Shown here: piece after piece, positions 1 to 64,000 of the stretch | Layout of the letters: each line of letters starts with the position of its first letter | Position numbering within the stretch: the stretch's first letter is position 1 | Assembly: GCA_963624695.1 (NCBI GenBank) | Contig: CAVFRH010000083.1 | Location: 28,185 to 92,184, forward strand | Origin: a bacterium | GTDB lineage: Bacteria; Bacillota; Clostridia; Lachnospirales; Lachnospiraceae | Direction of reading: 5' to 3' | Length of the DNA stretch: 64,000 nt | Position numbers and translations under genes: made by a program | Notes under the pieces: generated by a model | Seen by the model: the letters and a program-made list of their open reading frames with translations, nothing else | What the model was told of the DNA's origin: nothing | The model's database searches: none

Positions 1-938
1 ATACTATCTCCCTGAAGCACCTTTGACATAAGGCTGTATTCCTCCCAGTTAGGATCCTCTGCCTTCGAATCTGCCAGTAAAACATAAGAATAAAATCGAT
101 TCAAAAGTTCAAAAAGCTTATTGGAGCTTACCTTTGCCTGCGCAAGGGTTTCCAGAACCTCATCCCTGCTCATATTTGCATGACGGTTTGGATCCATTTT
201 TGAGATATTAGAAAGAGGCAGATCCAGATAGATATTCCGCTTTGCAGTTCTTGAAATCCCCTCTGTTAGATAAAAATTAATCTTGGTATTAAGATAGGCA
301 AGAAAATATTTGCAGATATAATATCTTGCCTTTTCCCGTCCTTCACAAAAGACACGTATATTTTCGCAAATGTAAAGAACAAAATCCCGATCATCCGACA
401 AATGCTTGAGGCCTATCTCTACCGTTTTTGTCCTTTGCAAGGTATATTCATTTCCATTGACCAATAGAGATGAATTTTTTACATAATTTCGAATCCGTTC
501 CAATGGAAATGCACTGTAGGAACCATGAAAGCCATTGATCAGAAGATCATCATAGGATCCTTCCTTTTCCAACTCCTTTAAATTCAAAACAAGGCTTTTC
601 CATTTTTCAAAGCTGAGATTTTTTTTGAACGCATAGATCAGAGTCGCTTCCAGAAGATTTCTTGCATAGAGCTTCTCTTCTTTTTTCTCCTTCAGCTTTT
701 CATTTAATTCATCCAGGCTCCAGGTATTTACAAAACCTTTATAGATAAGCCGGTAGCGCAAGGGACAGGCCTCGATCTCTTCCTGCAGGCTCTTTGGCTT
801 CGAAATTGTTTGATTTTCTCTTCTGCCTGTCGCAGCTTCATATGCCTTTGACAGTCCATCAAGATATGCAAGAGCATCCCGGCCGCTTATGCCAAGGATC
901 ATCTCGTCAAATATCTTTCGTTTTACTTTCCTGCCCAT
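1..938 (-). CDS. hypothetical protein; the N-terminal 312 codons are in the window and the C-terminus runs off the left edge
   Basis: Manual minus-strand translation from ATG 938 is open to position 1 (MGRKVKRKIFDEMILGISGRDALAYLDG...EDPNWEEYSLMSKVLQGDS). There is an in-frame stop just upstream at 966-968. It is missing from the ORF track because no stop lies in the window. No family recognised. Confidence 0.5.
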   Translation of the reverse strand, partial: MGRKVKRKIFDEMILGISGRDALAYLDGLSKAYEAATGRRENQTISKPKSLQEEIEACPLRYRLIYKGFVNTWSLDELNEKLKEKKEEKLYARNLLEATLIYAFKKNLSFEKWKSLVLNLKELEKEGSYDDLLINGFHGSYSAFPLERIRNYVKNSSLLVNGNEYTLQRTKTVEIGLKHLSDDRDFVLYICENIRVFCEGREKARYYICKYFLAYLNTKINFYLTEGISRTAKRNIYLDLPLSNISKMDPNRHANMSRDEVLETLAQAKVSSNKLFELLNRFYSYVLLADSKAEDPNWEEYSLMSKVLQGDS

Positions 939-977
939 TGCAAATCCCTTTCCTGCATTTTCTCTTCAATAATCAGT

Positions 978-1355
978 TTACCATTCCTTACTTATGTCTT
1001 CCACTTCTTTCTGAAAAACACTTTTTATTTTCTCCGGAACAATGCCTTTTGAAAGCATCTCTATTTCTTTTTTTGTATCTCCGATTATTTCATCTGCACG
1101 TGCAAGTATCTGCTCCCGAAAATTTATATCTGTCCATTCTTTCTCCTTTATCTTTACTTGAAACAGGCATTCTGTATGGGTAAGAAAAAAGGAATATCGC
1201 GAAGGATCCAACTGCCTGTTCAAATAGCTTAGATACCATCTTAGGGTTCGTACGGCTGCTGCAGCCGCCTCATACTCTGTCAGATGAAAAATGCATTTAT
1301 AATAAACTCCGCTGCTGCGTTTTTCGATGTCCATAAGTTCTCCTACATACGGCAC
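978..1355 (-). CDS. small hypothetical protein (125 aa; alternative start MDIEK at 1334)
   Basis: ORF-track ORF packed between the lipoprotein gene (13-nt overlap) and the 1..938 gene on the same strand. No recognisable motif. Confidence 0.4.
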   Translation of the reverse strand: MPYVGELMDIEKRSSGVYYKCIFHLTEYEAAAAAVRTLRWYLSYLNRQLDPSRYSFFLTHTECLFQVKIKEKEWTDINFREQILARADEIIGDTKKEIEMLSKGIVPEKIKSVFQKEVEDISKEW

Positions 1356-2065
1356 AGATATACCCAGGTGTCACTGCTTGCAATTGAATTCGCAAGGTCC
1401 GAAGAATCGGCTGCTTCGATATAAAGTCTTACCTTTGCACTTCCAAGACAGAAGGGAGCCGTAAATTCTACGTAACCAAGTGTGCTGGAAATATTTGAAG
1501 GAGCTGACGGGATTGCAGATTTATCTGTAAACTGAAGGCTTGTGCAGTCCGGGTAAGTTTCTCTCAAAGCATCCGTGAAGTCTGTTATGCTTGCCTGCCA
1601 CTCATGCTCAAAGTCAAATACTCTTGAAAGCCATCCATAAGCTCCGATGCAGACATCATCTGCTCCAAGCCGCTCTGAACCTACTTGCTTCATCAAAAGG
1701 ATTTCATTTGCATGTACAGAATAATTTTCCAGTCCGTATACTGAAGGCATTGCATCCATCGTGTATACGCTGTCGTAGCCGCATCCATCCAGTATGCTGT
1801 AGGTGCTGCCAAATGCATTCATAAGTGTTCCTTCGATTTCTGCAAACATCTCTTCATCGGAATTTGAAGAATTGCCTGATTTATAGTCACTTGGATCTGC
1901 CAGTACGGATTTTCGCTCTCTTTCATCGATCTGATAATAAACATATCCATCTGAATCTGATGCACTTGAATCATCCCCGATCTGACTTACTTTCATTTCT
2001 CCGCATGCTCCAAAGCTAAGTGCTGCTGCAATAATAAGTGAACCTGCAAATAATTTCTTTCTCAT
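1343..2065 (-). CDS. putative secreted lipoprotein of unknown function
   Basis: The internal ATG at 2065 is preceded by AAGGAG. The N-terminus MRKKLFAGSLIIAAALSFGACG has a signal peptide and a lipobox Cys, followed by an acidic Ser/Asp-rich linker. Confidence 0.6.
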   Translation of the reverse strand: MRKKLFAGSLIIAAALSFGACGEMKVSQIGDDSSASDSDGYVYYQIDERERKSVLADPSDYKSGNSSNSDEEMFAEIEGTLMNAFGSTYSILDGCGYDSVYTMDAMPSVYGLENYSVHANEILLMKQVGSERLGADDVCIGAYGWLSRVFDFEHEWQASITDFTDALRETYPDCTSLQFTDKSAIPSAPSNISSTLGYVEFTAPFCLGSAKVRLYIEAADSSDLANSIASSDTWVYLCRM

Positions 2066-2221
2066 TGTTTTATCTCCTTTTTGTATCTCTTTGTTTTCAT
2101 CTATCTGATGACACATATACTATGCTTTTTCTTCTGCAGATTTTTGTACTATGAAAAGAATTCTTGTGATAGAATGTTAGCTGTTGCGTAATAAAATATT
2201 AATTTAGGAGAGAAACAATTT

Positions 2222-2947
2222 ATGCCTATCGGAGTTATTATCAATGCGCTGGCTGTCGTAGTCGGCGGAATCATAGGAACCTTAATCGGTCCAAAGCTCA
2301 GCGAACGCTTTAAAACCTCACTGAATACCATTTTCGGTGTCTGCGCTTTAACAATGGGAATTTCATCCATTACACATATGCAAAATATGCCGGTTGTTAT
2401 CCTTTCCGCGATTCTGGGAACCATTATCGGACTTATCGTTCACCTTGGAGATAAGATCCAGGCCGGCGGTCTTTTAATGGAAAGAGGAATTTCAAAGCTC
2501 ATGCCCGGAAATACAAAAACAGATGATGATTATAAAAGCCTTCTGGTAACAGCCATTGTTCTCTTCTGTGCCAGCGGCACCGGAATCTATGGAAGCATCG
2601 TCTCCGGAATGACAGGCGATCACAGCGTGCTTTTAGCAAAATCCTTTTTGGATCTGCCCACCGCCCTTATTTTTGCCTGCGTGCTTGGCCTTGTAACTGC
2701 CTTTATCGCCATTCCTCAGATCATCATCTTTTTGATCCTCTTTTTCCTTGCTACAAAGATCTATCCTCTTTGTACGGATTATATGATCGGTGATTTTAAA
2801 GCCTGCGGCGGTGTTCTTCTTTTAGCTACCGGTTTTCGTATGCTGAAACTGAAGGAATTCCCGATCGCCGACATGATCCCGGCTATGGTCATTGTTATGC
2901 CGCTTAGCAGTCTTTGGGTAAACTGCATTTTGCCTTTGGTTTCTTAA
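2222..2947 (+). CDS. DUF554-family (YdfK/YqgA-like) membrane protein
   Basis: N-terminus MPIGVIINALAVVVGGIIGTLIGPKLSERFK is typical of DUF554. It is a multi-pass hydrophobic protein, with an AGGAGA RBS upstream. Confidence 0.7.
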   Translation: MPIGVIINALAVVVGGIIGTLIGPKLSERFKTSLNTIFGVCALTMGISSITHMQNMPVVILSAILGTIIGLIVHLGDKIQAGGLLMERGISKLMPGNTKTDDDYKSLLVTAIVLFCASGTGIYGSIVSGMTGDHSVLLAKSFLDLPTALIFACVLGLVTAFIAIPQIIIFLILFFLATKIYPLCTDYMIGDFKACGGVLLLATGFRMLKLKEFPIADMIPAMVIVMPLSSLWVNCILPLVS

Positions 2948-2957
2948 TTTTCTGTAT

Positions 2958-3005
2958 AAAAAGCTCCCGAAGGGATTTGGATCCATTCGAGAGCTTTTCT
3001 TTTTC
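2958..3005. terminator. bidirectional stem-loop between convergent genes
   Basis: aaaagctcccgaa ... ttcgagagctttt forms a 13-bp stem with 1 mismatch, flanked by A-run and T-run. It lies between the DUF554 stop (2947) and the giant-gene stop (3037). Confidence 0.5.
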
Positions 3006-3036
3006 TATCGAGTCATTCTTAAACTCATTTCAAAAT

Positions 3037-6000
3037 TTATTTACTGCTTTTTCTCTTTTTTGCGTATATTCCAGTCGCAGCTGCTGCGGCAATCACAAGA
3101 AGGATTCCCCAAGCCCTTGCATCCGTCGTATCTCCTGTATTTGTGCCCTTTGCACTCTGAGCACTTGAGGAGCTACTCTTACTGCTTGAACTTGATCCCT
3201 TATAATTGCTTGCATTGTTCTTCTGATCTGTGCTGTTTGCTGCACTGCCATCTGATGTTCCGCTGTTTCCGTCATCCGATGTATCATCTGCTGCAGCAAT
3301 GCTGACTGTAATGCTTGCCGTTGCTGTTATATTTCCGTCCTCACTAACTGCTGTGATCGTTACAGTACCATCTGCTACTGCTGTTACCAGTCCGTTTTCA
3401 TCTACTGTTGCAACATTTGTATCACTGGATGTCCATGTCACATTTTTATTTGCTGCATTGTCCGGCTTAACGATAGCGGTAAGCTGCAAGGTTTCACCCG
3501 CCTTGGTAAGTGTACCATTGTCCGGTGTGATGGTTACTCCCGATACGCTGTCGCTTGTGTCATCACTGTCATTCTGGCTTCGAACCGAAATATTTACCTG
3601 GGTAGTCATGCCATTCCAGCTGACAATGACTGCTGTATCAGAAAGGCTGAGTGCTCCGTCAGGACTATAGGTATAATCTGTAATCACCTTGCGGCTTCCA
3701 TCAGAATATACTGCATTTACGACCATGCCTTCTGCACTGAAGCTTTCGCCCTCTGCATACTCTGTCTTAGTCGGTGCATTTCCGATCTCAATGCCTACAA
3801 GCTTTGCTTCTTCTTCACTTGCAGCTGTTTTGAATCCGCTAAGAGCTGTCGTGGTCTGATTTCCTGCTTCATCCTCTATGACTGCATACCAGGTATAATT
3901 CTGTCCTGCCTTCAGATCACTAAGCTTATAAGAAACGGTTTCATTTCCTTTTGAGCTTTCCGCTCCAACCTCATTTGCAGACTGGGTTGTCATACAAAGC
4001 TGTGAAGTTGTAAAGGTTCTTTCCTGGCTTCCTCCAAGATCAACAGAAATTGCAAATTCATCTTTATTTTTCTGATAAAGTCCGTCTACCTTGCTATAGG
4101 TTCCGTTTGCCCAAACTGTTGCAGTTTCTCCTGTCAACGGTGAATAGGTATTGAAATAGATCAGGTTGTTTTCTACATCGAAGTTGAGCATACGAAGGAA
4201 ACCATTTCCGCCGTAGATCATTGTTCCAGATTCATCCTGATAATCCTGAAGGATACTGTAGAACTGCTGTCCGCCTGTTGTCGGGTTGATTACATCTACA
4301 CCGTCTACATGTCCGCACAAAAGCAGCTTCACATTGCTGTGTCCCTGGATAACATCGCTTAACAGCTTCTTTCCATATGTACTTGTAATCTTTCCGCCGC
4401 TGTTAAAGTGGTGAGTCAGGATTATGATGTTGTAATCCGCATATTCCGGATCCTCCACAATGTTCTTTGCCCAGCTAATATCACTTTCATCCATCCAATA
4501 GCTGAGGGTAAGGAGCATTAGCTTGCTTCCGTGGATCGTCTGGGTCAGGCACATATCATCCGTCACCTTATTTTGTGATACCATCTTCCATCCGCCTAAG
4601 TTTTCCTGGAAACGGCTGAGTGGGAAATACTGTCTGTAGAGTCTGTCGCTGTTTGCAAGCAGATTGTATTTATCTACATATTTGTAGTCATGATTTCCCC
4701 AAACTATGGTATAAGGTGCACTAGCATTCTCAAGAACATTGTAAGCCTTGTCTACTGTTTTCCAGTTGTATTCCCAGGATAAATATGCTGCGTTGGCAAC
4801 ATCTCCTGTGTCGATGTTCATTACTACATTGTATTTGTCCTGATTTTCTGCAATCCATTTTTTCTGCTGCAGCAGGATATCCTCATAAAATTCTGAAGTA
4901 TACTGCACATCTGAGGTCCAGGTCATAGAGAAATCATACTGGCCTTCCGATGGGGTATAGCTGTCCATGTCCTCAGGATCTGTTCCAAGTCCTCTAAAGA
5001 AGATCAGATAAAGATTTCCGTCCTGGCTGTACTGGCTTCCCTCTACCTGAATGTTCATGGAAAGCTCGCCTGTTCCATCTGTCGAAGCTACCTTAACCCA
5101 TGTCTTCTGAGCCTGGTCATAAGCATATGCATGGATCTGTCTGCTGGATGTTCCATGCCAGCCTAATTGATAATTTGCAGCTGCCTTCTGCTCATCTGTC
5201 AGACTGATCTTGTAAATCTGATATGGATTCGAACCATCCTCAGTGGTCGTGGTTTCATTGCTCAGCTCTTTGGCTGTATACTCGCAGGTCAAAGGATCCA
5301 CCTGATCCGGAGTATTCTCTGTAGTACTTCCTGTTGCGATCGACATTGTATTGCTGGAGAGATCCACGCCTTCGCTTAAATAGAATTTTGTAGTAAGATT
5401 TTCATCCTCACTTTCATTTGGATTCACCACAAGGGTCTGGCTTTCTCCATCGGACTGTGTATCTGTTCCTTCCACATCCGGATCCTTGGTATCTGTAAGA
5501 TTTATTGTAAGCTCAACCTTTTCTGTCTTACCATCGGCTGTTGCACTTACAATCACCTTCTGCTCACCACTGCCTGTCATGTCGATTGTCTCTGTAAACA
5601 TTCCGGCTGACATACTTCCAAGATCATATGTCTTGTCTCCAACCTGGATGGTAACAGTTGCATCCTTGCTCAGCATTCCCTGTACAAGATGGTTTCCGGC
5701 CTCCATAGAGCTTGATCTTCCAACAACATCTGCATTTATGGCCAAGTCACCCTTGTGCTCTGACTTACCGATTGTTACCGCATTTCCGAAATATGCCTCG
5801 TAGCGGAAAGACTCCCACTGCTCGGATGTTCCGGTTCCTGAGATCTGAACATCGTAGATGGTTCCTCTGAAGGCACCTGTAAGTGTCTCATCCGAATAAG
5901 CACCGATTACCGTCGAAAGAGATTTATCTGTATAGATGGAATTCTCTAAGAATACTCTTCCCTTTTTCACTGCGACACCGTCTACATAAGTCGTTACTGT

Positions 6001-9000
6001 CAGTCCGTCATACATCAACGTTACCATATGCTGGTTTCCGTCTGTTGCACTGATATTGCAGCTATAATTTGTTTTCTGGTTTGTAGGCCAGGAAGAAGTA
6101 TTGTAATTGTGCTCTCTCCACCATTTTGCATAATAAGATGTACTAAGCTTTCCTGTTGAGGAATCGATTGACATCTGATAAGAGTTTGTATCGTTATCCG
6201 TACTTAAAAATCTAGATGCGATAACGCCCTTATTGCCTGTAAGTGCTGCCATATCCTCATCTGTCATGGATACGATGGCGCTTATACTGAAGGCATCGTA
6301 GTCATCTCCGATGCTGTCGTAAGTAATCTTACTGTCTTTGAAATATGCTCCCTTATCTGCACCGTAATCATTTTCGGTAAGTGATCCTGTGACAGTTCCG
6401 GTTGCATTTCCGGTAGAATCTGTCATAGAAGAGCTTCCGAGATTGTTGAAATGCTCAACTAAGGCATATTGGTTGCTCCAGACCTCAGACGAATCCAGGG
6501 TGGAAGCCTTTCCTCCGAAATATACCCACAATCCGGTCACTGATTCTGCTTCTATGTTCGGAATCTTCACCCATACAATGGATGTACCGTTCTTATCGTA
6601 GCTTTCCACCTCTGAAGGAATTTCTTCTCCCTTGGTCGTGTAGAACTTCATTGTTTCGCTTGAAGCATTTTCAATTTCAAGCCGAATCGGCTTGTCCTCA
6701 AAGGAAGAGAATGTATCATTTCTTACTAAGATGCTGCGTCTCTCTGCTGCACTGTCATCGAGCCATGCAGCTTTATTTTCCTGAAGCTCAGAATTTTCAG
6801 CTTCCAGAAGTGCGCTGTAATTTTCTACTTCATCCTTCTGGGCATCGGTAAGAGCATTGTAAGCTGTTCTTGCTTCCTCCCATTTTTCTTCTTTGATGAG
6901 ACTTTCTACATTTCCAACCTCATGATCGATACCAAAGGCTTCAATCATAGTAGCAGTATCCGTATTCTTTCTTTCATAGGTACATACTGTAAGCTTGTCA
7001 CCATCAACGGTTACAGATGCAAAGGTCTGAGTCGGATTGCTTGCGCTTCCTCTCTGCTCACTTCTTGAAAAGAGAGCGATGTACTCATCCAGATCTTTGG
7101 TCGTCATTGTTTCGATCTGGCTGTCCATATTTGTGCCTGCCTGTCCCGGCATGAAATATACGGTTCCCTCATCACTGAGACTGTAATAAAAGCGCTTGCC
7201 GTTTACCATTTCCATATATTCGGATTTGTCGGCGTTTCCATCCTTCAGTGAATATGTTCTTCCTAAGATATGATCCTGTCCCTGAAGTACAAGGTCGATC
7301 TCAAGCTCATCGATTACCGGAAGGAGCACCTCTCGAAGACCTGCGACCTCTGAATTGTCTGCTGTGCTTCCTGTGGTATAGGGTCCTTTATTTACGCTCA
7401 AGATGATCCATTTCTGTCCATTACCTCGTGCTGTAGTTACATCTTCTTTCAGCCATTCGATCTGTTCATTTGAAATGCACTGGCTTTCATTCTCAGATGT
7501 ATTCAAAACCACGATGTGAGCATTGGAATAATCAAAGCTGTAATAGCCCTTTGTATCGATATTGAACTGCTGGCTCATAACAGATGCGCCTTCATCTCCT
7601 ACGGTAGGAGCAAGCAGCGTATCCATAAAGGTATCCTGTGCCTGATAGAACCACTCTGTCCAGGCAGCACTTCCTCTTTCTGCATCTACCATGCTTCCGC
7701 TGTGGAGTATAAAGGATGCATCAGAAACGGTATTCAATGCCACCTTCATGGTATCTGCAGCCACACCGGCATCCTTTACTGTTTCGCTGTCTGTACCTGC
7801 CAGATTGATAAAGGTAAAGGCTCCGTCCTCTTTCGCTGTTTTAAATGTTCCGATTTCTGAATCAATATTTCCGGAATGCACCTGATAGTAATATGTTGTA
7901 TCTGATTTCAGATTGCTTGCTTTGGCAGTAAATCGATACTGATCATCTGAGCTTTCTAAAGCAGCCTCAAGCTTTGTGGCATTTTTCATTTCAGAATCCT
8001 CTGAAATGCTTATGTATGTATTGTCCTCATATTTAGAATACCAGCTGAAGCCGATGCCATCACTGTTTACTGCAGCCGTTATTCTGCTTATTTCATTTTC
8101 CGGATAAGAAAATACTTTCGGGATCGGATATTTTTCATCTGTCATCTTCCATTCCAGATCAAATTTCCATCCAAGATCCGTATAGGTCTGCTTCTCCTCA
8201 AGCTCCGATTTTTCTGTTAAGGTTCCATTTGCTTTTGCTTCAGCAATGGCCTCACCATTAATCGTTATATCCTTCGAGGAGAGGTTATTCTCTATGGTAT
8301 TAGATCCGCTGTATGTAGGAACAGAAGCATAAATTCCGCCGGTTACCAGGCTTCCGATTTCTCCTGATGCATTCATACTTCCGCCATATGCAACATTTCC
8401 CTTTAAGGTAACCTTGTTGATATAGGCAACGATTCCGGACAGACTCACAACGGCTGTCTGTGATGAAACATTTGAGGTATCACAGCTTATGTTTACATCT
8501 GTAATACAATCCTCTATGGTACTTGCTGAACTGTAGGATGCAATTCCGCCCATCATAGTGCCATAGGAAACAGCGGTTCCGCCGCCGATCAAAGTTCCGC
8601 TTACATAACAATTTGAAACCGTTGCAGAATTCTTTGCATTTCTACCGTTTAATGCAGTTACTCCTGCTACCTTCGCTGCATTTGGAGCCTCTACTGTCGC
8701 ATTGGAAACACGGCATCCGTGGATCAGTGCTCCGTTTGCATTTTCTCCGGCAATGACGGCAACACCTGAAAAGCTGTCTGTATTGCAGACCACACTGGTC
8801 TTTACTACCGGACTCTCAAATGCAAGATCCTTGATCGTTCCGTAATTGGTACGAACAAAGCCAATCAGATAATCCTTCTGTGTGGATGTATCCTCATCTA
8901 CAATGCAAAGTCCTGAAATGCTGTGTCCTGCTCCGTCAAGTACACCTGTGAAGCTTTGTATCATGGTAAAGTTCGAAGTAAGTGTAATATCTGCAGTAAG

Positions 9001-11670
9001 CTTTAAATATTTTCCTGCAACACGGCTGTCATTTTTATTTAATAACTCGACTGCGTAAAGGAGATCTTCCTCGTCTCCGATCAGAATCGGATCTTCTTCT
9101 GTACCGCTTCCCTCTAATGTAAGGGCTCCTAATTCTTTGAGCTCCGGTCTGCTGTCATCGCCCATACACCAGTAATTTTTGAAATCCCATCCGATTGCTG
9201 TATAGGTATCCTTCGTACTAGCCTCGTCTTCACTTATGCTTTTTCCCTGAGTCGCACTGTCCTTCGTACTGTCCTCCGGTGTGATCACTGTGCCATTTAA
9301 GGTGATGTTCTCGTTTGCAAGGTTGTTTTCTGTTTTTACATTGTATTTTGTATTATACAAACCATAAATACGTCCGATATTTGAGGTGGTTACATTACTT
9401 GGGATTGTAAAGGAACCGCCGCCTGCAACATTTCCCCGAATGGTTAAAGCATTTGGATATCCGCAGATCATGGCTGCTGATACAGTCGTATTTGCAGAGC
9501 TTCCGGTATAAGTAATATTTGCATTTGTATAGCAATTTTCAACAAGTGTCTTTGATCCTGCCGTATAAGCAGTAATACCACCCATCATTGCTCCATAGGC
9601 TGTATTTCCGCCGCAGGAAATGTCTCCGTCAAACCGGCAGTTCTGAATGGTGGATGCCGCATAGGTATTTCTTCCGTTAAGGGCTGCAATACCTGCTGCC
9701 TTGCCAAGTCCTGTGGCTGTTACTGTACTGTTCTTTACCTGTACACAAAAGATCACTCCGCCGGAGGCATTTTCTCCGACAACAACTGCAGCTCCCGAAT
9801 AACTGTTGCTTCCGGAATTTACATCGGAAACAACCTCTGCCTGTTCGAATCTCAGATTTTGAATTGTACCGGTATTTGTTTTTATAAATGCTGTTCTATG
9901 TTCAGTTTTTCCATCCAGAGTCTCTTCCGTCTCTTTAATGGTAAGGCCATAGATGGTATGACCCTTTCCGTCCAGTACTCCGCTAAAGCTGTTTATCATC
10001 GAAAAGCTGTCTGATGTCATCTGAATGTCGGCACTTAATTCATAATATTTGCCGACCCAGGCTTCATCATTTGCATTCAGCTTTTCTGCCATCATGCGAA
10101 GATCTTCATCCGAATCCAGAAGATACGGATTTGTTTCGCTTCCATCACCCTCTATCACAGAGTCTGACACCAGGGCAATTCCTGCTTCTGATGACTTTTC
10201 TATGGTAAAGCTGTCAACCACACTCAGATCTGAGGAACGATAGGTTGTGATCTCGAAGGTGTCCGCTGTGACATTAATCGATGAAAAATTTGCTGTATTT
10301 TCCTGATTCGTAACTGCTGCATACTCTTCTTTTTCATCATTCAGAGTGCTGTATCTGCTGCCGCTGGAGGAATTTGCTGTAATATACAAAACTCCATCCG
10401 AATCATATGCTTTTGCTTCATTCGATACCTTTGGACTTGTTCCGTTCATCATGTAGCTGCGTGTATAGGCATTGTCCTGTCCCATAAGCACAACATTTAC
10501 CCCAAGCTCCGTGAATGTCTGGGATAAATCTTCTCTCATTTGAAGCACTTGGGAATCCTGAGCATTTGATGTATTTCCATAAATGGATTTATTGAACACA
10601 ACAACAGTCCAGTCAATATTTTTCCCGCTGTTTGCTGCGATTGCATTTTCCATAAAGGACTTGTGTGCATCTGTATCTTGATCTTCTGAATTTAAATGAA
10701 GAAATAATACATTATTGTAGGTGTACCAGTAGTCTGAGTTTGCGCTTGCACCCTCTTCCTCTGTTCCGTAGGTATTGGGATTGTTGAAATGGTCGCTGTA
10801 AGCCGGGCTGCTATAGCTCATATAGCTTCCGTCCTCCAGATAATAGCCCAGATCATAATCCCCGATGGAAGTTGCAAGCGGAAGAGATTCCAGAATGGAG
10901 CTTTCCAAAAATCCTGTATACTGTACTTCATCATTTCCGTCACTGACCTGGTTTCCTGCACTTACAATCAGCTCTGCATCTGAATTTTCATTCAGAGCCT
11001 GCTGCAGGGTATTTTCCCAATTTGCCGCATCCGTATCGGTATCTGTTCCGCCTATTTCCGGATCTCCTACAAATATAAAGCTAAACTCAGAATCATTGTC
11101 TCCGGTTTTGAAGCTGTATACCTTTGAACTGGTATCTCCGTTCACAAGGCGGTATACATACTCCGTTCCGGCTTCCAGATTTCCAAGTGTAGCCTTGTTG
11201 CTGTAAAATCCGCTGTCACCGGTCTCTTTTACAGTGGCAGTTACGGTCTCATAATTTTCCGGAAATTTCTCTCCATCCTTTACTGCATACTGCACCTGAC
11301 CTGCTTCCTGAGTGTCAGCATACCATGTGATATTTCGAGTGCTTTCATCTGCCCCTACCGTAAGGGACAAGGCCTTCTGCATTACTTCTGCTTCTGTTTT
11401 ATCCTCTGTTGAACTTTCATTTGATTCTTCCGATGAATCTCCTGTACGTTCAGAAGTTACAGTTGTATCTGCATTTTCTGTATCTTTTGATGTCTCGCTG
11501 CTTTCTGCATCATTTTCGTCTGCCTCTTCTGACTGCTCCCCTAAGGCCTCTGTTCCTGAGCTTTCATTGCTGTCCGCTTCAAGAGCATAGGTCTCTACCG
11601 AGCTCATTGCAGGACTGACTGCCATGGCTGCTGCAAGTACAAATGCCCATATCCGGCTGCTCTTTTTCAT
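3037..11670 (-). CDS. 2877-aa secreted multidomain cell-surface protein
   Basis: Uninterrupted 8.6-kb ORF. Domain order:
- signal peptide MKKSSRIWAFVLAAAMAVSPAMS;
- acidic linker;
- two purple-acid-phosphatase-like modules, each with an FN3-like N-terminal domain (TEYVYRLVNG..YSFKT; TTYYYQVHSG..GTFKT);
- two about 340-aa GLUG-type modules (..FSGVLDGKGHTIYGL.. / ..FTGVLDGAGHSISGL..);
- DUF2341/LamG-like region (IVWVKIPN..GLWVYFGG; HMVTLMYDGLTVTTYVDG);
- calcineurin-like phosphoesterase (DTGDV, WGNHD, LTHH, CGHVDG);
- Ig-like domains including Big_2 (LQLTAIVKPDNAANKNVTWTSSDTNVATVDENGLVTAV);
- Ser-rich stalk;
- C-terminal hydrophobic segment plus KKRKSSK. Confidence 0.9.
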   Translation of the reverse strand: MKKSSRIWAFVLAAAMAVSPAMSSVETYALEADSNESSGTEALGEQSEEADENDAESSETSKDTENADTTVTSERTGDSSEESNESSTEDKTEAEVMQKALSLTVGADESTRNITWYADTQEAGQVQYAVKDGEKFPENYETVTATVKETGDSGFYSNKATLGNLEAGTEYVYRLVNGDTSSKVYSFKTGDNDSEFSFIFVGDPEIGGTDTDTDAANWENTLQQALNENSDAELIVSAGNQVSDGNDEVQYTGFLESSILESLPLATSIGDYDLGYYLEDGSYMSYSSPAYSDHFNNPNTYGTEEEGASANSDYWYTYNNVLFLHLNSEDQDTDAHKSFMENAIAANSGKNIDWTVVVFNKSIYGNTSNAQDSQVLQMREDLSQTFTELGVNVVLMGQDNAYTRSYMMNGTSPKVSNEAKAYDSDGVLYITANSSSGSRYSTLNDEKEEYAAVTNQENTANFSSINVTADTFEITTYRSSDLSVVDSFTIEKSSEAGIALVSDSVIEGDGSETNPYLLDSDEDLRMMAEKLNANDEAWVGKYYELSADIQMTSDSFSMINSFSGVLDGKGHTIYGLTIKETEETLDGKTEHRTAFIKTNTGTIQNLRFEQAEVVSDVNSGSNSYSGAAVVVGENASGGVIFCVQVKNSTVTATGLGKAAGIAALNGRNTYAASTIQNCRFDGDISCGGNTAYGAMMGGITAYTAGSKTLVENCYTNANITYTGSSANTTVSAAMICGYPNALTIRGNVAGGGSFTIPSNVTTSNIGRIYGLYNTKYNVKTENNLANENITLNGTVITPEDSTKDSATQGKSISEDEASTKDTYTAIGWDFKNYWCMGDDSRPELKELGALTLEGSGTEEDPILIGDEEDLLYAVELLNKNDSRVAGKYLKLTADITLTSNFTMIQSFTGVLDGAGHSISGLCIVDEDTSTQKDYLIGFVRTNYGTIKDLAFESPVVKTSVVCNTDSFSGVAVIAGENANGALIHGCRVSNATVEAPNAAKVAGVTALNGRNAKNSATVSNCYVSGTLIGGGTAVSYGTMMGGIASYSSASTIEDCITDVNISCDTSNVSSQTAVVSLSGIVAYINKVTLKGNVAYGGSMNASGEIGSLVTGGIYASVPTYSGSNTIENNLSSKDITINGEAIAEAKANGTLTEKSELEEKQTYTDLGWKFDLEWKMTDEKYPIPKVFSYPENEISRITAAVNSDGIGFSWYSKYEDNTYISISEDSEMKNATKLEAALESSDDQYRFTAKASNLKSDTTYYYQVHSGNIDSEIGTFKTAKEDGAFTFINLAGTDSETVKDAGVAADTMKVALNTVSDASFILHSGSMVDAERGSAAWTEWFYQAQDTFMDTLLAPTVGDEGASVMSQQFNIDTKGYYSFDYSNAHIVVLNTSENESQCISNEQIEWLKEDVTTARGNGQKWIILSVNKGPYTTGSTADNSEVAGLREVLLPVIDELEIDLVLQGQDHILGRTYSLKDGNADKSEYMEMVNGKRFYYSLSDEGTVYFMPGQAGTNMDSQIETMTTKDLDEYIALFSRSEQRGSASNPTQTFASVTVDGDKLTVCTYERKNTDTATMIEAFGIDHEVGNVESLIKEEKWEEARTAYNALTDAQKDEVENYSALLEAENSELQENKAAWLDDSAAERRSILVRNDTFSSFEDKPIRLEIENASSETMKFYTTKGEEIPSEVESYDKNGTSIVWVKIPNIEAESVTGLWVYFGGKASTLDSSEVWSNQYALVEHFNNLGSSSMTDSTGNATGTVTGSLTENDYGADKGAYFKDSKITYDSIGDDYDAFSISAIVSMTDEDMAALTGNKGVIASRFLSTDNDTNSYQMSIDSSTGKLSTSYYAKWWREHNYNTSSWPTNQKTNYSCNISATDGNQHMVTLMYDGLTVTTYVDGVAVKKGRVFLENSIYTDKSLSTVIGAYSDETLTGAFRGTIYDVQISGTGTSEQWESFRYEAYFGNAVTIGKSEHKGDLAINADVVGRSSSMEAGNHLVQGMLSKDATVTIQVGDKTYDLGSMSAGMFTETIDMTGSGEQKVIVSATADGKTEKVELTINLTDTKDPDVEGTDTQSDGESQTLVVNPNESEDENLTTKFYLSEGVDLSSNTMSIATGSTTENTPDQVDPLTCEYTAKELSNETTTTEDGSNPYQIYKISLTDEQKAAANYQLGWHGTSSRQIHAYAYDQAQKTWVKVASTDGTGELSMNIQVEGSQYSQDGNLYLIFFRGLGTDPEDMDSYTPSEGQYDFSMTWTSDVQYTSEFYEDILLQQKKWIAENQDKYNVVMNIDTGDVANAAYLSWEYNWKTVDKAYNVLENASAPYTIVWGNHDYKYVDKYNLLANSDRLYRQYFPLSRFQENLGGWKMVSQNKVTDDMCLTQTIHGSKLMLLTLSYWMDESDISWAKNIVEDPEYADYNIIILTHHFNSGGKITSTYGKKLLSDVIQGHSNVKLLLCGHVDGVDVINPTTGGQQFYSILQDYQDESGTMIYGGNGFLRMLNFDVENNLIYFNTYSPLTGETATVWANGTYSKVDGLYQKNKDEFAISVDLGGSQERTFTTSQLCMTTQSANEVGAESSKGNETVSYKLSDLKAGQNYTWYAVIEDEAGNQTTTALSGFKTAASEEEAKLVGIEIGNAPTKTEYAEGESFSAEGMVVNAVYSDGSRKVITDYTYSPDGALSLSDTAVIVSWNGMTTQVNISVRSQNDSDDTSDSVSGVTITPDNGTLTKAGETLQLTAIVKPDNAANKNVTWTSSDTNVATVDENGLVTAVADGTVTITAVSEDGNITATASITVSIAAADDTSDDGNSGTSDGSAANSTDQKNNASNYKGSSSSSKSSSSSAQSAKGTNTGDTTDARAWGILLVIAAAAATGIYAKKRKSSK
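8135..10150 (-). repeat. tandem duplication of an about 1-kb GLUG-type module inside the giant gene
   Basis: Two consecutive protein modules start with GDGSETNPYLLDSDEDLRMMAEKLNANDEAWVGKYYELSADIQMTS (about nt 10150) and GSGTEEDPILIGDEEDLLYAVELLNKNDSRVAGKYLKLTADITLTS (about nt 9115). They stay colinear to ..YTAIGWDFKNYW / ..YTDLGWKFDLEW. Boundaries are approximate. Confidence 0.6.
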
Positions 11671-11748
11671 GTTCTTCTCCTTGTCTGCTCTTTTTTTCTG
11701 TTTTGTAAATCTACTTTTCTAAATTCACTGTCTTCTCTGTCATTTTAA

Positions 11749-11764
11749 AAAGAGTTTGTAAAAT
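11749..11764 (-). promoter_or_regulatory. conserved 16-nt upstream motif, copy 1 (plus strand aaagagtttgtaaaat)
   Basis: An identical 16-mer recurs at 36238..36253. Both copies lie upstream of minus-strand genes encoding metallophosphoesterase-type proteins. On the minus strand each is followed by a -10-like box (TAAAAT here, TATAAT at copy 2). Confidence 0.45.
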
Positions 11765-11907
11765 GCAGCCGGGCGCTTGTGTAAAGAGCACGTGAAACTT
11801 TTTTCATCTGTTCTTTATATAGACTCCTTTCCGGATCACTTACCGATGATTTTTCTTTTTTCCTTTTCCGTGGTAAACTGCTTCTATTACAAAAGGATGA
11901 AAAAAGA

Positions 11908-12492
11908 ATGTCTGATCTATATATTTTTGAATTACACCCCAGAAATTATGGGTTTTTGAAGTCGAAACGGCGCTGGCAGAAGCACTTCCCACCTTTGACC
12001 CAGAAAAATGCCTATGTCTTTACCTTTCGGGTAAAGAAAGGAGACATCGGAAAATACAAAACCATTGCAAAACGGATGCGGGTAAACTGTCTGGCCTACC
12101 CCCTTGCCTATGAACGCAGCAGCAATTACCGGAGCATTTTTTTAAAGAGCCACCCACCCATCCGCGGCAAATACCGCTGCTGGTACTGCGGAAAGCGGAC
12201 GAAGGACATCACTGTGGATCATATCTACCCTGTAAAGCTGGTACAGACGGATGAAAAACTTCAGAGAAAGCTGAAGCGAAAAGGGATTCTCAACGTAAAT
12301 GATGAAAAAAATCTGGCTCTATCCTGCGAAAAATGCAACAAAAAAAAGAGCCTTAAGATTGGCAGCTATCCGAGGCGTGCTGCACTAGGGCGTCACGAGG
12401 GCTACTGGACCTTTTTACTGATCCTTCGCCTGCTCCTCGTCTTTGCTGCGATCTCTTTTGGGCTCTATCTGTATTTTCTACTAAATAAATAG
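11908..12492 (+). CDS. HNH endonuclease-domain protein with a C-terminal transmembrane helix
   Basis: Motif CWYCGK..TVDHIYPV..NLALSCEKCNKKK (CxxC ... DH ... N ... CxxC), then the hydrophobic tail WTFLLILRLLLVFAAISFGLYLYFLL. Confidence 0.65.
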   Translation: MSDLYIFELHPRNYGFLKSKRRWQKHFPPLTQKNAYVFTFRVKKGDIGKYKTIAKRMRVNCLAYPLAYERSSNYRSIFLKSHPPIRGKYRCWYCGKRTKDITVDHIYPVKLVQTDEKLQRKLKRKGILNVNDEKNLALSCEKCNKKKSLKIGSYPRRAALGRHEGYWTFLLILRLLLVFAAISFGLYLYFLLNK

Positions 12493-12522
12493 AATAACTA
12501 TACTACATAATTATATAGTACT

Positions 12523-13731
12523 TTAGTAATCAAAACCACGGAAATTGTAATAGGTCACTCCTGCCTGCAAATCGATTCCCTTGGCTGCTGCCAGCTCACT
12601 TACCGTTACCAGCTGGTAGCCCTGGGCAATCAGCTCTGGGAAGAGCTGTCTGCAGGCTTCTACGGACTCTTCGTAGCGGTCATGCATCAAAATGATGTTT
12701 CCTTCGGAAATACCATTCAATACCTCTGCCTTGATGGACTCCGTGTCACGGGTCTGCCAGTCAAAGGTGTCTACATCCCAGAAAATGCTGGGGGCTCCTG
12801 TGGATGCTCCCTGAGCTGCCACATTTTCATCGGTAATGTTTCCGTATGGGAATCTGCACACCGTCGGATACAGTCCGCCGCTATAAGAAGCGATCAACTC
12901 ACTGCAGGTTGCAAAGTCACTTCCGCAGTCCTCGGCAGAAAGATTGTTCATATTGGAATGGGTATAGGAATGATTTCCCAGCTCACATCTGTATTTTACG
13001 ATATAAGGAATGACTCCGCCGCCGTTTTCCACCTGTTTTCCGATCATAAAGAAGGTTACCCGAGCTCCTGTCTGATTGCAAAGATCCAAAAGCTCATCGG
13101 TTCCCTCACTTGGGCCATCGTCAAAGGTAAAGGCTAACAGCTTGCTGTTGTCCTGACCCGGCTGATACACTCCATTATCATCAAAGTAGCAGGACTGTCC
13201 TCCGATCAGCTTCCAGCCTAAGTCCATCCAGCCCTTTTCATCGAAATGATAGCTGTTTCCGTCTATGGTCTGCCAGCCATTGTAATAGCAAAGACCGCTG
13301 CTGACACTGTACCAATGTGCTCTGTCGTTGAAATGAAAGCCTGTCTCTGTGGACGACTGCAGCATTTCATCGGACATCTGCATAATTCCGGCTGCTCCTG
13401 TTCCATCCTCTGACTCTGGTGCCGCAAGACCTACTTCCTGTGTCTGCTCCTCTGTCACCTGGCTTACTGCGCTGCTTTCTGCAGCAATTTCTCCTGTACT
13501 TTCTGTTGCTGCACCATCTACTACTGTGCTTACAGCACTGCTTGCTACTGACACTTCTGTCTGTGCCACACTTGTTGAAGAAGCTTCGCTTGTCTCTTCC
13601 TTACTTTGCTTTCCGAAGCTTACGGCACATATGATGATCAGCACGATCAATATTGCTGCCAAAACTCCAAAACGAATATAGGGATTTCTCAGTCCCCTCT
13701 TGCGCTTCTTTCTTCTCTTCTTTCCTTCCAT
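12523..13731 (-). CDS. polysaccharide deacetylase (NodB/CE4 domain) with a membrane anchor and cell-wall-binding repeats
   Basis: ATG 13731 is preceded by GAGGAGGAG. Features: TM segment FGVLAAILIVLIIICAV; CW-binding-type repeats GWQTIDGNSYHFDEKGWMDLGWKLIGGQSCYFDDNGV; CE4 motifs FTFDDGP, HSYTH and RFPYG. Confidence 0.8.
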   Translation of the reverse strand: MEGKKRRKKRKRGLRNPYIRFGVLAAILIVLIIICAVSFGKQSKEETSEASSTSVAQTEVSVASSAVSTVVDGAATESTGEIAAESSAVSQVTEEQTQEVGLAAPESEDGTGAAGIMQMSDEMLQSSTETGFHFNDRAHWYSVSSGLCYYNGWQTIDGNSYHFDEKGWMDLGWKLIGGQSCYFDDNGVYQPGQDNSKLLAFTFDDGPSEGTDELLDLCNQTGARVTFFMIGKQVENGGGVIPYIVKYRCELGNHSYTHSNMNNLSAEDCGSDFATCSELIASYSGGLYPTVCRFPYGNITDENVAAQGASTGAPSIFWDVDTFDWQTRDTESIKAEVLNGISEGNIILMHDRYEESVEACRQLFPELIAQGYQLVTVSELAAAKGIDLQAGVTYYNFRGFDY

Positions 13732-13762
13732 AATTTTCTCCTCCTCTGAACTATATTTTTCT

Positions 13763-15082
13763 CTATTTAAAAGTTTTTTGAACAAACTTACGAAACAGTA
13801 CAAAGCCAACCACACTGGTAATCACTTCCGTGAAAGGGAAGGTCAGCCAGAAATAATTCAGGCCAATCAGGGAAAACAGATATCCCAATGGAATAAATAA
13901 ACAGATTGTTCGGATTACCGTAAGCACACAGCTTTGCAAGCCGCATCCTACTGCCTGAAAGAACACCGGAAAACCTAAAGAGGTCACCAGTGGAACAAAG
14001 CTAATGGCTATAATTCGAAATGCGATCCTTCCAATAGAAATCACCTCCGGATCCCTTGAAAAAATGCCCAGCATCTGAGCCGGCACCAATTCAAACAAAA
14101 GCATGGCAGCTACCATAAGAACTGCCTGCATCCACAAAGAGCTGCTAAAGGTTTTTTTACAGCGATCGTATTTTCCTGCTGCAAAATTAAAGCTTAGGAT
14201 TGGCACGATGCAGGTTTCCATGGCCCCGATTGGTATAAAATAAAAGGTCTGCCACTTATAGTAAAGGCCAAGGACCGTAACCGCCTGATCCGAAAATGTA
14301 GAAAGGATCAGATTGAGTCCAAATATGTAAACCGTATAAGCTGACTGCATCAAAATATTGGGCAGTCCCAGCTTATAAATTCTTCGAACGATACCGGGAA
14401 ACTGTGCCAGAGATGGTGCCTTTCTGCAGGCGCCCCTGTATACGAAAAGAGCTGCCACGCACTGTCCTACTACCGTTGCAAGAGCTGCCCCTGCAATTCC
14501 CAATTTCGGCATTCCAAGATACCCGAAGATAAAAATGGGATCCAGAACAATGTTTACAAGTGCTCCGGCAATCTGCGCCAGCATTGGACCTTTCATGTCT
14601 CCCTCTGCCTGATGGACCTTGGACCATACACTCTCCAAAAAAAGGCCTATGCTGAATACACAGACGATTCTTCCGTAAGCAATCACCTCTTCAATGATTT
14701 CCGGTGAAGAGGTGTTCATTTTTGCATATGACGGCATGATCAGGTACATTACAGCCACAAAAACGACCCATAAAACAATTGCAAGGGGTGCTGCACTTCC
14801 TGCTACTGCATCTGCTTTGTCTTTATCCCCAATTCCCAGGTGATGTGCCATATCGGTATTGATGCCGACTCCGCTTCCTACCGCCAGGGCGATCATCAGC
14901 AGCTGAAGCGGGTAAACAATGGACAGGGCAGTCAGTCCGTTTTGGGAATACTGACCTACAAAAAAACTATCGATCATATTGTAAAGAGCCTGTATCAGCT
15001 GTGCCAGCATAACAGGCGGTGTCAGCTTCAGCAATATTTTGCTGATCTTTTCATTTCCAAATAACTGCGCATTTGTGTTCAT
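13763..15082 (-). CDS. MATE-family efflux transporter
   Basis: 439-aa 12-TM protein with a typical MATE N-terminus (ILLKLTPPVMLAQLIQALYNMIDSFFVG). Confidence 0.85.
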   Translation of the reverse strand: MNTNAQLFGNEKISKILLKLTPPVMLAQLIQALYNMIDSFFVGQYSQNGLTALSIVYPLQLLMIALAVGSGVGINTDMAHHLGIGDKDKADAVAGSAAPLAIVLWVVFVAVMYLIMPSYAKMNTSSPEIIEEVIAYGRIVCVFSIGLFLESVWSKVHQAEGDMKGPMLAQIAGALVNIVLDPIFIFGYLGMPKLGIAGAALATVVGQCVAALFVYRGACRKAPSLAQFPGIVRRIYKLGLPNILMQSAYTVYIFGLNLILSTFSDQAVTVLGLYYKWQTFYFIPIGAMETCIVPILSFNFAAGKYDRCKKTFSSSLWMQAVLMVAAMLLFELVPAQMLGIFSRDPEVISIGRIAFRIIAISFVPLVTSLGFPVFFQAVGCGLQSCVLTVIRTICLFIPLGYLFSLIGLNYFWLTFPFTEVITSVVGFVLFRKFVQKTFK

Positions 15083-15118
15083 ATCTATAAATTCTGATGT
15101 AAACTCTCCAAGAACTTT

Positions 15119-15847
15119 TTACTCAATGAATTCAAAAATATCCTCTGCCGTAGCCCTTATCTGCTCCTCTGAACGAATGGTAGGACTTCCGTCTCCCTTT
15201 TGGGCTCCGTACATTCCAAATCCAGCATGACATCCCCCTTCAATGACAAGCTCCGTAAAATTCTGCGGCATATTGGATAAATATTTTTGATATTTTTCCC
15301 GGTTCATGACTCCGTCTTCACTTCCGTAGATAGACAGTACCTTCAAGTCTGTATCAGACAGATCTGATGTAGAATAGGCTGCCAGCAGCACAAGTCCCTC
15401 AAACTCCTCATCATGACTGCTGATGTAGGTCGCCGCCATGGAGCCTCCCAGAGAATGCCCTGCCATATACCAGTGCTCGATTTGAGGATACTGCTCTGAA
15501 AAACCATCTGCTGCATTTACATCCAGCACTGCAAGATTTGCCGGCATCTTTATTAATATACACAAAATTCCCTTATCTGCAAGTACCTGCATCAGGGGCT
15601 CATAGGCCGTATATTCCACCTTGCCTCCGGGATAAAATATTAATCCCGTATCTGCTTTCTCTGGCTCATAGACAATGCAGCCGTCTTCTATCTGTGCACT
15701 GACGCTTGCATTTTCTGTAAAACTTTGGATTTCCTGCGCTTGTGCATGGTAATAAATGCTGACATAGATCATGAAGGCTGCCACCAAAGCCACCAACACG
15801 ATTGGTATGATCAGCAATAATTTTTTTCTGCTTTTCTTTTTCGTCAT
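15119..15847 (-). CDS. membrane-anchored alpha/beta-fold hydrolase
   Basis: Nucleophile elbow GHSLGG, an N-terminal basic stretch plus TM (KKLLLIIPIVLVALVAAFMIYV). The start is uncertain (15847, 15877 or 15895). Confidence 0.7.
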   Translation of the reverse strand: MTKKKSRKKLLLIIPIVLVALVAAFMIYVSIYYHAQAQEIQSFTENASVSAQIEDGCIVYEPEKADTGLIFYPGGKVEYTAYEPLMQVLADKGILCILIKMPANLAVLDVNAADGFSEQYPQIEHWYMAGHSLGGSMAATYISSHDEEFEGLVLLAAYSTSDLSDTDLKVLSIYGSEDGVMNREKYQKYLSNMPQNFTELVIEGGCHAGFGMYGAQKGDGSPTIRSEEQIRATAEDIFEFIE

Positions 15848-15912
15848 CTTCTTTTTCCTTTCTTTTCTCCCTCCCATTATAACCATGCCCTGCAAAATTT
15901 CTACAAAAAAGG

Positions 15913-15981
15913 CTACTGCATTTAATGTATAATAATGAATACTCTTTCAGAGTATTCATTATTATACATTAAATGCAGTAG
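15913..15981 (-). terminator. rho-independent terminator with an unusually long perfect 33-bp stem
   Basis: ctactgcatttaatgtataataatgaatactct / ttc loop / agagtattcattattatacattaaatgcagtag. On the minus strand it is followed by ccTTTTTTg. It lies downstream of the MacB-like permease gene. Confidence 0.6.
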
Positions 15982-15995
15982 TCACAAATATCACA

Positions 15996-16030
15996 ACAAC
16001 AGCCGAAAGAAATATTCTTTCGACTGTTGT
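15996..16030 (-). terminator. first, shorter stem-loop directly after the permease stop codon
   Basis: acaacagccgaaaga / aatat / tctttcgactgttgt forms a 15-bp stem with 1 mismatch. There is no clear T-run, so it may be a stabiliser or processing hairpin. Confidence 0.35.
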
Positions 16031-16038
16031 TTCCTCTG

Positions 16039-17229
16039 TCAGCCCTCATAGCGGAGAGCATCAATTGGTTTTTTATTTGCTGCCTTTCTCGCGGGATATA
16101 ATCCAAATATAATTCCGATGGCGGCTGAAAAGATTACCGCTATCATTACAACTGTTGGATCCATGGAAGCCGTTATGCTTCCTGCCATCACGACATTTGC
16201 AATACGAATTCCGATCCAGGAAACGAAAATTCCCACTGCGCATCCCATCAGGCTGACCACCAGGGATTCTAAAAGGAACTGCAGCAAGATCAAGCCTTTT
16301 CCGGCTCCGATAGCCTTTCGAATACCAATTTCCCTGGTTCGCTCCGTCACCGAAACCAGCATAATGTTCATAATGCCGATACCGCCTACTAAAAGAGAGA
16401 TTGCGGCGATCCCACCGATCAGAAGGGAAAGGGTCGTGTTAATGCTTTCCATTGCTTCCATGATTTCAGAGCTTGTATAAATATAGAAGGCATCCTCATC
16501 ATTTTTAAAGCGGTTCAGCAAAATATTTGTAACACATTCCTTTGCCGCATCCATGGAATTTTCATCTGAAGCACTTACATAAAACTGCGTTACCTCCAGA
16601 CTGCCATCCGTAAGTCTTGCAAAGCTTGTATAAGGAAGGTAGCCTTCCATCATTGTCGTAGAATCACCGAAGGAATAAGTACTTTGTGTATCTGCACTTA
16701 AAACTCCAACTACCTCGTATTTCTCTCCGTTTAAAGAAATGCTTTCCCCTACTGCATTGGCATGTCCGAAATACTCCACAGCCGTATCATGGGTCAGTAC
16801 GATCACATTGGAATTGTTGTCCAGATCCACCTTTTTTATAAATCGTCCGTATTCCAGGGAAAGATTCATAATATCCATATAGCTGCTGCCTGTGCCGTAA
16901 ACGGTCATGGACTTGCTGGTATATCCGCTTTTTCCAGTTACGCTTCCCTGAGAATAGGGGGATGCTGCTTTTATGGATTCATCCGAAAAAAGAGAATTAA
17001 ACTCTGCGATCTTAATGGGTTTTTCCTTGTTGTCACTGATGGATACCGTCATATAGTTGGTTCCGATGGAGGACACCTCATCGTTAATGGAGGATGTCGC
17101 CCCATTGGCAATGGAAACCAGAAGCACCAGAGCTGCCACACCGATAATGATTCCCAGCATGGTTAGAAAGGTGCGCATTTTGTTGGCGATAATGGAATTC
17201 CAGGCCATTTTAAACGTCTGTAAGATCAT
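16039..17229 (-). CDS. MacB-type ABC transporter permease (FtsX domain with a large extracytoplasmic domain)
   Basis: ATG 17229 is preceded by AAGGAG. N-terminus MILQTFKMAWNSIIANKMRTFLTMLGIIIGV, then a roughly 220-aa extracellular domain, then the C-terminal FtsX-like motif ERTREIGIRKAIGA. Confidence 0.85.
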   Translation of the reverse strand: MILQTFKMAWNSIIANKMRTFLTMLGIIIGVAALVLLVSIANGATSSINDEVSSIGTNYMTVSISDNKEKPIKIAEFNSLFSDESIKAASPYSQGSVTGKSGYTSKSMTVYGTGSSYMDIMNLSLEYGRFIKKVDLDNNSNVIVLTHDTAVEYFGHANAVGESISLNGEKYEVVGVLSADTQSTYSFGDSTTMMEGYLPYTSFARLTDGSLEVTQFYVSASDENSMDAAKECVTNILLNRFKNDEDAFYIYTSSEIMEAMESINTTLSLLIGGIAAISLLVGGIGIMNIMLVSVTERTREIGIRKAIGAGKGLILLQFLLESLVVSLMGCAVGIFVSWIGIRIANVVMAGSITASMDPTVVMIAVIFSAAIGIIFGLYPARKAANKKPIDALRYEG

Positions 17230-17899
17230 TTTCGTCTCCTTCCCGCACGATGCCATCCTTTATATGGATCATTCTCTGTGCCTCTTTCGCAATTTCCTTA
17301 TCGTGAGTTATGAGAACAATGGTATTTCCTTCTTCGTGAAGGCGATGAAAAATCTGCATCACTTCCCGTCCGGTAGCAGAATCTAAGTTTCCCGTCGGCT
17401 CATCTGCCAGAAAAATAGAAGGATTTGTCACAAGTGCCCTTGCAATGGCCACTCTCTGTCGCTGGCCACCGGAAAGCTCGGAGGGCTTATGCTTTCTTCT
17501 CTCCAGCAGATTCACCATCTCCAAAGCCTGCATCACTCTTTCCCGTCTTTCATGTCCGGAAACGCCCTGATAGATCAGAGGCAGCTCTACATTTTCCTGA
17601 GCTGTCAGTCTTGGAAGAAGATAAAAGCTCTGAAAGATAAAGCCGATCTTTCGGTTTCTTACCTTGGTAAGCTGCGCCTCGGAATAGTCTCCGATCTTGA
17701 TTCCATCTAGGTAATATTCCCCTTCATCAGCCGTATCCAGACATCCGATGATGTTCATAAGGGTAGATTTTCCGCTGCCGGAAGGACCGATAATGCTGAC
17801 AAATTCTCCCTTTTTGATTTCCAGATTGGCTTTTTTCAGGGCATAAAGGGTTTCCTCTCCAATGGAATATATTTTTGAAACATCATGTAAGCGGATCAT
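17210..17899 (-). CDS. MacB/LolD-type ABC transporter ATP-binding protein
   Basis: Walker A GPSGSGKST, signature LSGGQRQRVAIARAL, Walker B FLADEPTGNLD. It overlaps the adaptor stop by 1 nt and the permease start by 20 nt. Confidence 0.9.
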   Translation of the reverse strand: MIRLHDVSKIYSIGEETLYALKKANLEIKKGEFVSIIGPSGSGKSTLMNIIGCLDTADEGEYYLDGIKIGDYSEAQLTKVRNRKIGFIFQSFYLLPRLTAQENVELPLIYQGVSGHERRERVMQALEMVNLLERRKHKPSELSGGQRQRVAIARALVTNPSIFLADEPTGNLDSATGREVMQIFHRLHEEGNTIVLITHDKEIAKEAQRMIHIKDGIVREGDENDLTDV

Positions 17900-20061
17900 T
17901 ATTGACCACCTCCCGCAGGTGTATCTCCCTGAGGACCGCCTCCGCCGCCCTGCATATTGCCTCCATTTCCGTCATCAAACTGGATATCGTCCATGCTAAA
18001 GCCGCTCATATCACTGCTGCTGTCTGAGCTTGCGCTTTTCTGATAGTAAACGCTGGTTCCCTCTTCCAGACCGTCTGTAATCTCAACATTGGTTCCATCG
18101 GAAAGTCCCGTTGTTACAGTTACCTCTCCGGAAAGCTTTCCGTTTTCATCCATTGTTGTGTAAACATAGCTTTCGTCACCTCTCTCCTGCAGAGCTGCAA
18201 CCGGAAGCGTCAATACATCCTTGCTTTCTGAGGTTACTATGCTGACAGAGGCATTCATGCCTACCTTCATTTTTTCATCCTTGTTAATGGACAGTTTTAC
18301 GGTGTATTTTGCCACTCCATTGCTGGAACTTGAGGATGTATTTGCAATGGAAGTAACGCTGCCGGTGAAGGTTTCATCGTCAATGGCATCTAAAGTTACT
18401 GTAGCCTCCTGTCCCACTTCCATGGAATTAATGTCCAGCTCGTCTACACTTACAGATACACTGAGCGTCCCCTTCGTTGACATGGAAAATGCTGTTACCA
18501 TTGAGCTGCTTGAGGAGCTTGAAGAAGAGGAAGCGGATGTTGTACTGCTGCCGGTATCTCCTGAATCAGAGCTTACCGAACCTGTTCCTACTGCCGAAAC
18601 ATAGCTGCTGATATCACTGCTGCTAACCAAAGCTCCATCAAAGCTATAGGAAAGATCGTCTGCCTGGGCGGATATGTCAGAGTTATTTGCGTCACTTTCT
18701 TTTTCTGTATCTTTTTCTTTCGTATCTGTATCTGCTGTTTTATCCTGCTCTTTCCCCGAATCCGTATCCTTTTCCTCTGTCTGCACGGTAAAGGACGGAT
18801 AGCTTATGGTAAAGCTGATCGTCTTTTTATCCTCTGATACCTGCATGCCGGAGATGACTCCGCTGTCTATGCCGGAAATGCTGTCATTTGCAAAGCAGTA
18901 TCCATCCTGGGCAGTCAGTACCACCTTTGCCTGATAAACAGTATCTGCTGCAAAGCTCTCTGCCTGAGGTGTCCAGGAAATACTTCCCGTATAGCTTCCG
19001 TCAGATGCGGAAAGCTCTGTCATTACCTTCTGGTCCTTGGCAGGTGCCAGAATACCAAGGCTTTCTGCGCTGGATTCTGCTGCCGATGTAATCGAAAACT
19101 GAAGTGTTTTCTCTGTGGAATCCTCAGCTGTTTCCTCCTGTACCTCTTCACTTAAAAGCACAGTCTTGCTGCTTCCGGTAAAGACTGCACTTGCAGAAGA
19201 GCTGCTGTAGGATGAAAATGTTGCATTTGCCGTCGTGCCTGTACTTGTTGTGGAAGCTGCTGTGGCCGATGCGGTCGAGGAACTTGTAGAAGAACTTGTG
19301 GAAGAACTTACATTTACCTCTGCTATAATTCCATCCTGAGGTGCGGTAATTGTTCCGCTGCTTTCAATTTTCAAAAGCTCCTCTAGCTCTTCTGCCAGTT
19401 CTTCTCTCTCTGCCACATATCCCTTATAAGAAGCATCTGAGCTGCCCGCCAGCACGGTAAGCACTGTCGTATCTGCATTTACACTGCTTCCCTCACTAAC
19501 CGGAATGGATTTTATCGTACCTCCTGAAGAAACCACCTTTATTACCGTTCCGTCTGATGTCGTGATTTCCATCAAGGCTCCATTTTCGGAAATGCAGGAG
19601 TAAACATCACCATCTACCGAAGCATAAATCTTTGTAACCGTTCCCTTTACGCCTGCTGCTACATTTGCGGCGCTTGTATTGCTCTGGGCACTGGCTATTT
19701 TTTCATCCAGGGCAGAAATACTGCTCTGCACACTTTCAATGGCACTGTAAACAGAACGCATATTTACCGTTGCCAATGTATCTCCTGCCTTTACCTCCTG
19801 ACCGCTTGTTACCTTTGTTTCTTCTATTGTAATGCCGGAAGGGATCTTTATAGAGGTATCTCCCTCAAGGGTCAGTGTTCCGGTTCCGGAAACTGTATTG
19901 GAAATATCTCCCTTTGTGACCCTGGTCTCAGAAGCTGTGCTCACCATTGCCTCTGCCGCCGTTCCGGAAGAAATAAAGCCATTTGCCACCACACTGCATA
20001 CGATCACTGCCGCTGCCGCACAAGCTACGATAGTTATCGTTTTCTTTTTATTTTTTTTCAT
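17899..20061 (-). CDS. HlyD/MacA-type membrane-fusion (adaptor) protein with a large internal Ser/Thr-rich insertion
   Basis: ATG 20061 is preceded by AAGGAG. Features: N-terminal TM; lipoyl/hairpin-like segments (VTSGQEVKAGDTLATV ... IIAEVNV); C-terminal beta-barrel part (VGQEATVTLDAI..FTGSVTSI.., VLTLPVAAL); Gly-rich tail. About 270 extra residues lie between the two halves. Confidence 0.7.
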   Translation of the reverse strand: MKKNKKKTITIVACAAAAVIVCSVVANGFISSGTAAEAMVSTASETRVTKGDISNTVSGTGTLTLEGDTSIKIPSGITIEETKVTSGQEVKAGDTLATVNMRSVYSAIESVQSSISALDEKIASAQSNTSAANVAAGVKGTVTKIYASVDGDVYSCISENGALMEITTSDGTVIKVVSSGGTIKSIPVSEGSSVNADTTVLTVLAGSSDASYKGYVAEREELAEELEELLKIESSGTITAPQDGIIAEVNVSSSTSSSTSSSTASATAASTTSTGTTANATFSSYSSSSASAVFTGSSKTVLLSEEVQEETAEDSTEKTLQFSITSAAESSAESLGILAPAKDQKVMTELSASDGSYTGSISWTPQAESFAADTVYQAKVVLTAQDGYCFANDSISGIDSGVISGMQVSEDKKTISFTISYPSFTVQTEEKDTDSGKEQDKTADTDTKEKDTEKESDANNSDISAQADDLSYSFDGALVSSSDISSYVSAVGTGSVSSDSGDTGSSTTSASSSSSSSSSSMVTAFSMSTKGTLSVSVSVDELDINSMEVGQEATVTLDAIDDETFTGSVTSIANTSSSSSNGVAKYTVKLSINKDEKMKVGMNASVSIVTSESKDVLTLPVAALQERGDESYVYTTMDENGKLSGEVTVTTGLSDGTNVEITDGLEEGTSVYYQKSASSDSSSDMSGFSMDDIQFDDGNGGNMQGGGGGPQGDTPAGGGQ

Positions 20062-20182
20062 ATACTTCTCCTTAAATTTATAAACCAGATTAACTGCAAC
20101 AAGCGTAAGAAATATTTGTGAACAAAGCATGTTTTCCACATGAAATTTTCAAGAAATACCTTCTCTTTAGAATGATCTTTTC

Positions 20183-21142
20183 TCAGGCGTCAGCCGCCGA
20201 TACCGTGGATTCATATCTGCTCAATGCTTCATTCCATTTTTCATAAGTGGAATCCTCCCGGTGATCCGTAAACAAACCGGTCTGGCTCAGGTAATCTGTC
20301 AGACAGCTTGTCACCTTCTGGGCTCCGTAGTAATTCAAGTGATCTCCCTGATCCTTCGTATCCTTCTGCCAGTCAATCGAAATTTCATCACTCATCAGAT
20401 TCATATCAATGTAGTCACAGGACAGCTCTGAGGCAAGGGCTACGACTCCGTTGTGGCGTTCATAGTTCCAATTTACGGTGCTTGGTGTACTGAGCAGCAA
20501 AAGAGTTGCTCCGTGTGCTTCACAATAATTTTTAAATTTCTTCACATACTCTACATTCCGATCCGGAATCTTTGCACTACTCTCTGTCACTGTCATATGT
20601 CCATTATCCTGGCAGCCATCTATGGTATCTGTGTAAATATAGCCTTTATTATCCTCGGTCCAGGTATACTCCGGATTCATTTTCAGATCATTTAAGCTCA
20701 GGCTTTTCCAGCGGTTGTGATAACGAAAGACTGAAAAAGCATCTCCCAGCCTGGACAGATCTGCTGTCGAATCCGATACTTCCCGATAAATGGCATCTGT
20801 TTCCAATATAACCAGCTTCGGGCTCTGCTTTTGAAAGGCTCTCTTCAGCAACGTTAAGCTGTAATCCAGAGTCTGAGCACCGCTGCCGCACACATAAGAG
20901 GTGTAGCCGGAATCCTTCCAGATCTGCATCGGTGAAATAGAGGAGTATGCCTCGCTGTCTCCCACTACCAGGACATCGATGGTATTTTCCTTTTCTCCCA
21001 GAATTCCATTTGCAGACACTTCCTCTATGCCAAATTCCGACATATTGTTCTTTGGCATCAACAAAATGGATGCGCCAATCAAAAGTCCGATCAAGCCCCC
21101 ACAGAAAATCAAAAAAGTAAATATTCTTTTCACATAAAGCAT
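20183..21142 (-). CDS. membrane-anchored SGNH/DltD-like (possibly DHHW-family) protein
   Basis: ATG 21142 is preceded by GAGGAG. Features: N-terminal TM (IFTFLIFCGGLIGLLIGASILL), VVGDSEAYSS (GDS block), a late GDHLN block. Its position after the MBOAT gene matches dltD or algJ/X. Confidence 0.55.
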   Translation of the reverse strand: MLYVKRIFTFLIFCGGLIGLLIGASILLMPKNNMSEFGIEEVSANGILGEKENTIDVLVVGDSEAYSSISPMQIWKDSGYTSYVCGSGAQTLDYSLTLLKRAFQKQSPKLVILETDAIYREVSDSTADLSRLGDAFSVFRYHNRWKSLSLNDLKMNPEYTWTEDNKGYIYTDTIDGCQDNGHMTVTESSAKIPDRNVEYVKKFKNYCEAHGATLLLLSTPSTVNWNYERHNGVVALASELSCDYIDMNLMSDEISIDWQKDTKDQGDHLNYYGAQKVTSCLTDYLSQTGLFTDHREDSTYEKWNEALSRYESTVSAADA

Positions 21143-21153
21143 GGTTTTTCTCC

Positions 21154-22755
21154 TCAAAAGCTTGCATAAATCGGCTCTACCGGAAGGTATCCGCTTCCGT
21201 AGGCACCAAAAACGACAATCACCATAATCAAAGCATAGTAACAGACAAAACGCAGAATGATATTTTTTTTCGAGATCAAATCACGAATGGAATTTCCCCT
21301 TTCCTGAATCAGACCGATGATAAAAATCACTGCAGCGGCACAAAGTATGACTCCGAAATCCGCCATGTCCATTCCAAAAGTAAAAAGGCTGCCGTCCTTA
21401 AAGGTTGTAAGATGAAAATCCGTAACAATCTTTCGAAGCATTTTCAGTCCTTCCTTCAGACCATTTGCCCGGAAGATCAGTTCTCCAATGCATACCAGTA
21501 TACTTGTACGAATGATCTGCAAGCACCTGTATGGCAGGCATTTTCTGGAAATGTGAAGCTTTTTACTTATTTTAATTACCAAAGGCTCTATGATATTTCC
21601 AATCAGGATCAATGCAAAATGGTACATACCGAAAAAGATGTAGTGCCAGCCAGCTCCATGCCACAGTCCATTGCATAACCAGACCGCAAACAAGGCAATG
21701 GCACCGGACAGCAGTGGCCCGAAATGATTTCCAAGACGCTTTCTTGCCCTGGCAGTTAATTTTTTCAGTGGCTTTGACATGGATAATGGGAAGAATATAT
21801 AGTCCTTAAACCAGGTTCCCAGGGTAATATGCCATCTTTTCCAGAATTCCGATATGGTTTTGGAAAAAAAAGGTCTTTGAAAGTTCTCCGGCAGAGACAC
21901 CCCAAAGATCTGACTACTTCCCAGGGCAAGATCCATGGTTCCGGAAAAGTCCATATAGAGCTGGAAGGTGTAGCCGACAGCTGCCAAGGCGATCACAAAG
22001 CCATCATATGTGCTGTAATCCGAAAATACATTCTGGATAAACTGATTCAGCCGGTCTGCAACCACCATTTTTTTCATCAGTCCAAATACAATCCGCTGCA
22101 ATCCAAATGTCAGATTTTTGTATTGAATGTGCTCTGCCTCCCAGAGCTTTTCGGCTGTATCGGAATATCTGCAGATGGGTCCCTCCATGATCTGAGGAAA
22201 AAAGCTGATAAAAAGGGCCAACCGCATTAAATTGGTATCTGCAGGGATTTTCCTTCTGTATACATCGATCAGGTAAGCAAGTACCTGCATGGTATAAAAA
22301 GAAATTCCGATGGGAAGAAGATAAGAAGGCACTGTAAGGCTGAACGAAAGCCCCAGCATTGCAAAAAGTTTGTTGATATTGGTTGCAAAAAAGGAACTGT
22401 ATTTTAAAAAGAGTAAAATTCCAAGGTGCAGACAAACTGCAAATACAAGGATTCCCTTTAATTTCTTCTGATACCTTGCCTTTTGCTGTTTTTTCTCTTC
22501 ACGGCTTACATTCTCTAAGGCTCTGTCACATTCCTTTTGTACGGTAGACAGCCACAGACCAATGTGATGAGCTGAAAGAATGGAAAAAAGAAGATAGGCA
22601 ATCAGTTTTCCGCTGACTGCCCAGAAAAACAGCCAGCTGAAAAGCAAAATCACCCATCTTCGTATTTTCTGCGGTGTAAAGGCGTACAGTCCGATGGTAA
22701 GTGGAAGCAGCAGGCAGAAATATGGAAAGGAAAAGTAGGATGATATGGATAGCAT
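21154..22755 (-). CDS. MBOAT-family membrane O-acyltransferase (DltB/AlgI-like)
   Basis: Multi-pass, 533 aa. Motifs FWKRWHITLGTWFKDYIF and NGLWHGAGWHYIFFGMYH (conserved His) match the DltB/AlgI family. Confidence 0.85.
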   Translation of the reverse strand: MLSISSYFSFPYFCLLLPLTIGLYAFTPQKIRRWVILLFSWLFFWAVSGKLIAYLLFSILSAHHIGLWLSTVQKECDRALENVSREEKKQQKARYQKKLKGILVFAVCLHLGILLFLKYSSFFATNINKLFAMLGLSFSLTVPSYLLPIGISFYTMQVLAYLIDVYRRKIPADTNLMRLALFISFFPQIMEGPICRYSDTAEKLWEAEHIQYKNLTFGLQRIVFGLMKKMVVADRLNQFIQNVFSDYSTYDGFVIALAAVGYTFQLYMDFSGTMDLALGSSQIFGVSLPENFQRPFFSKTISEFWKRWHITLGTWFKDYIFFPLSMSKPLKKLTARARKRLGNHFGPLLSGAIALFAVWLCNGLWHGAGWHYIFFGMYHFALILIGNIIEPLVIKISKKLHISRKCLPYRCLQIIRTSILVCIGELIFRANGLKEGLKMLRKIVTDFHLTTFKDGSLFTFGMDMADFGVILCAAAVIFIIGLIQERGNSIRDLISKKNIILRFVCYYALIMVIVVFGAYGSGYLPVEPIYASF

Positions 22756-22756
22756 C

Positions 22757-22987
22757 TTATTCCTCCCTGAGTCTTGTGATCATCATCCACAAATTCTCTG
22801 CAGAATTAAAATTGTCCGGAACAATCTCAACCGTTGGAATCGTGATGTCATATTCCTCTTCAAGCTCTGAAACCAGGGAGATGATTGCCAGTGAATCAAG
22901 ATAGTGATCATCTATCAGGGTTGTACATGTGCTGTAATCTACCTCCGGCTGGATCTCCTCTAAAATCTCAATCAGTTTTTTGTCCAT
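22757..22987 (-). CDS. acyl / D-alanyl-type carrier protein
   Basis: 76 aa, acidic, with LDSLAIISLVSELEEEY containing the DSL phosphopantetheine-attachment serine. It ends 1 nt before the MBOAT start. Confidence 0.8.
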   Translation of the reverse strand: MDKKLIEILEEIQPEVDYSTCTTLIDDHYLDSLAIISLVSELEEEYDITIPTVEIVPDNFNSAENLWMMITRLREE

Positions 22988-23041
22988 GATCTGATACCTC
23001 TTTTCTTAAATTATATAATGATGTTTCTTTCAGAGCATTCA

Positions 23042-24268
23042 TTAAAATGCATAAGGCGACAGTCTCATCCTCTCTGATGTAGCATCCGCTGTCATATCCG
23101 GTGTATTCAGAAGATCTGCTTCTATGGGTTTTCTGACTACCAGATAGCTTTCATCTTCATTTAAAAGCACAATTTCCGGAAGATCCCTGCTTAAGAAAAG
23201 CGAAATTCCCTCTGTCATACAGTAAGCTCCTGCATTTTGAAATGCCAGAAGATCTCCTATTTGAAGTCCCGAAAGCGGTGCACGTTTTACTAAGATGTCA
23301 TTGGTCGTACAGAGAGAACCGCAAATATTCCATTCCTTTCTTTCGCCTCCCCTTATAGATGGAAGGAGTGAAAATTTCGGACGCTTCATTGCCATCGTAT
23401 GGCCGTAGTAAACAATCTGATGCATTCCGCCGTCTATGATGGCATAATTCTCACCCTGATTTTGCTTCACATCTACCACCCTGGTGATGTAGCTTCCGCA
23501 GCTTGCTGCAAGACTTCGTCCAAGCTCAAGGGTTAGCTCTCCGTCGTATTTCATAGAAGAAAGAAGGTCTGCAAAGGAACTGAAAAAAGCTTCTTCATCG
23601 AAGTCCTCCCCTTCAAAATAATTAAATGGAAGTCCGGGTCCCAGCTCCAGCTTGGGCATTTTAAAGTGATGTTCCTCATACAGTTCTTCCAGATATGCAT
23701 CCAGCATTGCAATCTCTCTTGTAAGCTTTTTGATGGAATTTTTCTGAGTTCCGGAGAAATATTGAACACCGTATATTTCAAGCCATGGGTCGTTTTGATA
23801 AGTTTCCACAAGTCTTGTCAGATCTTCCCTGTCGATTCCGAACTGATTTCCGCATGTAAGGCGCAGGAGTACCTTTATTTTTTTCTTATATTTATTTGCT
23901 GCTTCCTGAAGAAGCTGAAACTGACCTATGGATTCTGCCGTATAGCAACCGATTTCTTCTCCATCCGCAATCAGCTTTTCTGTCTCTTTTTTTTCTTTGT
24001 AAACGCCGGATATGACATATTTTTTCTTTGAAATCCCGAGCCTTTGACAGATTCGATATTCTCCCGGGGAACATATTTCAAAGTATTCGAGCTGATCTTC
24101 CAGTGCCTTCAAAATAAAGGGATTTGCCTTTACTGCATAGCAAAGCTCCACCTTCTTTGGCAGTTTTTCCCTTAAAAACCGTACTCTTTTCTTTAATTCC
24201 TTTAGATTAAAAACATACATTGGGCTTTGCTCTTCTTTTGCAATCGCCATCAGTATTTTTTCATTCAT
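23042..24268 (-). CDS. fold-type III PLP-dependent decarboxylase (Orn/DAP/Arg decarboxylase family 2)
   Basis: N-terminal barrel motif CYAVKANPF (PLP lysine), GPGLP, and C-terminal CGSLCTTNDIL resembling the DAP/ornithine decarboxylase active-site Cys region. The start overlaps the upstream gene's stop (ATGA). Confidence 0.8.
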   Translation of the reverse strand: MNEKILMAIAKEEQSPMYVFNLKELKKRVRFLREKLPKKVELCYAVKANPFILKALEDQLEYFEICSPGEYRICQRLGISKKKYVISGVYKEKKETEKLIADGEEIGCYTAESIGQFQLLQEAANKYKKKIKVLLRLTCGNQFGIDREDLTRLVETYQNDPWLEIYGVQYFSGTQKNSIKKLTREIAMLDAYLEELYEEHHFKMPKLELGPGLPFNYFEGEDFDEEAFFSSFADLLSSMKYDGELTLELGRSLAASCGSYITRVVDVKQNQGENYAIIDGGMHQIVYYGHTMAMKRPKFSLLPSIRGGERKEWNICGSLCTTNDILVKRAPLSGLQIGDLLAFQNAGAYCMTEGISLFLSRDLPEIVLLNEDESYLVVRKPIEADLLNTPDMTADATSERMRLSPYAF

Positions 24269-33015: not shown

Positions 33016-33540
33016 TTATCCCTCAACCTTCTCTTTTCCCTCTTCATCCGCAACATCATTTTTCCAGTACCTTTCCCGGCTTTCTACCGATGTGGAAAAA
33101 ACGATCAGGGTCTTTGTCTTTCCAAAGCGCTGTAGCTGCCCGATAAAGACATCCAGCTCCATGGTGTTGTGAAACATGACCTCCAGCAGCATGGAATAAT
33201 CCCCTGTCACACAGTTGCACTGGATTACATTGACGCATTTTTCGATATAAGGATAAAAGGTTTTCTTGTTGACCGGATCTACCTCTACATTGATAAAAGC
33301 TTTTGTATAATACCCTAAGGCAACCGGATTTATTTTGATCTCAAATCCCCGTATAATATTTTTTTCCTGCAGTCTTTCAATCCGGGTGGCGATTGCTGTA
33401 GAAGACAAAAAGACCTGGGAGGCAATTTCCCTGGCTGACATCCTAGCATTTTGCTGCAGAAGCTCTATGATCTTATAATCCACATCGTCCAATTCGTCTG
33501 CATAGTTTTTCGGAATATTTTCCTTTGAAAATTCCTTCAT
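33016..33540 (-). CDS. Lrp/AsnC-family transcriptional regulator
   Basis: HTH LDDVDYKIIELLQQNARMSAREIASQVFLSSTAIATRIERL plus a C-terminal RAM-like domain. Confidence 0.85.
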   Translation of the reverse strand: MKEFSKENIPKNYADELDDVDYKIIELLQQNARMSAREIASQVFLSSTAIATRIERLQEKNIIRGFEIKINPVALGYYTKAFINVEVDPVNKKTFYPYIEKCVNVIQCNCVTGDYSMLLEVMFHNTMELDVFIGQLQRFGKTKTLIVFSTSVESRERYWKNDVADEEGKEKVEG

Positions 33541-33566
33541 ATTTTCTCTCTTTCTGTAAACTGCGT

Positions 33567-33608
33567 AAAAAAAGAGACCTTCTGCATGCTATGCATACAA
33601 AAGACCTC
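33567..33608 (-). terminator. probable terminator of the glutamate dehydrogenase gene
   Basis: The minus-strand RNA GAGGUCUUUUG...CAGAAGGUCUC pairs with G-U wobbles and is followed by a 7-U run. Confidence 0.4.
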
Positions 33609-33626
33609 TTTGTCTTTCTTATTCTA

Positions 33627-34883
33627 TCACGGGAACAGTCCCTTGATCTCATTTGCCGAAATCAGCCTGCGAAGCGCCACAATGTAAGCTCCCATTCTCC
33701 AGCTGCATTCGCTTTTCTCAACCTCTTCCTCGATATCATGAAAAGCACTTGTCAGGATTTCCTCCAGCATCTGGTTGATCTGCTCTCTGCTCCAGGTAAG
33801 AGTCTGTATGTTCTGTACCCACTCGAAGTATGATACCACAACACCGCCGCTGTTTGCAAAGATATCCGGAATCAAAACGATTCCCCTCTCTTCCAGTATT
33901 TTATCTGCTTCTGCACTTGTAGGGCCGTTTGCCGCCTCTACCACAAATCTGCACTTCAGCTTTGCAGCATTTTTTTCGGTAATCTGATTTTCCAGTGCTG
34001 CCGGAATAAGGACATCACAGTCACAGGTCAAAAGTTCCTCGTTTGAAATGTGCTCTACTCCCTCTGCTTCATACTCAGCAAGCATTTTTCCACCTTCTAC
34101 AAACTTGCTGATGGCATCTGCGTCCAGACCAGACTCACAGTAGATTGCTCCGGAAACATCACTTAAGGCAACGATTATTGCATTTCTGTGATATGCGATA
34201 CGGGCGGTATTGGCTCCAACATTGCCAAATCCCTGAATCGCAATTCTGCTGCCCTTTAATCTTCTGCCGTATTTTTTCAAAATCTGCTTTACCGCGATCA
34301 CAACGCCTCGTCCGGTAGCTGAATTTCTGCCCTTGGAGCCTCCAAGCTCAATGGGCTTTCCGGTTACCACACCCGGACATGGATGACCATTTAACATGCT
34401 GTAGGTGTCCAAAACCCATGCCATGGTCTGTGCATTGGTATTAACATCCGGTGCCGGAATATCCTTGTCCGGTCCGATCACGGATTCAATTGCAAAGGTA
34501 TATCTTCTGGTAAGCCGCATCAGCTCTCCCTTGGACAGCTTCGTCGGATCCACTGTTATGCCGCCCTTGGCACCGCCATAGGGAATGTTTGCAACGGCAC
34601 ATTTTAGGGACATCCAGGTAGCAAGTGCCTTGACCTCATTCAGATCCGTATTCTGATGGAATCGAATTCCTCCTTTAAATGGTCCTCTGATATTGGAATG
34701 CTGAACCCGATAGCCTTCGAACACCTTTATTTTTCCGTCATCCATGCGTATCGGCAGATATACCTTCAGCTCTCTTTGCGGATTTCGGATCATTTCATAC
34801 ATATCGGTTGAAAGTTTTCCTTTTTCCACTGCTTCATCCATTACCTTCAGCACATTTTCATATGGATTATATTTTGTTTCCAT
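33627..34883 (-). CDS. gdh: glutamate dehydrogenase (Glu/Leu/Phe/Val dehydrogenase family)
   Basis: Motifs FKGGIRFH, PYGGAKGG, GFGNVG. ATG 34883 is preceded by GGAGGAAGAG. Confidence 0.9.
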   Translation of the reverse strand: METKYNPYENVLKVMDEAVEKGKLSTDMYEMIRNPQRELKVYLPIRMDDGKIKVFEGYRVQHSNIRGPFKGGIRFHQNTDLNEVKALATWMSLKCAVANIPYGGAKGGITVDPTKLSKGELMRLTRRYTFAIESVIGPDKDIPAPDVNTNAQTMAWVLDTYSMLNGHPCPGVVTGKPIELGGSKGRNSATGRGVVIAVKQILKKYGRRLKGSRIAIQGFGNVGANTARIAYHRNAIIVALSDVSGAIYCESGLDADAISKFVEGGKMLAEYEAEGVEHISNEELLTCDCDVLIPAALENQITEKNAAKLKCRFVVEAANGPTSAEADKILEERGIVLIPDIFANSGGVVVSYFEWVQNIQTLTWSREQINQMLEEILTSAFHDIEEEVEKSECSWRMGAYIVALRRLISANEIKGLFP

Positions 34884-35045
34884 TCTTTCTCTTCCTCCTG
34901 AATTATTCCATTCGGCGCCTTGTATGTCATGAGTGGCATTATATATTTTCAACAAAAAACTTCAATACCCTTCGTGAAATACGACGAAAACCAATTTGTT
35001 TTTCACTTTTCGCTTGAATAATTCAATTTAAAAGAGATTTTTCAC

Positions 35046-36197
35046 TTAATTTTCAGGTGTCAATGTGATCAAATTCCATTCACAATGAGCCTCTGTCCGC
35101 AAAGGAAAGCCCCATCCTGCCTCACCTGCTGAGACGAAAATTTTGGAATCATTGTAGTCATAGCTGCCCAGCGGATAAAAATTGATCAGATTTTCAATAA
35201 AGCAAAGCGGAAAAAGCTGACCGGCATGGGTATGGCCGGAGACCTGTAGATCAAAGGAAAGGTCTGTAAGGTCCTCCCTTGGCGCAGGCTGGTGCACTGC
35301 TACCAGTAAATAGCTGTCCTTTGACGGATTGCGCTCTTCCAGTTCGCTGCTGCTAAGATATACGTTTGAATGATCTTTATCTTCCCGTCCCAGCAGGACC
35401 AGATCCTCTGAAATCTGAACATATTCATCGGCCAGAATCGTAATACCTGCTCCTTCGATGGCTGCGGTAAGCTCTTCCTGCGTAAAGGTCTGTCCATTTG
35501 TTTCCAGCTGGCTGCCGTCATGATTTCCATAGATAAAATACACCGGCATTTCCAGGCTTCCAAAGAGTTCAAACAGCTGCTGCATTTCCTCCTTTTTTGT
35601 ATATTCATCTACCATGTCGCCATCTAAAATAACAAAATCCGGATCTGCCTGGGTAATCTGAGCTACCACATCCTCCACAGCCGAAAAATCCTGTGCCGTA
35701 CCTGTATGAACATCACTTATCAGGGCAAAGGTATGCTCTTTCGTAAGCTTAACTGAAGAAAAGGTCTGCTCCGATTTTACAACCCTCTGCATATTGAAGG
35801 TTCCAACCGCTGTAATGACGACTGTGCAAAGCAGACTTATTACTGTAAACAGTGCACCCTTTCCTCTGCCTGCAGCCTTGTTTTTTCTGCCTGCAGCCTT
35901 GTTTTTTCTGCCTGCAAGAGATTTTTGAACCAAAAAAATCGCCAGGCAGATCAGATCAGAGGCCAGATCTGCCAGCAGCGCAATATAAACTGCTGCCATT
36001 GCATACTCTGTCTTCCAGTAATTACAAGTTATGATTGTCATTAACAGGCAGGCGATCAAAATCATAAGCAGCATCTTTCCCACAAATACCGCTATTTTTA
36101 CCCCTACTCTGCCTCCTCTTCGCAGCGGACGCTGCACTGCAAAGAGCACCGCCCAGGCGATCAGTACCACAACACTCCAGAGTAAATAATTTACCAT
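35046..36197 (-). CDS. membrane-anchored metallophosphoesterase
   Basis: Four N-terminal TM segments, then SDVHTG, LDGDMVD, GNHD and SGHTHAGQ motifs. ATG 36197 is preceded by AAGAGGAG. Confidence 0.75.
   Translation of the reverse strand: MVNYLLWSVVVLIAWAVLFAVQRPLRRGGRVGVKIAVFVGKMLLMILIACLLMTIITCNYWKTEYAMAAVYIALLADLASDLICLAIFLVQKSLAGRKNKAAGRKNKAAGRGKGALFTVISLLCTVVITAVGTFNMQRVVKSEQTFSSVKLTKEHTFALISDVHTGTAQDFSAVEDVVAQITQADPDFVILDGDMVDEYTKKEEMQQLFELFGSLEMPVYFIYGNHDGSQLETNGQTFTQEELTAAIEGAGITILADEYVQISEDLVLLGREDKDHSNVYLSSSELEERNPSKDSYLLVAVHQPAPREDLTDLSFDLQVSGHTHAGQLFPLCFIENLINFYPLGSYDYNDSKIFVSAGEAGWGFPLRTEAHCEWNLITLTPEN
35867..35916. repeat. 21-bp in-frame tandem repeat, about 2.4 copies
   Basis: tgcctgcagccttgttttttc occurs twice, followed by tgcctgca. 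It encodes AGRKNKA-AGRKNKA-AGRGKG in the cytoplasmic loop of the metallophosphoesterase. Confidence 0.8.
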
Positions 36198-36237
36198 TCG
36201 ATATTCTCCTCTTTTTCTATGATTTTTCAGATTATAC

Positions 36238-36253
36238 AAAGAGTTTGTAAAAT
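36238..36253 (-). promoter_or_regulatory. conserved 16-nt upstream motif, copy 2
   Basis: Identical to 11749..11764. On the minus strand it reads ATTTTACAAACTCTTTgTATAAT, 41 nt upstream of the metallophosphoesterase ATG. Confidence 0.45.
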
Positions 36254-36291
36254 AAGATGGTTCTTTCCTGTAAAGCTTTGGTCAAGATTCT

Positions 36292-37350
36292 TTACATACA
36301 TTTCTCCATTTTTAATCCCACAAGGTCTAAAAACTTATCAATCATAAAACCGCACAGGACTGTATATGCGGAAGCCAGAACATTGATTGCGATTCGAAGG
36401 AGCACTGCTCCCTTCAGACCGAAAAGACCAGCCGCAATGGACAAGGCTCCGAAGGTATTAAATACCGTCTGCCACTCATAGCTTGCACTGTATCCTACCC
36501 CGATTCCTCCGATCATACCGATATAAGGATAAAATTCAGGTGGAAAGACAATGTACATAACCGCAAAGATCAGGCATCCTACGATGTTGAAAAGTCCTCT
36601 TTTGGGAAAGCGTTTTTTCGAATCCTCCGGGAAGGGTAAACATACCGACATACAGGTAATTCCTGCCCACATAGCTCTTGGCAAATTTAAAAGAGAAATG
36701 ATGAGCATGGCTGTTGAAACAATAATGGTCAGCTTTATGTACCATCTTCCCCGCACAGAGGTCAGCTTAAATTCCCGAAAGAGATCCAAAAAGCTTCTGT
36801 GATAAGGCCTGTTTTTCTGATTTTTATAAAAAATCAGCATGCAGATAACCATTCCCACCAGAAGGCCTGCCACTCTCATGCAATAGGCATTTCCACTTAC
36901 ATCGTAGCCAAAAAGCAGAAGATATCCCAGAACAAAAGTGGAATGGTTGTACATGATCACATTGTGGCATCCAAGGATCATAATAAGCAGAATGCAAGCC
37001 ATATTCAAACAGAATGCCCAAATCGGTGAAAGCATATTTGCGATTCTTGGCCCTGCGATTAAAATCCCGTAAATTCCCATGATGCAAAGAAGTCCGTGCG
37101 AGCTTTTTATGCCAAAATCCGCCTGCCTCAATACCAGTATGGAAAGCAGAACGGTAACGCCTACTACACTGTTATCGGAGCCTATAAGCTTGCTGAAGGC
37201 TGCAACCACCAGCACACAGAAGGCCATAACCAGATAGACCTTAAAATTGTAGATGAGGATGTGCCTTATTTTTTCTTTTCTGTCCTTTGTATTTCGTATC
37301 AGCTGCTTGGATCCCACAGAGCTAAGCTGCAATTCCTGATAAAATGTCAT
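36292..37350 (-). CDS. multi-pass membrane protein of unknown function (possibly FUSC-like)
   Basis: 352 aa, about 9 hydrophobic segments. The family call is tentative. Confidence 0.35.
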   Translation of the reverse strand: MTFYQELQLSSVGSKQLIRNTKDRKEKIRHILIYNFKVYLVMAFCVLVVAAFSKLIGSDNSVVGVTVLLSILVLRQADFGIKSSHGLLCIMGIYGILIAGPRIANMLSPIWAFCLNMACILLIMILGCHNVIMYNHSTFVLGYLLLFGYDVSGNAYCMRVAGLLVGMVICMLIFYKNQKNRPYHRSFLDLFREFKLTSVRGRWYIKLTIIVSTAMLIISLLNLPRAMWAGITCMSVCLPFPEDSKKRFPKRGLFNIVGCLIFAVMYIVFPPEFYPYIGMIGGIGVGYSASYEWQTVFNTFGALSIAAGLFGLKGAVLLRIAINVLASAYTVLCGFMIDKFLDLVGLKMEKCM

Positions 37351-37436
37351 TTTTTCACCTCCATGTCAACTATTGCATAAAAAAGAGATTCTCGCATTAT
37401 GCAACAATCTCTTCTCCCAAATTTATATTTACACGA

Positions 37437-38234
37437 TTAGCTCAGTAAAATCCTGTCATTGTCAAGGGCTTCTCCGGTTCCCTCCCGGAAGCGGGTAAGA
37501 AGATCCTCTACGGTCATGTTATCTCTTTCCTCGCCCTTTACATCCAGAACGATCTTTCCGCTGTCCATCATGATGGTGCGATTTCCCAGATCAAGAGCGG
37601 ACTGCATGTTGTGGGTAATCATAAGGCAGGCTATCTTGCGTTCGCTTACAATCTGCTTTGTAAGCTCCAGTACCTTTTCGGCTGTTCCCGGATCCAGCGC
37701 TGCCGTATGCTCATCCAAAAGCAAAAGCTTTGGCGTTACAAGGGTTGCCATAAGAAGGGTTAGTGCCTGTCTCTGGCCGCCGGAAAGAAGGCCCACCGGA
37801 TTGTTCATGCGATCCTCAAGCCCCATATTGAGGAGAGCCAGCTGTTCTCTGAAGGCTGCCCTCTCCTTGGCTGTCACCCGGCTGAACATCTTGCGGTGTT
37901 CATTGGAACGAAGATATGCCAGTGCCAGATTTTCCTCGATGGTCATGTTTGGCGCAGTACCCTTCATAGGATCCTGAAAAAGATGACCGATATACTTGCT
38001 GCGCTTATAGCCCTCCGTAAAGGTGATATCCTCTCCATCCAGATAAATATCTCCGCTGTCCACATAAAATGTACCGCATATTGCATTGAACATGGTGGAT
38101 TTCCCAGCTCCGTTCGAACCGATAATCGTTACAAAATCACCCTGATCCACATGCAGGCTTAAATCTCTGAGCGCCGGTTTTTCATTTGGAGTACCTTTGT
38201 TAAATGTCTTGCTTATATTTTTGATATCTAACAT
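37437..38234 (-). CDS. ABC transporter ATP-binding protein (COG1101-type)
   Basis: Walker A GSNGAGKST, signature LSGGQRQAL, Walker B LLLDEHTAALD. Confidence 0.85.
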   Translation of the reverse strand: MLDIKNISKTFNKGTPNEKPALRDLSLHVDQGDFVTIIGSNGAGKSTMFNAICGTFYVDSGDIYLDGEDITFTEGYKRSKYIGHLFQDPMKGTAPNMTIEENLALAYLRSNEHRKMFSRVTAKERAAFREQLALLNMGLEDRMNNPVGLLSGGQRQALTLLMATLVTPKLLLLDEHTAALDPGTAEKVLELTKQIVSERKIACLMITHNMQSALDLGNRTIMMDSGKIVLDVKGEERDNMTVEDLLTRFREGTGEALDNDRILLS

Positions 38235-39175
38235 TATTTTTCCTCCTTTGCTGCTCTTCTTCTGGCCATTGCCTGTATCTTTGTACGTTTAAACTGTGCG
38301 TGACTTCGAATTGCCGGCATAGAAATGGCGATTGCTACGATAACAGCTGATACCAGCTTTAATGCACTAGCCGGCAAATTCATACGCAGTGCAATTGCTA
38401 CGATAACTCTGTATAAGCAGGAACCGAACACTACACCGATTACCCGGACGCGAACGGATCTTTTGCCAAAAATTGTCTCCCCGATGATAAGGGATGCCAG
38501 AGCAACCGTTACCATACCGGTTCCCATATTGATGTCGCAGGATTTCTGGTATTCTCCAATCAGGCATCCTGAAAGAGCAGTCAAAGCTCCGCCGATGCAA
38601 AGGCCAATGGTCTTCATGACGGCAGGATTGATGGAGGATGATTTGACCATATCCTGGTTGTCTCCGGTTGCACGAATGGAAAGTCCAAGCCTTGTGCCAA
38701 GGAACCAGAGCATAAAGATGATCACTGCCGCCGCGAAAATAATGGCCAGCAGGAACTTATATTCATTGGAAAGCGGCGTGCCGTCCAGCAGAGATTTCAT
38801 TCTGGTAAACAGAGTATCTGTGTCATTCATGCTTAAAACGGATTTTCCCATAATGGCGAGATTGATGGTGTAAAGGCCCGTATTGACAATAATGCCGGCC
38901 AACATACTCTCTACATTCATACGGGTCTGCAAAAATGCATTGACCAGTCCCGACAATACTCCCACTCCCATTGCTGCAAAAAGTGCTAGGATGGGATGTC
39001 CTGCAATTGCTACCACTGCACCGGTCGCACACCCTAATGTGTAGCAGCCGTCCGTAGACAGATCGCAGACATTCAACATGGAGTACGTAAGAAAGAGTGC
39101 AAGTGCTATGAGCGCATAAATAAGTCCAAGCTCAAGCGCTCCCTCGACTATGGACCATGTGATAAAATTAGACAT
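38234..39175 (-). CDS. ABC transporter permease (COG4120-type)
   Basis: 313-aa multi-pass protein. Its stop overlaps the ATPase start. Confidence 0.8.
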   Translation of the reverse strand: MSNFITWSIVEGALELGLIYALIALALFLTYSMLNVCDLSTDGCYTLGCATGAVVAIAGHPILALFAAMGVGVLSGLVNAFLQTRMNVESMLAGIIVNTGLYTINLAIMGKSVLSMNDTDTLFTRMKSLLDGTPLSNEYKFLLAIIFAAAVIIFMLWFLGTRLGLSIRATGDNQDMVKSSSINPAVMKTIGLCIGGALTALSGCLIGEYQKSCDINMGTGMVTVALASLIIGETIFGKRSVRVRVIGVVFGSCLYRVIVAIALRMNLPASALKLVSAVIVAIAISMPAIRSHAQFKRTKIQAMARRRAAKEEK

Positions 39176-39204
39176 AGCGTTTCCTACCTTATATTATGAC
39201 TATT

Positions 39205-39236
39205 AAAAGACGACCCGGCACAAACCAGGTCGTCTT
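39205..39236 (-). terminator. intra-operon stem-loop between the binding-protein and permease genes
   Basis: aaaagacgacc / 12-nt loop / ggtcgtctt, followed on the minus strand by TTTTAAT. Such hairpins typically raise the binding-protein mRNA ratio. Confidence 0.45.
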
Positions 39237-39273
39237 CCTTTTGAACCTATATCACTATAACATAAAGGTTGGA

Positions 39274-40377
39274 TTATTCAAAGTTCTCCTGTGTAGTTAA
39301 TTCAACAAATCCTGAGCAAAGTGGCTCAAATGTAGACTTAATTTCCTCAAGATCGTATCCCAATGCTTTCAGAGTCTCTGTATTTACAGAAACAATTCCG
39401 TTATCAAAGGTCTGAACCGGGGTCTCAGCCGGGTCTGCACCGTTTACAAGCACATCAACTACCATGTCGCCTGTCATTACACCAAGGTTTGCATAATCCA
39501 CACCGTATCCGACAAAAGCACCGTTCAATGCGAAGGAATCTGCTCCGCAGTACTGTGGAATGCCTGCCTCAATGAAGCTTTCATAGATTGTAAGCTCTGC
39601 TGTCATGATGGTGTTGTCTGTAGGTGTAAATACAGCCTCTACACCCTCTGCGATCAGAGAATCTGCTGCCAGTGAAACATCATCTGTTGTGCTTCCGGTC
39701 TTTTCTACATATTCTACATTGTTCTCGTCACACCATGATTTTGCTTCCTCAATTGCTGCCTCGGAAGAATCCTGTGCTGTGTCATAGAGAAGTCCGATCT
39801 TTGAAATGTCCGGGTTCTGAGCCTTGATCAGGTTCATGATGGCTGCTGTGTCCAGAGCATCGGATGTACCGGTAATGTTTCCTCCCGGAGCGTCCATAGA
39901 CTCAACCAGTCCTGCTCCAACCGGATCTGTAACTGCGGAGAAGATAACCGGAATCTGATTGTCCTCTGTTGCAGTCTGCATTGTAATGGCAACCGGAGTA
40001 GCGATTGCTACAATGATGTCCACATCGTCTGCAACAAGGTCTGTTGCAATCTGATTAAGAACAGCTGAATCACCCTGGGCATTGGAGTAGTAAGGCTCAT
40101 AATCAAAGGTTACACCTAATTCCTCTCCTTTTTTGTCCAGCTCTTCTTCGATGTTTGATACGATCTGATTCAAAGATGCGTCGTCTACATAGTTTACAAT
40201 TCCTACCTTGTAAGTTGCACCTTCACTTGTTCCCTCTGCAGCGGATGATGCATCTGCACTTGAGCTAGATGAAGTAGCTGATGAAGCTGCTGAAGAATCA
40301 CCAGATGAAGACGCGCCACATGCGGTAAGGGATACGGCCATTGCTCCTGTAAGGAGCGCTGCGAATACCTTTTTCAT
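39274..40377 (-). CDS. ABC transporter substrate-binding lipoprotein (COG2984-type)
   Basis: ATG 40377 is preceded by GAGGAGG. Lipoprotein signal MKKVFAALLTGAMAVSLTACG, Ser-rich linker, periplasmic-binding fold (KVGIVNYVDDASLNQ..). Confidence 0.8.
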   Translation of the reverse strand: MKKVFAALLTGAMAVSLTACGASSSGDSSAASSATSSSSSADASSAAEGTSEGATYKVGIVNYVDDASLNQIVSNIEEELDKKGEELGVTFDYEPYYSNAQGDSAVLNQIATDLVADDVDIIVAIATPVAITMQTATEDNQIPVIFSAVTDPVGAGLVESMDAPGGNITGTSDALDTAAIMNLIKAQNPDISKIGLLYDTAQDSSEAAIEEAKSWCDENNVEYVEKTGSTTDDVSLAADSLIAEGVEAVFTPTDNTIMTAELTIYESFIEAGIPQYCGADSFALNGAFVGYGVDYANLGVMTGDMVVDVLVNGADPAETPVQTFDNGIVSVNTETLKALGYDLEEIKSTFEPLCSGFVELTTQENFE

Positions 40378-40506
40378 TTTTTTCCTCCTCAAAAAAAGCT
40401 TTTTTAGAATGCAGCAATGCAACACTCTAATGTATTAAAATATACTTCCATTATTTTGAATAGTCAACAAAAAGGATTTTTTACATAGGAAGAGATTTTG
40501 ATTCCC

Positions 40507-41955
40507 TTACAATTCCCTTAGAATTTCCAGCAGGTATTCCCAGGTTCGTCTTGCAGAACTTATATTCATTCTCTCATCTGGTGTATGCACTCCCTCCAGG
40601 GTCGGGCCAAAAGAAACCATGTCAAGTCCCGGCATTTTTCCGGAAAGAATGCCGCATTCCAGGCCTGCGTGAATGGCTGTCACCACCGGCTTCCTGCCAT
40701 AAAGCTTTTGAAAACTCCCCACGCAGATTTCCCTTAGCTTAGACTCCTTCCGATACTCCCATGCCGGATAGGAATCCTGCAGCTTAAGCTCTCCGGACAA
40801 ATAAGATACAAAGCTCTGAACCTTGCTTAACAGAAGCTCCCCCGCAGCCGCTGAATTGCTTCTTACAAGATACTCATAAGTCAGTGCATCCTCCGTGAGA
40901 GCTGCTGTTCCCAGATTCAAAGAAGTTTCTACCATACCACTGATATCCCGGCTCATTTTATATACCCCATCCGGAGCCATCTGCAGAGCAAACAGCACTT
41001 TTTCCGTACTGCTTTTATCAAGAGCCTTTTTCTGTATTTCAAGGCTCTCCTTCAATTGGATCTTTGCCTTTGGCTCTGCATCCTGAATGTCCTGCAGCCA
41101 TAGATCTGCACTCTTTTCTATATTTTTTTGAAATACGGCTATATCAGAAGCTTTTACAAGAACCTTCGCTTCTGCTTCCTTGGGGATGACATTGTATTTG
41201 CCGCCTCCAAAAAGCTCTGCCAGTCTCAAATCCGACATTTTTCCTGCTTCTGCCAGCAGGGATGCTAAAAGACGGATGGCATTTGTGCGTCCCTTATGGA
41301 TCTCAATTCCCGAATGTCCCCCTAAAAGATGGCTGACTTTAAGGGTAAATGCTTTATAATCCTCCCTTTTGATTTCTTCAAAGCCTATGGGTATCTGGCA
41401 CTGCGCTCTTACCCCTCCGGCACAGCTTACATTTATGACTCCCTCTGTTTCCGAATCCAGATTGATCAGGTATTTTGCCGTAAGTCCTTCGGTATTGAGT
41501 CCTCTTGCCCCAAGCATTCCAACCTCCTCATCACTGGTCAATACGGCCTGTATCGGGGGGTGCTCTATGGTGTCTGATGCCAGGATTGCCAGAATATAGG
41601 CAACTGCGATGCCGTCGTCTGCCCCAAGGGTCGTGCCCTCTGCCCAGAGCCTTACCCCATCTGTGCAAAGCCTTACTCCCTCTTTTTCCATATCGATTCC
41701 GCAGTCTGTTTTTTTCTCGCAAACCATGTCCAGATGTCCCTGCAGCATAACTGGCTCTTTTTCTTCCCGTCCCTTAGAACCTTTCTTGAAGATGACTACA
41801 TTTCCTGCATCATCCCTTCTGGCCTTCAGACCATGCTGCTTTGCGAATTGCAGACAATAGTCGGCTGCCGCCTTCGTATTTCCGGAGCCTCTTGGAATTT
41901 TCGACAATTCTTCAAAATAATAAAAAACCTCTTTGGGTGATAATTCTTCTAACAT
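40507..41955 (-). CDS. pepD: aminoacyl-histidine dipeptidase (M20 family, PepD)
   Basis: N-terminus LSPKEVFYYFEELSKIPRGSGN, then LQGHLDMV, TLGADDG and TSDEEVGM motifs. ATG 41955 is preceded by GGAGG. Confidence 0.85.
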   Translation of the reverse strand: MLEELSPKEVFYYFEELSKIPRGSGNTKAAADYCLQFAKQHGLKARRDDAGNVVIFKKGSKGREEKEPVMLQGHLDMVCEKKTDCGIDMEKEGVRLCTDGVRLWAEGTTLGADDGIAVAYILAILASDTIEHPPIQAVLTSDEEVGMLGARGLNTEGLTAKYLINLDSETEGVINVSCAGGVRAQCQIPIGFEEIKREDYKAFTLKVSHLLGGHSGIEIHKGRTNAIRLLASLLAEAGKMSDLRLAELFGGGKYNVIPKEAEAKVLVKASDIAVFQKNIEKSADLWLQDIQDAEPKAKIQLKESLEIQKKALDKSSTEKVLFALQMAPDGVYKMSRDISGMVETSLNLGTAALTEDALTYEYLVRSNSAAAGELLLSKVQSFVSYLSGELKLQDSYPAWEYRKESKLREICVGSFQKLYGRKPVVTAIHAGLECGILSGKMPGLDMVSFGPTLEGVHTPDERMNISSARRTWEYLLEILREL

Positions 41956-42154
41956 ACCTGCCTCCAAATCAAATGTATTTCGTCCCGTGGCTATGCTGTT
42001 CAGATTACACCCTTTGTCTTCCGCTTTTCAAGCCGAATCGAATACAAACTTATTTTGTATGCATCCTGAGTTCTTTCGGGTATAATATACATAATTGTGC
42101 GCTCAGCATAATTTACTGAAAAAAGTATGCCATGCATACGGATAGGAAAAGAGT

Positions 42155-43300
42155 ATGGAAAAAAAGAGAACAAAAAAAATCATTACGATACTTCTTATGA
42201 TCGTAGTACTCGTTGGTGTTGCAGCCATTTCCTACAGCAGCGGGAAAAAGGCCGGTCAGCTGCAGGAAACGCAAACTGCTTCGGAAAACAGCACCGAAAG
42301 CACAGGAGTATCACCAAATCCGGCACACGAAGCGAAGGTCAATGGTCTGGCCTGGCAGCTGTCAGCCGAAAGCCAGGGGCTTATTATGCAGGCCTTTTCT
42401 ACCGCAGAGAATGCCTTAGACGAGCTGATTGCCAAATGCAATGATGATACCAATACCGAATGGACCATGGAAACAGATGAGGAGGGAAATCCCTGCATGA
42501 TGCACAACGGGGTAAGAGTTGCCATCGTCAGCGACATTGACGATACCCTTGTGGATGGCGCCCATTATACAGCAGACATCGTAGGAAATGATGGAGATTA
42601 CAACAATGCAGCCTTTGCCAGATTCGTTATGAGTGATGGCTGTACAGCCCTTCCCGGCGCAGTGGATTTTGTAAACAAGTGTGTTGAAAACGGAATTGAC
42701 TTTTATTATGTAACAAACCGCTACGATCAGGCCTACAAGATCGATCAGTCCGACTCACAGGGCTCTTACGAGGATTCTATCGCGGCAGAAGGAAAGGGTC
42801 TTTACTGCAAGGCAGATGGAACAGAAATTGGCAGCAGCCTCTATCAGACTTACGGCAAAACCATATACGACATCTCCTATGAATCCATGGAGCGTCTCGG
42901 CTTTCCGGTCGATGACCAGCATCTGATCGTAAATGACTCGAAACTCAACGGCTCCAGCAAGGAAGCCATTCGCACAGCCATCCGGAAAGGAAGCGAAGCT
43001 TACCCAAACGGACAGCGTACCGATGGAAATTCTTTGAACTGTGCCACGCAAACCACTCTTGAATCCCATGAGATCGTTCTGCTTCTGGGAGACAACATCG
43101 GAGATTTCACCGATGACTTCAGCACAGAGGAGCTGGATGCTGTAAGCCGCTCTGACCTTGCATCCGATTCTTCCTATGCAGACAAATGGGGAAAGGAATG
43201 GATCTTATTCCCCAATGCCATGTACGGCAGCTCTCTGGACTATGCAGAAAGCTACGACATGAACAAACTCTTCAAGTACTATGCATATACCACGAAATAA
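42155..43300 (+). CDS. class C acid phosphatase / 5'-nucleotidase e(P4)-like HAD protein, membrane-anchored
   Basis: N-terminal TM, then HAD motifs IVSDIDDTLVD, YYVTNR and LLLGDNIGDF. Confidence 0.65.
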   Translation: MEKKRTKKIITILLMIVVLVGVAAISYSSGKKAGQLQETQTASENSTESTGVSPNPAHEAKVNGLAWQLSAESQGLIMQAFSTAENALDELIAKCNDDTNTEWTMETDEEGNPCMMHNGVRVAIVSDIDDTLVDGAHYTADIVGNDGDYNNAAFARFVMSDGCTALPGAVDFVNKCVENGIDFYYVTNRYDQAYKIDQSDSQGSYEDSIAAEGKGLYCKADGTEIGSSLYQTYGKTIYDISYESMERLGFPVDDQHLIVNDSKLNGSSKEAIRTAIRKGSEAYPNGQRTDGNSLNCATQTTLESHEIVLLLGDNIGDFTDDFSTEELDAVSRSDLASDSSYADKWGKEWILFPNAMYGSSLDYAESYDMNKLFKYYAYTTK

Positions 43301-43309
43301 ACTTTGGGA

Positions 43310-43345
43310 GCTGTCGCATGAAATGCATCATGCGGCAGCTTTTCT
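43310..43345 (+). terminator. rho-independent terminator after the phosphatase gene
   Basis: gctgtcgcatg / loop / catgcggcagc followed by TTTTCT. Confidence 0.55.
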
Positions 43346-43372
43346 AAATAATAAGATTTTTTTCTTTTATTT

Positions 43373-43401
43373 TTCTAATTTTTTAGAATTCTTTTCTAGA
43401 A
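43373..43401 (+). promoter_or_regulatory. candidate enhancer (UAS) palindromes upstream of the sigma-54 promoter
   Basis: TTCTAA-tttt-TTAGAA (43373-43388) followed by TTCTAGAA (43394-43401), 30-55 nt upstream of the -24 element. Confidence 0.35.
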
Positions 43402-43429
43402 ATCCCCTTTAAATGCTGAAATTCTAAGT

Positions 43430-43445
43430 TGGCACTTACTTTGCA
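43430..43445 (+). promoter_or_regulatory. sigma-54 (-24/-12) promoter
   Basis: TGGCAC-ttact-TTGCA is an exact match to the TGGCAC-N5-TTGCA consensus. It lies 80 nt upstream of the CitMHS ATG, and a GAFTGA-type activator gene sits next to the operon. Confidence 0.75.
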
Positions 43446-43525
43446 TTATATACAGGCAAATACATAATGAAATCCCTGGCCACGGATATTATGAAAATTC
43501 AAAGAAGGGAGATAAGAAACATTTT

Positions 43526-44860
43526 ATGTTAGCACTTATCGGTACATTAACTATCGTAATCATGCTCGTCCTGATTATGACCAAAAAACTACAGACATTG
43601 CTGGCACTGATCATTGTTCCAATCGTTGGCTGCCTCGTTGCCGGTTACACCGGGCTGATCACCGTGGAGGACGGAAGCTTTTCCCTGTCAACCATGGGTG
43701 ATTTTATCACCTCCGGTTTAAAGAGCATCGCACCAACGGGCGTTATGTTTATTTTTGCGATTTTATTCTTCGGCATTCTGACAGATGCCGGTACCTTTGA
43801 TCCGATTATCAAAGGCATTTTAAAAGTCGTAGGAAAAAACCCGGTTAAGATCTGTGTCGGAACGGTTATTCTTGCAAGCCTTGTTCACTTAGATGGCTCC
43901 GGTGCTGTTACCTTCCTGATCGCAATCCCTGCTTTGCTTCCTTTGTATGACAAGCTTGGAATGCGCAGAACCACTCTTGCTACCCTGGTTGCCCTTGGCG
44001 CCGGTGTTATGAACATGCTCCCATGGGGCGGACCTACCCTGCGTGCAGTAACCGCACTGGACACCACCATAAACGATCTGTATATCCCTATGGTTCCGGC
44101 CCAGATTGCAGGTATTGTCTTCATTATCCTGGTTGCAATTTTCCTTGGAAAGAAGGAAAAGAAACGTCTTGGCGATTCACTTGACAAAATCGAACTGGAC
44201 GACTCCACCTCAGCAAAAATCGAGGAAAACAGCTTAAAGCGTCCGAAGCTTTTTGTTTTCAATATTGCACTGATCATTCTGGCAGTTGTTGTTTTGATCA
44301 CATCCCTTTTGCCACCGGCTGCTGTATTTATGATTGCAACCGCAATTGCACTGCTGGTAAACTATCCGGACATCAAAACTCAGAAAGAGCTGGTCGATTC
44401 TCACGCAAAATCAGCCCTGATGATGGCAAGTATGCTTTTTGCAGCCGGTTCCTTTATCGGCATTATGCAGGGTTCCGGTATGCTGACTGCCATGAGCAGC
44501 GCTCTGGTAAGCCTGATTCCGGCTTCTCTTGGAAATGTACTTCCAACCATTATCGGTGTGATTTCCATGCCTTTGAGCTTACTGTTTGACCCGGATTCCT
44601 ATTACTATGGTGTTATGCCGGTTGTTGCCAATGCAGCAAGCGCCCTGGGTGTCGATCCTCTTATGATCGGCCGTGCTTCCATCATTGGACAGATGACCAC
44701 CGGATTCCCGATCAGCCCGCTGACCGGAGCTACCTTCCTTTTGACAGGTCTGGCAGGCATCGACCTTGGAGAGCATCAGAAGCATACCTTCATTTACTCA
44801 TTTTTAACCAGTATTGTAATGTTAATTGTAGCAATCATTATCGGTGCAATCAGCATTTAA
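43526..44860 (+). CDS. CitMHS-family (metal-citrate / organic anion) transporter
   Basis: N-terminus MLALIGTLTIVIMLVLIMTKKLQTLLALIIVPIVGCLVAG closely resembles the CitM/CitH N-termini. 444 aa, multi-pass. Confidence 0.8.
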   Translation: MLALIGTLTIVIMLVLIMTKKLQTLLALIIVPIVGCLVAGYTGLITVEDGSFSLSTMGDFITSGLKSIAPTGVMFIFAILFFGILTDAGTFDPIIKGILKVVGKNPVKICVGTVILASLVHLDGSGAVTFLIAIPALLPLYDKLGMRRTTLATLVALGAGVMNMLPWGGPTLRAVTALDTTINDLYIPMVPAQIAGIVFIILVAIFLGKKEKKRLGDSLDKIELDDSTSAKIEENSLKRPKLFVFNIALIILAVVVLITSLLPPAAVFMIATAIALLVNYPDIKTQKELVDSHAKSALMMASMLFAAGSFIGIMQGSGMLTAMSSALVSLIPASLGNVLPTIIGVISMPLSLLFDPDSYYYGVMPVVANAASALGVDPLMIGRASIIGQMTTGFPISPLTGATFLLTGLAGIDLGEHQKHTFIYSFLTSIVMLIVAIIIGAISI

Positions 44861-44891
44861 AAAATTCAACATTTTAAGAAAGGCATAAACA

Positions 44892-46244
44892 ATGAAAAAA
44901 ATCAGAATCGGAAGCGGCGCCGGTTATGCCGGAGATCGTATTGAGCCGGCAGTCGAGCTCATGGAAAAAGGAAACCTTGACTACATTATCTTTGAATGTC
45001 TTGCAGAGCGTACCATTGCCATCGGTCAGAAGGATAAGCTGGCTGACCCGACAAAGGGCTACAATCAGCTGCTGGAAGCCAGAATGAACAAAATCTTAAA
45101 GCTGGCAAAAGACAATCACATTAAAGTCATTACAAATATGGGTTCTGCAAATCCTCTGGCTGCTATGAACAAAACAGTGGAAATTGCCAAAGAACTGGGC
45201 GTTACCGGATTAAAGATTGCTGCAGTAACCGGAGATGACATTTTACCTCAAATCGACCAGTATTATGACAATCCTGTTTTAGAGCTTGACTGCAAGCTGG
45301 GCGATATGAAAGATTCTCTCCTGTCCACAAATGTATACCTTGGCTGCGACGGCATTTTAGAGGCTCTGGAAAATGGTGCTGATATTGTTATTACCGGCCG
45401 TGTATCGGATCCGGCCCTTTCCATTGCGCCACTGGTACATGAGTTTGGCTGGAACATCGACGACAATCCGGACCAGATGGGTCAGGCTGTCCTGGTTGGA
45501 CACCTGCTGGAATGTGCCGGTCAGGTAACAGGCGGATATTATGCAGACCCTGGCTTCAAGGATGTACCGGATCTTGACCGTCTTGGCTTCCCTCTGATTG
45601 AGATTGATGAAACTGGTCATTTCACCGTATCAAAGGTAGAAGGCTCCGGCGGACTTGTATGCGAGGATACCTGCAAAGAGCAGATGATCTATGAAATCCA
45701 CAATCCGGCTGCTTACCTTACTCCGGATGCTATTGCTGATTTTTCACATGTCACCTTTACCCAGCAGGGAAAAGACATTGTCGCTGCTGCAAATGCAACC
45801 TCTCACGGAAAACCGGAAACCTTAAAGGTAAGCATCGGTTACCGCGACTGCTTCACAGGAGAAGGCGAGATCAGCTACGGCGGACCAAATTCCATGGCTC
45901 GTGCAAAGCTGGCTGCAGATATTGTAGAAAAACGACTGAAACTCATTGGCTGTGAAATGGAAGAATTCCGTATCGACTACATTGGATTCAATTCTCTCTA
46001 CAAAGATAAAATTTCCAGTCAGTACGCACCGGAAGTATTTCCGGAAATCCGTCTTCGTGTCAGCGGCCGTACCAAGGACAAGGCAAATGCTGCTCTCATT
46101 GCAAATGAAGTAGAAGCTCTTTACACAAACGGCCCAGCCGGCGGAGCAGGTGCAACGAAAAAAGTATCTGAAATTGTATCGATCTGCTCCATCTTTGTTC
46201 CAAGAGACATTGTTGATATTCAGGTAAGCTATCAGGAGGTCTAA
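44892..46244 (+). CDS. DUF1446 (AtuA-like) family protein
   Basis: N-terminus IRIGSGAGYAGDRIEPAVELMEKGNLDYIIFECLAERTIA is characteristic of the AtuA/DUF1446 family. Confidence 0.75.
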   Translation: MKKIRIGSGAGYAGDRIEPAVELMEKGNLDYIIFECLAERTIAIGQKDKLADPTKGYNQLLEARMNKILKLAKDNHIKVITNMGSANPLAAMNKTVEIAKELGVTGLKIAAVTGDDILPQIDQYYDNPVLELDCKLGDMKDSLLSTNVYLGCDGILEALENGADIVITGRVSDPALSIAPLVHEFGWNIDDNPDQMGQAVLVGHLLECAGQVTGGYYADPGFKDVPDLDRLGFPLIEIDETGHFTVSKVEGSGGLVCEDTCKEQMIYEIHNPAAYLTPDAIADFSHVTFTQQGKDIVAAANATSHGKPETLKVSIGYRDCFTGEGEISYGGPNSMARAKLAADIVEKRLKLIGCEMEEFRIDYIGFNSLYKDKISSQYAPEVFPEIRLRVSGRTKDKANAALIANEVEALYTNGPAGGAGATKKVSEIVSICSIFVPRDIVDIQVSYQEV

Positions 46245-46248
46245 GATC

Positions 46249-46548
46249 ATGAAATTAAAAGAAATCGCACATTCAAGAACCGGTGATAAAGGAGATATTT
46301 CAAATATTTCTGTCATCGCCTACAAAGCAGAAGATTATCCTTTATTAAAAGAAAAGGTAACCTGTGAAAAAGTCAAAGAATACTTCGGTGAAATCTGCAA
46401 AGGAGAGGTCGTTCGCTACGACATCGACAGCCTCTGCGCCATGAATTTTGTTCTGGACAAAACCTTAGGCGGCGGCGTTACCCGCTCCCTGGCTTTGGAC
46501 AAACACGGAAAAGCCCTTGGAATGGCTTTGATGGAAATGGACATCTAA
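46249..46548 (+). CDS. DUF4387-like small protein, the usual partner of DUF1446
   Basis: 99 aa, MKLKEIAHSRTGDKGDISNISVIAY. It starts 4 nt after the DUF1446 stop. Confidence 0.65.
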   Translation: MKLKEIAHSRTGDKGDISNISVIAYKAEDYPLLKEKVTCEKVKEYFGEICKGEVVRYDIDSLCAMNFVLDKTLGGGVTRSLALDKHGKALGMALMEMDI

Positions 46549-46565
46549 CCTTTATAAACCTTAAC

Positions 46566-46606
46566 AATCGGAAAGAGAGATTACTCATCTCCCTTTCCGA
46601 TTTTGT
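46566..46606 (+). terminator. terminator of the sigma-54 operon, overlapping the 3' end of the convergent activator gene
   Basis: aatcggaaagagaga / ttactc / atctccctttccgatt followed by TTTG. Confidence 0.5.
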
Positions 46607-47915
46607 TATAGAGGGTTGCCAGAGAAATTCCAAGGGCCTTGGCTGCCTTTCTTTTCCCCTCCAGTGTATTTCCAAACTGCTCCAGTGCTGACATAATCTG
46701 CTGCCTTTCGTACTTGCGCACACGCTCTGCCAGAGTGGGGATTTTACTTCCGTTTCCTTCGCTCATGATGGTAGGCGGCAGGTCCTCTATGTCAATCTGA
46801 TTTTCATTTGTCATTAGAGCCGCATATTCCAGTATATTTTCCAGCTCCCGCACATTTCCCGGCCAGTTATAGCCTAGCAAAATTTCCTTTGCTGCTTCCG
46901 TTATTCCCATTTTTTTCTTATTCTGAATGGAAACCTTTTTCATATGATTTTCCAGCAGAGGGGCAATGTCTCCTTTTCTCTCCCGCAGCGGTGTCAAATA
47001 AAGAGGAACGGTGGCAATTCGATAATAGAGATCCTGTCGGAACTTCTTCTCTTCTACGTATTTTTTCAGATCTACGTTGCAGGCCCCAATGATCCGGACA
47101 TCGATTTCTATTTCTTTCGTTCCTCCGACTCTTCGGATCTTGTGTTCCTGAAGTGCCCGAAGCAGCTTTGCCTGCAGTGGATAATGCATCTCTGAGATTT
47201 CATCTAAAAATAAGGTCCCCTTATTTGCGATCTCAAATAATCCGGCTTTTCCACCCTTTTGTGCTCCGGTAAAGGCTCCATTTTCATAGCCAAACAGCTC
47301 GCACTCCAGCATATTTTCCGACAAAACAGCACAATTAATGGCAATAAAGGGATAGTTTCTCCGCTCACTTTCATTGTGTATGGCCTGTGCGTAAAGTTCT
47401 TTTCCGCATCCGCTCTCGCCCTGTAGCAGCACGGAAAGATCTGAATGTGCTACCTTCTTTGCCCTTTCAATGAAATTCATTGTGATCTCACTGCCATATA
47501 CAATCGAATCAAAATCATATCTGGTTCCGTTTACTTCCTTCATTCTTTCATCCAGGTATGACTCTTTTTCATTTAATTCTGCCAGCATTTTTGCCAGAAA
47601 TCTGGCACTTTCCAAAAAGGTAACGGTTGAAATTCCACCTGCAACCTTTCCATTTTCCCATATAGGATACATGCTGGCGAAGTATTCTTTTCCGTTTTCT
47701 ACCCGGTGCACCTGCTCCCGCATTTTTCCCGTTTTCATTACTCCCGGAAGCATAGCACCCGGACGAATTTCTATTAAAGGTCTTCCTTTTACATCATCTA
47801 ACTTATGCTCCACAAACTCTGCGTATGCATCATTAAAAAATACAATTTTTACTTCTTCGTCTACAATCAAAATGCCTTCTTTTACAGCATTTAGAATATT
47901 CTCGATCTTTTTCAT
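46581..47915 (-). CDS. sigma-54-dependent transcriptional activator (PAS - AAA+ - Fis-type HTH)
   Basis: Walker A GESGCGKE, the sigma-54 contact loop GAFTGA, Walker B FLDEISEM, VRELEN, and C-terminal HTH AAKALGISLATLYNKI. Confidence 0.9.
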   Translation of the reverse strand: MKKIENILNAVKEGILIVDEEVKIVFFNDAYAEFVEHKLDDVKGRPLIEIRPGAMLPGVMKTGKMREQVHRVENGKEYFASMYPIWENGKVAGGISTVTFLESARFLAKMLAELNEKESYLDERMKEVNGTRYDFDSIVYGSEITMNFIERAKKVAHSDLSVLLQGESGCGKELYAQAIHNESERRNYPFIAINCAVLSENMLECELFGYENGAFTGAQKGGKAGLFEIANKGTLFLDEISEMHYPLQAKLLRALQEHKIRRVGGTKEIEIDVRIIGACNVDLKKYVEEKKFRQDLYYRIATVPLYLTPLRERKGDIAPLLENHMKKVSIQNKKKMGITEAAKEILLGYNWPGNVRELENILEYAALMTNENQIDIEDLPPTIMSEGNGSKIPTLAERVRKYERQQIMSALEQFGNTLEGKRKAAKALGISLATLYNKIGKGDE

Positions 47916-48063
47916 TTCTTACCCAAATCCTTATACCCTTTTTGCAGATCTCTTAGCGCCACTTTCTCTGCATCACTATTATAGACAAACTCAGCTATTG
48001 TATTCAATATTCAAAAAAGAGAAAATGGCCACTGTACAAGGTGTACAGCAGCCATTCTTATCT

Positions 48064-48915
48064 TTAAACATCTGATTTTTTTGCAAAGATTTCAATTAAC
48101 AGTTCCAAAATTTTCAAATAGAGGTAAAGCACCGTATATGCAATACCAAAAGCACAAGACCACTCATATTTTTTGTCCATTCGGTTTTCAACCAACTCGT
48201 GTACTGCATCAAAATCCGATATCAGGAAAAGACACGCAACGATAACAAAGAATACCGAAAGTCCTATACTGATGGCCGGGTTTGCCATAATAGTGGAAAC
48301 TGCCTCTGAAAGTCCGTGCAGTCCCGGGATAAAGCTTATCACAAAGGTCAGAGCCGATCCGATCAGCAGCGTCAAAAAGACTGCACTTATGATCATTCTG
48401 AATTTATGACTTACTTTTATCCGTTTGCTGCAATACAGCAACAGAAGTGTAAATACTAGCACAACGGTAAGCAGTAGTGCGGTAATAGACATCCAGCGGT
48501 ATTCCGGTCTTAAAGCATCAGAAACAAATGCTAAAAGATATCCTTCTGAAAGAACATATATGGTGCCGGTTACCGGAACTATGGACTGGATAAAAGCACT
48601 TACGATTGCTGTCACCAAAGTAAGGATTGCTGCTCCTCCCAGAACAAAAGTTGCCTGCATCGAAAGTGAAATCTGAAAGACATCTGAGTTTACATTTACA
48701 AGAGCCGCTCCCGAACCGGTAAGCACCGGCTGTAAAATGTAATACAGGGCAATGCCCACTGCTGTCAGGATCATAAAGTAAATGGTCTTTGTAACAACTC
48801 CTACATAAGTTGCACTGGTAGATGCCTGCTCTTTCGCCACGGCATTTTGTATCTTCTTAATGACCGGATTTGCACCAAGACCGATTTTATTTTTTACGGT
48901 ATTTGTATACTGCAT
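48064..48915 (-). CDS. multi-pass membrane protein, tentatively Bax-inhibitor-1/YccA-like
   Basis: 7 predicted TM segments and a C-terminal YTVLYLYLKILELLIEIF-type tail. The family call is tentative. Alternative TTG start at 48939. Confidence 0.4.
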   Translation of the reverse strand: MQYTNTVKNKIGLGANPVIKKIQNAVAKEQASTSATYVGVVTKTIYFMILTAVGIALYYILQPVLTGSGAALVNVNSDVFQISLSMQATFVLGGAAILTLVTAIVSAFIQSIVPVTGTIYVLSEGYLLAFVSDALRPEYRWMSITALLLTVVLVFTLLLLYCSKRIKVSHKFRMIISAVFLTLLIGSALTFVISFIPGLHGLSEAVSTIMANPAISIGLSVFFVIVACLFLISDFDAVHELVENRMDKKYEWSCAFGIAYTVLYLYLKILELLIEIFAKKSDV

Positions 48916-49083
48916 AACAAATCTCACCCTTTCTTTCAAGCTTCTTAATTATTTTTTCTCTCTCATCTCTTTGTGCTTATTTATACGATTCTATTTCTTG
49001 AAGGGATAATTTTTGTTTGCCATCAATATTTTGTTGTATTTTATCATTAGTTTGCATCAAAAACCACCTCGAAAATTTCCGCT

Positions 49084-49683
49084 TCATTCCATAAGCACAT
49101 TCTTTCCCCTTGCACTGTACAGGTCGATATGGTCAAGATCCGCATACCCTTGTGAAAAGGCCGGAAACAAAAAGCCGCAGACCGCTTTTCCAGGCTCATA
49201 TTCTCCCTGCAAAGGGCTTATGGTACAGATGAGATATTTGTAGACATGCTCCGATTCTCCCTGATATTCTTTCGCAGAGGATTTTTTCGGGATATCGTAG
49301 ACTCCATAGAACAAAAAGATAGCATAGGACTTCTTTGGCTTATATTTTTCCATAACCAGGTCATAAAAGACATCCAGAAGCGCATCATTTTTTAGTTCAC
49401 ACTCCCGAAGCGCCATGAGAAGCTTCCATATATCAGAGTATCTCTTATCATCTTCCGAGAAATAATGCTCCTGAAGCTTTTCATTTGTGCTTGCGAATGG
49501 AACACTCTTTGCGAGAAGCAGATTTTTCTCTCTTTCACTTTCTGTAAGCTTCAAAAATGCCCGGTTAAAGCTCCCATCAAATTCTCCCTTTTCGTCCACA
49601 TAACAGCCTGCAATTCTTGAAAAATGACTTCGCTTCACCGTCATCCTTCTTGTAAGCTCCAGCATATCCTCACGGTTTATCAT
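49084..49683 (-). CDS. hypothetical protein, probably DUF4317 family
   Basis: N-terminus MINREDMLELTRRMTVKRSHFSRIAGCYVDEKGEF resembles DUF4317 proteins of Clostridia. This is from memory, not verified. Confidence 0.45.
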   Translation of the reverse strand: MINREDMLELTRRMTVKRSHFSRIAGCYVDEKGEFDGSFNRAFLKLTESEREKNLLLAKSVPFASTNEKLQEHYFSEDDKRYSDIWKLLMALRECELKNDALLDVFYDLVMEKYKPKKSYAIFLFYGVYDIPKKSSAKEYQGESEHVYKYLICTISPLQGEYEPGKAVCGFLFPAFSQGYADLDHIDLYSARGKNVLME

Positions 49684-49749
49684 ACTCTTTCTCCTTTTCG
49701 TCGGTGCAAAATCCCATACTAAAATTTTAGAACTGCTTTAGAACTGCCT

Positions 49750-51114
49750 TTATGCTCGCTTTTTCAAGGCTGCCTTAAATCGGAAGCGGAACAACACAAT
49801 GGTAAAGGACACTGCCAGAAAGTCGGCAATGGGCTCTGCCGTATAAACGGCAAATGTCTGATTCGAAGTCCAAATTGCAGGCACAATATAGATCAAGGGC
49901 AGCAGCAAAATAAATTTTCGCATAACTGCAACAATGATGGACTCCTTGGCACAGCCGATGGATGTAAAGGCCATCTGGCAGGCAATCTGGATTCCCATCA
50001 TAAAAACGCAGCCCAAATAAATTCGAAGGGCCGTTTTTGTAAATTCGAGAAGTGCCGCATCTGTCGTAAAGATGCCTGCAAACATCTGAGGGAAAAGCAT
50101 CGCCAAAAGCCATATAATCGTGGCATAAGCAAAATTGATCTTCAGCAGTAAAAAATAAGTTTCCCTTACTCTGTCCGTCTGACCGGCTCCGTAATTGTAG
50201 CTCATAATGGGCTGCGCACCCTGTCCGATTCCCTGAAGCGGCAGCATTGCAAACTGCATTACCGTAGACAAAATCGTCATGGCTCCAACTGCAATATCTC
50301 CGCCATATTTTAAAAGCGAAGAATTAAAGCATACATTTATAATGCTCTCGCTGGACTGCATTACAAATGTAGCGGCCCCAAGGGCAATGCAGGGAAGAAT
50401 AACATTCTTCGAAAGCCGCATATTTGCTGCCTTCAGCCGCAACTTTGTCTCTTTTCCGCAAAGGAAATGCAAAATCCAGATGCAGGAAGCCGCCTGGGAA
50501 ATCACTGTTGCAAAAGCCGCCCCCTTGACACCCATTTGGAATCCGAAAATGAAGATGGGATCCAGTATGATATTGAAAATGGCTCCTATAAGCACCGACA
50601 GCATGCCAACTTTCGCAAATCCCTGGGTTGTAATAAAGAGGTTCATGCCCAGAGTCATTTGAACAAAAATGTTTCCCACAGAGTAAATATTCATATAATC
50701 CACCGCATAAGAAATGGTATTTTCACTGGCTCCGAAGGCCAAAAGCAATGGCTTATTAAAGAGCAGCAGCAGAATCGTAAGCGTAACGGAAATAATGATC
50801 TGCAGAGAAAAGCAGTTTCCAAGAATCTGTTCTGCCTGATTCATTTCCTTTTTTCCCATACAAATAGATGCTCTGGGAGCACCTCCACTTCCAACAAGTG
50901 CTGCAAAGGCTGAAATAATGAGGATCAGCGGCATACAGACACCAAGTCCGGTAAGCGCCATAGCCCCCACATCTTCTATATGTCCGATATAAACGCGATC
51001 TACTATGTTGTAAAGCATATTGATCAGCTGAGCCGTTACGGTGGGGATTGCAAGACTGAAAAGCAGCTTTTTGACCGGTGCCTTGCCCAGATAATCCTTA
51101 TCATTTTTATTCAT
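49750..51114 (-). CDS. MATE-family efflux transporter
   Basis: 454 aa, 12 TM, N-terminus LLFSLAIPTVTAQLINMLYNIVDRVYIGH. Confidence 0.85.
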   Translation of the reverse strand: MNKNDKDYLGKAPVKKLLFSLAIPTVTAQLINMLYNIVDRVYIGHIEDVGAMALTGLGVCMPLILIISAFAALVGSGGAPRASICMGKKEMNQAEQILGNCFSLQIIISVTLTILLLLFNKPLLLAFGASENTISYAVDYMNIYSVGNIFVQMTLGMNLFITTQGFAKVGMLSVLIGAIFNIILDPIFIFGFQMGVKGAAFATVISQAASCIWILHFLCGKETKLRLKAANMRLSKNVILPCIALGAATFVMQSSESIINVCFNSSLLKYGGDIAVGAMTILSTVMQFAMLPLQGIGQGAQPIMSYNYGAGQTDRVRETYFLLLKINFAYATIIWLLAMLFPQMFAGIFTTDAALLEFTKTALRIYLGCVFMMGIQIACQMAFTSIGCAKESIIVAVMRKFILLLPLIYIVPAIWTSNQTFAVYTAEPIADFLAVSFTIVLFRFRFKAALKKRA

Positions 51115-51142
51115 GACTGCATCATTCCTTTCCGGTTCTTCC

Positions 51143-51619
51143 TTACTTTTCTTTGATCTGCTTTCCGCTCAGATGCTCAATGCTGATCTCGTAAAGCTGT
51201 GCTGCCCGAATGTCCTTTGCGATCTCCGCCTCAATTTCTTCCTCACTCGGATAATATTTTCTTGCAAGCTCCCGAACTCTCTCCTCCGTTTCGGCCGCAT
51301 CATTAATCAAACGGCACCTTCCAAAAACAACCGTACTCTGTACATAGGGAGCCCACTCTCCTTCTTTGTAATGCTCATTTCCGTAAACGGTAAAGCAAAC
51401 TTTGTCACTTTTTTTCAGGGAATCTACCTTATGTCCCACCTTCGCACCGTGAAAGAAAATCTTTTCCTGCTCCCTGTCATAAAAATAATCGATTGGAATC
51501 GCAAAGGGATAGCCGTCATCTCCGTTTACTGCCAGAACGCCGCGCTTTTCTTTTAACAGGAGTTCTTTTGCTTCTTCCTCTGTAATTGCTCTTTTCTGTC
51601 TTCTAAGTGGTCTGAACAT
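51143..51619 (-). CDS. pyridoxamine 5'-phosphate oxidase-family (flavin-binding split-barrel, Nim-like) protein
   Basis: MFRPLRRQKRAITEEEAKELLLKEKRGVLAVNGDDGYPFAIPIDYFYD. ATG 51619 is preceded by AAGGAGAAAG. Confidence 0.75.
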   Translation of the reverse strand: MFRPLRRQKRAITEEEAKELLLKEKRGVLAVNGDDGYPFAIPIDYFYDREQEKIFFHGAKVGHKVDSLKKSDKVCFTVYGNEHYKEGEWAPYVQSTVVFGRCRLINDAAETEERVRELARKYYPSEEEIEAEIAKDIRAAQLYEISIEHLSGKQIKEK

Positions 51620-51644
51620 ATTGTTTTCTTTCTCCTTTTCCCCT

Positions 51645-52136
51645 TCAAAAATCATTTCTTTTATTTTTCAGGACTGTTTCAAAATAATTCAATGACGGTC
51701 TTTTTGCTCTTTTTGTAATTTCTCCTGCCTCTTTTACTTCATCCTCTGTTGGCTTATATTTTTCTAAGATTTCATCTATTTTTTCTTTTTCCGCCTGGGC
51801 AGGAAGTCTTTTTGAATTCCTTATATATTTTAGTATAGCTGTATATTTTTTAAAACTTTTTTTTAATGTAAGCTCCGCCTCTATCCGATCCCTGATTCCT
51901 TTTTTCTCTAAGATGTTCGCAATTGGATAAAGATAATCTAATTTTTCTGCTCCTCTTTCATAGATAAATTCCAAGAGCCATTTGATCAGCTCCGGATCAA
52001 AGGCATAGATAAGGAACATATCTTCTATTACCCTGCTGTCGTAAGCCGTGACCTTACGCTTCCACAGCCTGGAAACATTTCGAAGTACATCGATTATTTC
52101 CCCTTTGGAAAAATCGTAAAAATCATGATTTTTCAT
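51645..52136 (-). CDS. DnaD-domain-like replication accessory protein (tentative)
   Basis: Overlaps the Rep stop by 4 nt. The segment DPELIKWLLEFIYERGAEKLDYLYPIANILEKKGI has the shape of a DnaD/DnaB_2 C-terminal domain. Confidence 0.45.
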   Translation of the reverse strand: MKNHDFYDFSKGEIIDVLRNVSRLWKRKVTAYDSRVIEDMFLIYAFDPELIKWLLEFIYERGAEKLDYLYPIANILEKKGIRDRIEAELTLKKSFKKYTAILKYIRNSKRLPAQAEKEKIDEILEKYKPTEDEVKEAGEITKRAKRPSLNYFETVLKNKRNDF

Positions 52137-53299
52137 GATTCAATGAATTCCGCATCAAGCATCTCATTTGCTGCGTCTGCATACTCCTGATATGGATCTG
52201 CACTGTCTCCCCGAACAAGGTGTATGTCACTCTCCTCATTCAAGTCCCAGCCTTCCCTCAGCCCTGCAATCATCCAGGCAACCAAATCTTTTATCTCCGC
52301 CTGCTTTAAGGCCATCTCGTAGATTTTTTCGATTCTGTTAAAATTGCCTGCCGCTGCTTTTATAATGGCGGTCTCATCCCGCACGGACATTCCCTCCGGG
52401 ATCATGTCCTCAAATTTGATCAGCATATCTGCATCTACCTTAAAGCTTTCGATGATCGGCATGGAATAATTTGGATTTCTTGAGATTTCAAAATCAATTG
52501 CCACTACCTTTGCTCCCGCTCCGCCTCTGACCGGGGTACATTCTACATGAATGTCAGTGATCGCATTGATCTCGTCTACCGCCGGAAGCAATACACGGCG
52601 TCTAAAGTCTCTCCAGTTTATGTTTTTCTTCGCATCCGGACCGGCAATTTTATTTACAATGTATTCTGAATTTTTTCCGGCTTCCAGGGCGGACTGAACC
52701 TTGTCATCGTTAATGTCTACCTGTCCTGTGTACACCATAAAATCATATAAGTCATAGCGGACTGTTACATGATCCTGTCCCGACTTGATCTTGTAAAGAT
52801 GCGTGCGTAGTATTTCGTATATTCTGTAGGCCGAATTTGACCTTCCCTTTGAAAAAGACAGAAGGATGGACAGCTTCATGGGCGTGTAATTGTTTGACAA
52901 TTTGAAAATATGTTCTCGGATGCTCTTATCAAAGGAAACTGTGAAAACTCCATCCTTGTATTCGCATTCCCTTACAATAACCGACATTTTAAAATTATTT
53001 CGTGTCCTGTCCTGAATGACAAAGAAGTTCTGCATCAGATGCTTGGCACTGTACTTCAGCTTTGTATAAATGGATTTGCTGTCTTCCTCATTTAAAAGGG
53101 CCTTCAGTTCCGCTGCAGAAAAGGAAACCGTAAGGTCCTGATCGTTTCCGTAGCTTCTGTTTTGCAGGCGGCTGATGGACAACACCAAAAGCTTGCTTTC
53201 CAGCAATGTTGCCTTATATTTTGAACTGATAAATTCATTGGACCGAGTAACTACCGTATCATTTCCGCTCAGTGATAATATTTCCTTCTTCTCTTTCAA
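52133..53299 (-). CDS. plasmid-type replication initiator (RepB/Rep_3-like)
   Basis: N-terminus VVTRSNEFISSKYKATLLESKLLVLSISRLQ is typical of Rep_3 initiators. The gene is directly preceded by an iteron field. Confidence 0.75.
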   Translation of the reverse strand: MKEKKEILSLSGNDTVVTRSNEFISSKYKATLLESKLLVLSISRLQNRSYGNDQDLTVSFSAAELKALLNEEDSKSIYTKLKYSAKHLMQNFFVIQDRTRNNFKMSVIVRECEYKDGVFTVSFDKSIREHIFKLSNNYTPMKLSILLSFSKGRSNSAYRIYEILRTHLYKIKSGQDHVTVRYDLYDFMVYTGQVDINDDKVQSALEAGKNSEYIVNKIAGPDAKKNINWRDFRRRVLLPAVDEINAITDIHVECTPVRGGAGAKVVAIDFEISRNPNYSMPIIESFKVDADMLIKFEDMIPEGMSVRDETAIIKAAAGNFNRIEKIYEMALKQAEIKDLVAWMIAGLREGWDLNEESDIHLVRGDSADPYQEYADAANEMLDAEFIES

Positions 53300-53319
53300 A
53301 GCATTTCTCCCCTATCTTT

Positions 53320-54145
53320 TTGTGGCATTACTTTAGACCACTCATTCAAACTTATGCCACAGTTGTTTTTCGATTATAAAAGATCATTCGTACTGTGTCA
53401 ACAGTTTATACCAGCATTCTAAAGAGATGCCACATCTCCTATCATTCTCTCTCTTAGGCTGCAAACAGCTCCAGCTGACAGCTTTTTATTGTTTATAATA
53501 AAGAACAACATTTATTTCTTTTATTAAGAAGGGGAAATCCCTTGTAAAATAAGTCTTTTTCTTCATCGGCTGTGGCAGAAATTGAACCGTGGTGGGGCAG
53601 AAATGAAGAAACGCTGTGGCAGAATTTATACTCAGCTGTGGCGCTCCCATAGACAGCAAACTTTGCGAGACGTGGCAAATTTGCAGAAAAGAAATGGCAA
53701 ATTTCTCCCTAAGTTGTGGCATTTATTTCCACTTATCATGGCAAAAATAAGACCTGACCTTCTTTACACCCCGTAACTTATGGCATTTGTTTCAAATGCA
53801 AGTTCAAATAAATGCCACAGCTGTGAAAAATGTCTCGAATTCCGGCTATTTTCTATTAAATAAGCGATCGAAAGAAGAAAAAAGAGGTATATTTCAGATA
53901 TTTTTGCACCAAAAGAAAAGTTCGAGTCTAAATAAATGCCACAAGTAAAGTTTGGAATCCTTTAGATGTGGCATTTATTTGAACTAAAATCCGAAAAAAG
54001 TGGCAAAATAAAAGACTTTATACTTTACTTATGGCAATTCTTTCAACAAAAAAGCCTTTTCCAGAAAAGATGTGGCATTTATTTAGACAAAAGAAGCAAG
54101 ATGATTTTTAAAATAGAATTTATAAAAAAATCTGCCACTGGCAGC
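53320..54145. repeat. iteron field (putative theta-type origin) upstream of rep
   Basis: There are about 19 copies of the (T)GTGGCA core.
- Five perfect 14-mers TGTGGCATTTATTT: 53715-28 (+), 53806-19 (-), 53930-43 (-), 53967-80 (+), 54071-84 (+).
- Two blocks of four direct copies with exact 22-bp phasing (GGCA at 53574, 53596, 53618, 53640 and at 53674, 53696, 53718, 53740).
- Further copies at 53321 (+), 53354 (-), 53427 (-), 53779 (+), 53999 (+), 54030 (+).
- A TGCCACTGGCA palindrome at 54133. Confidence 0.8.
53472..53530. other. AT-rich stretch, candidate DNA-unwinding element
   Basis: ctttttattgtttataataaagaacaacatttatttcttttattaag lies between the rep-proximal and distal iteron groups. 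Confidence 0.3.
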
Positions 54146-54162
54146 TTTCCTTGCATACTTTG

Positions 54163-54196
54163 GTATAAAAAACAGCTCCGGAAATTTCCGGAGCTG
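54163..54196 (-). terminator. rho-independent terminator of the eda-containing operon
   Basis: Perfect 12-bp palindrome cagctccggaaa/tttccggagctg (54173-54196), followed on the minus strand by TTTTTTATACC. Confidence 0.65.
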
Positions 54197-54226
54197 CAAA
54201 TCTCTCTCTGTTCAATTCGATTCACA

Positions 54227-54853
54227 TCATTTTATGCTTTCAACCGCTTCCCGCGTCAGTTCTTCAATCTTGTCAAATTCGCCATTTTTGATCAATGAGT
54301 CTTTGACCATCCATGTTCCCCCGCAGGCTAAGACCTTGTCAAAAGCAAGATATTCCTTGACATTCTGAGCATTTATCCCACCCGTAGGCATAAAGCTGAG
54401 CATATGAAACGGGCCGGAAAAAGCCTTGATCGCAGGCAGACCTCCATTGACTTCAGCAGGAAAGAATTTTACAACATCGAGACCAAGTTCCAAAGCTTTT
54501 TCGATTTCACTGGCTGTCGCAACGCCTGGAAAAATCGGTATCTTCTTTTCCTGGCAATACAGAACCGTTTTTGGATTCAGTCCCGGACTTACAATGAATT
54601 TTGCTCCGGCTGCAATCGCCTCATCTACCTGATCTGTCGTAAGGACCGTTCCAGCCCCTACCAGCATATCCGGATATGCTTCCGTCATCTTTCGAATTGC
54701 CTCTCCTGCTGCCTCTGTCCGGAATGTAACCTCCGCACAAGCAAGGCCACCGCGCACTAAAGCTGCAGCCAATGAAACCGCATCCTTTGCGTCATCTATT
54801 TTAACAACCGGAACGATCCTTAATGCACGAATTTTTTCTTTTAATTCATTCAT
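54227..54853 (-). CDS. eda: 2-dehydro-3-deoxyphosphogluconate (KDPG) / 4-hydroxy-2-oxoglutarate aldolase
   Basis: Motifs VPVVKI, EVTFRT, GAGTVLT, and VKFFPAE (Schiff-base Lys region). Confidence 0.85.
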   Translation of the reverse strand: MNELKEKIRALRIVPVVKIDDAKDAVSLAAALVRGGLACAEVTFRTEAAGEAIRKMTEAYPDMLVGAGTVLTTDQVDEAIAAGAKFIVSPGLNPKTVLYCQEKKIPIFPGVATASEIEKALELGLDVVKFFPAEVNGGLPAIKAFSGPFHMLSFMPTGGINAQNVKEYLAFDKVLACGGTWMVKDSLIKNGEFDKIEELTREAVESIK

Positions 54854-54868
54854 AATGCTTTTCCTCCA

Positions 54869-55411
54869 TTACCAGTGTGTCTTTGTGGCTGTTTCGTTGG
54901 CTGTATGATCTCTGCGGCTCAAAAGAAGGCACAAAGCATCCAGTGTAATATGCAAACTCTGATCAAATAAGGAGCTAAGGAGCTGTATGGATCCTCTCTC
55001 ATTTCCCATATCACCTTTCACCGTTCCCGGAATAACGAGAACCGTATCCGCATTTTCCGTTAATGGAGATTCCTTCTTGCTGGTTACAGCGATCACCGTG
55101 CATCCTGCCTTCTTGGCTTTCGCTGCATCCCCAACTACACCGGCACTTTTTCCGGAACCGGAAACACCTATGAAGACATCCCCCTCAGCCATAGCCGGAG
55201 TAATTGTCTCACCAACAAAATAAACCGTATAGCCGATGTGCATAAGGCGCATCGCAAATCCTCTTGCCGAATATCCGGAACGGCCTTCTCCGGACACGAA
55301 TACCCGGTGTTCCTTATTAAGCTGCTTCATAACTGCCTCAAGTTCTTCTTCACTTACTTTTTCTATGACAGAATTGATTTCTGCCATGATATCTTTCAAA
55401 ACCTCTACCAT
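54869..55411 (-). CDS. hxlB: SIS-domain 6-phospho-3-hexuloisomerase-like protein
   Basis: GEGRSGYSARGFAMRLMHIG and GVSGSGKS SIS motifs. 180 aa. Adjacent to the HPS-like gene. Confidence 0.7.
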   Translation of the reverse strand: MVEVLKDIMAEINSVIEKVSEEELEAVMKQLNKEHRVFVSGEGRSGYSARGFAMRLMHIGYTVYFVGETITPAMAEGDVFIGVSGSGKSAGVVGDAAKAKKAGCTVIAVTSKKESPLTENADTVLVIPGTVKGDMGNERGSIQLLSSLFDQSLHITLDALCLLLSRRDHTANETATKTHW

Positions 55412-55412
55412 A

Positions 55413-56042
55413 TCAATACCTCTTTATTTCTTCTGAAAACAATCCGGTCTCTTTCTTGATATCCTCAGATTTGGTAATTGCACTTCCTACGATAACGATG
55501 TCTATGTTGTGTGCCGCCATCAGGGAAATATTGTTCAACTTAACGCCACCGGCCACGGCCAATTTTTTTACGCCGTTCATGCTTTCACACATATCCCTGA
55601 CCATTTCTTCCAGACCGTCGCCTTCCTTGTCTGCCGGAAGATGCAAGCAGAAAATAGCCTCCGGAAACTCCTTTTTCAAACTTTCCAAGCGATCCTTTGG
55701 CACTTCCAAAAGATCGATCATATATTCTTTTCCAAACTGCTCGGCCACCTGTGCACAGGACTTAATCGTTGTCAGCGATGAAAAGCCCATAACGGTTGCA
55801 ATGTCGCATCCGTTTTCATAAGCTTTCTGAAATTCATATGCTCCTTCATCGCAGGTTTTTATATCCGCCAGGATGCATTGTTCCGGAAATTTTTTCTTTA
55901 AGGTACCGACACTGCCGGCAAGGCCAAAATCCTTGATCAAAGAAGTTCCAACCTCTATAATATCTGCCCGGCCGGATGTAGCTGCAATGACATTTCCTGC
56001 AGACTCTACGGATACCCTGTCGATTGCCACCTGAAGTCTCAT
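55413..56042 (-). CDS. hxlA: 3-hexulose-6-phosphate synthase-like protein (OMP-decarboxylase superfamily; the alternative is a 3-keto-L-gulonate-6-P decarboxylase type)
   Basis: MRLQVAIDR, IIEVGTSLIK, LADIKTCDEG (closer to the HPS DLKTMDAG than the UlaD DAKIADAG), VAGGVK, IVIVGSAI. Confidence 0.65.
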   Translation of the reverse strand: MRLQVAIDRVSVESAGNVIAATSGRADIIEVGTSLIKDFGLAGSVGTLKKKFPEQCILADIKTCDEGAYEFQKAYENGCDIATVMGFSSLTTIKSCAQVAEQFGKEYMIDLLEVPKDRLESLKKEFPEAIFCLHLPADKEGDGLEEMVRDMCESMNGVKKLAVAGGVKLNNISLMAAHNIDIVIVGSAITKSEDIKKETGLFSEEIKRY

Positions 56043-56980
56043 TGTGCCTTCTCCTTCATATAACGATCCAGCTCTTCCTTTGTTGGAAGACCTTCATTGT
56101 CACCGGCTACAGATACCTGGATTGAACCGATTGCATTCCCACGTTTTATCATTTCCGGAAGACTTTTCTCTTCAAGCCATGCACTGATCACACCTACTGC
56201 AAATCCATCTCCTGCTCCTACAGTATCCACAACCTTCTCCACCTTATATCCTGAGTAAGCTGCTTTTCCCTCGTCACTGTCCACATAAGCACCACGGGAT
56301 CCGTCTTTGACAATGACGATCTTGGCTCCATTTTTTCGATAAAATTCTGCTATCTTTGCTGGCTCATCGCTTCCCATAAGAATTTTTCCTTCTCCGGTTC
56401 CCGGAAGTACGATATCTGCCTTGAAGGCAATATCATTGATCGTCTGAATCATCACATCCTGGCTCTCCCACAATGTCGGACGAAGATTTGGATCGAAGCA
56501 GACAAGCATCTGATTTTCTCTGGCTCGCTCAATCAGCCGATAGGTTGCTTCCCTGGTACTTTTGGAAAGTGCCGGAGCAATACCTGTGATATGGAGCACT
56601 TTCGCCCCATTTAAATCGATCTTGTCAATGTCTTCAACTGACATATGAGAAGCCGCACTGTTTCGGCGATAATAAAACACCTCCGGGTCACCCTCTGTCA
56701 CCTTGCTTTTAAGCTGATAGCCTGTAAAATGATCCGCATCTTTTGTAATGCATACATCAAGCCCTTCTGCCTTTAATCTGTTTTCGATGCTTGTTCCGAA
56801 CGGATCTGTTCCAAGTCTTGTAACATATGTTACGGAATGTCCCAGTCTTTTTAAGCCAATTGCAACATTCACTTCCGCTCCTGCGAGCATTCTCGTAAAC
56901 TCTTCCACCTCATAAAGCGGTCCGCAGGTCTTGGCCACGAACATCACCATGGGTTCTCCAAATAATATAACTTCCGACAT
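56039..56980 (-). CDS. kdgK: PfkB-family sugar kinase, 2-dehydro-3-deoxygluconokinase-like
   Basis: N-terminus VILFGEPMVMF..GAEVNVAIGL and C-terminal DTVGAGDGF motif. Co-operonic with eda. Confidence 0.75.
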   Translation of the reverse strand: MSEVILFGEPMVMFVAKTCGPLYEVEEFTRMLAGAEVNVAIGLKRLGHSVTYVTRLGTDPFGTSIENRLKAEGLDVCITKDADHFTGYQLKSKVTEGDPEVFYYRRNSAASHMSVEDIDKIDLNGAKVLHITGIAPALSKSTREATYRLIERARENQMLVCFDPNLRPTLWESQDVMIQTINDIAFKADIVLPGTGEGKILMGSDEPAKIAEFYRKNGAKIVIVKDGSRGAYVDSDEGKAAYSGYKVEKVVDTVGAGDGFAVGVISAWLEEKSLPEMIKRGNAIGSIQVSVAGDNEGLPTKEELDRYMKEKAQ

Positions 56981-56999
56981 AATTTACCTCTTTTTCAAG

Positions 57000-57980
57000 T
57001 TATGTCGTCTCCCTTAATACGAGCTCCGGAATAACCACTAAAGAAGCCGTTTCTTTTTTCTTAGAAAGTACTTCTAAAAGCAACTGAACCGTCAGTTCAC
57101 TGAGTACCTCACCCTTATTGTTCACCGTTGAAAGCATTGGACTGCAGATATAAGAATATTCCGAATTGTTGCATCCGATTAAAGCAATTTCCTCCGGAAT
57201 CTTCACACCACACTTGCGCCACTCATTCATCGCACCAACTGCCGTGAGATCCTCACCGAAGACGACACCGTCATAACCTTTTTTTCTCAATATGTGGGCT
57301 ACTTTTGCTCCACCTTCCACGCCGTATGCGGTTCGATATACATCCTCTTCCGGATGCTTACAGCCAAATGCTTTCATTGCTTTCAAAAAACCATCTCTCT
57401 TTCGGTCTGCTGCATTTGTGTATTTATCTATCACATAGGCTAATTTTTCCCGACCATTCTTTTGCAAATGCTCAACAGCCAGTTCCATTCCTCTTCCTTC
57501 ATCTACGATGACGGAATAAACATTTTTTCGGTCAAGAAATCCATTGGCCATAACAATCGGTATGTCATTCAAAAGATTAAGGGTTTCGTCATCACACAAA
57601 TGATTAAAAATAGATCCAACCAAAATAATGCCATCTACCTGCCTTTGTGCAAGCATCCGCAAATATTTCCGGCACTCCTCTTTTCCTTCGCCGGTATTGC
57701 AGACCAGAACCATATAACCTTCCTCTGAAAGTCGCTGCTCCATAATATAGGAAGTCAGAGCATAGTGTGGAACCCTGACATCCACGACAACAATCGCCAC
57801 TGTTTTCATGGATCCTGTCGCCAGTCCTCTGGCAATACCGCTAGGCTGATATTCATTGTGTTCAAGGACAGCCTGTATCTTTTCTCTTGTTTTTTCGCTT
57901 ACATATCCTTTGTTATTGATTACTCTTGATACGGTAGTAATGGATACTCCTGCTTCTTTTGCAATATCATATATGGTCAT
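57000..57980 (-). CDS. LacI-family transcriptional regulator
   Basis: HTH MTIYDIAKEAGVSITTVSRVINNKGYVSEKTREKI plus a periplasmic-binding-fold effector domain. Confidence 0.9.
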   Translation of the reverse strand: MTIYDIAKEAGVSITTVSRVINNKGYVSEKTREKIQAVLEHNEYQPSGIARGLATGSMKTVAIVVVDVRVPHYALTSYIMEQRLSEEGYMVLVCNTGEGKEECRKYLRMLAQRQVDGIILVGSIFNHLCDDETLNLLNDIPIVMANGFLDRKNVYSVIVDEGRGMELAVEHLQKNGREKLAYVIDKYTNAADRKRDGFLKAMKAFGCKHPEEDVYRTAYGVEGGAKVAHILRKKGYDGVVFGEDLTAVGAMNEWRKCGVKIPEEIALIGCNNSEYSYICSPMLSTVNNKGEVLSELTVQLLLEVLSKKKETASLVVIPELVLRETT

Positions 57981-58084
57981 AATCTATTCCCGTTCTTTCT
58001 CGTATTGATTGCAAAAGTATCATAAACAATCTACCCCTAATTTTCAAGAAGAGCAGAAAATAAGAAATTCGGGATTCTTCTAAC

Positions 58085-58543
58085 TTAATTCACCTTGACT
58101 TTTACAACTATTTTTTTTACATGACATGGCTCTTTCCCGATACATCTGGGCTGATGACCATCGTCAGGTGATACTACAGCAAAATCTCCTTTCTTCAAAT
58201 GAAGACGACCGCTTATTTGGGGAAACTGGTAAAACTCCAGATCGCATTTTTCATCATATCCGGTATCTTTTTCCAGTTCCTTGACAGAAATAAAACCAAA
58301 ATACTCTTCACCCTCTGCCATATACTGAATGTCAAAATATTTCCTGTGTGACTCAAACTTACACTCTTCAAAAGGTTTCGTCACATACTCCTGAACCTCC
58401 GCAAAAATATCATCTCCATCGATTTCAATTTTTCCTTCATGCAGAGAGGAAAAATCTGTTTCTTTCAAAAAAGCAAACGCCTTTTGAAATCTTTCTCCCA
58501 GATAGTCATATTTCTGCGCATTTGTAATTGTCGTTGTTAACAT
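58085..58543 (-). CDS. YhcH/YjgK/YiaL-family (DUF386) protein
   Basis: 152-aa cupin-like protein. Family-typical features (..FESHRKYFDIQY..GEE.., ..DFAVVSPDDGHQP). ATG 58543 is preceded by AAGAGGTG. Confidence 0.65.
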   Translation of the reverse strand: MLTTTITNAQKYDYLGERFQKAFAFLKETDFSSLHEGKIEIDGDDIFAEVQEYVTKPFEECKFESHRKYFDIQYMAEGEEYFGFISVKELEKDTGYDEKCDLEFYQFPQISGRLHLKKGDFAVVSPDDGHQPRCIGKEPCHVKKIVVKVKVN

Positions 58544-58599
58544 TGACACCTCTTTTCTAATATGGGAACCGGCACCTGCAAGCTGCGTAAATTTTTCAT

Positions 58600-59274
58600 T
58601 TACTTTTCTTTTCTGTCTCGAATTCCTGCCGCTTCCATTATCTCTTCAAATAAAGCCTCTGCTGCCTCGCTGTTATAGCTGTACATGAGAAGGACATCTA
58701 ACACGTATGGCGAAAAATCGATCCCGGATAGTTTCTTTGCAAAGGCCATTGCCGCCATTTCGCTTAAGGCTATTAGCCTTGATTTATTCGAAAATGGTTT
58801 TCGCCACAGTTCGATCTTTTCTGTCTGTGTAAAGATTTCCTTCCGTTTTCTGTACTCGATCCCATGAAATAATTCATGGGCAATCAGGATTTCTTTTAGA
58901 TCGGTATCTGGAAAAAGCATGCAAAGATCCTTGCTCGTGATTAAATCTTCTGCCTTTTTGACACAGTCCATATACACCGTAATTTCACTAGGTTCCGTGT
59001 ACTGGGCAAAAATGACATGCCCGCCGCCTGACGGAATAAGGGGTAGCTTCACCTCAAATCCCAGCTCTTTGCTTATCTCTTCTGCTGTCATCTGGGGATA
59101 TTCTTCTCTTAGGAGCATGGCTTCATCATTTCCGCATTTTATCGCACGTTTTGTATAAGATAACTTCTGTTCAGAAGTCAATTTGCGCTCAAGCGGTTCA
59201 TGATAAAAAGCATATCCGCCCCACTGCTCATCGGTCAGAGTTAGAAGTTCCTCTATCATGCTTTTGATCTTCAT
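58600..59274 (-). CDS. hypothetical protein with an HExxH zinc-metallopeptidase-like motif
   Basis: ILIAHELFHGIEYRK. GGAAAGGAGAGG RBS. No family recognised. Confidence 0.5.
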   Translation of the reverse strand: MKIKSMIEELLTLTDEQWGGYAFYHEPLERKLTSEQKLSYTKRAIKCGNDEAMLLREEYPQMTAEEISKELGFEVKLPLIPSGGGHVIFAQYTEPSEITVYMDCVKKAEDLITSKDLCMLFPDTDLKEILIAHELFHGIEYRKRKEIFTQTEKIELWRKPFSNKSRLIALSEMAAMAFAKKLSGIDFSPYVLDVLLMYSYNSEAAEALFEEIMEAAGIRDRKEK

Positions 59275-59306
59275 CTGCCCTCTCCTTTCCCGATCTGTCG
59301 AAATTT

Positions 59307-61436
59307 TTATGCCTGACTCTTAGCACCTACGACAACGATATCCATATTCTGATCCAGGCTCTGAAGTTCTACGTCCATCAACATAAGAACCTGTTCCAAT
59401 TCTCCGGATCCATTGAAATCCATTACTCTTGCACCGGCACAGATGTAATAATCCGGTCTTAAAATGGCGTCCGCTTTGTAAATTGCCAATTCTTCCCACA
59501 ATTTTGAAACCACACTTCTGTATCCGGAAGCCTTAGCCGCAATGGCAACACCATCTGTTCTCTGTACCTTTATGAAGCCTTTTTTATCGAGGATTCGAAT
59601 TGGCTTGCGATTTTTCTCTTCGGCCTGATAAACGTAGAAGTTCGGGATCCTGCATACCAGCTTGATCTGATCTTCCTTCTTTCTAAGATCAGCCGCAGCC
59701 AGTTTTCTCGCCTCTTCCTCCGTACATTCTTTCATCAGATCAGCGGTCTTAACTTCAGTAGAACCAAGCGCAATTGCCGTAAGCTTAGAGGTCTGCGGAT
59801 CAATTTCGATGTGTACTTCAACCGTATCCGGTGATGCGCCACTCTCTACTGCTTTATCGACTGCTTCCGCCTTTATGCTTCTGATGTCCTCCGCTGTTGG
59901 ATTTGGTACAACTCTTTCCACAACATCACGTACCATAGCCAGAGCTACACCAATAGAAGATATAACCTCTGCATTTTCCGGTACACTGTAATTAATGTTC
60001 ATTTTCTGAGCACAGAAGCCAATCAGTGATGTAGCGCCTCCGCCGACACCAACCAGAGCAATCTGGTCATGCTCAAGCTTATATTTATCTGCCAGTTCCA
60101 AGATAACTGGGCTGATTTTCTCATAGGCTCTCGTCAAAATCTGCGTTGCCACTTCCTCAACGGTCACACCAAGATAATCTGCCACCGGTTTCATGGCCTT
60201 GCGTGCTGAGTTTGCATTTCCATAAGAAAAATGCTCTGGCTTTACCAAGCCCAGTACATTGGCCGCACAGGAATTCGTGATTGTAATTCTCTTTCCGCTT
60301 TTCAACTTGATGGCTACATAATCTGACGGATCACCCTCTTTTGGAGAAAACAGCTCAAGCTGCGGGTCAACAATCTCTTCCTCCGGTGTAAATACCGCAT
60401 AATCCAGACCAGCGATATGAGCAGATCTTGGCCCTACATCTGACACACCACTTTTACTCAGACGAATCATACTTCCACCGGCAACACCTAAAACCCGGAC
60501 ATCCAAAGAGGTAATATAGGTCCGATGTCCTCCGACGATGGAATAATCAATCGCCGGCCGTCCATTTTTGATTACACCTATATTCGTTGTGGTACCGCCT
60601 ACCTCAAAGTAAACACCGTTGGAAGCACGCAGATACATCAACGAGCCCATAACAGAAGCTGCAGGACCAGACAGCATCGTCAAAACCGGACGTTTTTTCA
60701 TTTCATTGATTTCCATGACTCCGCCATCTCCACGCATGATCATAAGCGGAACCTTAACTCCGGCATTTCTTACAGACTGTTCGGTCTGATTGGCTGTGTT
60801 GAGCATTTTGGGAAGAATGCTGGCATTAATCGCTGCTGTCCTCGTTCTTCTTGTCAGGCCATACAGCTTCGTGATGTCGGAAGCGATACTCGTTTCCATT
60901 CCCATTTCACCCTTTGTTACATTGTAAATTGCCTGTTCTGAGCTCATATCGTCTACACCGAAGGCTTCCGAAGCAACAAAGACCTGTGCACCCTTGTTTT
61001 TCAGTTTTTTTGCTGCCTGCAGGATGTTATCGTGATTCAAATCTTTTTCTTTGATAAATTCATTGCAGATTTCAATCTTTCTTCCGGATCCAAGGTCTAT
61101 ATTGTGCAGCTTTGTCTGAGCCTTCGCTAAGAGTCCTTCCAGTCCGCCCTGAGAGCTTCCAATGACTCCTACCTTTGCCACATCGCCTTCGATCAATGCA
61201 TTTGTTGCCTGGGTTGTACTGTGTGCCACAAAGACAACATCTTCCGGATCGATCTTATTTTCCTTCAGACAATTTTCAAATGCCTGTACAACCCCGGCTG
61301 CTACGCCCGAAACATCATCATGTGTCGTTTTAACGGATGATTTTCCGATAATTTCCTGTGTTGCATTATCAATCGCTACTGCTTTCGTATGGGTACCGCC
61401 TACATCGATACCCATTCTAACTTTACGTTTACTCAT
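59307..61436 (-). CDS. hydantoinase/oxoprolinase-family (ASKHA-fold ATPase) protein
   Basis: N-terminal GIDVGGTHTKAV phosphate-1 motif and a second ASKHA half (LVGVGGGATSLIG). About 709 aa. ATG 61436 is preceded by GGAGGATG; alternative start at 61451. Confidence 0.75.
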   Translation of the reverse strand: MSKRKVRMGIDVGGTHTKAVAIDNATQEIIGKSSVKTTHDDVSGVAAGVVQAFENCLKENKIDPEDVVFVAHSTTQATNALIEGDVAKVGVIGSSQGGLEGLLAKAQTKLHNIDLGSGRKIEICNEFIKEKDLNHDNILQAAKKLKNKGAQVFVASEAFGVDDMSSEQAIYNVTKGEMGMETSIASDITKLYGLTRRTRTAAINASILPKMLNTANQTEQSVRNAGVKVPLMIMRGDGGVMEINEMKKRPVLTMLSGPAASVMGSLMYLRASNGVYFEVGGTTTNIGVIKNGRPAIDYSIVGGHRTYITSLDVRVLGVAGGSMIRLSKSGVSDVGPRSAHIAGLDYAVFTPEEEIVDPQLELFSPKEGDPSDYVAIKLKSGKRITITNSCAANVLGLVKPEHFSYGNANSARKAMKPVADYLGVTVEEVATQILTRAYEKISPVILELADKYKLEHDQIALVGVGGGATSLIGFCAQKMNINYSVPENAEVISSIGVALAMVRDVVERVVPNPTAEDIRSIKAEAVDKAVESGASPDTVEVHIEIDPQTSKLTAIALGSTEVKTADLMKECTEEEARKLAAADLRKKEDQIKLVCRIPNFYVYQAEEKNRKPIRILDKKGFIKVQRTDGVAIAAKASGYRSVVSKLWEELAIYKADAILRPDYYICAGARVMDFNGSGELEQVLMLMDVELQSLDQNMDIVVVGAKSQA

Positions 61437-61463
61437 TCTCACATCCTCCATCTGTATCCTGTT

Positions 61464-62816
61464 TTAACCAAACATGAAGTAAACCATTGCCTGAAGAATA
61501 ATGCAGATAATCCAGCCTACAACTGCACTGAGTTTCAGATAATCCTTCGTGGATACCTTGGCATAGTTAACACCCCATATAATCCAGGACTGTGTAATAC
61601 AGCATGAAACGTTCATAACCGTACTCGGAATAATGATCAGCGGAGCCAGATATGCTGTTGAGAATCCAATTCCCTTTAAAATTCCAAGCGTTGCTGCACC
61701 GCAGCCAAATAAGGTAAACGGTCCACGGAACATACCAAGAGGAGCCAGAACTGCAAAAGCAATGCTGATGATCAAGGTATTGTTTGGGATAATTCCTCCC
61801 AGCAGAGCATTGAAATACGGTACGCACAATTCAGCTGCTTTGTTGAACATGGGAAGAACAAGCAGGAAGCCAACCAACGGAGCGGTATCAACCACACCAT
61901 CAAAGAAATCCTTGTTTACCATACGGCAGGTCTGACCCCAGCCTTTGATCTTTCCGCAGGTGATCAATGCATAAACGCTTCCTATGATAAATCCCAGGAT
62001 AATCGGAACATTGAAAACAATAAGCAAAACAACCGGAATAATCGGTGAAATCAGAGCAATACCCGGAGCATTGTCTCCACGGCGTTTCTTCTTGTCTACC
62101 GGTGCTGTTGCTGCCCAGCTGTGTACTTTCTTTTTGTGACTTAAAACAATGACCATGATGATAATGACAATCATCTGAATGATCATAGCGTAGATACCCC
62201 AGGAAACGTGCTGTTCGTATGGATATAAGGTAGTTCCGTCCTCTCCGAGGAAGAATGCCGAATACTGCCCATATAAAACCGGATTGACAAACATACCGGC
62301 GCCAACACTTAACATAAAGGCACAGGTTGCCAGCACCTTCGGAATACCAAGGGACATGAAAATCGGAAGAACAATGACACCAATCGCAACGACTGCACCG
62401 GCACCGAAGATGGATGAGAAGCATGCTGTTGTTACGATACAAAGCAATATACATGTGATTGCCGGCTTGTCACCGCCAAGTTCCGTTGTTGTTCGAATCA
62501 AAGTAGATGCTATGCCTGTATTCATAAGTACTCGTCCGAACCAGGCACCAAAGATAACATTAACGAGTGTTGCACCCCAGCCTTCTGGTCCGCTCTGAAA
62601 TACTTTCTTCAAAGCTTCCTGCCAGGTAATGCTGATCGAATCCGCATTTGCGGAAATAAAATCTGGATTTGTTACGAATGTATTTCCGATCATCGGCAAT
62701 ACAGTCCATATAATGGCCATAACAAAGATTCCAAGCATAAGGTTTCCACCGCGAACGGCATAGACAACCAAACCGAAAAAGGAAACCAATAGTAGAATTC
62801 CAATTACATACTCCAT
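61464..62816 (-). CDS. ion-transporter-superfamily permease (GntP/CitMHS/DcuC-like; subfamily unresolved)
   Basis: 450 aa, at least 11 TM, AGGAGGG RBS. First gene of the LacI-controlled locus. Confidence 0.55.
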   Translation of the reverse strand: MEYVIGILLLVSFFGLVVYAVRGGNLMLGIFVMAIIWTVLPMIGNTFVTNPDFISANADSISITWQEALKKVFQSGPEGWGATLVNVIFGAWFGRVLMNTGIASTLIRTTTELGGDKPAITCILLCIVTTACFSSIFGAGAVVAIGVIVLPIFMSLGIPKVLATCAFMLSVGAGMFVNPVLYGQYSAFFLGEDGTTLYPYEQHVSWGIYAMIIQMIVIIIMVIVLSHKKKVHSWAATAPVDKKKRRGDNAPGIALISPIIPVVLLIVFNVPIILGFIIGSVYALITCGKIKGWGQTCRMVNKDFFDGVVDTAPLVGFLLVLPMFNKAAELCVPYFNALLGGIIPNNTLIISIAFAVLAPLGMFRGPFTLFGCGAATLGILKGIGFSTAYLAPLIIIPSTVMNVSCCITQSWIIWGVNYAKVSTKDYLKLSAVVGWIICIILQAMVYFMFG

Positions 62817-62883
62817 AATAGCCCTCCTAATCCCTCTAAAAAAATAAACGAGGCTAACGTTTTAAGTTTCGAATGTTTTAAAT

Positions 62884-62901
62884 TGTGTAAGCGCTTTCAC
62901 A
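62884..62901. promoter_or_regulatory. LacI/CcpA-type palindromic operator (cre-like), proximal
   Basis: TGTGTAAGCGCTTTCACA contains TGTAAGCGCTTTCA, which matches the cre consensus WTGNAANCGNWNNCW. It lies about 70-85 nt upstream of the permease ATG. Confidence 0.55.
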
Positions 62902-63026
62902 TCTTAAGTATACTTTTTCACCTTTAGATGTCAATATTATTTTATTCTTTTGCCCAAAAATCAGCATTCTGTTATAATTTATGTGTGCAATTTTATCAAA
63001 TCATCACAAGACTTGTCTTTGTTTGT

Positions 63027-63043
63027 TGTGAAAGCGCTAACAC
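63027..63043. promoter_or_regulatory. LacI/CcpA-type palindromic operator, distal
   Basis: TGTGAAAGCGCTAACAC. The reverse complement of the 18-nt extended site is 16/18 identical to the proximal site. Centre-to-centre distance is about 142 bp. Confidence 0.5.
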
Positions 63044-63114
63044 GTTTTTCTTTCATTTTCTCTCCTCCTGCAAGACTTGTCGGTTGCAGCTCTTCACAGA
63101 TGCACGCTGGCAGC

Positions 63115-63145
63115 AAAAGAGACGGCCGCGCGGACCGTCTCTTTT
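63115..63145 (-). terminator. terminator after the right-edge hypothetical gene
   Basis: aaaagagacgg / ccgcgcgga / ccgtctctttt, an 11-bp stem with flanking A and T runs, so it can act on either strand. Confidence 0.55.
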
Positions 63146-63163
63146 CAAGGGGGGATTTCTATA

Positions 63164-64000
63164 TTATGAGTCTACTTTCTCCACAAAGAGAAGTTTATAA
63201 CCTTCCGGATCTTTTTTTGTTTCATCGATACGTTTACTTACATCTACATCCATCATCTTCAGATCTTTGTTGATGCCATAATCCAGGAAATCTGCATGTG
63301 CCTCTCCACACTGTACATGGTAAAGATTTAAACGAACAATCGATGTTGCATTTTCTCTCATATCTCCGTTTGGCGGAAAATAACTGACAACACGTGACAG
63401 TGTTGCTCCGTCTTTTTTTAAATCAAGTGTGGTTGCAAGGATATACTTTCCATCACAGTAGAGTCCCAAATTAACATAATCTGTATCTTCTTTTATTACA
63501 TCAGCAGCCGGTTTTCCATCAATGGTAAGATACTTGATCAGACTACTGTAAACGGTTTCCTCACTGTTCTTTTCAATCAAGGTATTCGCAAGCTTGTCAT
63601 AATCTGATTTTTCAAGGCTGTTTGCATAAGAAGACTCGTCTTGAGTACCTTCGTTGAGTTTTTTGTCCTCCTGTCTAAAATAGCTATTCAGAACCCACAT
63701 GTTTGGCATTACATACTGAGGTTTCAATGTAAGGTCTGCTGCAAAAAGATTAAACACATCCTTTGTATCCAGGCAGGATTCAACTTCTTTCACTCTATTG
63801 GCTAAGATGTTGTCTGTTTCCAGTGACTTTACATTCAATTTCATCTTTGTATCATCCATCCAATAGCAGATGCCGATTCTGTCTTCACTGTTATATTCTG
63901 CAATTTCTGTCTCGAGAGCACCTTCTACTTTTTCATAAATGCCGGCCAGCTCTGTATGCTGATTCACCAGATCACTTAACTGATTTTCTGCAGCTGTAAT
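63164..64000 (-). CDS. hypothetical protein, probably N-terminally truncated by the window edge
   Basis: The ORF-track ORF starts at GTG 63967, but the frame stays open to position 64000 (..ITAAENQLSDLVNQHTEL..). No family recognised. Confidence 0.5.
   Translation of the reverse strand: MTAAENQLSDLVNQHTELAGIYEKVEGALETEIAEYNSEDRIGICYWMDDTKMKLNVKSLETDNILANRVKEVESCLDTKDVFNLFAADLTLKPQYVMPNMWVLNSYFRQEDKKLNEGTQDESSYANSLEKSDYDKLANTLIEKNSEETVYSSLIKYLTIDGKPAADVIKEDTDYVNLGLYCDGKYILATTLDLKKDGATLSRVVSYFPPNGDMRENATSIVRLNLYHVQCGEAHADFLDYGINKDLKMMDVDVSKRIDETKKDPEGYKLLFVEKVDS

Follow-up and report, generated by a model that had tools for sequence, protein, structure and literature searches.

The segment at 43373-47915 of the 64-kb stretch of Lachnospiraceae DNA analysed here (the window) carries a genuine, self-regulated three-gene operon together with its own activator, and we propose that it forms a self-contained inducible module in which a CitMHS transporter would import 3-hydroxy-3-methylglutarate (HMG) and a CoA-independent lyase would split it into acetoacetate and acetate, a reading whose chances of being right or wrong we consider evenly balanced. 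According to this proposal, the gene for the sigma-54 enhancer-binding protein (EBP) would be transcribed separately, probably from a sigma-70-type promoter, and its product would bind TTCTAA-N4-TTAGAA, a palindrome lying a short way ahead of the operon; an inducer sensed by the PAS domain would then lead the AAA+ domain to remodel sigma-54 RNA polymerase at TGGCAC-N5-TTGCA and so switch the operon on. The CitMHS protein would bring in a hydroxy-dicarboxylic acid, and the 450-aa and 99-aa proteins, as a two-subunit lyase built like CmlAB and working without CoA or acyl carrier protein, would release acetate from R1-C(OH)(R2)-CH2-COO- and leave a ketone; with HMG as the substrate the ketone would be acetoacetate, processed by enzymes that are presumably encoded elsewhere in this genome and in the same operon in many relatives.

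Features of the module and its immediate surroundings (window coordinates)
Feature	Position	Strand	Remarks
Degenerate second palindrome copy TTCTAAATAATAAGAT	43342-43357	.	2 mismatches to TTCTAA-N4-TTAGAA
Predicted EBP operator, perfect palindrome TTCTAATTTTTTAGAA (TTCTAA-N4-TTAGAA)	43373-43388	.	~50 bp upstream of -24 element
Sigma-54 -24/-12 promoter TGGCACTTACTTTGCA (TGGCAC-TTACT-TTGCA)	43430-43445	+	Exact consensus, predicted
CitMHS transporter gene	43526-44860	+	444 aa
AtuA/DUF1446 gene, large subunit	44892-46244	+	450 aa
Small-subunit gene	46249-46548	+	99 aa, PF23544 AtuA_ferredoxin
Hairpin between convergent genes, then TTTTGTT	46566-46603		Likely bidirectional terminator
EBP gene	46581-47915	-	444 aa
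Sigma-70-like promoter of EBP gene, TTGAAT-18-TATAAT	47978-48007	-	Consensus match only
Terminator of BaxI-like neighbour gene	48058-48022		Upstream of EBP-gene promoter

The original prediction of an exact sigma-54 promoter ahead of the operon has held: TGGCAC-N5-TTGCA, its -24 GG and -12 GC elements canonically spaced, has a single exact match in the 64 kb (chance expectation 0.04), and within our set of 80 related loci with the subunit pair, to which all neighbourhood counts refer, a TGGCA-N6-TTGC(A/T/G) element precedes the first operon gene by ~50-110 bp in L001, L008, L011-L021, L024, L026, L037 and L038 and likewise in L022 and L025. Newly recognised is the palindrome TTCTAA-N4-TTAGAA, the likely binding site of the EBP judging from its distribution. 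This sequence has its sole exact match in the window 57 bp from the promoter, start to start (0.02 matches expected by chance), and recurs exactly in 23 of the 80 loci, always intergenic just upstream of the operon and in 1-3 copies. It also tracks the regulator, for 21 of the 24 loci whose regulator has the helix-turn-helix (HTH) motif GISLATLYNK possess the palindrome, while loci without such a regulator have none, except two with variant HTH motifs. Operator site, promoter and regulator are found together in ~20 related loci. The idea of a compact, dedicated module that takes up and converts an organic acid under sigma-54 and EBP control is supported. The degenerate copy of the palindrome, which may be a second operator and taken alone could be due to chance, starts 31 bp upstream of the start of the exact copy; neighbouring exact copies in relatives mostly have starts 29-31 bp apart, and once 21 bp. 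The operator and this target operon were not found in the text or the searched supplement of a 2019 reconstruction of Clostridiales sigma-54 regulons.

The convergent activator claimed right after the operon is there as well, the two stop codons being 32 bp apart with the hairpin spanning this gap and overlapping the last codons of the EBP gene (dG -26.1 kcal/mol, z -6.4, 0/200 shuffles folding equally well). The EBP combines an N-terminal PAS domain (PF00989) with Sigma54_activat (PF00158, 223 bits), AAA_lid (PF25601) and HTH_8 (PF02954), has the GAFTGA motif, the Walker A sequence GESGCGKE and a C-terminal Fis-type HTH (LGISLATLYNK), and is the only GAFTGA protein of the window. Orthologs with 40-85% identity adjoin the module in ~21 loci; two more adjacent EBPs (34-36% identity, different HTH) occur at L008 and L010. 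The candidate promoter of the EBP gene, with 10/12 consensus matches, shares the best score in the scanned region with another site, which lies within the gene. No RpoN-box protein was found within the 64-kb window.

Profile matches agree with the gene content first described, namely a CitMHS transporter (PF03600/TIGR00784), a 450-aa AtuA/DUF1446 protein (PF07287) and a 99-aa partner. The transporter matches its family (TC 2.A.11) at full length and above the curated cut-offs (PF03600, E=1.2e-34 and 120 bits against 31.9; TIGR00784, 429 bits against 259.7). Characterised CitMHS members transport metal-citrate. The protein is the predicted importer of the module's substrate, for which gene context in relatives suggests a hydroxy-dicarboxylate other than citrate.

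The function of the DUF1446/DUF4387 pair had been called not established, which is outdated at the family level, since PDB entries 9erq and 9evf (the latter released 2025-10) represent a citramalate lyase composed of CmlA (AtuA family) and CmlB (DUF4387) and described as splitting citramalate directly into pyruvate and acetate. ADP is seen in the 9evf structure. The Foldseek search for a catalytic fold that had been suggested returned exactly one PDB match with E<1e-3 for each subunit: the model of the large subunit (AF2, pLDDT 88.9, pTM 0.84) matched 9evf_A at full length (E=8.5e-27, TM 0.70) and that of the small subunit (AF2, pLDDT 84.5) matched 9evf_B, or CmlB (E=2.7e-4, TM 0.69, probability 1.00). 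From these models, the 450-aa protein, which also aligns to PF07287 with 508 bits (residues 4-446 vs profile positions 1-436 of 437), is predicted to be the catalytic subunit of a CmlA-like carbon-carbon lyase, and the 99-aa protein would be the structural counterpart of CmlB. The name "DUF4387 partner" originally given to the latter is therefore right in terms of structure and role but wrong by Pfam membership, because its only fold match is 9evf_B while its family is PF23544 (AtuA_ferredoxin, 124 bits); PF14330 (DUF4387), which E. coli CmlB matches with 134 bits, gave no match even at E<=10, and BLASTP similarity to CmlB was not found. A natural fusion (P0090, 551 aa) carries PF23544 and PF07287 in one chain. 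For this orthogroup we found neither a published function in the literature searched nor an NCBIfam model; the original description of CmlAB may have assigned this subfamily already.

Sequence identity of the large subunit to CmlA is only 15-25% overall (25% over 182 aa, E=1e-5, in a pairwise BLASTP with the E. coli O157 protein; hhalign probability 92%), so the substrate, and even the chemistry, could differ. The AtuA family is moreover large and diverse (clustering at 50% identity leaves 5151 representatives at E<=1e-3, ~7 of them with >=50% identity to the window protein), and one could imagine a CmlAB fold with other chemistry, for instance that of a hydratase, an isomerase or a decarboxylase, acting on 3-oxoglutarate, 3-methylglutaconate or a similar citrate-like acid; decarboxylation of 3-oxoglutarate would likewise give acetoacetate. 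We nevertheless regard non-lyase chemistry as the most improbable of the four alternatives weighed here: the two-subunit architecture is preserved, residues R170, D173, P174, E207, C208, Y267, E268 and P272, near-invariant in the clade, also occur in CmlA (residues so shared and >=95% conserved also include E39), and the acetate released by Snodgrassella from HMG (see below) fits a lyase.

The large- and small-subunit genes are adjacent in 80/80 loci, and the proposed count of co-occurrence with CitMHS gave an ortholog (40-89% identity) directly upstream of the pair in 58/80, from several phyla; at least 590 relatives occur in species-representative genomes of Firmicutes, Fusobacteria, Proteobacteria, Bacteroidota and others. 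Enzymes of acetoacetate or acetoacetyl-CoA adjoin the pair in 21/80 loci, mostly directly downstream and in some upstream (e.g. L025), with atoD in 17, atoA in 16, thiolase in 10, hbd in 3, and the acetoacetate decarboxylase (ADC) family and crt/bcd/etf in 2 each. These loci are scattered across the whole clade, and the window's sister groups (L004, L005, L008 and L010) are among them; otherwise the only recurrent enzyme partners in the 80 loci are esterase-type hydrolases. The absence of any known partner, as first noted, thus stands for the window, where homologs of atoDA, thiolase and CocE/NonD were sought and none found (ADC and hbd lay outside this search) and which belongs to the 59/80 loci without an acetoacetate-handling gene nearby, but it fails across relatives, whose AtoDA CoA-transferase, thiolase, acetoacetate-decarboxylase-family and hbd/crt/bcd/etf genes point to a substrate, other than citrate, that yields acetoacetate. 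It is because the recurrent partners process acetoacetate or acetoacetyl-CoA that acetoacetate is our predicted product.

In Snodgrassella, LysR, CitMHS, the pair, atoDA and thiolase genes are present in 4/4 retrieved genomes, and AtoD scores above the NCBIfam equivalog cut-off; relatives have AtoD, an AtoA-like subunit B and thiolase in one operon with the pair. This organism consumes HMG by steps reported as unannotated, with release of acetate; it also grows on citrate as sole carbon source and is described as depending chiefly on its TCA cycle. Growth on citrate bears on the alternative of a CoA-independent citrate lyase, with (metal-)citrate imported by CitMHS and converted to oxaloacetate and acetate in place of the classical CitDEF complex. 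Such an enzyme would suit a full-length CitMHS/TIGR00784 transporter, and its products need no dedicated downstream genes, as in the minimal three-gene form of most loci; citrate also has citramalate's arrangement of an alpha-hydroxy-carboxylate and CH2-COO-, and as HMG lacks the alpha-hydroxy-carboxylate, citrate or citramalate would fit better if the CmlA mechanism requires it. However, genes of citrate fermentation, such as those for oxaloacetate decarboxylase or malate dehydrogenase, do not recur beside the pair; the partners that do recur are specific for acetoacetate or acetoacetyl-CoA, neither of which can be formed from citrate; and in Snodgrassella, despite its growth on citrate and its described dependence on the TCA cycle, the pair has atoDA and thiolase as linked genes, so that we consider citrate unlikely, if the least unlikely of the alternatives.

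The same partners could be accounted for by a CoA-thioester route like the one proposed for canonical AtuA, tentatively assigned as a CoA-ester:acetate lyase: a CoA-transferase would make HMG-CoA or another 3-hydroxy-3-alkylglutaryl-CoA, from which the pair would release acetate to leave acetoacetyl-CoA, with the net stoichiometry of our main proposal and in keeping with the AtoDA-type CoA-transferases encoded after the pair in 17 loci and the thiolase in 10. Yet a CoA-transferase gene is missing from the operon in the window and at most loci, two loci encode an acetoacetate-decarboxylase-family protein, which needs free acetoacetate, and the characterised homolog acts on a free acid; we place this route second among the alternatives and doubt that it operates. 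A second, divergent citramalate lyase, converting imported or mesaconate-derived citramalate to pyruvate and acetate, comes third in our estimation and seems improbable. Both subunits have CmlAB as their sole characterised structural homolog, and pyruvate and acetate, too, require no extra genes, consistent with the three-gene form; but in the tree the orthogroup is a clade of its own, very distant from CmlA, the far outgroup, the small subunits are in different Pfam families, the acetoacetate partners would be left unexplained, and genes for glutamate mutase, methylaspartate ammonia-lyase (mal) and mesaconase, the CmlAB context, were found in 0/80 loci (neighbour clusters and scanned window and neighbour proteins).

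Returning to HMG as the preferred substrate, we put forward, somewhat more tentatively than the module itself, that the pair is a one-step, CoA- and ACP-independent HMG lyase that together with CitMHS constitutes an unrecognised, widely distributed route. If true, the pair would be the missing entry step of HMG use in the honey-bee symbiont Snodgrassella, and in some gut and soil Firmicutes the route would be linked with esterases or glycosidases freeing HMG from acylated plant glycosides.

Among known systems, CmlAB (also Cml of Raoultella planticola) is close in build, with adjacent genes for subunits of ~450 aa and ~100 aa, matching folds, a large subunit in Pfam AtuA and the common motifs GR..DP, LEC and YE...P; the likely chemistry is also shared, with acetate freed from a tertiary 3-hydroxy acid and neither CoA nor ACP needed. 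The two are not orthologous, however, and differ in small-subunit family and in context: CmlAB is accompanied by glutamate mutase, methylaspartate ammonia-lyase, mesaconase FumD and an SDF-family transporter (in E. coli O157:H7, ECs_0760 and ECs_0759, which correspond to the 9evf chains, adjoin the methylaspartate ammonia-lyase gene), whereas the window pair has CitMHS and a sigma-54 activator, acetoacetate enzymes in relatives, and HMG rather than citramalate as predicted substrate.

AtuA of acyclic terpene utilisation in Pseudomonas is a single fused chain of ~600 aa (615 aa in a Thauera homolog), whereas the window enzyme is split over two genes, its large subunit matching PF07287 at full length and its small subunit corresponding to what Pfam names the "AtuA ferredoxin-like domain" (PF23544). 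The tentative reaction of canonical AtuA, 3-hydroxy-3-isohexenylglutaryl-CoA to acetate and a 3-oxoacyl-CoA, is a higher homolog of the proposed HMG cleavage, but would take place on the CoA ester, and the atu cluster has geranyl-CoA carboxylase, related genes and the AtuR repressor; no carboxylase or atuABCDEFGH-type neighbours were found around the window module or among the scanned neighbours. With PrdR-type and other Clostridia sigma-54 systems the module has in common a PAS-AAA+(GAFTGA)-HTH activator, palindromic upstream sites (1-3 copies here) and a consensus -24/-12 promoter; the EBP lacks PrdR's N-terminal part, and its best NCBIfam match, PrdR-like, is far below the cut-off (418 vs 795 bits). 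HMG-CoA lyase (LiuE/HMGCL), finally, belongs to a different family, takes a thioester and releases acetyl-CoA, whereas for the window enzyme, whose own operon has no ato genes, the prediction is a free acid as substrate and acetate as the released product; what it would have in common with HMG-CoA lyase and the AtoDAB/ketone-body operons is the predicted passage of HMG carbon through acetoacetate to acetyl-CoA.

The operon comprises three plus-strand genes, for a CitMHS transporter and for the 450-aa large and 99-aa small subunits of an enzyme pair, and is followed by a convergent gene for a GAFTGA-containing PAS/AAA+/HTH protein, a sigma-54 enhancer-binding activator (EBP). This is the arrangement set out in the original prediction; open reading frames and Pfam/TIGR matches bear out the gene order and the convergent activator, and the exact TGGCAC-N5-TTGCA promoter does lie ahead of the operon (see table). 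The small partner is indeed a 99-aa protein, but its DUF4387 label has to be dropped, as it matches PF23544 and gives no match to PF14330 even at E<=10. The first of the three reading frames starts about 80 bp 3' of the -24/-12 element and the intergenic gaps that follow are 31 and 4 bp, which is compatible with a single transcript. On a contig from a 'Bulleidia sp.' MAG (L001:9-3195), the operon (43372-46547) recurs with 82.8% DNA identity and proteins that are 89-98% identical (large subunit 96%, small subunit 98%, CitMHS 89%); the differences in both enzyme genes are mostly synonymous, implying strong purifying selection, and blastn similarity ends at the operon boundaries.

Features of the window and of related loci (window coordinates unless a locus is named)
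Feature	Coordinates	Strand	Remarks
Predicted operator, perfect palindrome TTCTAATTTTTTAGAA	43373-43388		sole match in window; 0.02 expected by chance
-24/-12 promoter TGGCACTTACTTTGCA	43430-43445	+	sole exact TGGCAC-N5-TTGCA match in 64 kb; 0.04 expected by chance
CitMHS transporter, 444 aa	43526-44860	+	PF03600; TIGR00784, 429 bits against a cut-off of 259.7
Large subunit, 450 aa	44892-46244	+	PF07287 AtuA (formerly DUF1446), 508 bits, whole profile
Small subunit, 99 aa	46249-46548	+	PF23544 (AtuA_ferredoxin)
Strong hairpin between the convergent stop codons	46566-46603		dG -26.1 kcal/mol, z -6.4
Activator (EBP)	46581-47915	-	PAS; sigma-54 interaction domain with GAFTGA and Walker A; AAA lid; Fis-type HTH
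Sigma-70-like promoter of activator gene, TTGAAT-18-TATAAT	48007-47978	-	behind the terminator of the BaxI-like neighbour
PAS-HTH proteins of related loci	L002:155-637; L003:7328-7810; L006:7364-7894; L007:6866-7360
PAS part only, clustering with the PAS-HTH proteins	L020:1508-1837
2877-aa reading frame	3037-11670	-	purple-acid-phosphatase N-terminal, PhoD_N, metallophosphoesterase and Big_2 domains
Cluster next to a histidine kinase	21154-27575	-	MBOAT acyltransferase, Orn/DAP-decarboxylase-like PLP enzyme, AMP-binding enzyme
Rep3-type replication initiator	52133-53299	-	PF01051 and PF21205; 4 kb from the module

What the original prediction overlooked, and what is newly recognised here, is the palindrome TTCTAA-N4-TTAGAA, which starts 57 bp upstream of the -24/-12 element and is accompanied by a second copy with two mismatches starting 31 bp further upstream. 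When 80 loci encoding relatives of the large subunit, drawn from species-representative genomes, were compared, the exact palindrome was present in 23, in one to three copies that are always intergenic and directly upstream of the operon, with the starts of neighbouring copies mostly 29-31 bp apart (21 bp once). A regulator with the HTH motif GISLATLYNK is encoded in 24 loci, 21 of which carry the exact palindrome, and loci without this regulator lack it, save two with variant HTH motifs; across loci, the palindrome tracks the HTH type of the regulator. In about 20 related loci, TGGCA-N6-TTGC(A/T/G) is also present ahead of the first operon gene, at a distance of 50-110 bp. Judged from sequence and from phylogenetic footprinting, the sigma-54/EBP unit is genuine; in it, the activator would bind the palindrome and switch on the promoter. 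Neither an RpoN box nor a further GAFTGA protein was found in the 64-kb window, and the accessible portions of the text and supplement of a Clostridiales sigma-54 regulon reconstruction (PMC6615313) do not mention this group. A near-match to the operator with one mismatch (TACTAAAATTTTAGAA, 49717-49732, upstream of the minus-strand DUF4317 gene at 49084-49683) is probably a chance occurrence, because no -24/-12 element is close by.

Two variations on this regulatory theme deserve mention. One related locus (L013) has three sigma-54 promoter matches, at 6338 before CitMHS, at 7940 before the large subunit, accompanied by a separate palindrome at 7823, and at 11492 after atoA, a CoA-transferase subunit gene, which suggests internal or additional EBP-dependent promoters. 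In four Lachnospiraceae-type loci, proteins of about 160 aa have the PAS domain of the EBP fused straight to its HTH (LGISLATLYNK), with the entire AAA+ module cleanly deleted; their genes are placed upstream of the enzyme pair and the operator is kept, no sigma-54 promoter match was found at these loci, and the proteins look like an EBP turned into a sigma-54-independent regulator. Given a specific assignment of the module, the PAS-EBP, its palindrome and the -24/-12 element would make a clean set for reporter-based inducer screens in anaerobes.

Elsewhere in the window, the replication initiator gene raises the possibility that the region or the whole contig is plasmid-derived, or carries an integrated element; the 2877-aa reading frame probably encodes a giant surface phosphoesterase, and the acyltransferase cluster is reminiscent of a Dlt-like surface-modification system.

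Turning to the enzyme pair, sequence searches of the PDB with either protein, or with a large-subunit profile, returned nothing useful (CmlA, a chain of citramalate lyase, only at E=0.22), and it was fold comparison alone that revealed the relationship. The Foldseek comparison proposed with the original prediction has been run, and both subunits match chains of 9evf ('Citramalate lyase - ADP - pyruvate complex', released 2025-10): for the large subunit (AlphaFold2 pLDDT 88.9), the sole PDB fold match with E<1e-3 is 9evf_A (E=8.5e-27, TM 0.70, full length), and for the small subunit (pLDDT 84.5) it is 9evf_B (E=2.7e-4, TM 0.69, probability 1.00). These chains are named 'Acyclic terpene utilization AtuA family protein | Citramalate lyase, subunit A (cmlA)' and 'DUF4387 domain-containing protein | Citramalate lyase, subunit B (cmlB)', so that, at the level of the family, the earlier statement of a function not yet established is outdated. 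A plausible family chemistry is R1-C(OH)(R2)-CH2-COO- -> R1-CO-R2 + acetate, and I regard non-lyase chemistry of the pair as the most improbable of the readings discussed here. This is a large family: at E<=1e-3 it numbers 5151 representatives of 50%-identity clusters, only about 7 of them reaching 50% identity to the window protein, and it appears that a single member has been characterised so far, very recently; searches of the literature on DUF1446/DUF4387, on AtuA with CitMHS and on citramalate lyase with AtuA found no paper that assigns the present orthogroup.

Gene neighbourhoods point to the substrate. The two subunits are adjacent in all 80 loci (and naturally fused in one relative, P0090), 58 of the loci have a CitMHS ortholog immediately before the pair, and regulation is divided between EBPs (about 23 loci, mostly Firmicutes, Fusobacteria and Desulfobacterota) and divergent LysR-type genes (about 20, mostly proteobacterial). 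Recurrent enzyme neighbours are of two kinds only. The first, enzymes of acetoacetate or acetoacetyl-CoA, adjoin the pair in 21 of the 80 loci: atoD in 17, atoA in 16, thiolase (acetyl-CoA acetyltransferase) in 10, hbd in three, and acetoacetate-decarboxylase family members and crt/bcd/etf in two each. These loci are spread over the whole tree, including the nearest sister groups of the window (L004, L005, L008, L010), and because of this scatter the orthogroup looks isofunctional. If the pair is an acetate-releasing lyase with acetoacetate as the other product, its substrate would be 3-hydroxy-3-methylglutarate (HMG), and since HMG is citrate with a methyl group replacing the central carboxylate, CitMHS is a plausible importer. 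The second kind comprises esterase-type hydrolases, namely CocE/NonD in nine loci (L003-L007, L034, L038, L067, L080), PF00756 esterases and a metallo-beta-lactamase-fold protein, some accompanied by oligopeptide-type ABC importers, a GH3 glycosidase, YdjC or a PTS EIICB permease; their linkage to the pair is frequent in loci without CitMHS (further regions of this kind: L045:4638-10507 and L028:5603-9751), and one may speculate that the acid is released from esters such as acylated glycosides.

The window itself is among the 59 loci with no acetoacetate-handling gene close by, and homology searches found no atoD, atoA, thiolase or CocE/NonD homolog in its 64 kb. Such minimal modules would be explained without extra genes if the pair cleaved citrate (to oxaloacetate and acetate) or citramalate, which would also fit better than HMG should the CmlA mechanism need an alpha-hydroxy-carboxylate; both leave the acetoacetate partner genes unexplained, and I consider a citrate lyase unlikely and a citramalate lyase slightly more so. 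Where atoDA is present, the pair might instead cleave a CoA ester, as tentatively proposed for AtuA, a reading whose probability I place between those two and which is harder to reconcile with the acetoacetate-decarboxylase-family partners and with Cml acting on the free acid. The physiology of Snodgrassella fits the HMG proposal: all four genomes retrieved encode LysR, CitMHS, the pair, atoDA and thiolase, with atoD above the NCBIfam equivalog cut-off for acetate CoA-transferase subunit alpha, and S. alvi depletes HMG in vivo and in vitro while excreting acetate, the initial steps of this use lacking annotation (Quinn et al., 2024). A literature search on bacteria growing on free HMG yielded no information on genes. 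Neighbours in Herbaspirillum, Paraburkholderia and Snodgrassella were also considered as leucine- or atu-type carboxylases/hydratases, and this was rejected as the genes are unrelated (an FAD flavoprotein of the succinate dehydrogenase/fumarate reductase type, patatin, MFS, an enolase-superfamily protein, GntR, transketolase and PGK).

Taken together, a sigma-54/EBP-controlled uptake-plus-lyase module is very probable, and HMG as substrate, with acetoacetate and acetate as predicted products, comes close to an even bet. The original prediction is partly borne out: its inducible module for breaking down an organic acid taken up from outside stands, but the enzyme family is no longer without a function, and citrate is not the likely substrate. 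The orthogroup is exceptionally conserved, with at least 52% identity across phyla, and a dedicated transporter travels with it, which points to a nutrient of importance that has yet to be named. With a specific assignment, hundreds of gene pairs now unnamed would receive a name and, if the substrate is HMG, a gap explicitly stated for the metabolism of a model gut symbiont would be closed and a new thioester-independent lyase type would gain its second substrate class.

The true CmlAB counterpart is found in E. coli O157:H7, where ECs_0760 corresponds to the CmlA chain (970 bits over 456 aa) and ECs_0759 to the CmlB chain (193.5 bits over 104 aa), directly downstream of the methylaspartate ammonia-lyase gene; the DUF1446 gene of the two had been noted as unexplained by Kronen et al. 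(2015), before it was known what becomes of citramalate in that pathway. RefSeq labels ECs_0759 and ECs_0760 (L081:31934-33618, strain Sakai) 'acyl-CoA synthetase' and '3-methylaspartate ammonia-lyase', respectively, names that are wrong because the products correspond so closely to CmlB and CmlA, and no NCBIfam model exists for either protein. In contrast, the window large subunit shares with CmlA only 25% BLASTP identity over 182 aa (hhalign probability 92%), the small subunit has no BLASTP similarity to CmlB and belongs to a separate Pfam family (PF23544 versus PF14330), and CmlA is a far outgroup in the tree of the 80 relatives, which form a tight group spanning Firmicutes, Fusobacteria, Proteobacteria, Bacteroidota, Desulfobacterota and Spirochaetota. 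Residues near-invariant in this clade and common to CmlA (E39, R170, D173, P174, E207, C208, Y267, E268 and P272, among others) are candidate active-site residues. By these sequence comparisons the pair in the window is not orthologous to CmlAB; within the CmlAB/AtuA lyase family it represents a separate and widespread orthogroup, for which both the predicted substrate and the pairing of regulator and operator are new.

Follow-up and report, generated by a model that had tools for sequence, protein, structure and literature searches.

The lactococcal theta plasmids such as pCI305 are iteron plasmids with Rep_3-type initiators, and Rep_3 proteins such as RepE and pi are known autorepressors of their own genes. 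DnaA boxes are common, but not universal, in iteron origins, and an origin of plasmid type is normally taken as proof that the DNA carrying it is a plasmid or chromid. Among the Lachnospiraceae, megaplasmids or chromids have been described in Roseburia sp. 831b (a 243-kb plasmid), Butyrivibrio fibrisolvens (pNP243), and B. proteoclasticus (pCY186 and BPc2) (PMC2914790, PMC5716241, PMC11237740). In Vibrio cholerae, the strains NSCV1 and NSCV2 possess naturally fused chromosomes (PMC6284228), and, separately, chromids that replicate unidirectionally have been reported (PMC12053903).

The DNA analysed here, a stretch of 64,000 nucleotides referred to as the window, comes from an uncultured gut Lachnospiraceae bacterium. 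A preliminary description had located in it a replication module of plasmid type among metabolic genes (Table 1). We conclude that this is a genuine and complete iteron-type Rep_3 theta-replication module of plasmid ancestry, predicted to be functional, on the concordant evidence of Pfam domains, of sequence profiles shared with the RepE, pi and RepA structures, of conserved architecture, and of purifying selection.

Table 1. Predicted features of the replication module, in window coordinates.
Feature	Position	Strand	Description	Basis
DnaD-like accessory gene (DnaB_2 domain)	51645..52136	-	163 aa	Pfam, adjacency, AF2
rep	52133..53299	-	Rep_3-family initiator, 388 aa, TTG start	Pfam, profile matches, dN/dS
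RBS GGGGAG	53307..53312	-	7 nt ahead of rep TTG start	sequence reading
Inverted iteron-like pair	53321..53361	.	proposed Rep operator, between -10 box and RBS	
rep promoter	53373..53401	-	TTGACA-17-TATAAT, sigma-70, 12/12 consensus positions	
Single iteron-like site	53421..53434	-	just 5' of -35 box	
AT-rich patch	53480..53545	.	carries AAATGTTGTTCTT; proposed DNA-unwinding element	
Iteron block A	53569..53660	+	four direct copies, exact 22 bp, TGTGGCAGAAAT type; cores 53573/53595/53617/53639	
Iteron block B	53668..53760	+	four direct copies, exact 22 bp; cores 53673/53695/53717/53739	
Distal iteron field	53779..54084	.	14-mer-type sites, both orientations; proposed copy-control/handcuffing sites	
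Palindrome CTGCCACTGGCAG	54132..54144	.	head-to-head pair of cores, unconserved in L012	
eda intrinsic terminator (upstream gene)	54172..54197	-	outer edge of module	

The Rep protein matched Pfam Rep3_N (PF01051; E = 1.8e-22, 80.7 bits against a cutoff of 22.4, residues 17-164) and Rep3_C (PF21205; E = 3.8e-11, residues 227-272), so that the HMM search suggested in the preliminary description bears out its assignment of a Rep_3-like initiator. The WH1 domain occupies approximately residues 17-164 and WH2 residues 190-272, and Lachnospiraceae Reps share a conserved C-terminal extension of about 110 aa. The Rep profile also matched the solved initiators 2Z9O and 1REP (RepE, E about 1e-9), 1HKQ (RepA of pPS10), and 2NRA (pi), the last over residues 222-272. 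The AF2 model of Rep was left out of the analysis owing to its low pLDDT (62.8). The start codon of the accessory gene overlaps the rep stop codon in ATGA, and its product, previously noted as DnaD-like, indeed matched Pfam DnaB_2 (PF07261; E = 7.7e-13, 48.4 bits, curated threshold 22). The AF2 model of this helper is all-helical with eight helices (pLDDT 86.9); it found no match of E < 0.5 in a Foldseek search of the PDB, and no match was detected for the protein by phmmer against PDB sequences or in searches of PLSDB and PHROGs. In all relatives examined for gene context, the helper gene directly follows a Rep_3 gene, and this invariable adjacency suggests that its product may interact with the initiator and with the host helicase loader.

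Promoters equivalent to that of rep are visible in the related loci L003 and L005, where the operator position is occupied likewise. In the window, the two TGTGGCA elements of the inverted pair lie at 53321-53327 (+) and 53355-53361 (-), and the promoter is flanked by iteron-like sites at 53421-53434, 53348-53361, and 53321-53334. This layout is compatible with autoregulation of rep and fits the earlier proposal of an autoregulated iteron-type theta origin.

The intergenic region upstream of rep is 927 bp long and contains 20 (T/G)GGC(A/G) cores, a six-fold enrichment in which the variants GGGCA and TGGCG are counted. TGGCA/TGCCA alone is found 18 times there (19.4 per kb versus 3.25 per kb window-wide), and no 927-bp stretch outside the rep locus held more than 8 copies when the window was scanned. 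Twenty exact TGTGGCA sites are present in the window (expectation for 64 kb, 8.7), ten of them within 53321-54077. Perfect copies of the 14-mer TGTGGCATTTATTT are located at 53715 (+), 53806-53819 (-), 53930-53943 (-), 53967 (+), and 54071 (+), and all matches to it in the window with up to two mismatches fall inside the iteron field, 53321-54084, which measures 764 bp, or 824 bp with the palindrome included. The block A cores are conserved in L012, a contig of another strain, and the third copy of block B is one of the perfect 14-mers. The distal field includes inverted pairs with a core spacing of 32 bp (53781/53813 and 53937/53969) and direct copies at 53969, 54001, 54032, and 54073; compared with L012, one whole 21-bp iteron unit differs as an indel, the strain behind L012 having the extra unit near 54025. 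The palindrome, being unconserved in L012, is probably no essential part of the module; the eda terminator is kept in L012, beyond an inserted flavodoxin-like gene. Adjoining block A, the GC content falls to 0.22 at 53480-53539, and the AT-rich patch shares its position and its ATGTTGTT/ATTGTTGTT motif with L003 and L005. No DnaA box, searched for as TTATCCACA with at most one mismatch, was found in 53300-54226; the relatives L005 and L079 carry DnaA boxes in their origins. The preliminary description had counted about 19 core repeats, five perfect 14-mers in both orientations, and two blocks of four copies at exactly 22 bp next to an AT-rich stretch, all of which we recover, the 14-mers as three on the + and two on the - strand. 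Its field length of about 830 bp holds with the palindrome and not without it, and its view that the field is unusually long cannot be upheld, as the fields of relatives extend over 650-1340 bp with copies in both orientations and such length is typical of the family.

These relatives were found by an alignment-based scan for Rep_3 loci in GTDB genomes, a GTDB genome search with the single Rep sequence having given no match. Loci with a 62-72% identical Rep possess the identical gene pair and architecture, and across these and the loci with 27-30% identical Reps the gene pair and layout are kept and the iteron cores co-vary (TGCCAC, TGCCAT, TGGCAAAAATGTAAGT, GGGAAAAAAGTGAG). Against a strain of 95% ANI, Rep shows 48 synonymous and 4 nonsynonymous changes (dN/dS 0.019); against L012, the iteron cores differ by 3 substitutions in 162 positions and the spacers by 51 in 620 (p = 0.0015). 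Judged by these substitution patterns, selection is keeping both Rep and the iteron cores intact.

A mechanism can be envisaged from the anatomy of the module and the known action of RepE, pi, and RepA. Rep monomers would bind the eight direct iterons phased at 22 bp (53569-53760) and thereby open the neighbouring AT-rich element (53480-53545), and the DnaD-like protein would bridge the Rep-origin complex to host helicase loading (DnaB/DnaI-DnaC in Firmicutes). Rep dimers on the inverted sites around the perfect promoter would repress rep, the weak TTG start would further limit the amount of Rep, and the distal 14-mers in both orientations may titrate or handcuff Rep as a form of copy control. 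The cassette would sit in a large replicon, i.e., the chromosome or a chromid fused with it, and be passively replicated by a fork that travels from right to left and crosses the module with rep oriented along it, and selection would maintain a silent, conditional, or co-directional secondary origin.

The GC skew, which the preliminary description had proposed to plot across the region, is negative throughout the 64 kb. Approximately 43 of the 48 genes are on the - strand, and the third-codon-position skew, read on the + strand, is negative for genes of either orientation on both sides of the origin. That the negative skew reflects mere coding-strand composition was considered and rejected, because the + strand genes also have negative third-position skew on the + strand. 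Within the window neither skew nor gene orientation switches at the origin, and both are those of one leading strand running straight through it. By these measures the module does not appear to be the bidirectional origin of the surrounding DNA. Among the related Lachnospiraceae loci, the skew switches at rep in 19 of 25 with an adjacent ParA gene versus 2 of 14 without one, and in most of the ParA-bearing relatives gene orientation switches as well; of the 36 relatives whose upstream sequence extends over a full 6 kb, 22 carry parA no more than 6 kb from rep. A skew switch at rep is also seen in relatives with contigs of about 100 kb, among them the Rep plus DnaD-like locus L078. The ParA-less set includes contigs of 735 kb and 832 kb, and its rep genes are co-oriented with the apparent leading strand in six loci and opposed to it in two (L026 and L027), a spread of orientations that is expected of passengers.

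The flanks carry MatE efflux genes, a KDG/Eda operon, gdh, and an M20 PepD-like peptidase gene, in keeping with the efflux, sugar-acid catabolism, gdh, and pepD functions first assigned there. The reported lack of partition, mobilisation, conjugation, integrase, and phage genes on either side extends to the entire 64-kb window, and tblastn with three ParA and one ParB sequences gave no match in the window and its extensions, about 84 kb in total, for which some 10 kb beyond each window end were sampled from contigs of other strains (L012 and L018). Neither the approximately 48 genes of the window nor the 10-kb extensions include a recognizable essential gene, Rfam and tRNA scans of the window returned nothing, and no tRNA or rRNA gene is present in the 84 kb examined. 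The contigs that carry the module are at most 170 kb long, the MAGs being fragmented; among them are ERZ27245998:k119_412435 (169.6 kb) and ERZ27314047:k141_10794 (118 kb). The block right of the origin adjoins era-recO and an aminoacyl-tRNA synthetase gene in a relative whose HydA is 92% identical, and the orthologue of the left-side MatE gene adjoins an aminoacyl-tRNA synthetase gene and gatCAB on contigs of up to 595 kb; plasmid-borne relatives of HydA are only about 40% identical and are uninformative. The GC content of the module equals that of its flanks, and neither direct or inverted repeats of at least 10 bp at the cassette edges nor integration scars were found. Proteins of 710 aa lacking Pfam domains are encoded near rep both in L026 and in the lineage of the window; they have no similarity to each other and the match in length is a coincidence.

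With no sign of bidirectional copying outward from the module, it is less likely to be the main origin of a plasmid than to reside in some larger replicon as a passenger or secondary origin. The choice between a secondary replicon and a cassette captured in the chromosome, as first posed, was thus the right question, with the exception of its phage-cassette option, which is rejected below. We give about an even chance to the explanation that the module is embedded as a passenger or secondary origin inside a chromosome or a fused replicon. As between chromosome and chromid, the sequence evidence leans, though not decisively, towards the chromosome because of the missing ParA/ParB and mobile genes, the chromosomal orthologues of the flanks, and the ParA-less loci without a skew switch. 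Several observations weigh against an embedded cassette. Strong purifying selection on Rep and the iterons would be expected of a sole origin, and under passive replication it needs a special explanation; the 84 kb without essential, tRNA, or rRNA genes resemble Lachnospiraceae megaplasmids and chromids; the contig maximum of 170 kb is close to the size of the related megaplasmids, although the MAGs are fragmented; and integration scars are lacking. Moreover, the nearest Reps on completely sequenced replicons belong to plasmids of 186-243 kb, and the polarity from iterons through the AT-rich element to rep, with the leading strand along rep, is equally compatible with unidirectional replication from a Rep-iteron barrier.

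A rival reading is that the window is part of a megaplasmid or chromid, a secondary replicon no smaller than 170 kb, with the module as its sole origin firing unidirectionally. Iterons bound by Rep would block the upstream fork, and replication would leave the AT-rich element through rep and proceed round the circle, so that a single leading strand would be found everywhere and no skew switch would arise. We consider this possible and somewhat doubtful. The selection on Rep and iterons, the absence of essential and RNA genes, and the contig maximum all suit it, the observed polarity is the predicted direction, and unidirectionally replicating chromids are reported in PMC12053903; the closest Reps on complete replicons are those of the Roseburia and Butyrivibrio megaplasmids, which carry metabolic genes, and one Rep plus DnaD-like relative is plasmid-like in layout, with contigs of about 33-35 kb that also encode ParAB and a tyrosine recombinase. 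Against it, ParA and ParB are absent from about 84 kb, whereas a distance of 6 kb from rep suffices to reach parA in 22 of 36 relatives, the counterparts of both flanks in relatives are chromosomal, rep is opposed to the apparent leading strand in the ParA-less loci L026 and L027, and the switching of skew at rep in L078 and other relatives on contigs of about 100 kb would make unidirectional firing a property specific to this lineage.

A domesticated Rep_3 protein that acts in DNA-binding regulation or nucleoid organisation, with the repeats serving as a regulatory or titration site and no start of replication, is very unlikely. Purifying selection without an origin signature in the skew, the synteny of ParA-less Rep_3 genes across species, and the known autorepression by RepE and pi could be accounted for in this way, but the phased iterons, the AT-rich element with its conserved motif, and the dedicated DnaD-like helper are all retained, and no target promoters beyond the locus carry the motif. 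A module belonging to an integrated mobile element (prophage, phage-plasmid, ICE/IME, or recently integrated small plasmid) is scarcely credible in spite of distant Reps (23-24% identity) in one "Bacteriophage sp." record and two IMG/VR contigs, Rep matches to two PHROG families, and a break of synteny with relatives at the eda/ori boundary, given that integrase, relaxase, conjugation, and phage genes are absent from the window and its extensions, that flanking direct repeats are missing, that GC is equal to the flanks, that the helper matches neither PHROGs nor PLSDB, and that the locus stably keeps its place between identical flanks across many samples as well as in the 95%-ANI strain. A phage origin of the cassette was rejected on the grounds that the "Bacteriophage sp." hit is unannotated and only 24% identical, the IMG/VR hits are 23% identical, and the helper has no PHROG match.

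The favoured reading, an embedded passenger or secondary origin, can be set beside the known systems. The module is like the iteron plasmids (RepE of F, pi of R6K, RepA of pPS10, and pCI305) in its WH1-WH2 initiator, in helically phased direct iterons of about 22 bp beside an AT-rich element, in the inverted partial-iteron operator at the rep promoter, and in extra iteron clusters suited to copy control. It differs from these plasmids in that the rep promoter and the iterons have the AT-rich element between them and not distal to them, DnaA boxes are absent from this origin, the field is much longer (about 0.8 kb with 20 sites), rep is translationally coupled to a DnaD-like gene, and no par locus is near the module. 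In our judgement the module is a candidate replicon for Lachnospiraceae vectors. The Lachnospiraceae megaplasmids have Reps of the same Rep_3 clade (23-31% identity to the window Rep), likewise long iteron fields, and likewise a cargo of metabolic, transport, and signalling genes with host-like GC. Unlike the window, they carry parA or parAB only a few kb away from rep and lack a DnaD-like partner gene, and the genes of the Roseburia plasmid diverge from its par-rep region, whereas in the window there is neither divergence nor a skew switch. NSCV1 and NSCV2 also harbour an intact plasmid-type iteron origin and initiator within a larger chromosome, where the origin can be active or silent (PMC6284228). 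Their initiator belongs to the RctB family instead of Rep_3, and those fusions are recent and have kept their par genes, whereas here the skew is fully equilibrated and only rep and its helper are left.

The ParA-less cassettes of other Lachnospiraceae (L026/L027, L035, L057/L058/L062, and L068) are alike in having a lone rep and an iteron field of 0.7-0.9 kb among ordinary genes, and in lacking both a skew switch and any par gene closer than 6 kb. The cultured isolate Brotonthovivens ammoniilytica Sanger_109 has a cassette of the par-less class on contig NZ_JAOQJQ010000002.1, where rep lies at about 107 kb. Their Reps are strongly conserved (91-96% amino-acid identity with synonymous sites saturated), but only 26-33% identical to the window Rep, and they differ from the window module in lacking a DnaD-like gene. 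The locus unites an intact, selected Rep_3/iteron module, a rep-coupled helper absent from PLSDB and PHROGs, and surroundings that are not organised around the module, and other Lachnospiraceae have a class of similar par-less cassettes, of which some are found on contigs as large as 0.7-0.8 Mb (735-832 kb). If the cassettes mark unidirectional chromids, multipartite genomes would be commoner in gut Lachnospiraceae than annotation suggests; should they be active parts of the chromosome, they would represent naturally occurring secondary origins of bacterial chromosomes. Either way, replicon calls from the presence of rep alone are unreliable among Lachnospiraceae. A broader proposal, which we think unlikely, is that the par-less Rep_3/iteron cassettes, including this locus and its DnaD-like adaptor for helicase loading, are plasmid-derived, stably inherited, strongly selected, DnaA-independent secondary origins in Lachnospiraceae chromosomes, which would leave no mark in the GC skew because they fire co-directionally or conditionally. 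Were it true, these would be natural multi-origin bacterial chromosomes, comparable to archaeal chromosomes with captured extrachromosomal origins.

The replication module, i.e., the initiator gene rep, the DnaD-like gene behind it and the iteron field in the 927-bp region (ori) between rep and the eda terminator, is a clear member of the Rep_3/iteron class. Pfam matches bore out the Rep_3-like initiator and the DnaD-like protein proposed in the preliminary description (table below), and a profile built from Rep and its relatives matched the solved iteron initiators RepE (F), RepA (pPS10) and pi (R6K). The rep stop overlaps the DnaD-like ORF in ATGA, no intrinsic terminator was found after the DnaD-like gene, and a PNPOx-like gene and a MatE gene, both co-directional, lie downstream.

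Features of the module; from the eda terminator onward the rows follow the direction of rep (minus strand)
Feature	Window position	Strand	Description
rep	52133-53299	-	388 aa, TTG start; Pfam Rep3_N 1.8e-22, Rep3_C 3.8e-11
DnaD-like gene	51645-52136	-	163 aa; DnaB_2 (DnaD/DnaB domain) 7.7e-13, well over curated threshold
eda terminator	54197-54172	-	
Distal field, 14-mer-type sites	54084-53779	both orientations	inverted pairs, recurrent 32-bp core spacing
Eight phased iterons	53760-53569		
AT-rich patch	53545-53480		GC 0.22; carries AAATGTTGTTCTT
Single iteron-like site	53434-53421		
rep promoter	53401-53373	-	perfect TTGACA-17-TATAAT
Inverted iteron-like pair	53361-53321		cores again 32 bp apart
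GGGGAG ribosome-binding site, then rep TTG start			

The repeat cluster described upstream of rep was recovered as 18 TGGCA/TGCCA cores and two variants (GGGCA, TGGCG) in 927 bp, a core density six times that of the window, which no stretch clear of the locus approaches. Exact TGTGGCA occurs 20 times in the window, 10 of them in this region, against an expectation of 8.7 for the full 64 kb. The five perfect TGTGGCATTTATTT 14-mers do lie in both orientations (three on the plus and two on the minus strand), with all matches of two or fewer mismatches inside 53321-54084; the two four-copy direct blocks have exact 22-bp spacing (cores at 53573/595/617/639 and 53673/695/717/739), and the AT-rich stretch stands beside the iterons.

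Homologues of Rep are scarce: among 5.8 billion proteins one was found at 99%, one at 72% and one at 62% identity, and the remainder at 27%. The 72% and 62% relatives (L003/L004 and L005) also carry the Rep and DnaD-like pair and have in common repeats at 22-bp phase built on the related cores TGCCAC and TGCCAT, ATGTTGTT/ATTGTTGTT motifs within an AT-rich patch at the same place, and a strong promoter with iteron-like sites on both sides. The rep start is non-ATG in all three diverged lineages (TTG at window 53297-53299, TTG at L003:590, GTG at L005:1504), which fits selection for low initiator translation. No DnaA boxes were found in the window ori, unlike L005, where four DnaA-box-like TGTGGATAA/T motifs cluster (L005:350-420), and the more distant locus L079, which has two separated ones (~7610-7625 and ~8230-8245).

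A search with the DnaD-like protein returned 14 homologues (52-62% identity), placed directly after a Rep_3 gene in every context examined. The family is very small, with only three representative clusters at E < 1e-30 among 1.84 billion, and gave no match in PLSDB or PHROGs; the rare subfamily coupling rep to a small DnaD-like gene is new. Three contigs of ~33-35 kb (L079-L081) have parA-parB 3 kb upstream and a tyrosine recombinase downstream, a plasmid-like layout; on a 110-kb contig (L078) the pair is surrounded by an IS110-family transposase and otherwise ordinary genes of metabolism and repair. The Reps of these four loci are 27-30% identical to the window Rep, and their upstream regions (650 bp and 1340 bp) are dense with repeats of their own, so the field is not unusually long among Rep_3 relatives, contrary to the preliminary description.

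Within the species, the exact Rep with the same flanks recurs in many metagenome assemblies. Comparison of the window with a strain at about 95% ANI (L012) gave 48 synonymous and 4 nonsynonymous differences in Rep (dN/dS 0.019), a constraint equal to that of the neighbouring metabolic genes, and substitutions at 3 of 162 core positions versus 51 of 620 spacer positions (one-sided Fisher p=0.0015); selection therefore maintains both the protein and its binding sites. In the same strain the field is longer by one 21-bp iteron unit (ACTTATGGCATTTTTTTCAAC; alignment to window 54025-54167), an inserted Flavodoxin_2 gene (L012:18674-19285) separates its distal end from the eda terminator, and the window palindrome at 54132-54144 is not conserved.

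The analysis established the domain families, the arrangement, phasing and orientation of the sites, the promoter consensus, and conservation and selection; the steps of the proposed mechanism are carried over from RepE, pi and RepA and from the way helicase is loaded in Firmicutes. Rep monomers bound at the phased iterons would open the AT-rich element, and the DnaD-like protein would bring in the host's DnaB/DnaI-helicase machinery. The promoter would be repressed by Rep dimers at the inverted sites, the distal sites with their two orientations may serve in Rep titration or handcuffing, and the TTG start would limit Rep synthesis. As a speculation, the conserved ATGTTGTT of the AT-rich patch could signal binding or unwinding, perhaps for the helper protein.

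GC skew of the plus strand is below zero in each 2-kb window over 64 kb, with no switch at ori, and about 43 of 48 genes, on either side of ori, are carried by the minus strand. Because the six plus-strand genes, too, have negative third-position skew on the plus strand, mutation underlies the asymmetry, which is more than an effect of the coding strand; the minus strand is therefore leading throughout, and a right-to-left fork crosses ori. Over evolutionary time the site has not worked as a bidirectional origin. The reported absence of partition, mobilisation, conjugation, integrase and phage genes was confirmed: no integrase, relaxase, conjugation or phage gene is present, and tblastn with ParA/ParB queries from related plasmids found nothing in the window or in ~10 kb on either flank of it, taken from contigs of other strains.

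Several other features of the flanks were observed. The KdgK-Eda sugar-acid operon includes a SIS-domain gene (6-phospho-3-hexuloisomerase-like) and an OMPdecase/HUMPS-family gene (hexulose-6-phosphate-synthase-like) at 54869-56042, an unusual mixture of RuMP-type enzymes with KDG catabolism. A 2877-aa protein (3037-11670, minus strand) combines purple-acid-phosphatase N, PhoD_N and metallophosphoesterase domains with a Big_2 domain at its C terminus, and a second giant gene (~2475 aa, YDG domain) lies just past the left window end (L018). The giant surface-protein gene is separated from a gene for polysaccharide deacetylase by a lone 194-aa ORF (11908-12492, plus strand), which shows a weak HNH endonuclease motif and is conserved in every strain seen. 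At 21154-25914 (minus strand) the genes for an MBOAT acyltransferase, for a PLP enzyme like Orn/DAP-decarboxylase or alanine racemase and for an AMP-binding enzyme form a cluster that resembles a system for acylating the cell envelope, Dlt-like or other. At 43526-47915 plus-strand CitMHS transporter and AtuA-family genes, one of the few plus-strand islands in the window, adjoin a minus-strand sigma-54 activator gene (PAS-AAA-HTH). Past the right window end there is a low-GC (0.36) variable region (L012:1-9700) with HTH_38 (IS30-like), AAA_14/DUF4143 and Fic genes, and several other assemblies break off a few kb past that end; this suggests strain-variable or repeated DNA.

Human-gut relatives with HydA at 91-93% and Eda at 78-81% identity keep the whole nine-gene block right of ori, g450-hydantoinase-g224-DUF386-LacI-KdgK-HPS-SIS-Eda (window 54227-62816 versus L083-L118), and lack the rep, DnaD-like, PNPOx and MatE genes downstream of eda. 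The downstream neighbour varies by lineage, being a pst operon (pst-phoU-phoR in L086), era-recO-aaRS (L092, where the aminoacyl-tRNA synthetase is of class II) or LysR-IlvD, which makes the eda end a point of recurrent rearrangement. On contigs of up to 595 kb the MatE orthologue (73% identity), with a close homologue in 'Ventrimonas sp.', has gatCAB and an Asn/Asp-tRNA synthetase gene as neighbours. Relatives thus carry the genes from either side of the cassette on the chromosome, and synteny breaks where the cassette lies.

Scanning GTDB genomes with an alignment yielded 56 related Rep loci, all from Lachnospiraceae or closely allied gut/rumen Clostridia. Among the 39 with enough flank on both sides, skew switches at rep in 19 of 25 with adjacent ParA versus 2 of 14 without; in the other 12 ParA-less loci the rep-sense strand is G-rich on both sides in six (as in the window), C-rich on both sides in two and weak in four. 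The 243-kb plasmid of Roseburia sp. 831b, whose genes diverge from its parA-rep region, is the textbook case, and L006 and L078 also switch at rep. ParA-less loci have ordinary neighbours (dacB-like, trmB-like and two-component genes), retain iteron fields of 0.7-0.9 kb (L026/L027, L035, L057/L058/L062, L068), and include contigs of 735 kb (isolate Brotonthovivens ammoniilytica Sanger_109) and 832 kb; the loci just named show no skew switch, and in each of them that has a full upstream flank rep lies at about 6001-7100 of the locus. At least two ParA-less clades are syntenic across species, and in one trio of species (L057, L058, L062) the amino-acid identity of Rep is 91-96% with synonymous sites near saturation (omega about 0.02-0.03). 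Also new are the par-less setting of the window locus, which is not centred on the origin, and the existence in Lachnospiraceae of a broader group of cassettes of this kind.

The plasmid-type origin of the preliminary description stands as a module; the missing skew or orientation switch, the missing par genes and the flanks that are chromosomal in relatives point away from reading it as a simple plasmid. For the same three reasons we give an even chance to a cassette embedded in the chromosome or in a fused replicon, the more so because relatives, including another Rep and DnaD-like locus, do switch, because ParA-less, skew-neutral Rep_3 cassettes exist as a class, some on contigs of chromosome-arm size, and because some ParA-less reps oppose the apparent leading strand, as passengers would.

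A unidirectionally replicating secondary replicon (chromid or megaplasmid), against which these three points also count, is a less probable alternative. If, as may be expected of an iteron plasmid, the Rep-iteron complex stops the opposite fork, the order iterons, AT-rich element, rep would predict one-way replication in the very direction read from the skew. Rep and its iterons are under strong selection, about 84 kb contain no essential or RNA genes, contigs reach at most 170 kb, the Rep family is associated with megaplasmids and chromids (PMC2914790, PMC5716241, PMC11237740), and one study reports unidirectionally replicating chromids (PMC12053903). The small remaining probability is shared by a mobile element and a domesticated role outside replication.

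For the embedded cassette a documented analogue is found in Vibrio cholerae, in strains whose chromosomes have fused naturally and whose ori2, still intact, may be active or silent (PMC6284228).

Follow-up and report, generated by a model that had tools for sequence, protein, structure and literature searches.

The minus strand of the window, a 64-kb stretch of DNA from a gut Clostridia bacterium, carries nine open reading frames (ORFs) in a row between positions 54227 and 62816. Coordinates, strand and gene content of this locus are as described in the original prediction; lacI is the fifth gene of the row and not the first. The genes and the predicted signals around them are the following:

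63029-63042, no strand: distal cre/LacI-type operator TGAAAGCGCTAACA, an exact match to TGWAANCGNTNWCA
62907-62934, minus strand: sigma-70-type promoter TTGACA-16-TATACT, 11 of 12 positions in a consensus scan, 90 nt upstream of the permease start
62886-62899, no strand: proximal cre/LacI-type operator TGAAAGCGCTTACA, immediately downstream of the -10 box
61464-62816, minus strand: permease of 450 aa with 11-12 hydrophobic/TM segments; no Pfam match, weak DcuC match
59307-61451, minus strand: HyuA-type ASKHA ATPase (Hydant_A_N and Hydantoinase_A domains), ORF of 714 aa
58600-59274, minus strand: HExxH protein of 224 aa, HELFH at residues 133-137, outside the Pfam and NCBIfam families
58085-58549, minus strand: DUF386 (YhcH/YiaL) protein, PF04074 157 bits, TIGR00022 127 bits
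58019-58047, minus strand: weak candidate for an internal promoter before lacI, TTGAAA-17-TATGAT, 10 of 12 positions, in the sole long gap (104 nt)
57000-57980, minus strand: LacI-family repressor, PF00356 and Peripla_BP domains
56039-56980, minus strand: PfkB/KdgK-like kinase, PF00294
55413-56042, minus strand: HPS-like protein of the OMP-decarboxylase suprafamily, TIGR03128 176.7 bits (cut-off 200)
54869-55411, minus strand: PHI-type SIS protein, TIGR03127 187.8 bits (cut-off 160)
54227-54853, minus strand: Eda, KDPG/KHG aldolase, PF01081, TIGR01182 274 bits, PRK05718 290 bits
54172-54197, minus strand: intrinsic terminator with an 11-bp stem (7 GC pairs) and a T run, 30 nt past the eda stop

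The intergenic distances range from -4 to 50 nt, with the exception of the 104 nt preceding lacI. The promoter upstream of the permease is the best match of the region in the consensus scan, and the terminator behind eda is the only strong one on the minus strand of the region scanned. A single strong promoter, paired operators and a single strong terminator thus bracket the genes, which supports the earlier reading of the row as one operon. The cre/LacI palindrome has four strand-wise matches at three sites in the window, compared with 0.13 expected, and the promoter is located between two of these sites. The window locus is of Type II, in which the genes for the permease, the ATPase and the HExxH protein are joined to those for DUF386, LacI, a PfkB kinase, the HPS-type and PHI-type proteins and Eda; in the Type I sister loci, the ATPase is 76-81% identical, and neither HPS nor PHI was found anywhere in the genomes carrying them. 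Operators are conserved in eight other Type II and seven Type I loci. In other Type II loci, the region before the permease gene keeps operators in pairs 120-154 bp apart, and the identical 14-mer of the proximal operator is located there in six of the eight having an operator match. The window LacI shares 42% identity with the LacI proteins of Type I loci and 28% with the next paralogue in its own genome. LacI-type control, as originally proposed, is borne out by the lacI gene and the palindromic operators at the promoter, with LacI as the predicted binding protein; the repressor, possibly together with CcpA, may repress the operon through the two cre-like operators.

About 120 related loci were compared, and counts are given for the 100 loci surveyed. 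Their invariant element is a trio of permease, HyuA-type ATPase and HExxH protein. It is joined to alternative back ends and recurs in hundreds of species. The trio genes are adjacent in 85-89 of 100 loci, and the same is true around distant paralogues. The permease was found in 85 loci and the ATPase in 89; the permease gene directly precedes the ATPase gene in nearly all loci having both, and the HExxH gene follows the latter in 86 of the 89, distant paralogues included. Identity levels across genera are 75-93% for the ATPase, 64-90% for the permease and 46-70% for the HExxH protein. The AF2 model of the permease, which is of moderate confidence (pLDDT 68.8), matches IT-type families with a Foldseek probability of 1.00 and E values of 1e-6 to 2e-3, among them an MleN model, the TRAP M subunits of IseQM and SiaQM, VcINDY/DASS, AbgT and ArsB. 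The permease is therefore predicted to be an anion-type transporter with the elevator fold of the IT superfamily.

The ATPase reaches 70.8 bits with PF05378 and 214.8 bits with PF01968, and its ASKHA phosphate and adenosine motifs are intact (DVGGTHTK at 16-23, EVGGTTT at 283-289 and GVGGGA at 468-473). Since its homologues have 709 aa, compared with the 714-aa ORF, the true start probably lies five codons inside the ORF; all homologues listed have at most 725 aa. In HyuA/HyuB enzymes, the substrate is first phosphorylated by the A subunit, and the metal-bearing B subunit then completes the reaction (PMC8453981). The members compared here are N-methylhydantoinase, the 5-oxoprolinase OplAB, the caprolactamase CapAB and the acetone and acetophenone carboxylases. 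The window locus resembles them in its A-type subunit with both domains and intact motifs, and the metal-motif protein encoded next door is reminiscent of the division of labour between the phosphorylating A and the metal-bearing B subunit (PMC8453981). However, Hydantoinase_B (HyuB; PF02538; D/E-H-D-H site) was found neither at the locus nor in the 97.9%-complete genome, and the gene for the unrelated 224-aa HExxH protein occupies the position where the B-subunit gene would be. Solved A subunits resemble the protein weakly and only in its first half; for N-methylhydantoinase, the best of them, the match is confined to residues 12-345 (E 4e-30). In further contrast to the known enzymes, the window-type ATPase always comes with an anion permease, in sugar-acid rather than nitrogen-compound contexts.

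The HExxH protein belongs to no family in Pfam or NCBIfam, and a PDB profile search found nothing. Residues H133, E134, H137, E140, E152 and E155 and a PFSNxS motif are invariant, and a GGGHVxFAQ stretch is invariant or nearly so. Its AF2 model (pLDDT 91.8) has no structural neighbour in the PDB at an E value below 0.001, and the faint matches to selecase, PprI/IrrE and MATCAP have a probability of at most 0.23; it is thus only a putative hydrolase, the candidate class being the gluzincin-type metallohydrolases, which have an HExxH helix and a downstream Glu ligand in a thermolysin-like fold. The family comprises 949 clusters at 50% identity, and all 150 of the members listed are stand-alone proteins. 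The HExxH protein represents a new family that obligately accompanies the ATPases of this clade.

Among the enzymes encoded downstream of the trio, the DUF386 protein is probably an ulosonic-acid anomerase or ring opener. It belongs to the family of NanQ (YhcH), which together with NanY (YjhC) assists in sialic-acid metabolism. Its score of 104 bits against the NanQ equivalog is below the cut-off of 160, and the window carries no sialic-acid genes. DUF386 occurs in 51 of the 100 loci, and in some sister or paralogous loci it is combined with a GFO/IDH/MocA oxidoreductase, NanE or a NanA-like aldolase, a pairing that points to ulosonic acids and masked ring forms. The kinase remains well under the cut-offs of the KDG/KDGal kinase model (212.9 vs 400 bits) and of the KdgK model NF052444 (112 vs 400); the closest solved protein is an unassigned PfkB protein (4du5, 299.6 bits), and the KDG kinases 2v78/2var and 1v19 reach 160-162 bits. 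Homologues of the HPS-like protein, which misses its equivalog cut-off, are named OMP decarboxylase / HUMPS family protein by NCBI. In the alignment, it retains the conserved E, D-x-K-x-x-D and H residues and shows D/A/A/S at positions 112, 139, 169 and 192 (UlaD numbering), the four positions that reportedly separate HPS from KGPDC (Yew et al. 2005). These positions are occupied by D/(I,T,L)/A/(S,S,G) in the HPS proteins of solved structure and by E/R/T/R in V. cholerae SgbH. An assignment as KGPDC (UlaD/SgbH) was rejected; none of the four residues E112/R139/T169/R192 is present, and the scores are 66 vs 294 bits for PRK13305 and 92 vs 250 bits for PRK13306. The PHI-type protein passes its cut-off over 180 aa with a single SIS domain, and Eda passes both of its cut-offs (156 and 241 bits). 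UxaC, KduI, UxaA, UxuA, Ldh_2, Edd, Gnd, UlaE and YiaK were not found in the window's genome, and neither was any known source of KDG. A redox-neutral route to ribulose-5-phosphate, with KDG supplied only via the operon, would fit these missing routes.

The Type II gene order recurs in about 20 genera, one Negativicute among them. In the ATPase tree, the main Type II clade is nested inside Type I, and two independent joins of the trio to PfkB-HPS-PHI are needed; the join thus arose at least twice. HPS orthologues are present in 5 of 301 genomes of the bacterial family, in four of the five beside the trio. Sister loci encode YiaK (447 bits, cut-off 316) and UxuA at equivalog level. In one relative, G174, the order YiaK-TRAP-YiaL-kinase-HPS-PHI is close to that of the E. 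coli yia-sgb operon. The YiaK of sister loci and this gene order support the link to YiaL/SgbH-type keto-sugar-acid metabolism drawn in the original prediction. The G174 locus has two KdgK-like kinases, a pattern that fits separate kinases for KDG and the HPS/PHI branch. The trio is replaced three-for-three by TRAP DctPQM in G174 and Stomatobaculum, and a lone related permease stands in for it beside PfkB-HPS-PHI in the locus L154. TRAP transporters are carboxylate importers. The PfkB-HPS-PHI block was never seen with a PTS, ABC or MFS sugar importer among the loci compared, and its substrate is therefore likely to be an acid sugar.

The nine genes might thus constitute one operon for the catabolism of an acidic sugar derivative, an explanation that we prefer tentatively and rate at somewhat less than an even chance. 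The derivative would enter through the elevator-type anion permease, and the ATPase and the HExxH protein would pair physically into a two-component ATP-dependent enzyme, in which the small metal protein would fill the role that HyuB, the metal-bearing subunit, has in hydantoinases, oxoprolinases and caprolactamase. This enzyme may open a ring and free a 2-keto-hexonate that is masked in a resonance-stabilised form; among concrete candidates for this form, an ascorbate-type enediol-lactone would be the best. The favoured product series would be D-arabino (2-keto-D-gluconate); we know of no abundant natural gut source of masked 2-keto-D-gluconate. DUF386 would open or anomerise the hemiketal ring, and the PfkB kinase would make the 6-phosphate. 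2-Keto-D-gluconate-6-phosphate is fructose-6-phosphate oxidised at C1. The PHI-type isomerase could then shift the carbonyl from C2 to C3, and the HPS-type enzyme could cleave the C1-C2 bond, releasing CO2, not formaldehyde, and yielding ribulose-5-phosphate. In the sister loci, a YiaK-type 2-keto reductase would convert the same intermediate to D-mannonate, which is the substrate of UxuA (mannonate dehydratase), and KDG would result; the C2 configuration arising from YiaK-type reduction is common to L-gulonate and D-mannonate. KDG-type 2-keto-3-deoxy acids might be handled by Eda and the same PfkB kinase, and Eda is only loosely explained by the proposed pathway. As the original prediction had held, no described pathway of this kind was found in the literature searched. 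A cluster of the same gene families in Ruminococcus gnavus is co-induced (log2FC 4.1-4.35) and is the most induced operon on agaro-oligosaccharides (PMC11581127); beyond these expression data, no further published data on such clusters were found in the literature.

In a bolder version, to which we give only a minor chance, the partner-less HyuA and the HExxH protein would be a new two-component ATP-driven ring opener that allows the fermentation of an ascorbate-type enediol-lactone without a PTS. HPS and PHI would act as a "reverse RuMP" pathway on the C1-oxidised analogue, converting a 2-keto-6-phosphohexonate to its 3-keto form and then to a pentulose-5-phosphate and CO2. If so, strictly anaerobic gut Clostridia would ferment vitamin C or analogues of it by a previously undescribed redox-neutral sugar-acid route.

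Since there are loci in which a TRAP transporter or a lone permease takes the place of the trio, its ATPase and HExxH protein may be dispensable for the chemistry and could instead belong to an uptake device, which is doubtful but survives best among the alternatives. The permease would import the acid sugar that TRAP imports in related loci. The ATPase would trap this substrate or energise its uptake, for instance through phosphorylation of the sugar acid on entry, and the HExxH protein would serve it as an adaptor or phosphohydrolase. The three-for-three swaps and the near-absolute adjacency of permease and ATPase would be accounted for, and the permease fold is shared with TRAP M subunits and ArsB, an IT-superfamily carrier that can team up with ArsA, a soluble ATPase. 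Kinases of sugars and carboxylates are numerous among the ASKHA proteins, and Type I loci often encode a HAD phosphatase and no kinase. However, a PfkB kinase is already encoded in Type II loci, no transport ATPase or simple sugar kinase is known among HyuA-type proteins, and a conserved metal-motif partner would be unexpected for a kinase. The ATPase, at 76-93% identity in this comparison, is also far more conserved than the permease or the HExxH protein, which fits a complex catalyst better than an accessory.

A textbook back end is unlikely, although the formaldehyde reaction is the more conservative reading of the HPS and PHI proteins, given the HPS-type residues at all four discriminating positions and the PHI score above the equivalog cut-off. 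Here, the front end would yield or import KDG, which KdgK and Eda convert to pyruvate and glyceraldehyde-3-phosphate, and HPS/PHI would fix formaldehyde freed in some step on ribulose-5-phosphate to give fructose-6-phosphate. The canonical Eda and the KdgK-like kinase, together with the true UxuA of sister loci, recall the semi-phosphorylative Entner-Doudoroff end, and in the relative G053 solely LacI-KdgK-Eda lies next to the trio. The genome's lack of the usual KDG-forming enzymes sets it apart from that route and at the same time would leave the front end as the KDG source. Downstream of this operon in Roseburia hominis lie glyA and glycine-cleavage genes of one-carbon metabolism. Yet no encoded enzyme plausibly frees formaldehyde, and the Type I sisters manage without HPS and PHI. 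Selenomonas, Stomatobaculum and L154 carry PfkB-HPS-PHI without Eda in or next to the gene block, and the kinase gene lies directly upstream of HPS-PHI in nearly all loci having the pair; G174 has a second KdgK-like kinase. The adjacent genes resemble HxlA/HxlB of methylotrophs, Bacillus and archaea; in contrast to these, HPS scores below its cut-off here and nearly always stands behind a KdgK-like kinase, beside an acid-sugar transporter and under LacI. No HxlR-type formaldehyde regulator was found at the locus, window-type loci lack HxlR and methylotrophy genes, and their hosts are strict anaerobes without Gnd and Edd.

Even less likely is an L-series analogue of the E. coli ula and yiaK-S (yia-sgb) systems, in which L-ascorbate or 2,3-diketo-L-gulonate would be converted to 3-keto-L-gulonate-6-phosphate, by the HPS-like protein to L-xylulose-5-phosphate and by epimerases to D-xylulose-5-phosphate. 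The equivalog YiaK in sister loci and the order in G174 speak for it. In the window, the YiaL family is represented, and a kinase gene is followed by the gene for an OMP-decarboxylase-suprafamily enzyme. Proteins of AP_endonuc_2, the Pfam family to which UlaE belongs, recur beside PfkB-HPS-PHI, and ascorbate is the sole abundant natural enediol-lactone. However, the HPS-like protein has none of the KGPDC-type residues, the kinase is of the PfkB and not the FGGY type, a SIS isomerase takes the place of SgbU/UlaE, and the ATPase-HExxH pair has no counterpart in E. coli. The window's genome lacks YiaK and an UlaE/SgbU orthologue (best score 23.6 bits, cut-off 272), the UxuA of sister loci is a D-mannonate enzyme, and RpiB, encoded next to the Selenomonas locus, fits D-ribulose-5-phosphate. 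When the window was read as a yiaK-S-type system (YiaK, YiaL, YiaMNO, LyxK, SgbH, SgbU, SgbE), only the YiaL family was present, and this candidate was dropped. The YiaK equivalog and the recurrent AP_endonuc_2 proteins point to the L-gulonate series, and UxuA and the HPS-type residues to the D series.

That trio, DUF386, KdgK/Eda and HPS/PHI are chance neighbours without a common pathway is scarcely credible: the trio is separable and has several different back ends, and a gap with a weak promoter match precedes lacI, but the gene order is kept across genera up to a Negativicute, one terminator and conserved paired operators frame the genes, and the repeated origin of the join and the near-confinement of HPS to such loci show that the adjacency is not accidental. 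The part comprising the hydantoinase-like ATPase, the HExxH protein and the permease is thus a separate module, as had been considered at the outset, but neither an already characterised one nor one placed here by chance.

All nine ORFs of the original prediction were recovered on the minus strand between 54227 and 62816 with unchanged coordinates, and their family assignments are backed by matches in Pfam and NCBIfam. The genes are as follows:

Permease gene, minus strand: membrane protein of 450 aa, no Pfam match, weak DcuC match only
ATPase gene, minus strand: ORF of 714 aa (709 aa in homologues) that carries the Hydant_A_N and Hydantoinase_A domains
HExxH protein gene, minus strand: 224 aa, no family in Pfam or NCBIfam
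YhcH/YiaL gene, minus strand: DUF386 match in Pfam/NCBIfam
lacI, minus strand: LacI match in Pfam/NCBIfam
PfkB kinase gene, minus strand: resembles KdgK, with a score far below the equivalog cut-offs
HPS-like gene, minus strand: a barrel of the 3-hexulose-6-phosphate synthase (HPS) type, 176.7 bits to TIGR03128 against a cut-off of 200
PHI gene, minus strand: 6-phospho-3-hexuloisomerase (PHI) type, 187.8 bits to TIGR03127 against a cut-off of 160
eda, minus strand: canonical Eda in Pfam/NCBIfam

The best protein matches, with 90-93% identity, come from uncultured Mediterraneibacter-like bacteria; the matches and the cre-type operators both assign the organism to Lachnospiraceae. Intergenic distances range from -4 to 50 nt, with the exception of 104 nt upstream of lacI. 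The top promoter match of the region (TTGACA-16-TATACT, 62934..62907, minus strand) lies upstream of the permease gene and is flanked by two exact cre/LacI palindromes, and the sole strong minus-strand terminator (54197..54172) immediately follows eda. The palindrome has four strand-wise matches at three sites in the window, against 0.13 expected. The neighboring ORF upstream of the operon (63164-64000, minus strand) is open to the window edge, matches no family in Pfam or NCBIfam and closes with a GC-rich hairpin of its own (about 63115-63143) that is predicted to insulate the operon from it; the contig runs about 1.4 kb past the window on this side. These signals, together with a study on Ruminococcus gnavus discussed below, indicate that the nine genes are co-transcribed as one regulated operon. 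A 25-codon ORF, MKEKRVSAFTTNKDKSCDDLIKLHT (window 62979-63056, minus strand), is situated between the two operators, spans the distal one and is preceded by GGAGGAG, a strong ribosome-binding site; it could encode a leader peptide or have arisen by chance.

Around 120 related loci were gathered by exact-protein look-ups and from 300 genomes of the same family, species-representative genomes and metagenomes, and their neighboring genes were clustered. Among 100 loci surveyed, the permease was found in 85, the ATPase in 89 and the HExxH protein in 86, and the three genes are nearly always adjacent in this order. This trio occurs in four types of loci.

Types of trio-bearing loci
Type I: LacI-Ldh_2-[HAD]-trio-[DUF386]-[UxuA]; 27 loci in the ATPase tree
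Type II (window): trio-[DUF386]-[LacI]-PfkB-HPS-PHI-[Eda]; about 20 genera
Type III: GntR-controlled, with Ldh_2, DUF386, SDR, PanE, a PF04199 'cyclase', an M28 peptidase and Zn-ADH; 15 loci in the ATPase tree
Type IV: DUF386-GFO oxidoreductase-trio; three loci, in Clostridium nigeriense and one uncultured Clostridium

Type II loci are carried by Sellimonas, Blautia, Bariatricus, Bilifractor, Roseburia hominis, rumen Oscillospiraceae, an Anaerovoracaceae MAG and the Negativicute Selenomonas, and R. hominis has the identical nine genes in the identical order. In one R. hominis genome (locus L138, CP159990.1, 11291-17968), the operon is directly followed by the one-carbon metabolism genes glyA, gcvT, gcvH, gcvP and lplA, which may be a coincidence or a hint of a C1 unit. 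Another trio locus (L041, G020:C53) encodes a DUF386-glyoxalase/VOC fusion protein (8384-9271) beside a second DUF386 protein, and a PCC-domain protein, an IclR regulator and an HpcH-type aldolase are also found in its surroundings. In Lacrimispora (L001/L006), giant cell-surface PL8 polysaccharide lyases of 1571-2023 aa with CBM96 and Big_4 domains adjoin the Type I locus; they may tie Type I to lyase-derived acid sugars or be coincidental neighbors.

HPS orthologues (E <= 1e-30) are present in only five of 301 genomes of the family, in four of them beside the trio. The fifth genome, G174, lacks the trio; its locus (Ldh_2-TRAP(DctPQM)-DUF386-Eda fragment-PfkB-HPS-PHI-UxuA-PfkB) combines accessory genes of Types I and II in a gene order close to that of the yiaK-S operon of Escherichia coli. 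A maximum-likelihood ATPase tree places the main Type II group in one clade (15 rows, SH-aLRT 99) nested within Type I diversity and a second Type II pair (genomes G264 and G137) at a distance from it, so that trio and PfkB-HPS-PHI genes were joined at least twice. The operator TGAAAGCGCTTACA is kept upstream of the permease gene in eight other Type II loci, where it is frequently paired at a spacing of 120-154 bp, and a near-identical core, TGAAAGCGCTT(T/G)CA, precedes Ldh_2 in seven loci of Type I. The LacI protein of the window shares 42% identity with a Type I LacI, compared to 28% with the next paralogue in its own genome. The distribution of HPS, the two joining events, the conserved operators and the kinship of the LacI proteins thus contradict a chance adjacency of unrelated modules, which had been named as the finding that would overturn the original prediction. 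The interpretation given there is partly supported, and is sharpened to a separable trio that joins varied back ends. The locus is a recurrent, regulated operon made up of an uncharacterized permease-ATPase-metalloprotein trio and a kinase-isomerase-barrel block, and varies two known kinds of system, the sugar-acid operon and the HyuA-family enzyme.

The ATPase keeps the phosphate-1, phosphate-2 and adenosine motifs of the ASKHA fold, and its best solved relative, an N-methylhydantoinase, matches residues 12-345 only (E 4e-30); judged by sequence, it is distant from characterized enzymes. Its conservation is unusually high: across genera, identity amounts to 75-93% for the ATPase, 64-90% for the permease and 46-70% for the HExxH protein. 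No Hydantoinase_B (HyuB) gene was found in the window's genome, which is 97.9% complete. Divergent ATPase paralogues (42-47% identity) are flanked by a permease and a protein of 181-195 aa, which carries the same HE(L/Y)FH and LSE(I/V)GA motifs as the HExxH protein; arrangements found in paralogue loci include NanE-GFO-ATPase-HExxH-permease and LacI/DHDPS-permease-ATPase-HExxH. One NanE/GFO/ATPase paralogue operon (L056, G269:C36, 5492-6892) additionally encodes two paralogous proteins of 225-230 aa without a Pfam family, which contain GGADA(I/V)K and VVEAS motifs.

In the HExxH protein, H133, E134, H137, E140, E152, E155 and a PFSNxS motif are invariant, and a GGGHVxFAQ stretch is invariant or nearly so. 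Its AlphaFold model (pLDDT 91.8) has no neighbor with E < 0.001 in a Foldseek search of the PDB and bears only faint likeness to the minimal gluzincins selecase, PprI/IrrE and MATCAP; a PDB profile search gave no family either. An exhaustive profile search yielded 949 clusters (50% identity), with E values of 1e-10 or better for 576; the 150 listed are all stand-alone proteins of 111-320 aa, none being fused to the ATPase. The permease has 11-12 hydrophobic segments, and its model (pLDDT 68.8) matches elevator transporters of the IT superfamily, namely an MleN model, the M subunits of TRAP transporters, VcINDY/DASS, AbgT and ArsB.

The PfkB-HPS-PHI genes are the constant block of the back end. 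They are combined with the trio in many loci, with a TRAP system and no trio in G174 and Stomatobaculum, and with a lone related permease in the metagenome locus L154. No Eda gene lies in or beside the block in Selenomonas, Stomatobaculum, L152 or L154. The substrate of the PfkB kinase, and of the whole block, is very probably a carboxylated sugar because both TRAP systems and permeases of the IT superfamily bring organic acids into the cell. The HPS-type barrel is the only encoded enzyme that could remove the carboxyl group, a reaction catalyzed by its sister enzyme, 3-keto-L-gulonate-6-phosphate decarboxylase (KGPDC). G174 possesses two KdgK-like kinases, each closest to KdgK of Thermotoga maritima, which fits one kinase for 2-keto-3-deoxygluconate (KDG) and one for the HPS/PHI branch. 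The carboxylated substrate, the barrel and the two kinases of G174 together led us to propose a decarboxylation model, in which a 2-keto-hexonate would be phosphorylated at C6, converted to a 3-keto acid by the PHI-type enzyme and decarboxylated to a pentulose-5-phosphate by the HPS-type enzyme.

A D-arabino compound fits best as the 2-keto-hexonate, for four reasons: 2-keto-D-gluconate-6-phosphate is fructose-6-phosphate oxidized at C1; the product would be D-ribulose-5-phosphate; RpiB adjoins the Selenomonas locus; and in Type I loci, where Ldh_2 and the dehydratase reach equivalog level for YiaK and UxuA, respectively, the route would lead via D-mannonate. YiaK-type reduction of a C2 carbonyl gives a configuration common to L-gulonate and D-mannonate, the latter being the substrate of UxuA; KDG would thus be reached in Type I, and Eda is encoded elsewhere in all five Type I/III genomes tested. 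The stereochemical clues conflict: YiaK and recurrent AP_endonuc_2 proteins suggest the L-gulonate series, and the D series is suggested by UxuA, by RpiB and by the HPS-type residues. No Ldh_2, UxuA, UxaC, KduI, altronate/galactarate dehydratase, Edd, Gnd or UlaE is encoded in the window's genome, and its sole GH88 match reaches 18.8 bits, below the cut-off of 26.6. As predicted from this gene content, KDG for KdgK and Eda can only arrive through the operon, and a redox-neutral route to ribulose-5-phosphate would fill a gap in the genome. Eda is only loosely explained by the decarboxylation model.

Textbook formaldehyde fixation by HPS and PHI is a live rival to this model. In alignments, the HPS-like protein has D/A/A/S at four positions separating HPS from KGPDC, the meaning of which was reportedly established by Yew et al. 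in 2005; SgbH of Vibrio cholerae has E/R/T/R. The HPS-type residues at all four positions and a PHI score above the equivalog cut-off support formaldehyde fixation and count against the decarboxylation model. However, none of the encoded enzymes would liberate formaldehyde, and this rival does not account for the constant order of kinase, HPS and PHI, for the Eda-free loci or for the second kinase of G174. Three further routes were rejected: an L-series decarboxylase of the UlaD/SgbH type (none of the four signature residues is present, nor is UlaE encoded in the genome), an Amadori route of the FrlD/FrlB or Fra type (the SIS protein has one domain only and scores as an equivalog-level PHI), and hexuronate, pectin or glycosaminoglycan breakdown (UxaC, KduI, UxaA and UxuA are absent and the GH88 match is weak). 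Solving the operon would test whether HPS and PHI, known as formaldehyde enzymes, have a second role in sugar-acid fermentation.

For the front end, we infer by analogy with HyuA/HyuB that the ATPase and the HExxH protein may together form an enzyme, in which ATP would be used to open a resonance-stabilized ring and free a 2-keto acid; an ascorbate-type enediol-lactone is our preferred concrete idea. Such lactones are the ring forms of 2-keto-hexonates, and they would suit the permease because they are anions. In caprolactamase and the carboxylases related to it, the substrate is first phosphorylated by the A subunit, the reaction is completed by a B subunit that carries metal, and a tunnel connects both active sites (PMC8453981). 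Ring opening competes with the view that the trio serves for uptake or trapping and corresponds to a TRAP system. This view is supported by the interchangeability of the trio with a TRAP system or a lone permease, by Type I loci, in which a HAD phosphatase is often present and the kinase absent, and by the paralogue loci, which also couple the ATPase to a permease. The sialic acid-like contexts of these paralogue loci and DUF386, the NanQ family, suggest ulosonic acids and their masked ring forms as a common theme of trio loci. The TRAP binding proteins of sister loci matched only generic uronate/aldonate binders at about 30% identity, which does not name the ligand. Further candidate substrates are speculative: 3,6-anhydro-L-galactonate, 5-hydroxymethyl-2-furoate (formally KDG dehydrated twice), pyruvylated mannose from xanthan and sugar-acid lactams. 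Breakdown of creatinine or N-methylhydantoin was dismissed in view of the sugar-acid context and the lack of HyuB.

In R. gnavus ATCC 29149 grown with 0.1% agaro-oligosaccharides, a six-gene cluster annotated as DUF386, hydantoinase, hypothetical 'peptidase', mannonate dehydratase, YiaK and hypothetical protein was the most induced operon (log2FC 4.1-4.35), and the authors assign it no function (PMC11581127). Its gene families, as annotated, are those of Type I. The induction could be specific or reflect relief of catabolite repression, which is conceivable because the operators are cre-like. In our literature search, the gene combination was mentioned in this paper only and its function nowhere, and no report on ascorbate use by Clostridia or on 2-ketogluconate phenotypes of carriers was found. 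Solving the operon would name a nutrient contested by these commensals, provide the first reaction for a HyuA-type ATPase working without HyuB and give a function to an unannotated HExxH family of about 950 clusters.

For the HExxH protein, relatives were found in 229 species-representative genomes, nearly all from Clostridia; the trio is spread over at least 229 species-level genomes, chiefly of gut and rumen Clostridia, including Blautia, Sellimonas, Mediterraneibacter, Roseburia, Enterocloster, Hungatella, Gemmiger and Faecalimonas. Of the 300 genera sampled in the family, 24 have an orthologue of the ATPase; the one same-genus genome, G292, has neither this orthologue nor HPS. The trio system looks like an accessory, horizontally mobile trait, and the operon may therefore be a strain-level fitness trait. 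On Subdoligranulum variabile contigs (L002/L003, 2119-14874), a Type I locus has a serine recombinase and an HTH gene on one side and Mob_Pre/RepA_N genes on the other, which marks it as mobile-element cargo. Four Clostridia-type loci (L057, L069, L119 and L123), with ATPases up to 92% identical to that of the window, were found in bins labelled Bacteroidaceae, B. thetaiotaomicron, Coriobacteriaceae and Succinivibrio; their presence in bins of unrelated phyla is probably due to mis-binning, or else to recent transfer. A Lachnospirales MAG (L109/L110, JBJFFW010000043.1) carries two complete tandem Type I copies on one contig, each arranged as LacI-Ldh_2-trio-DUF386-UxuA-HAD.
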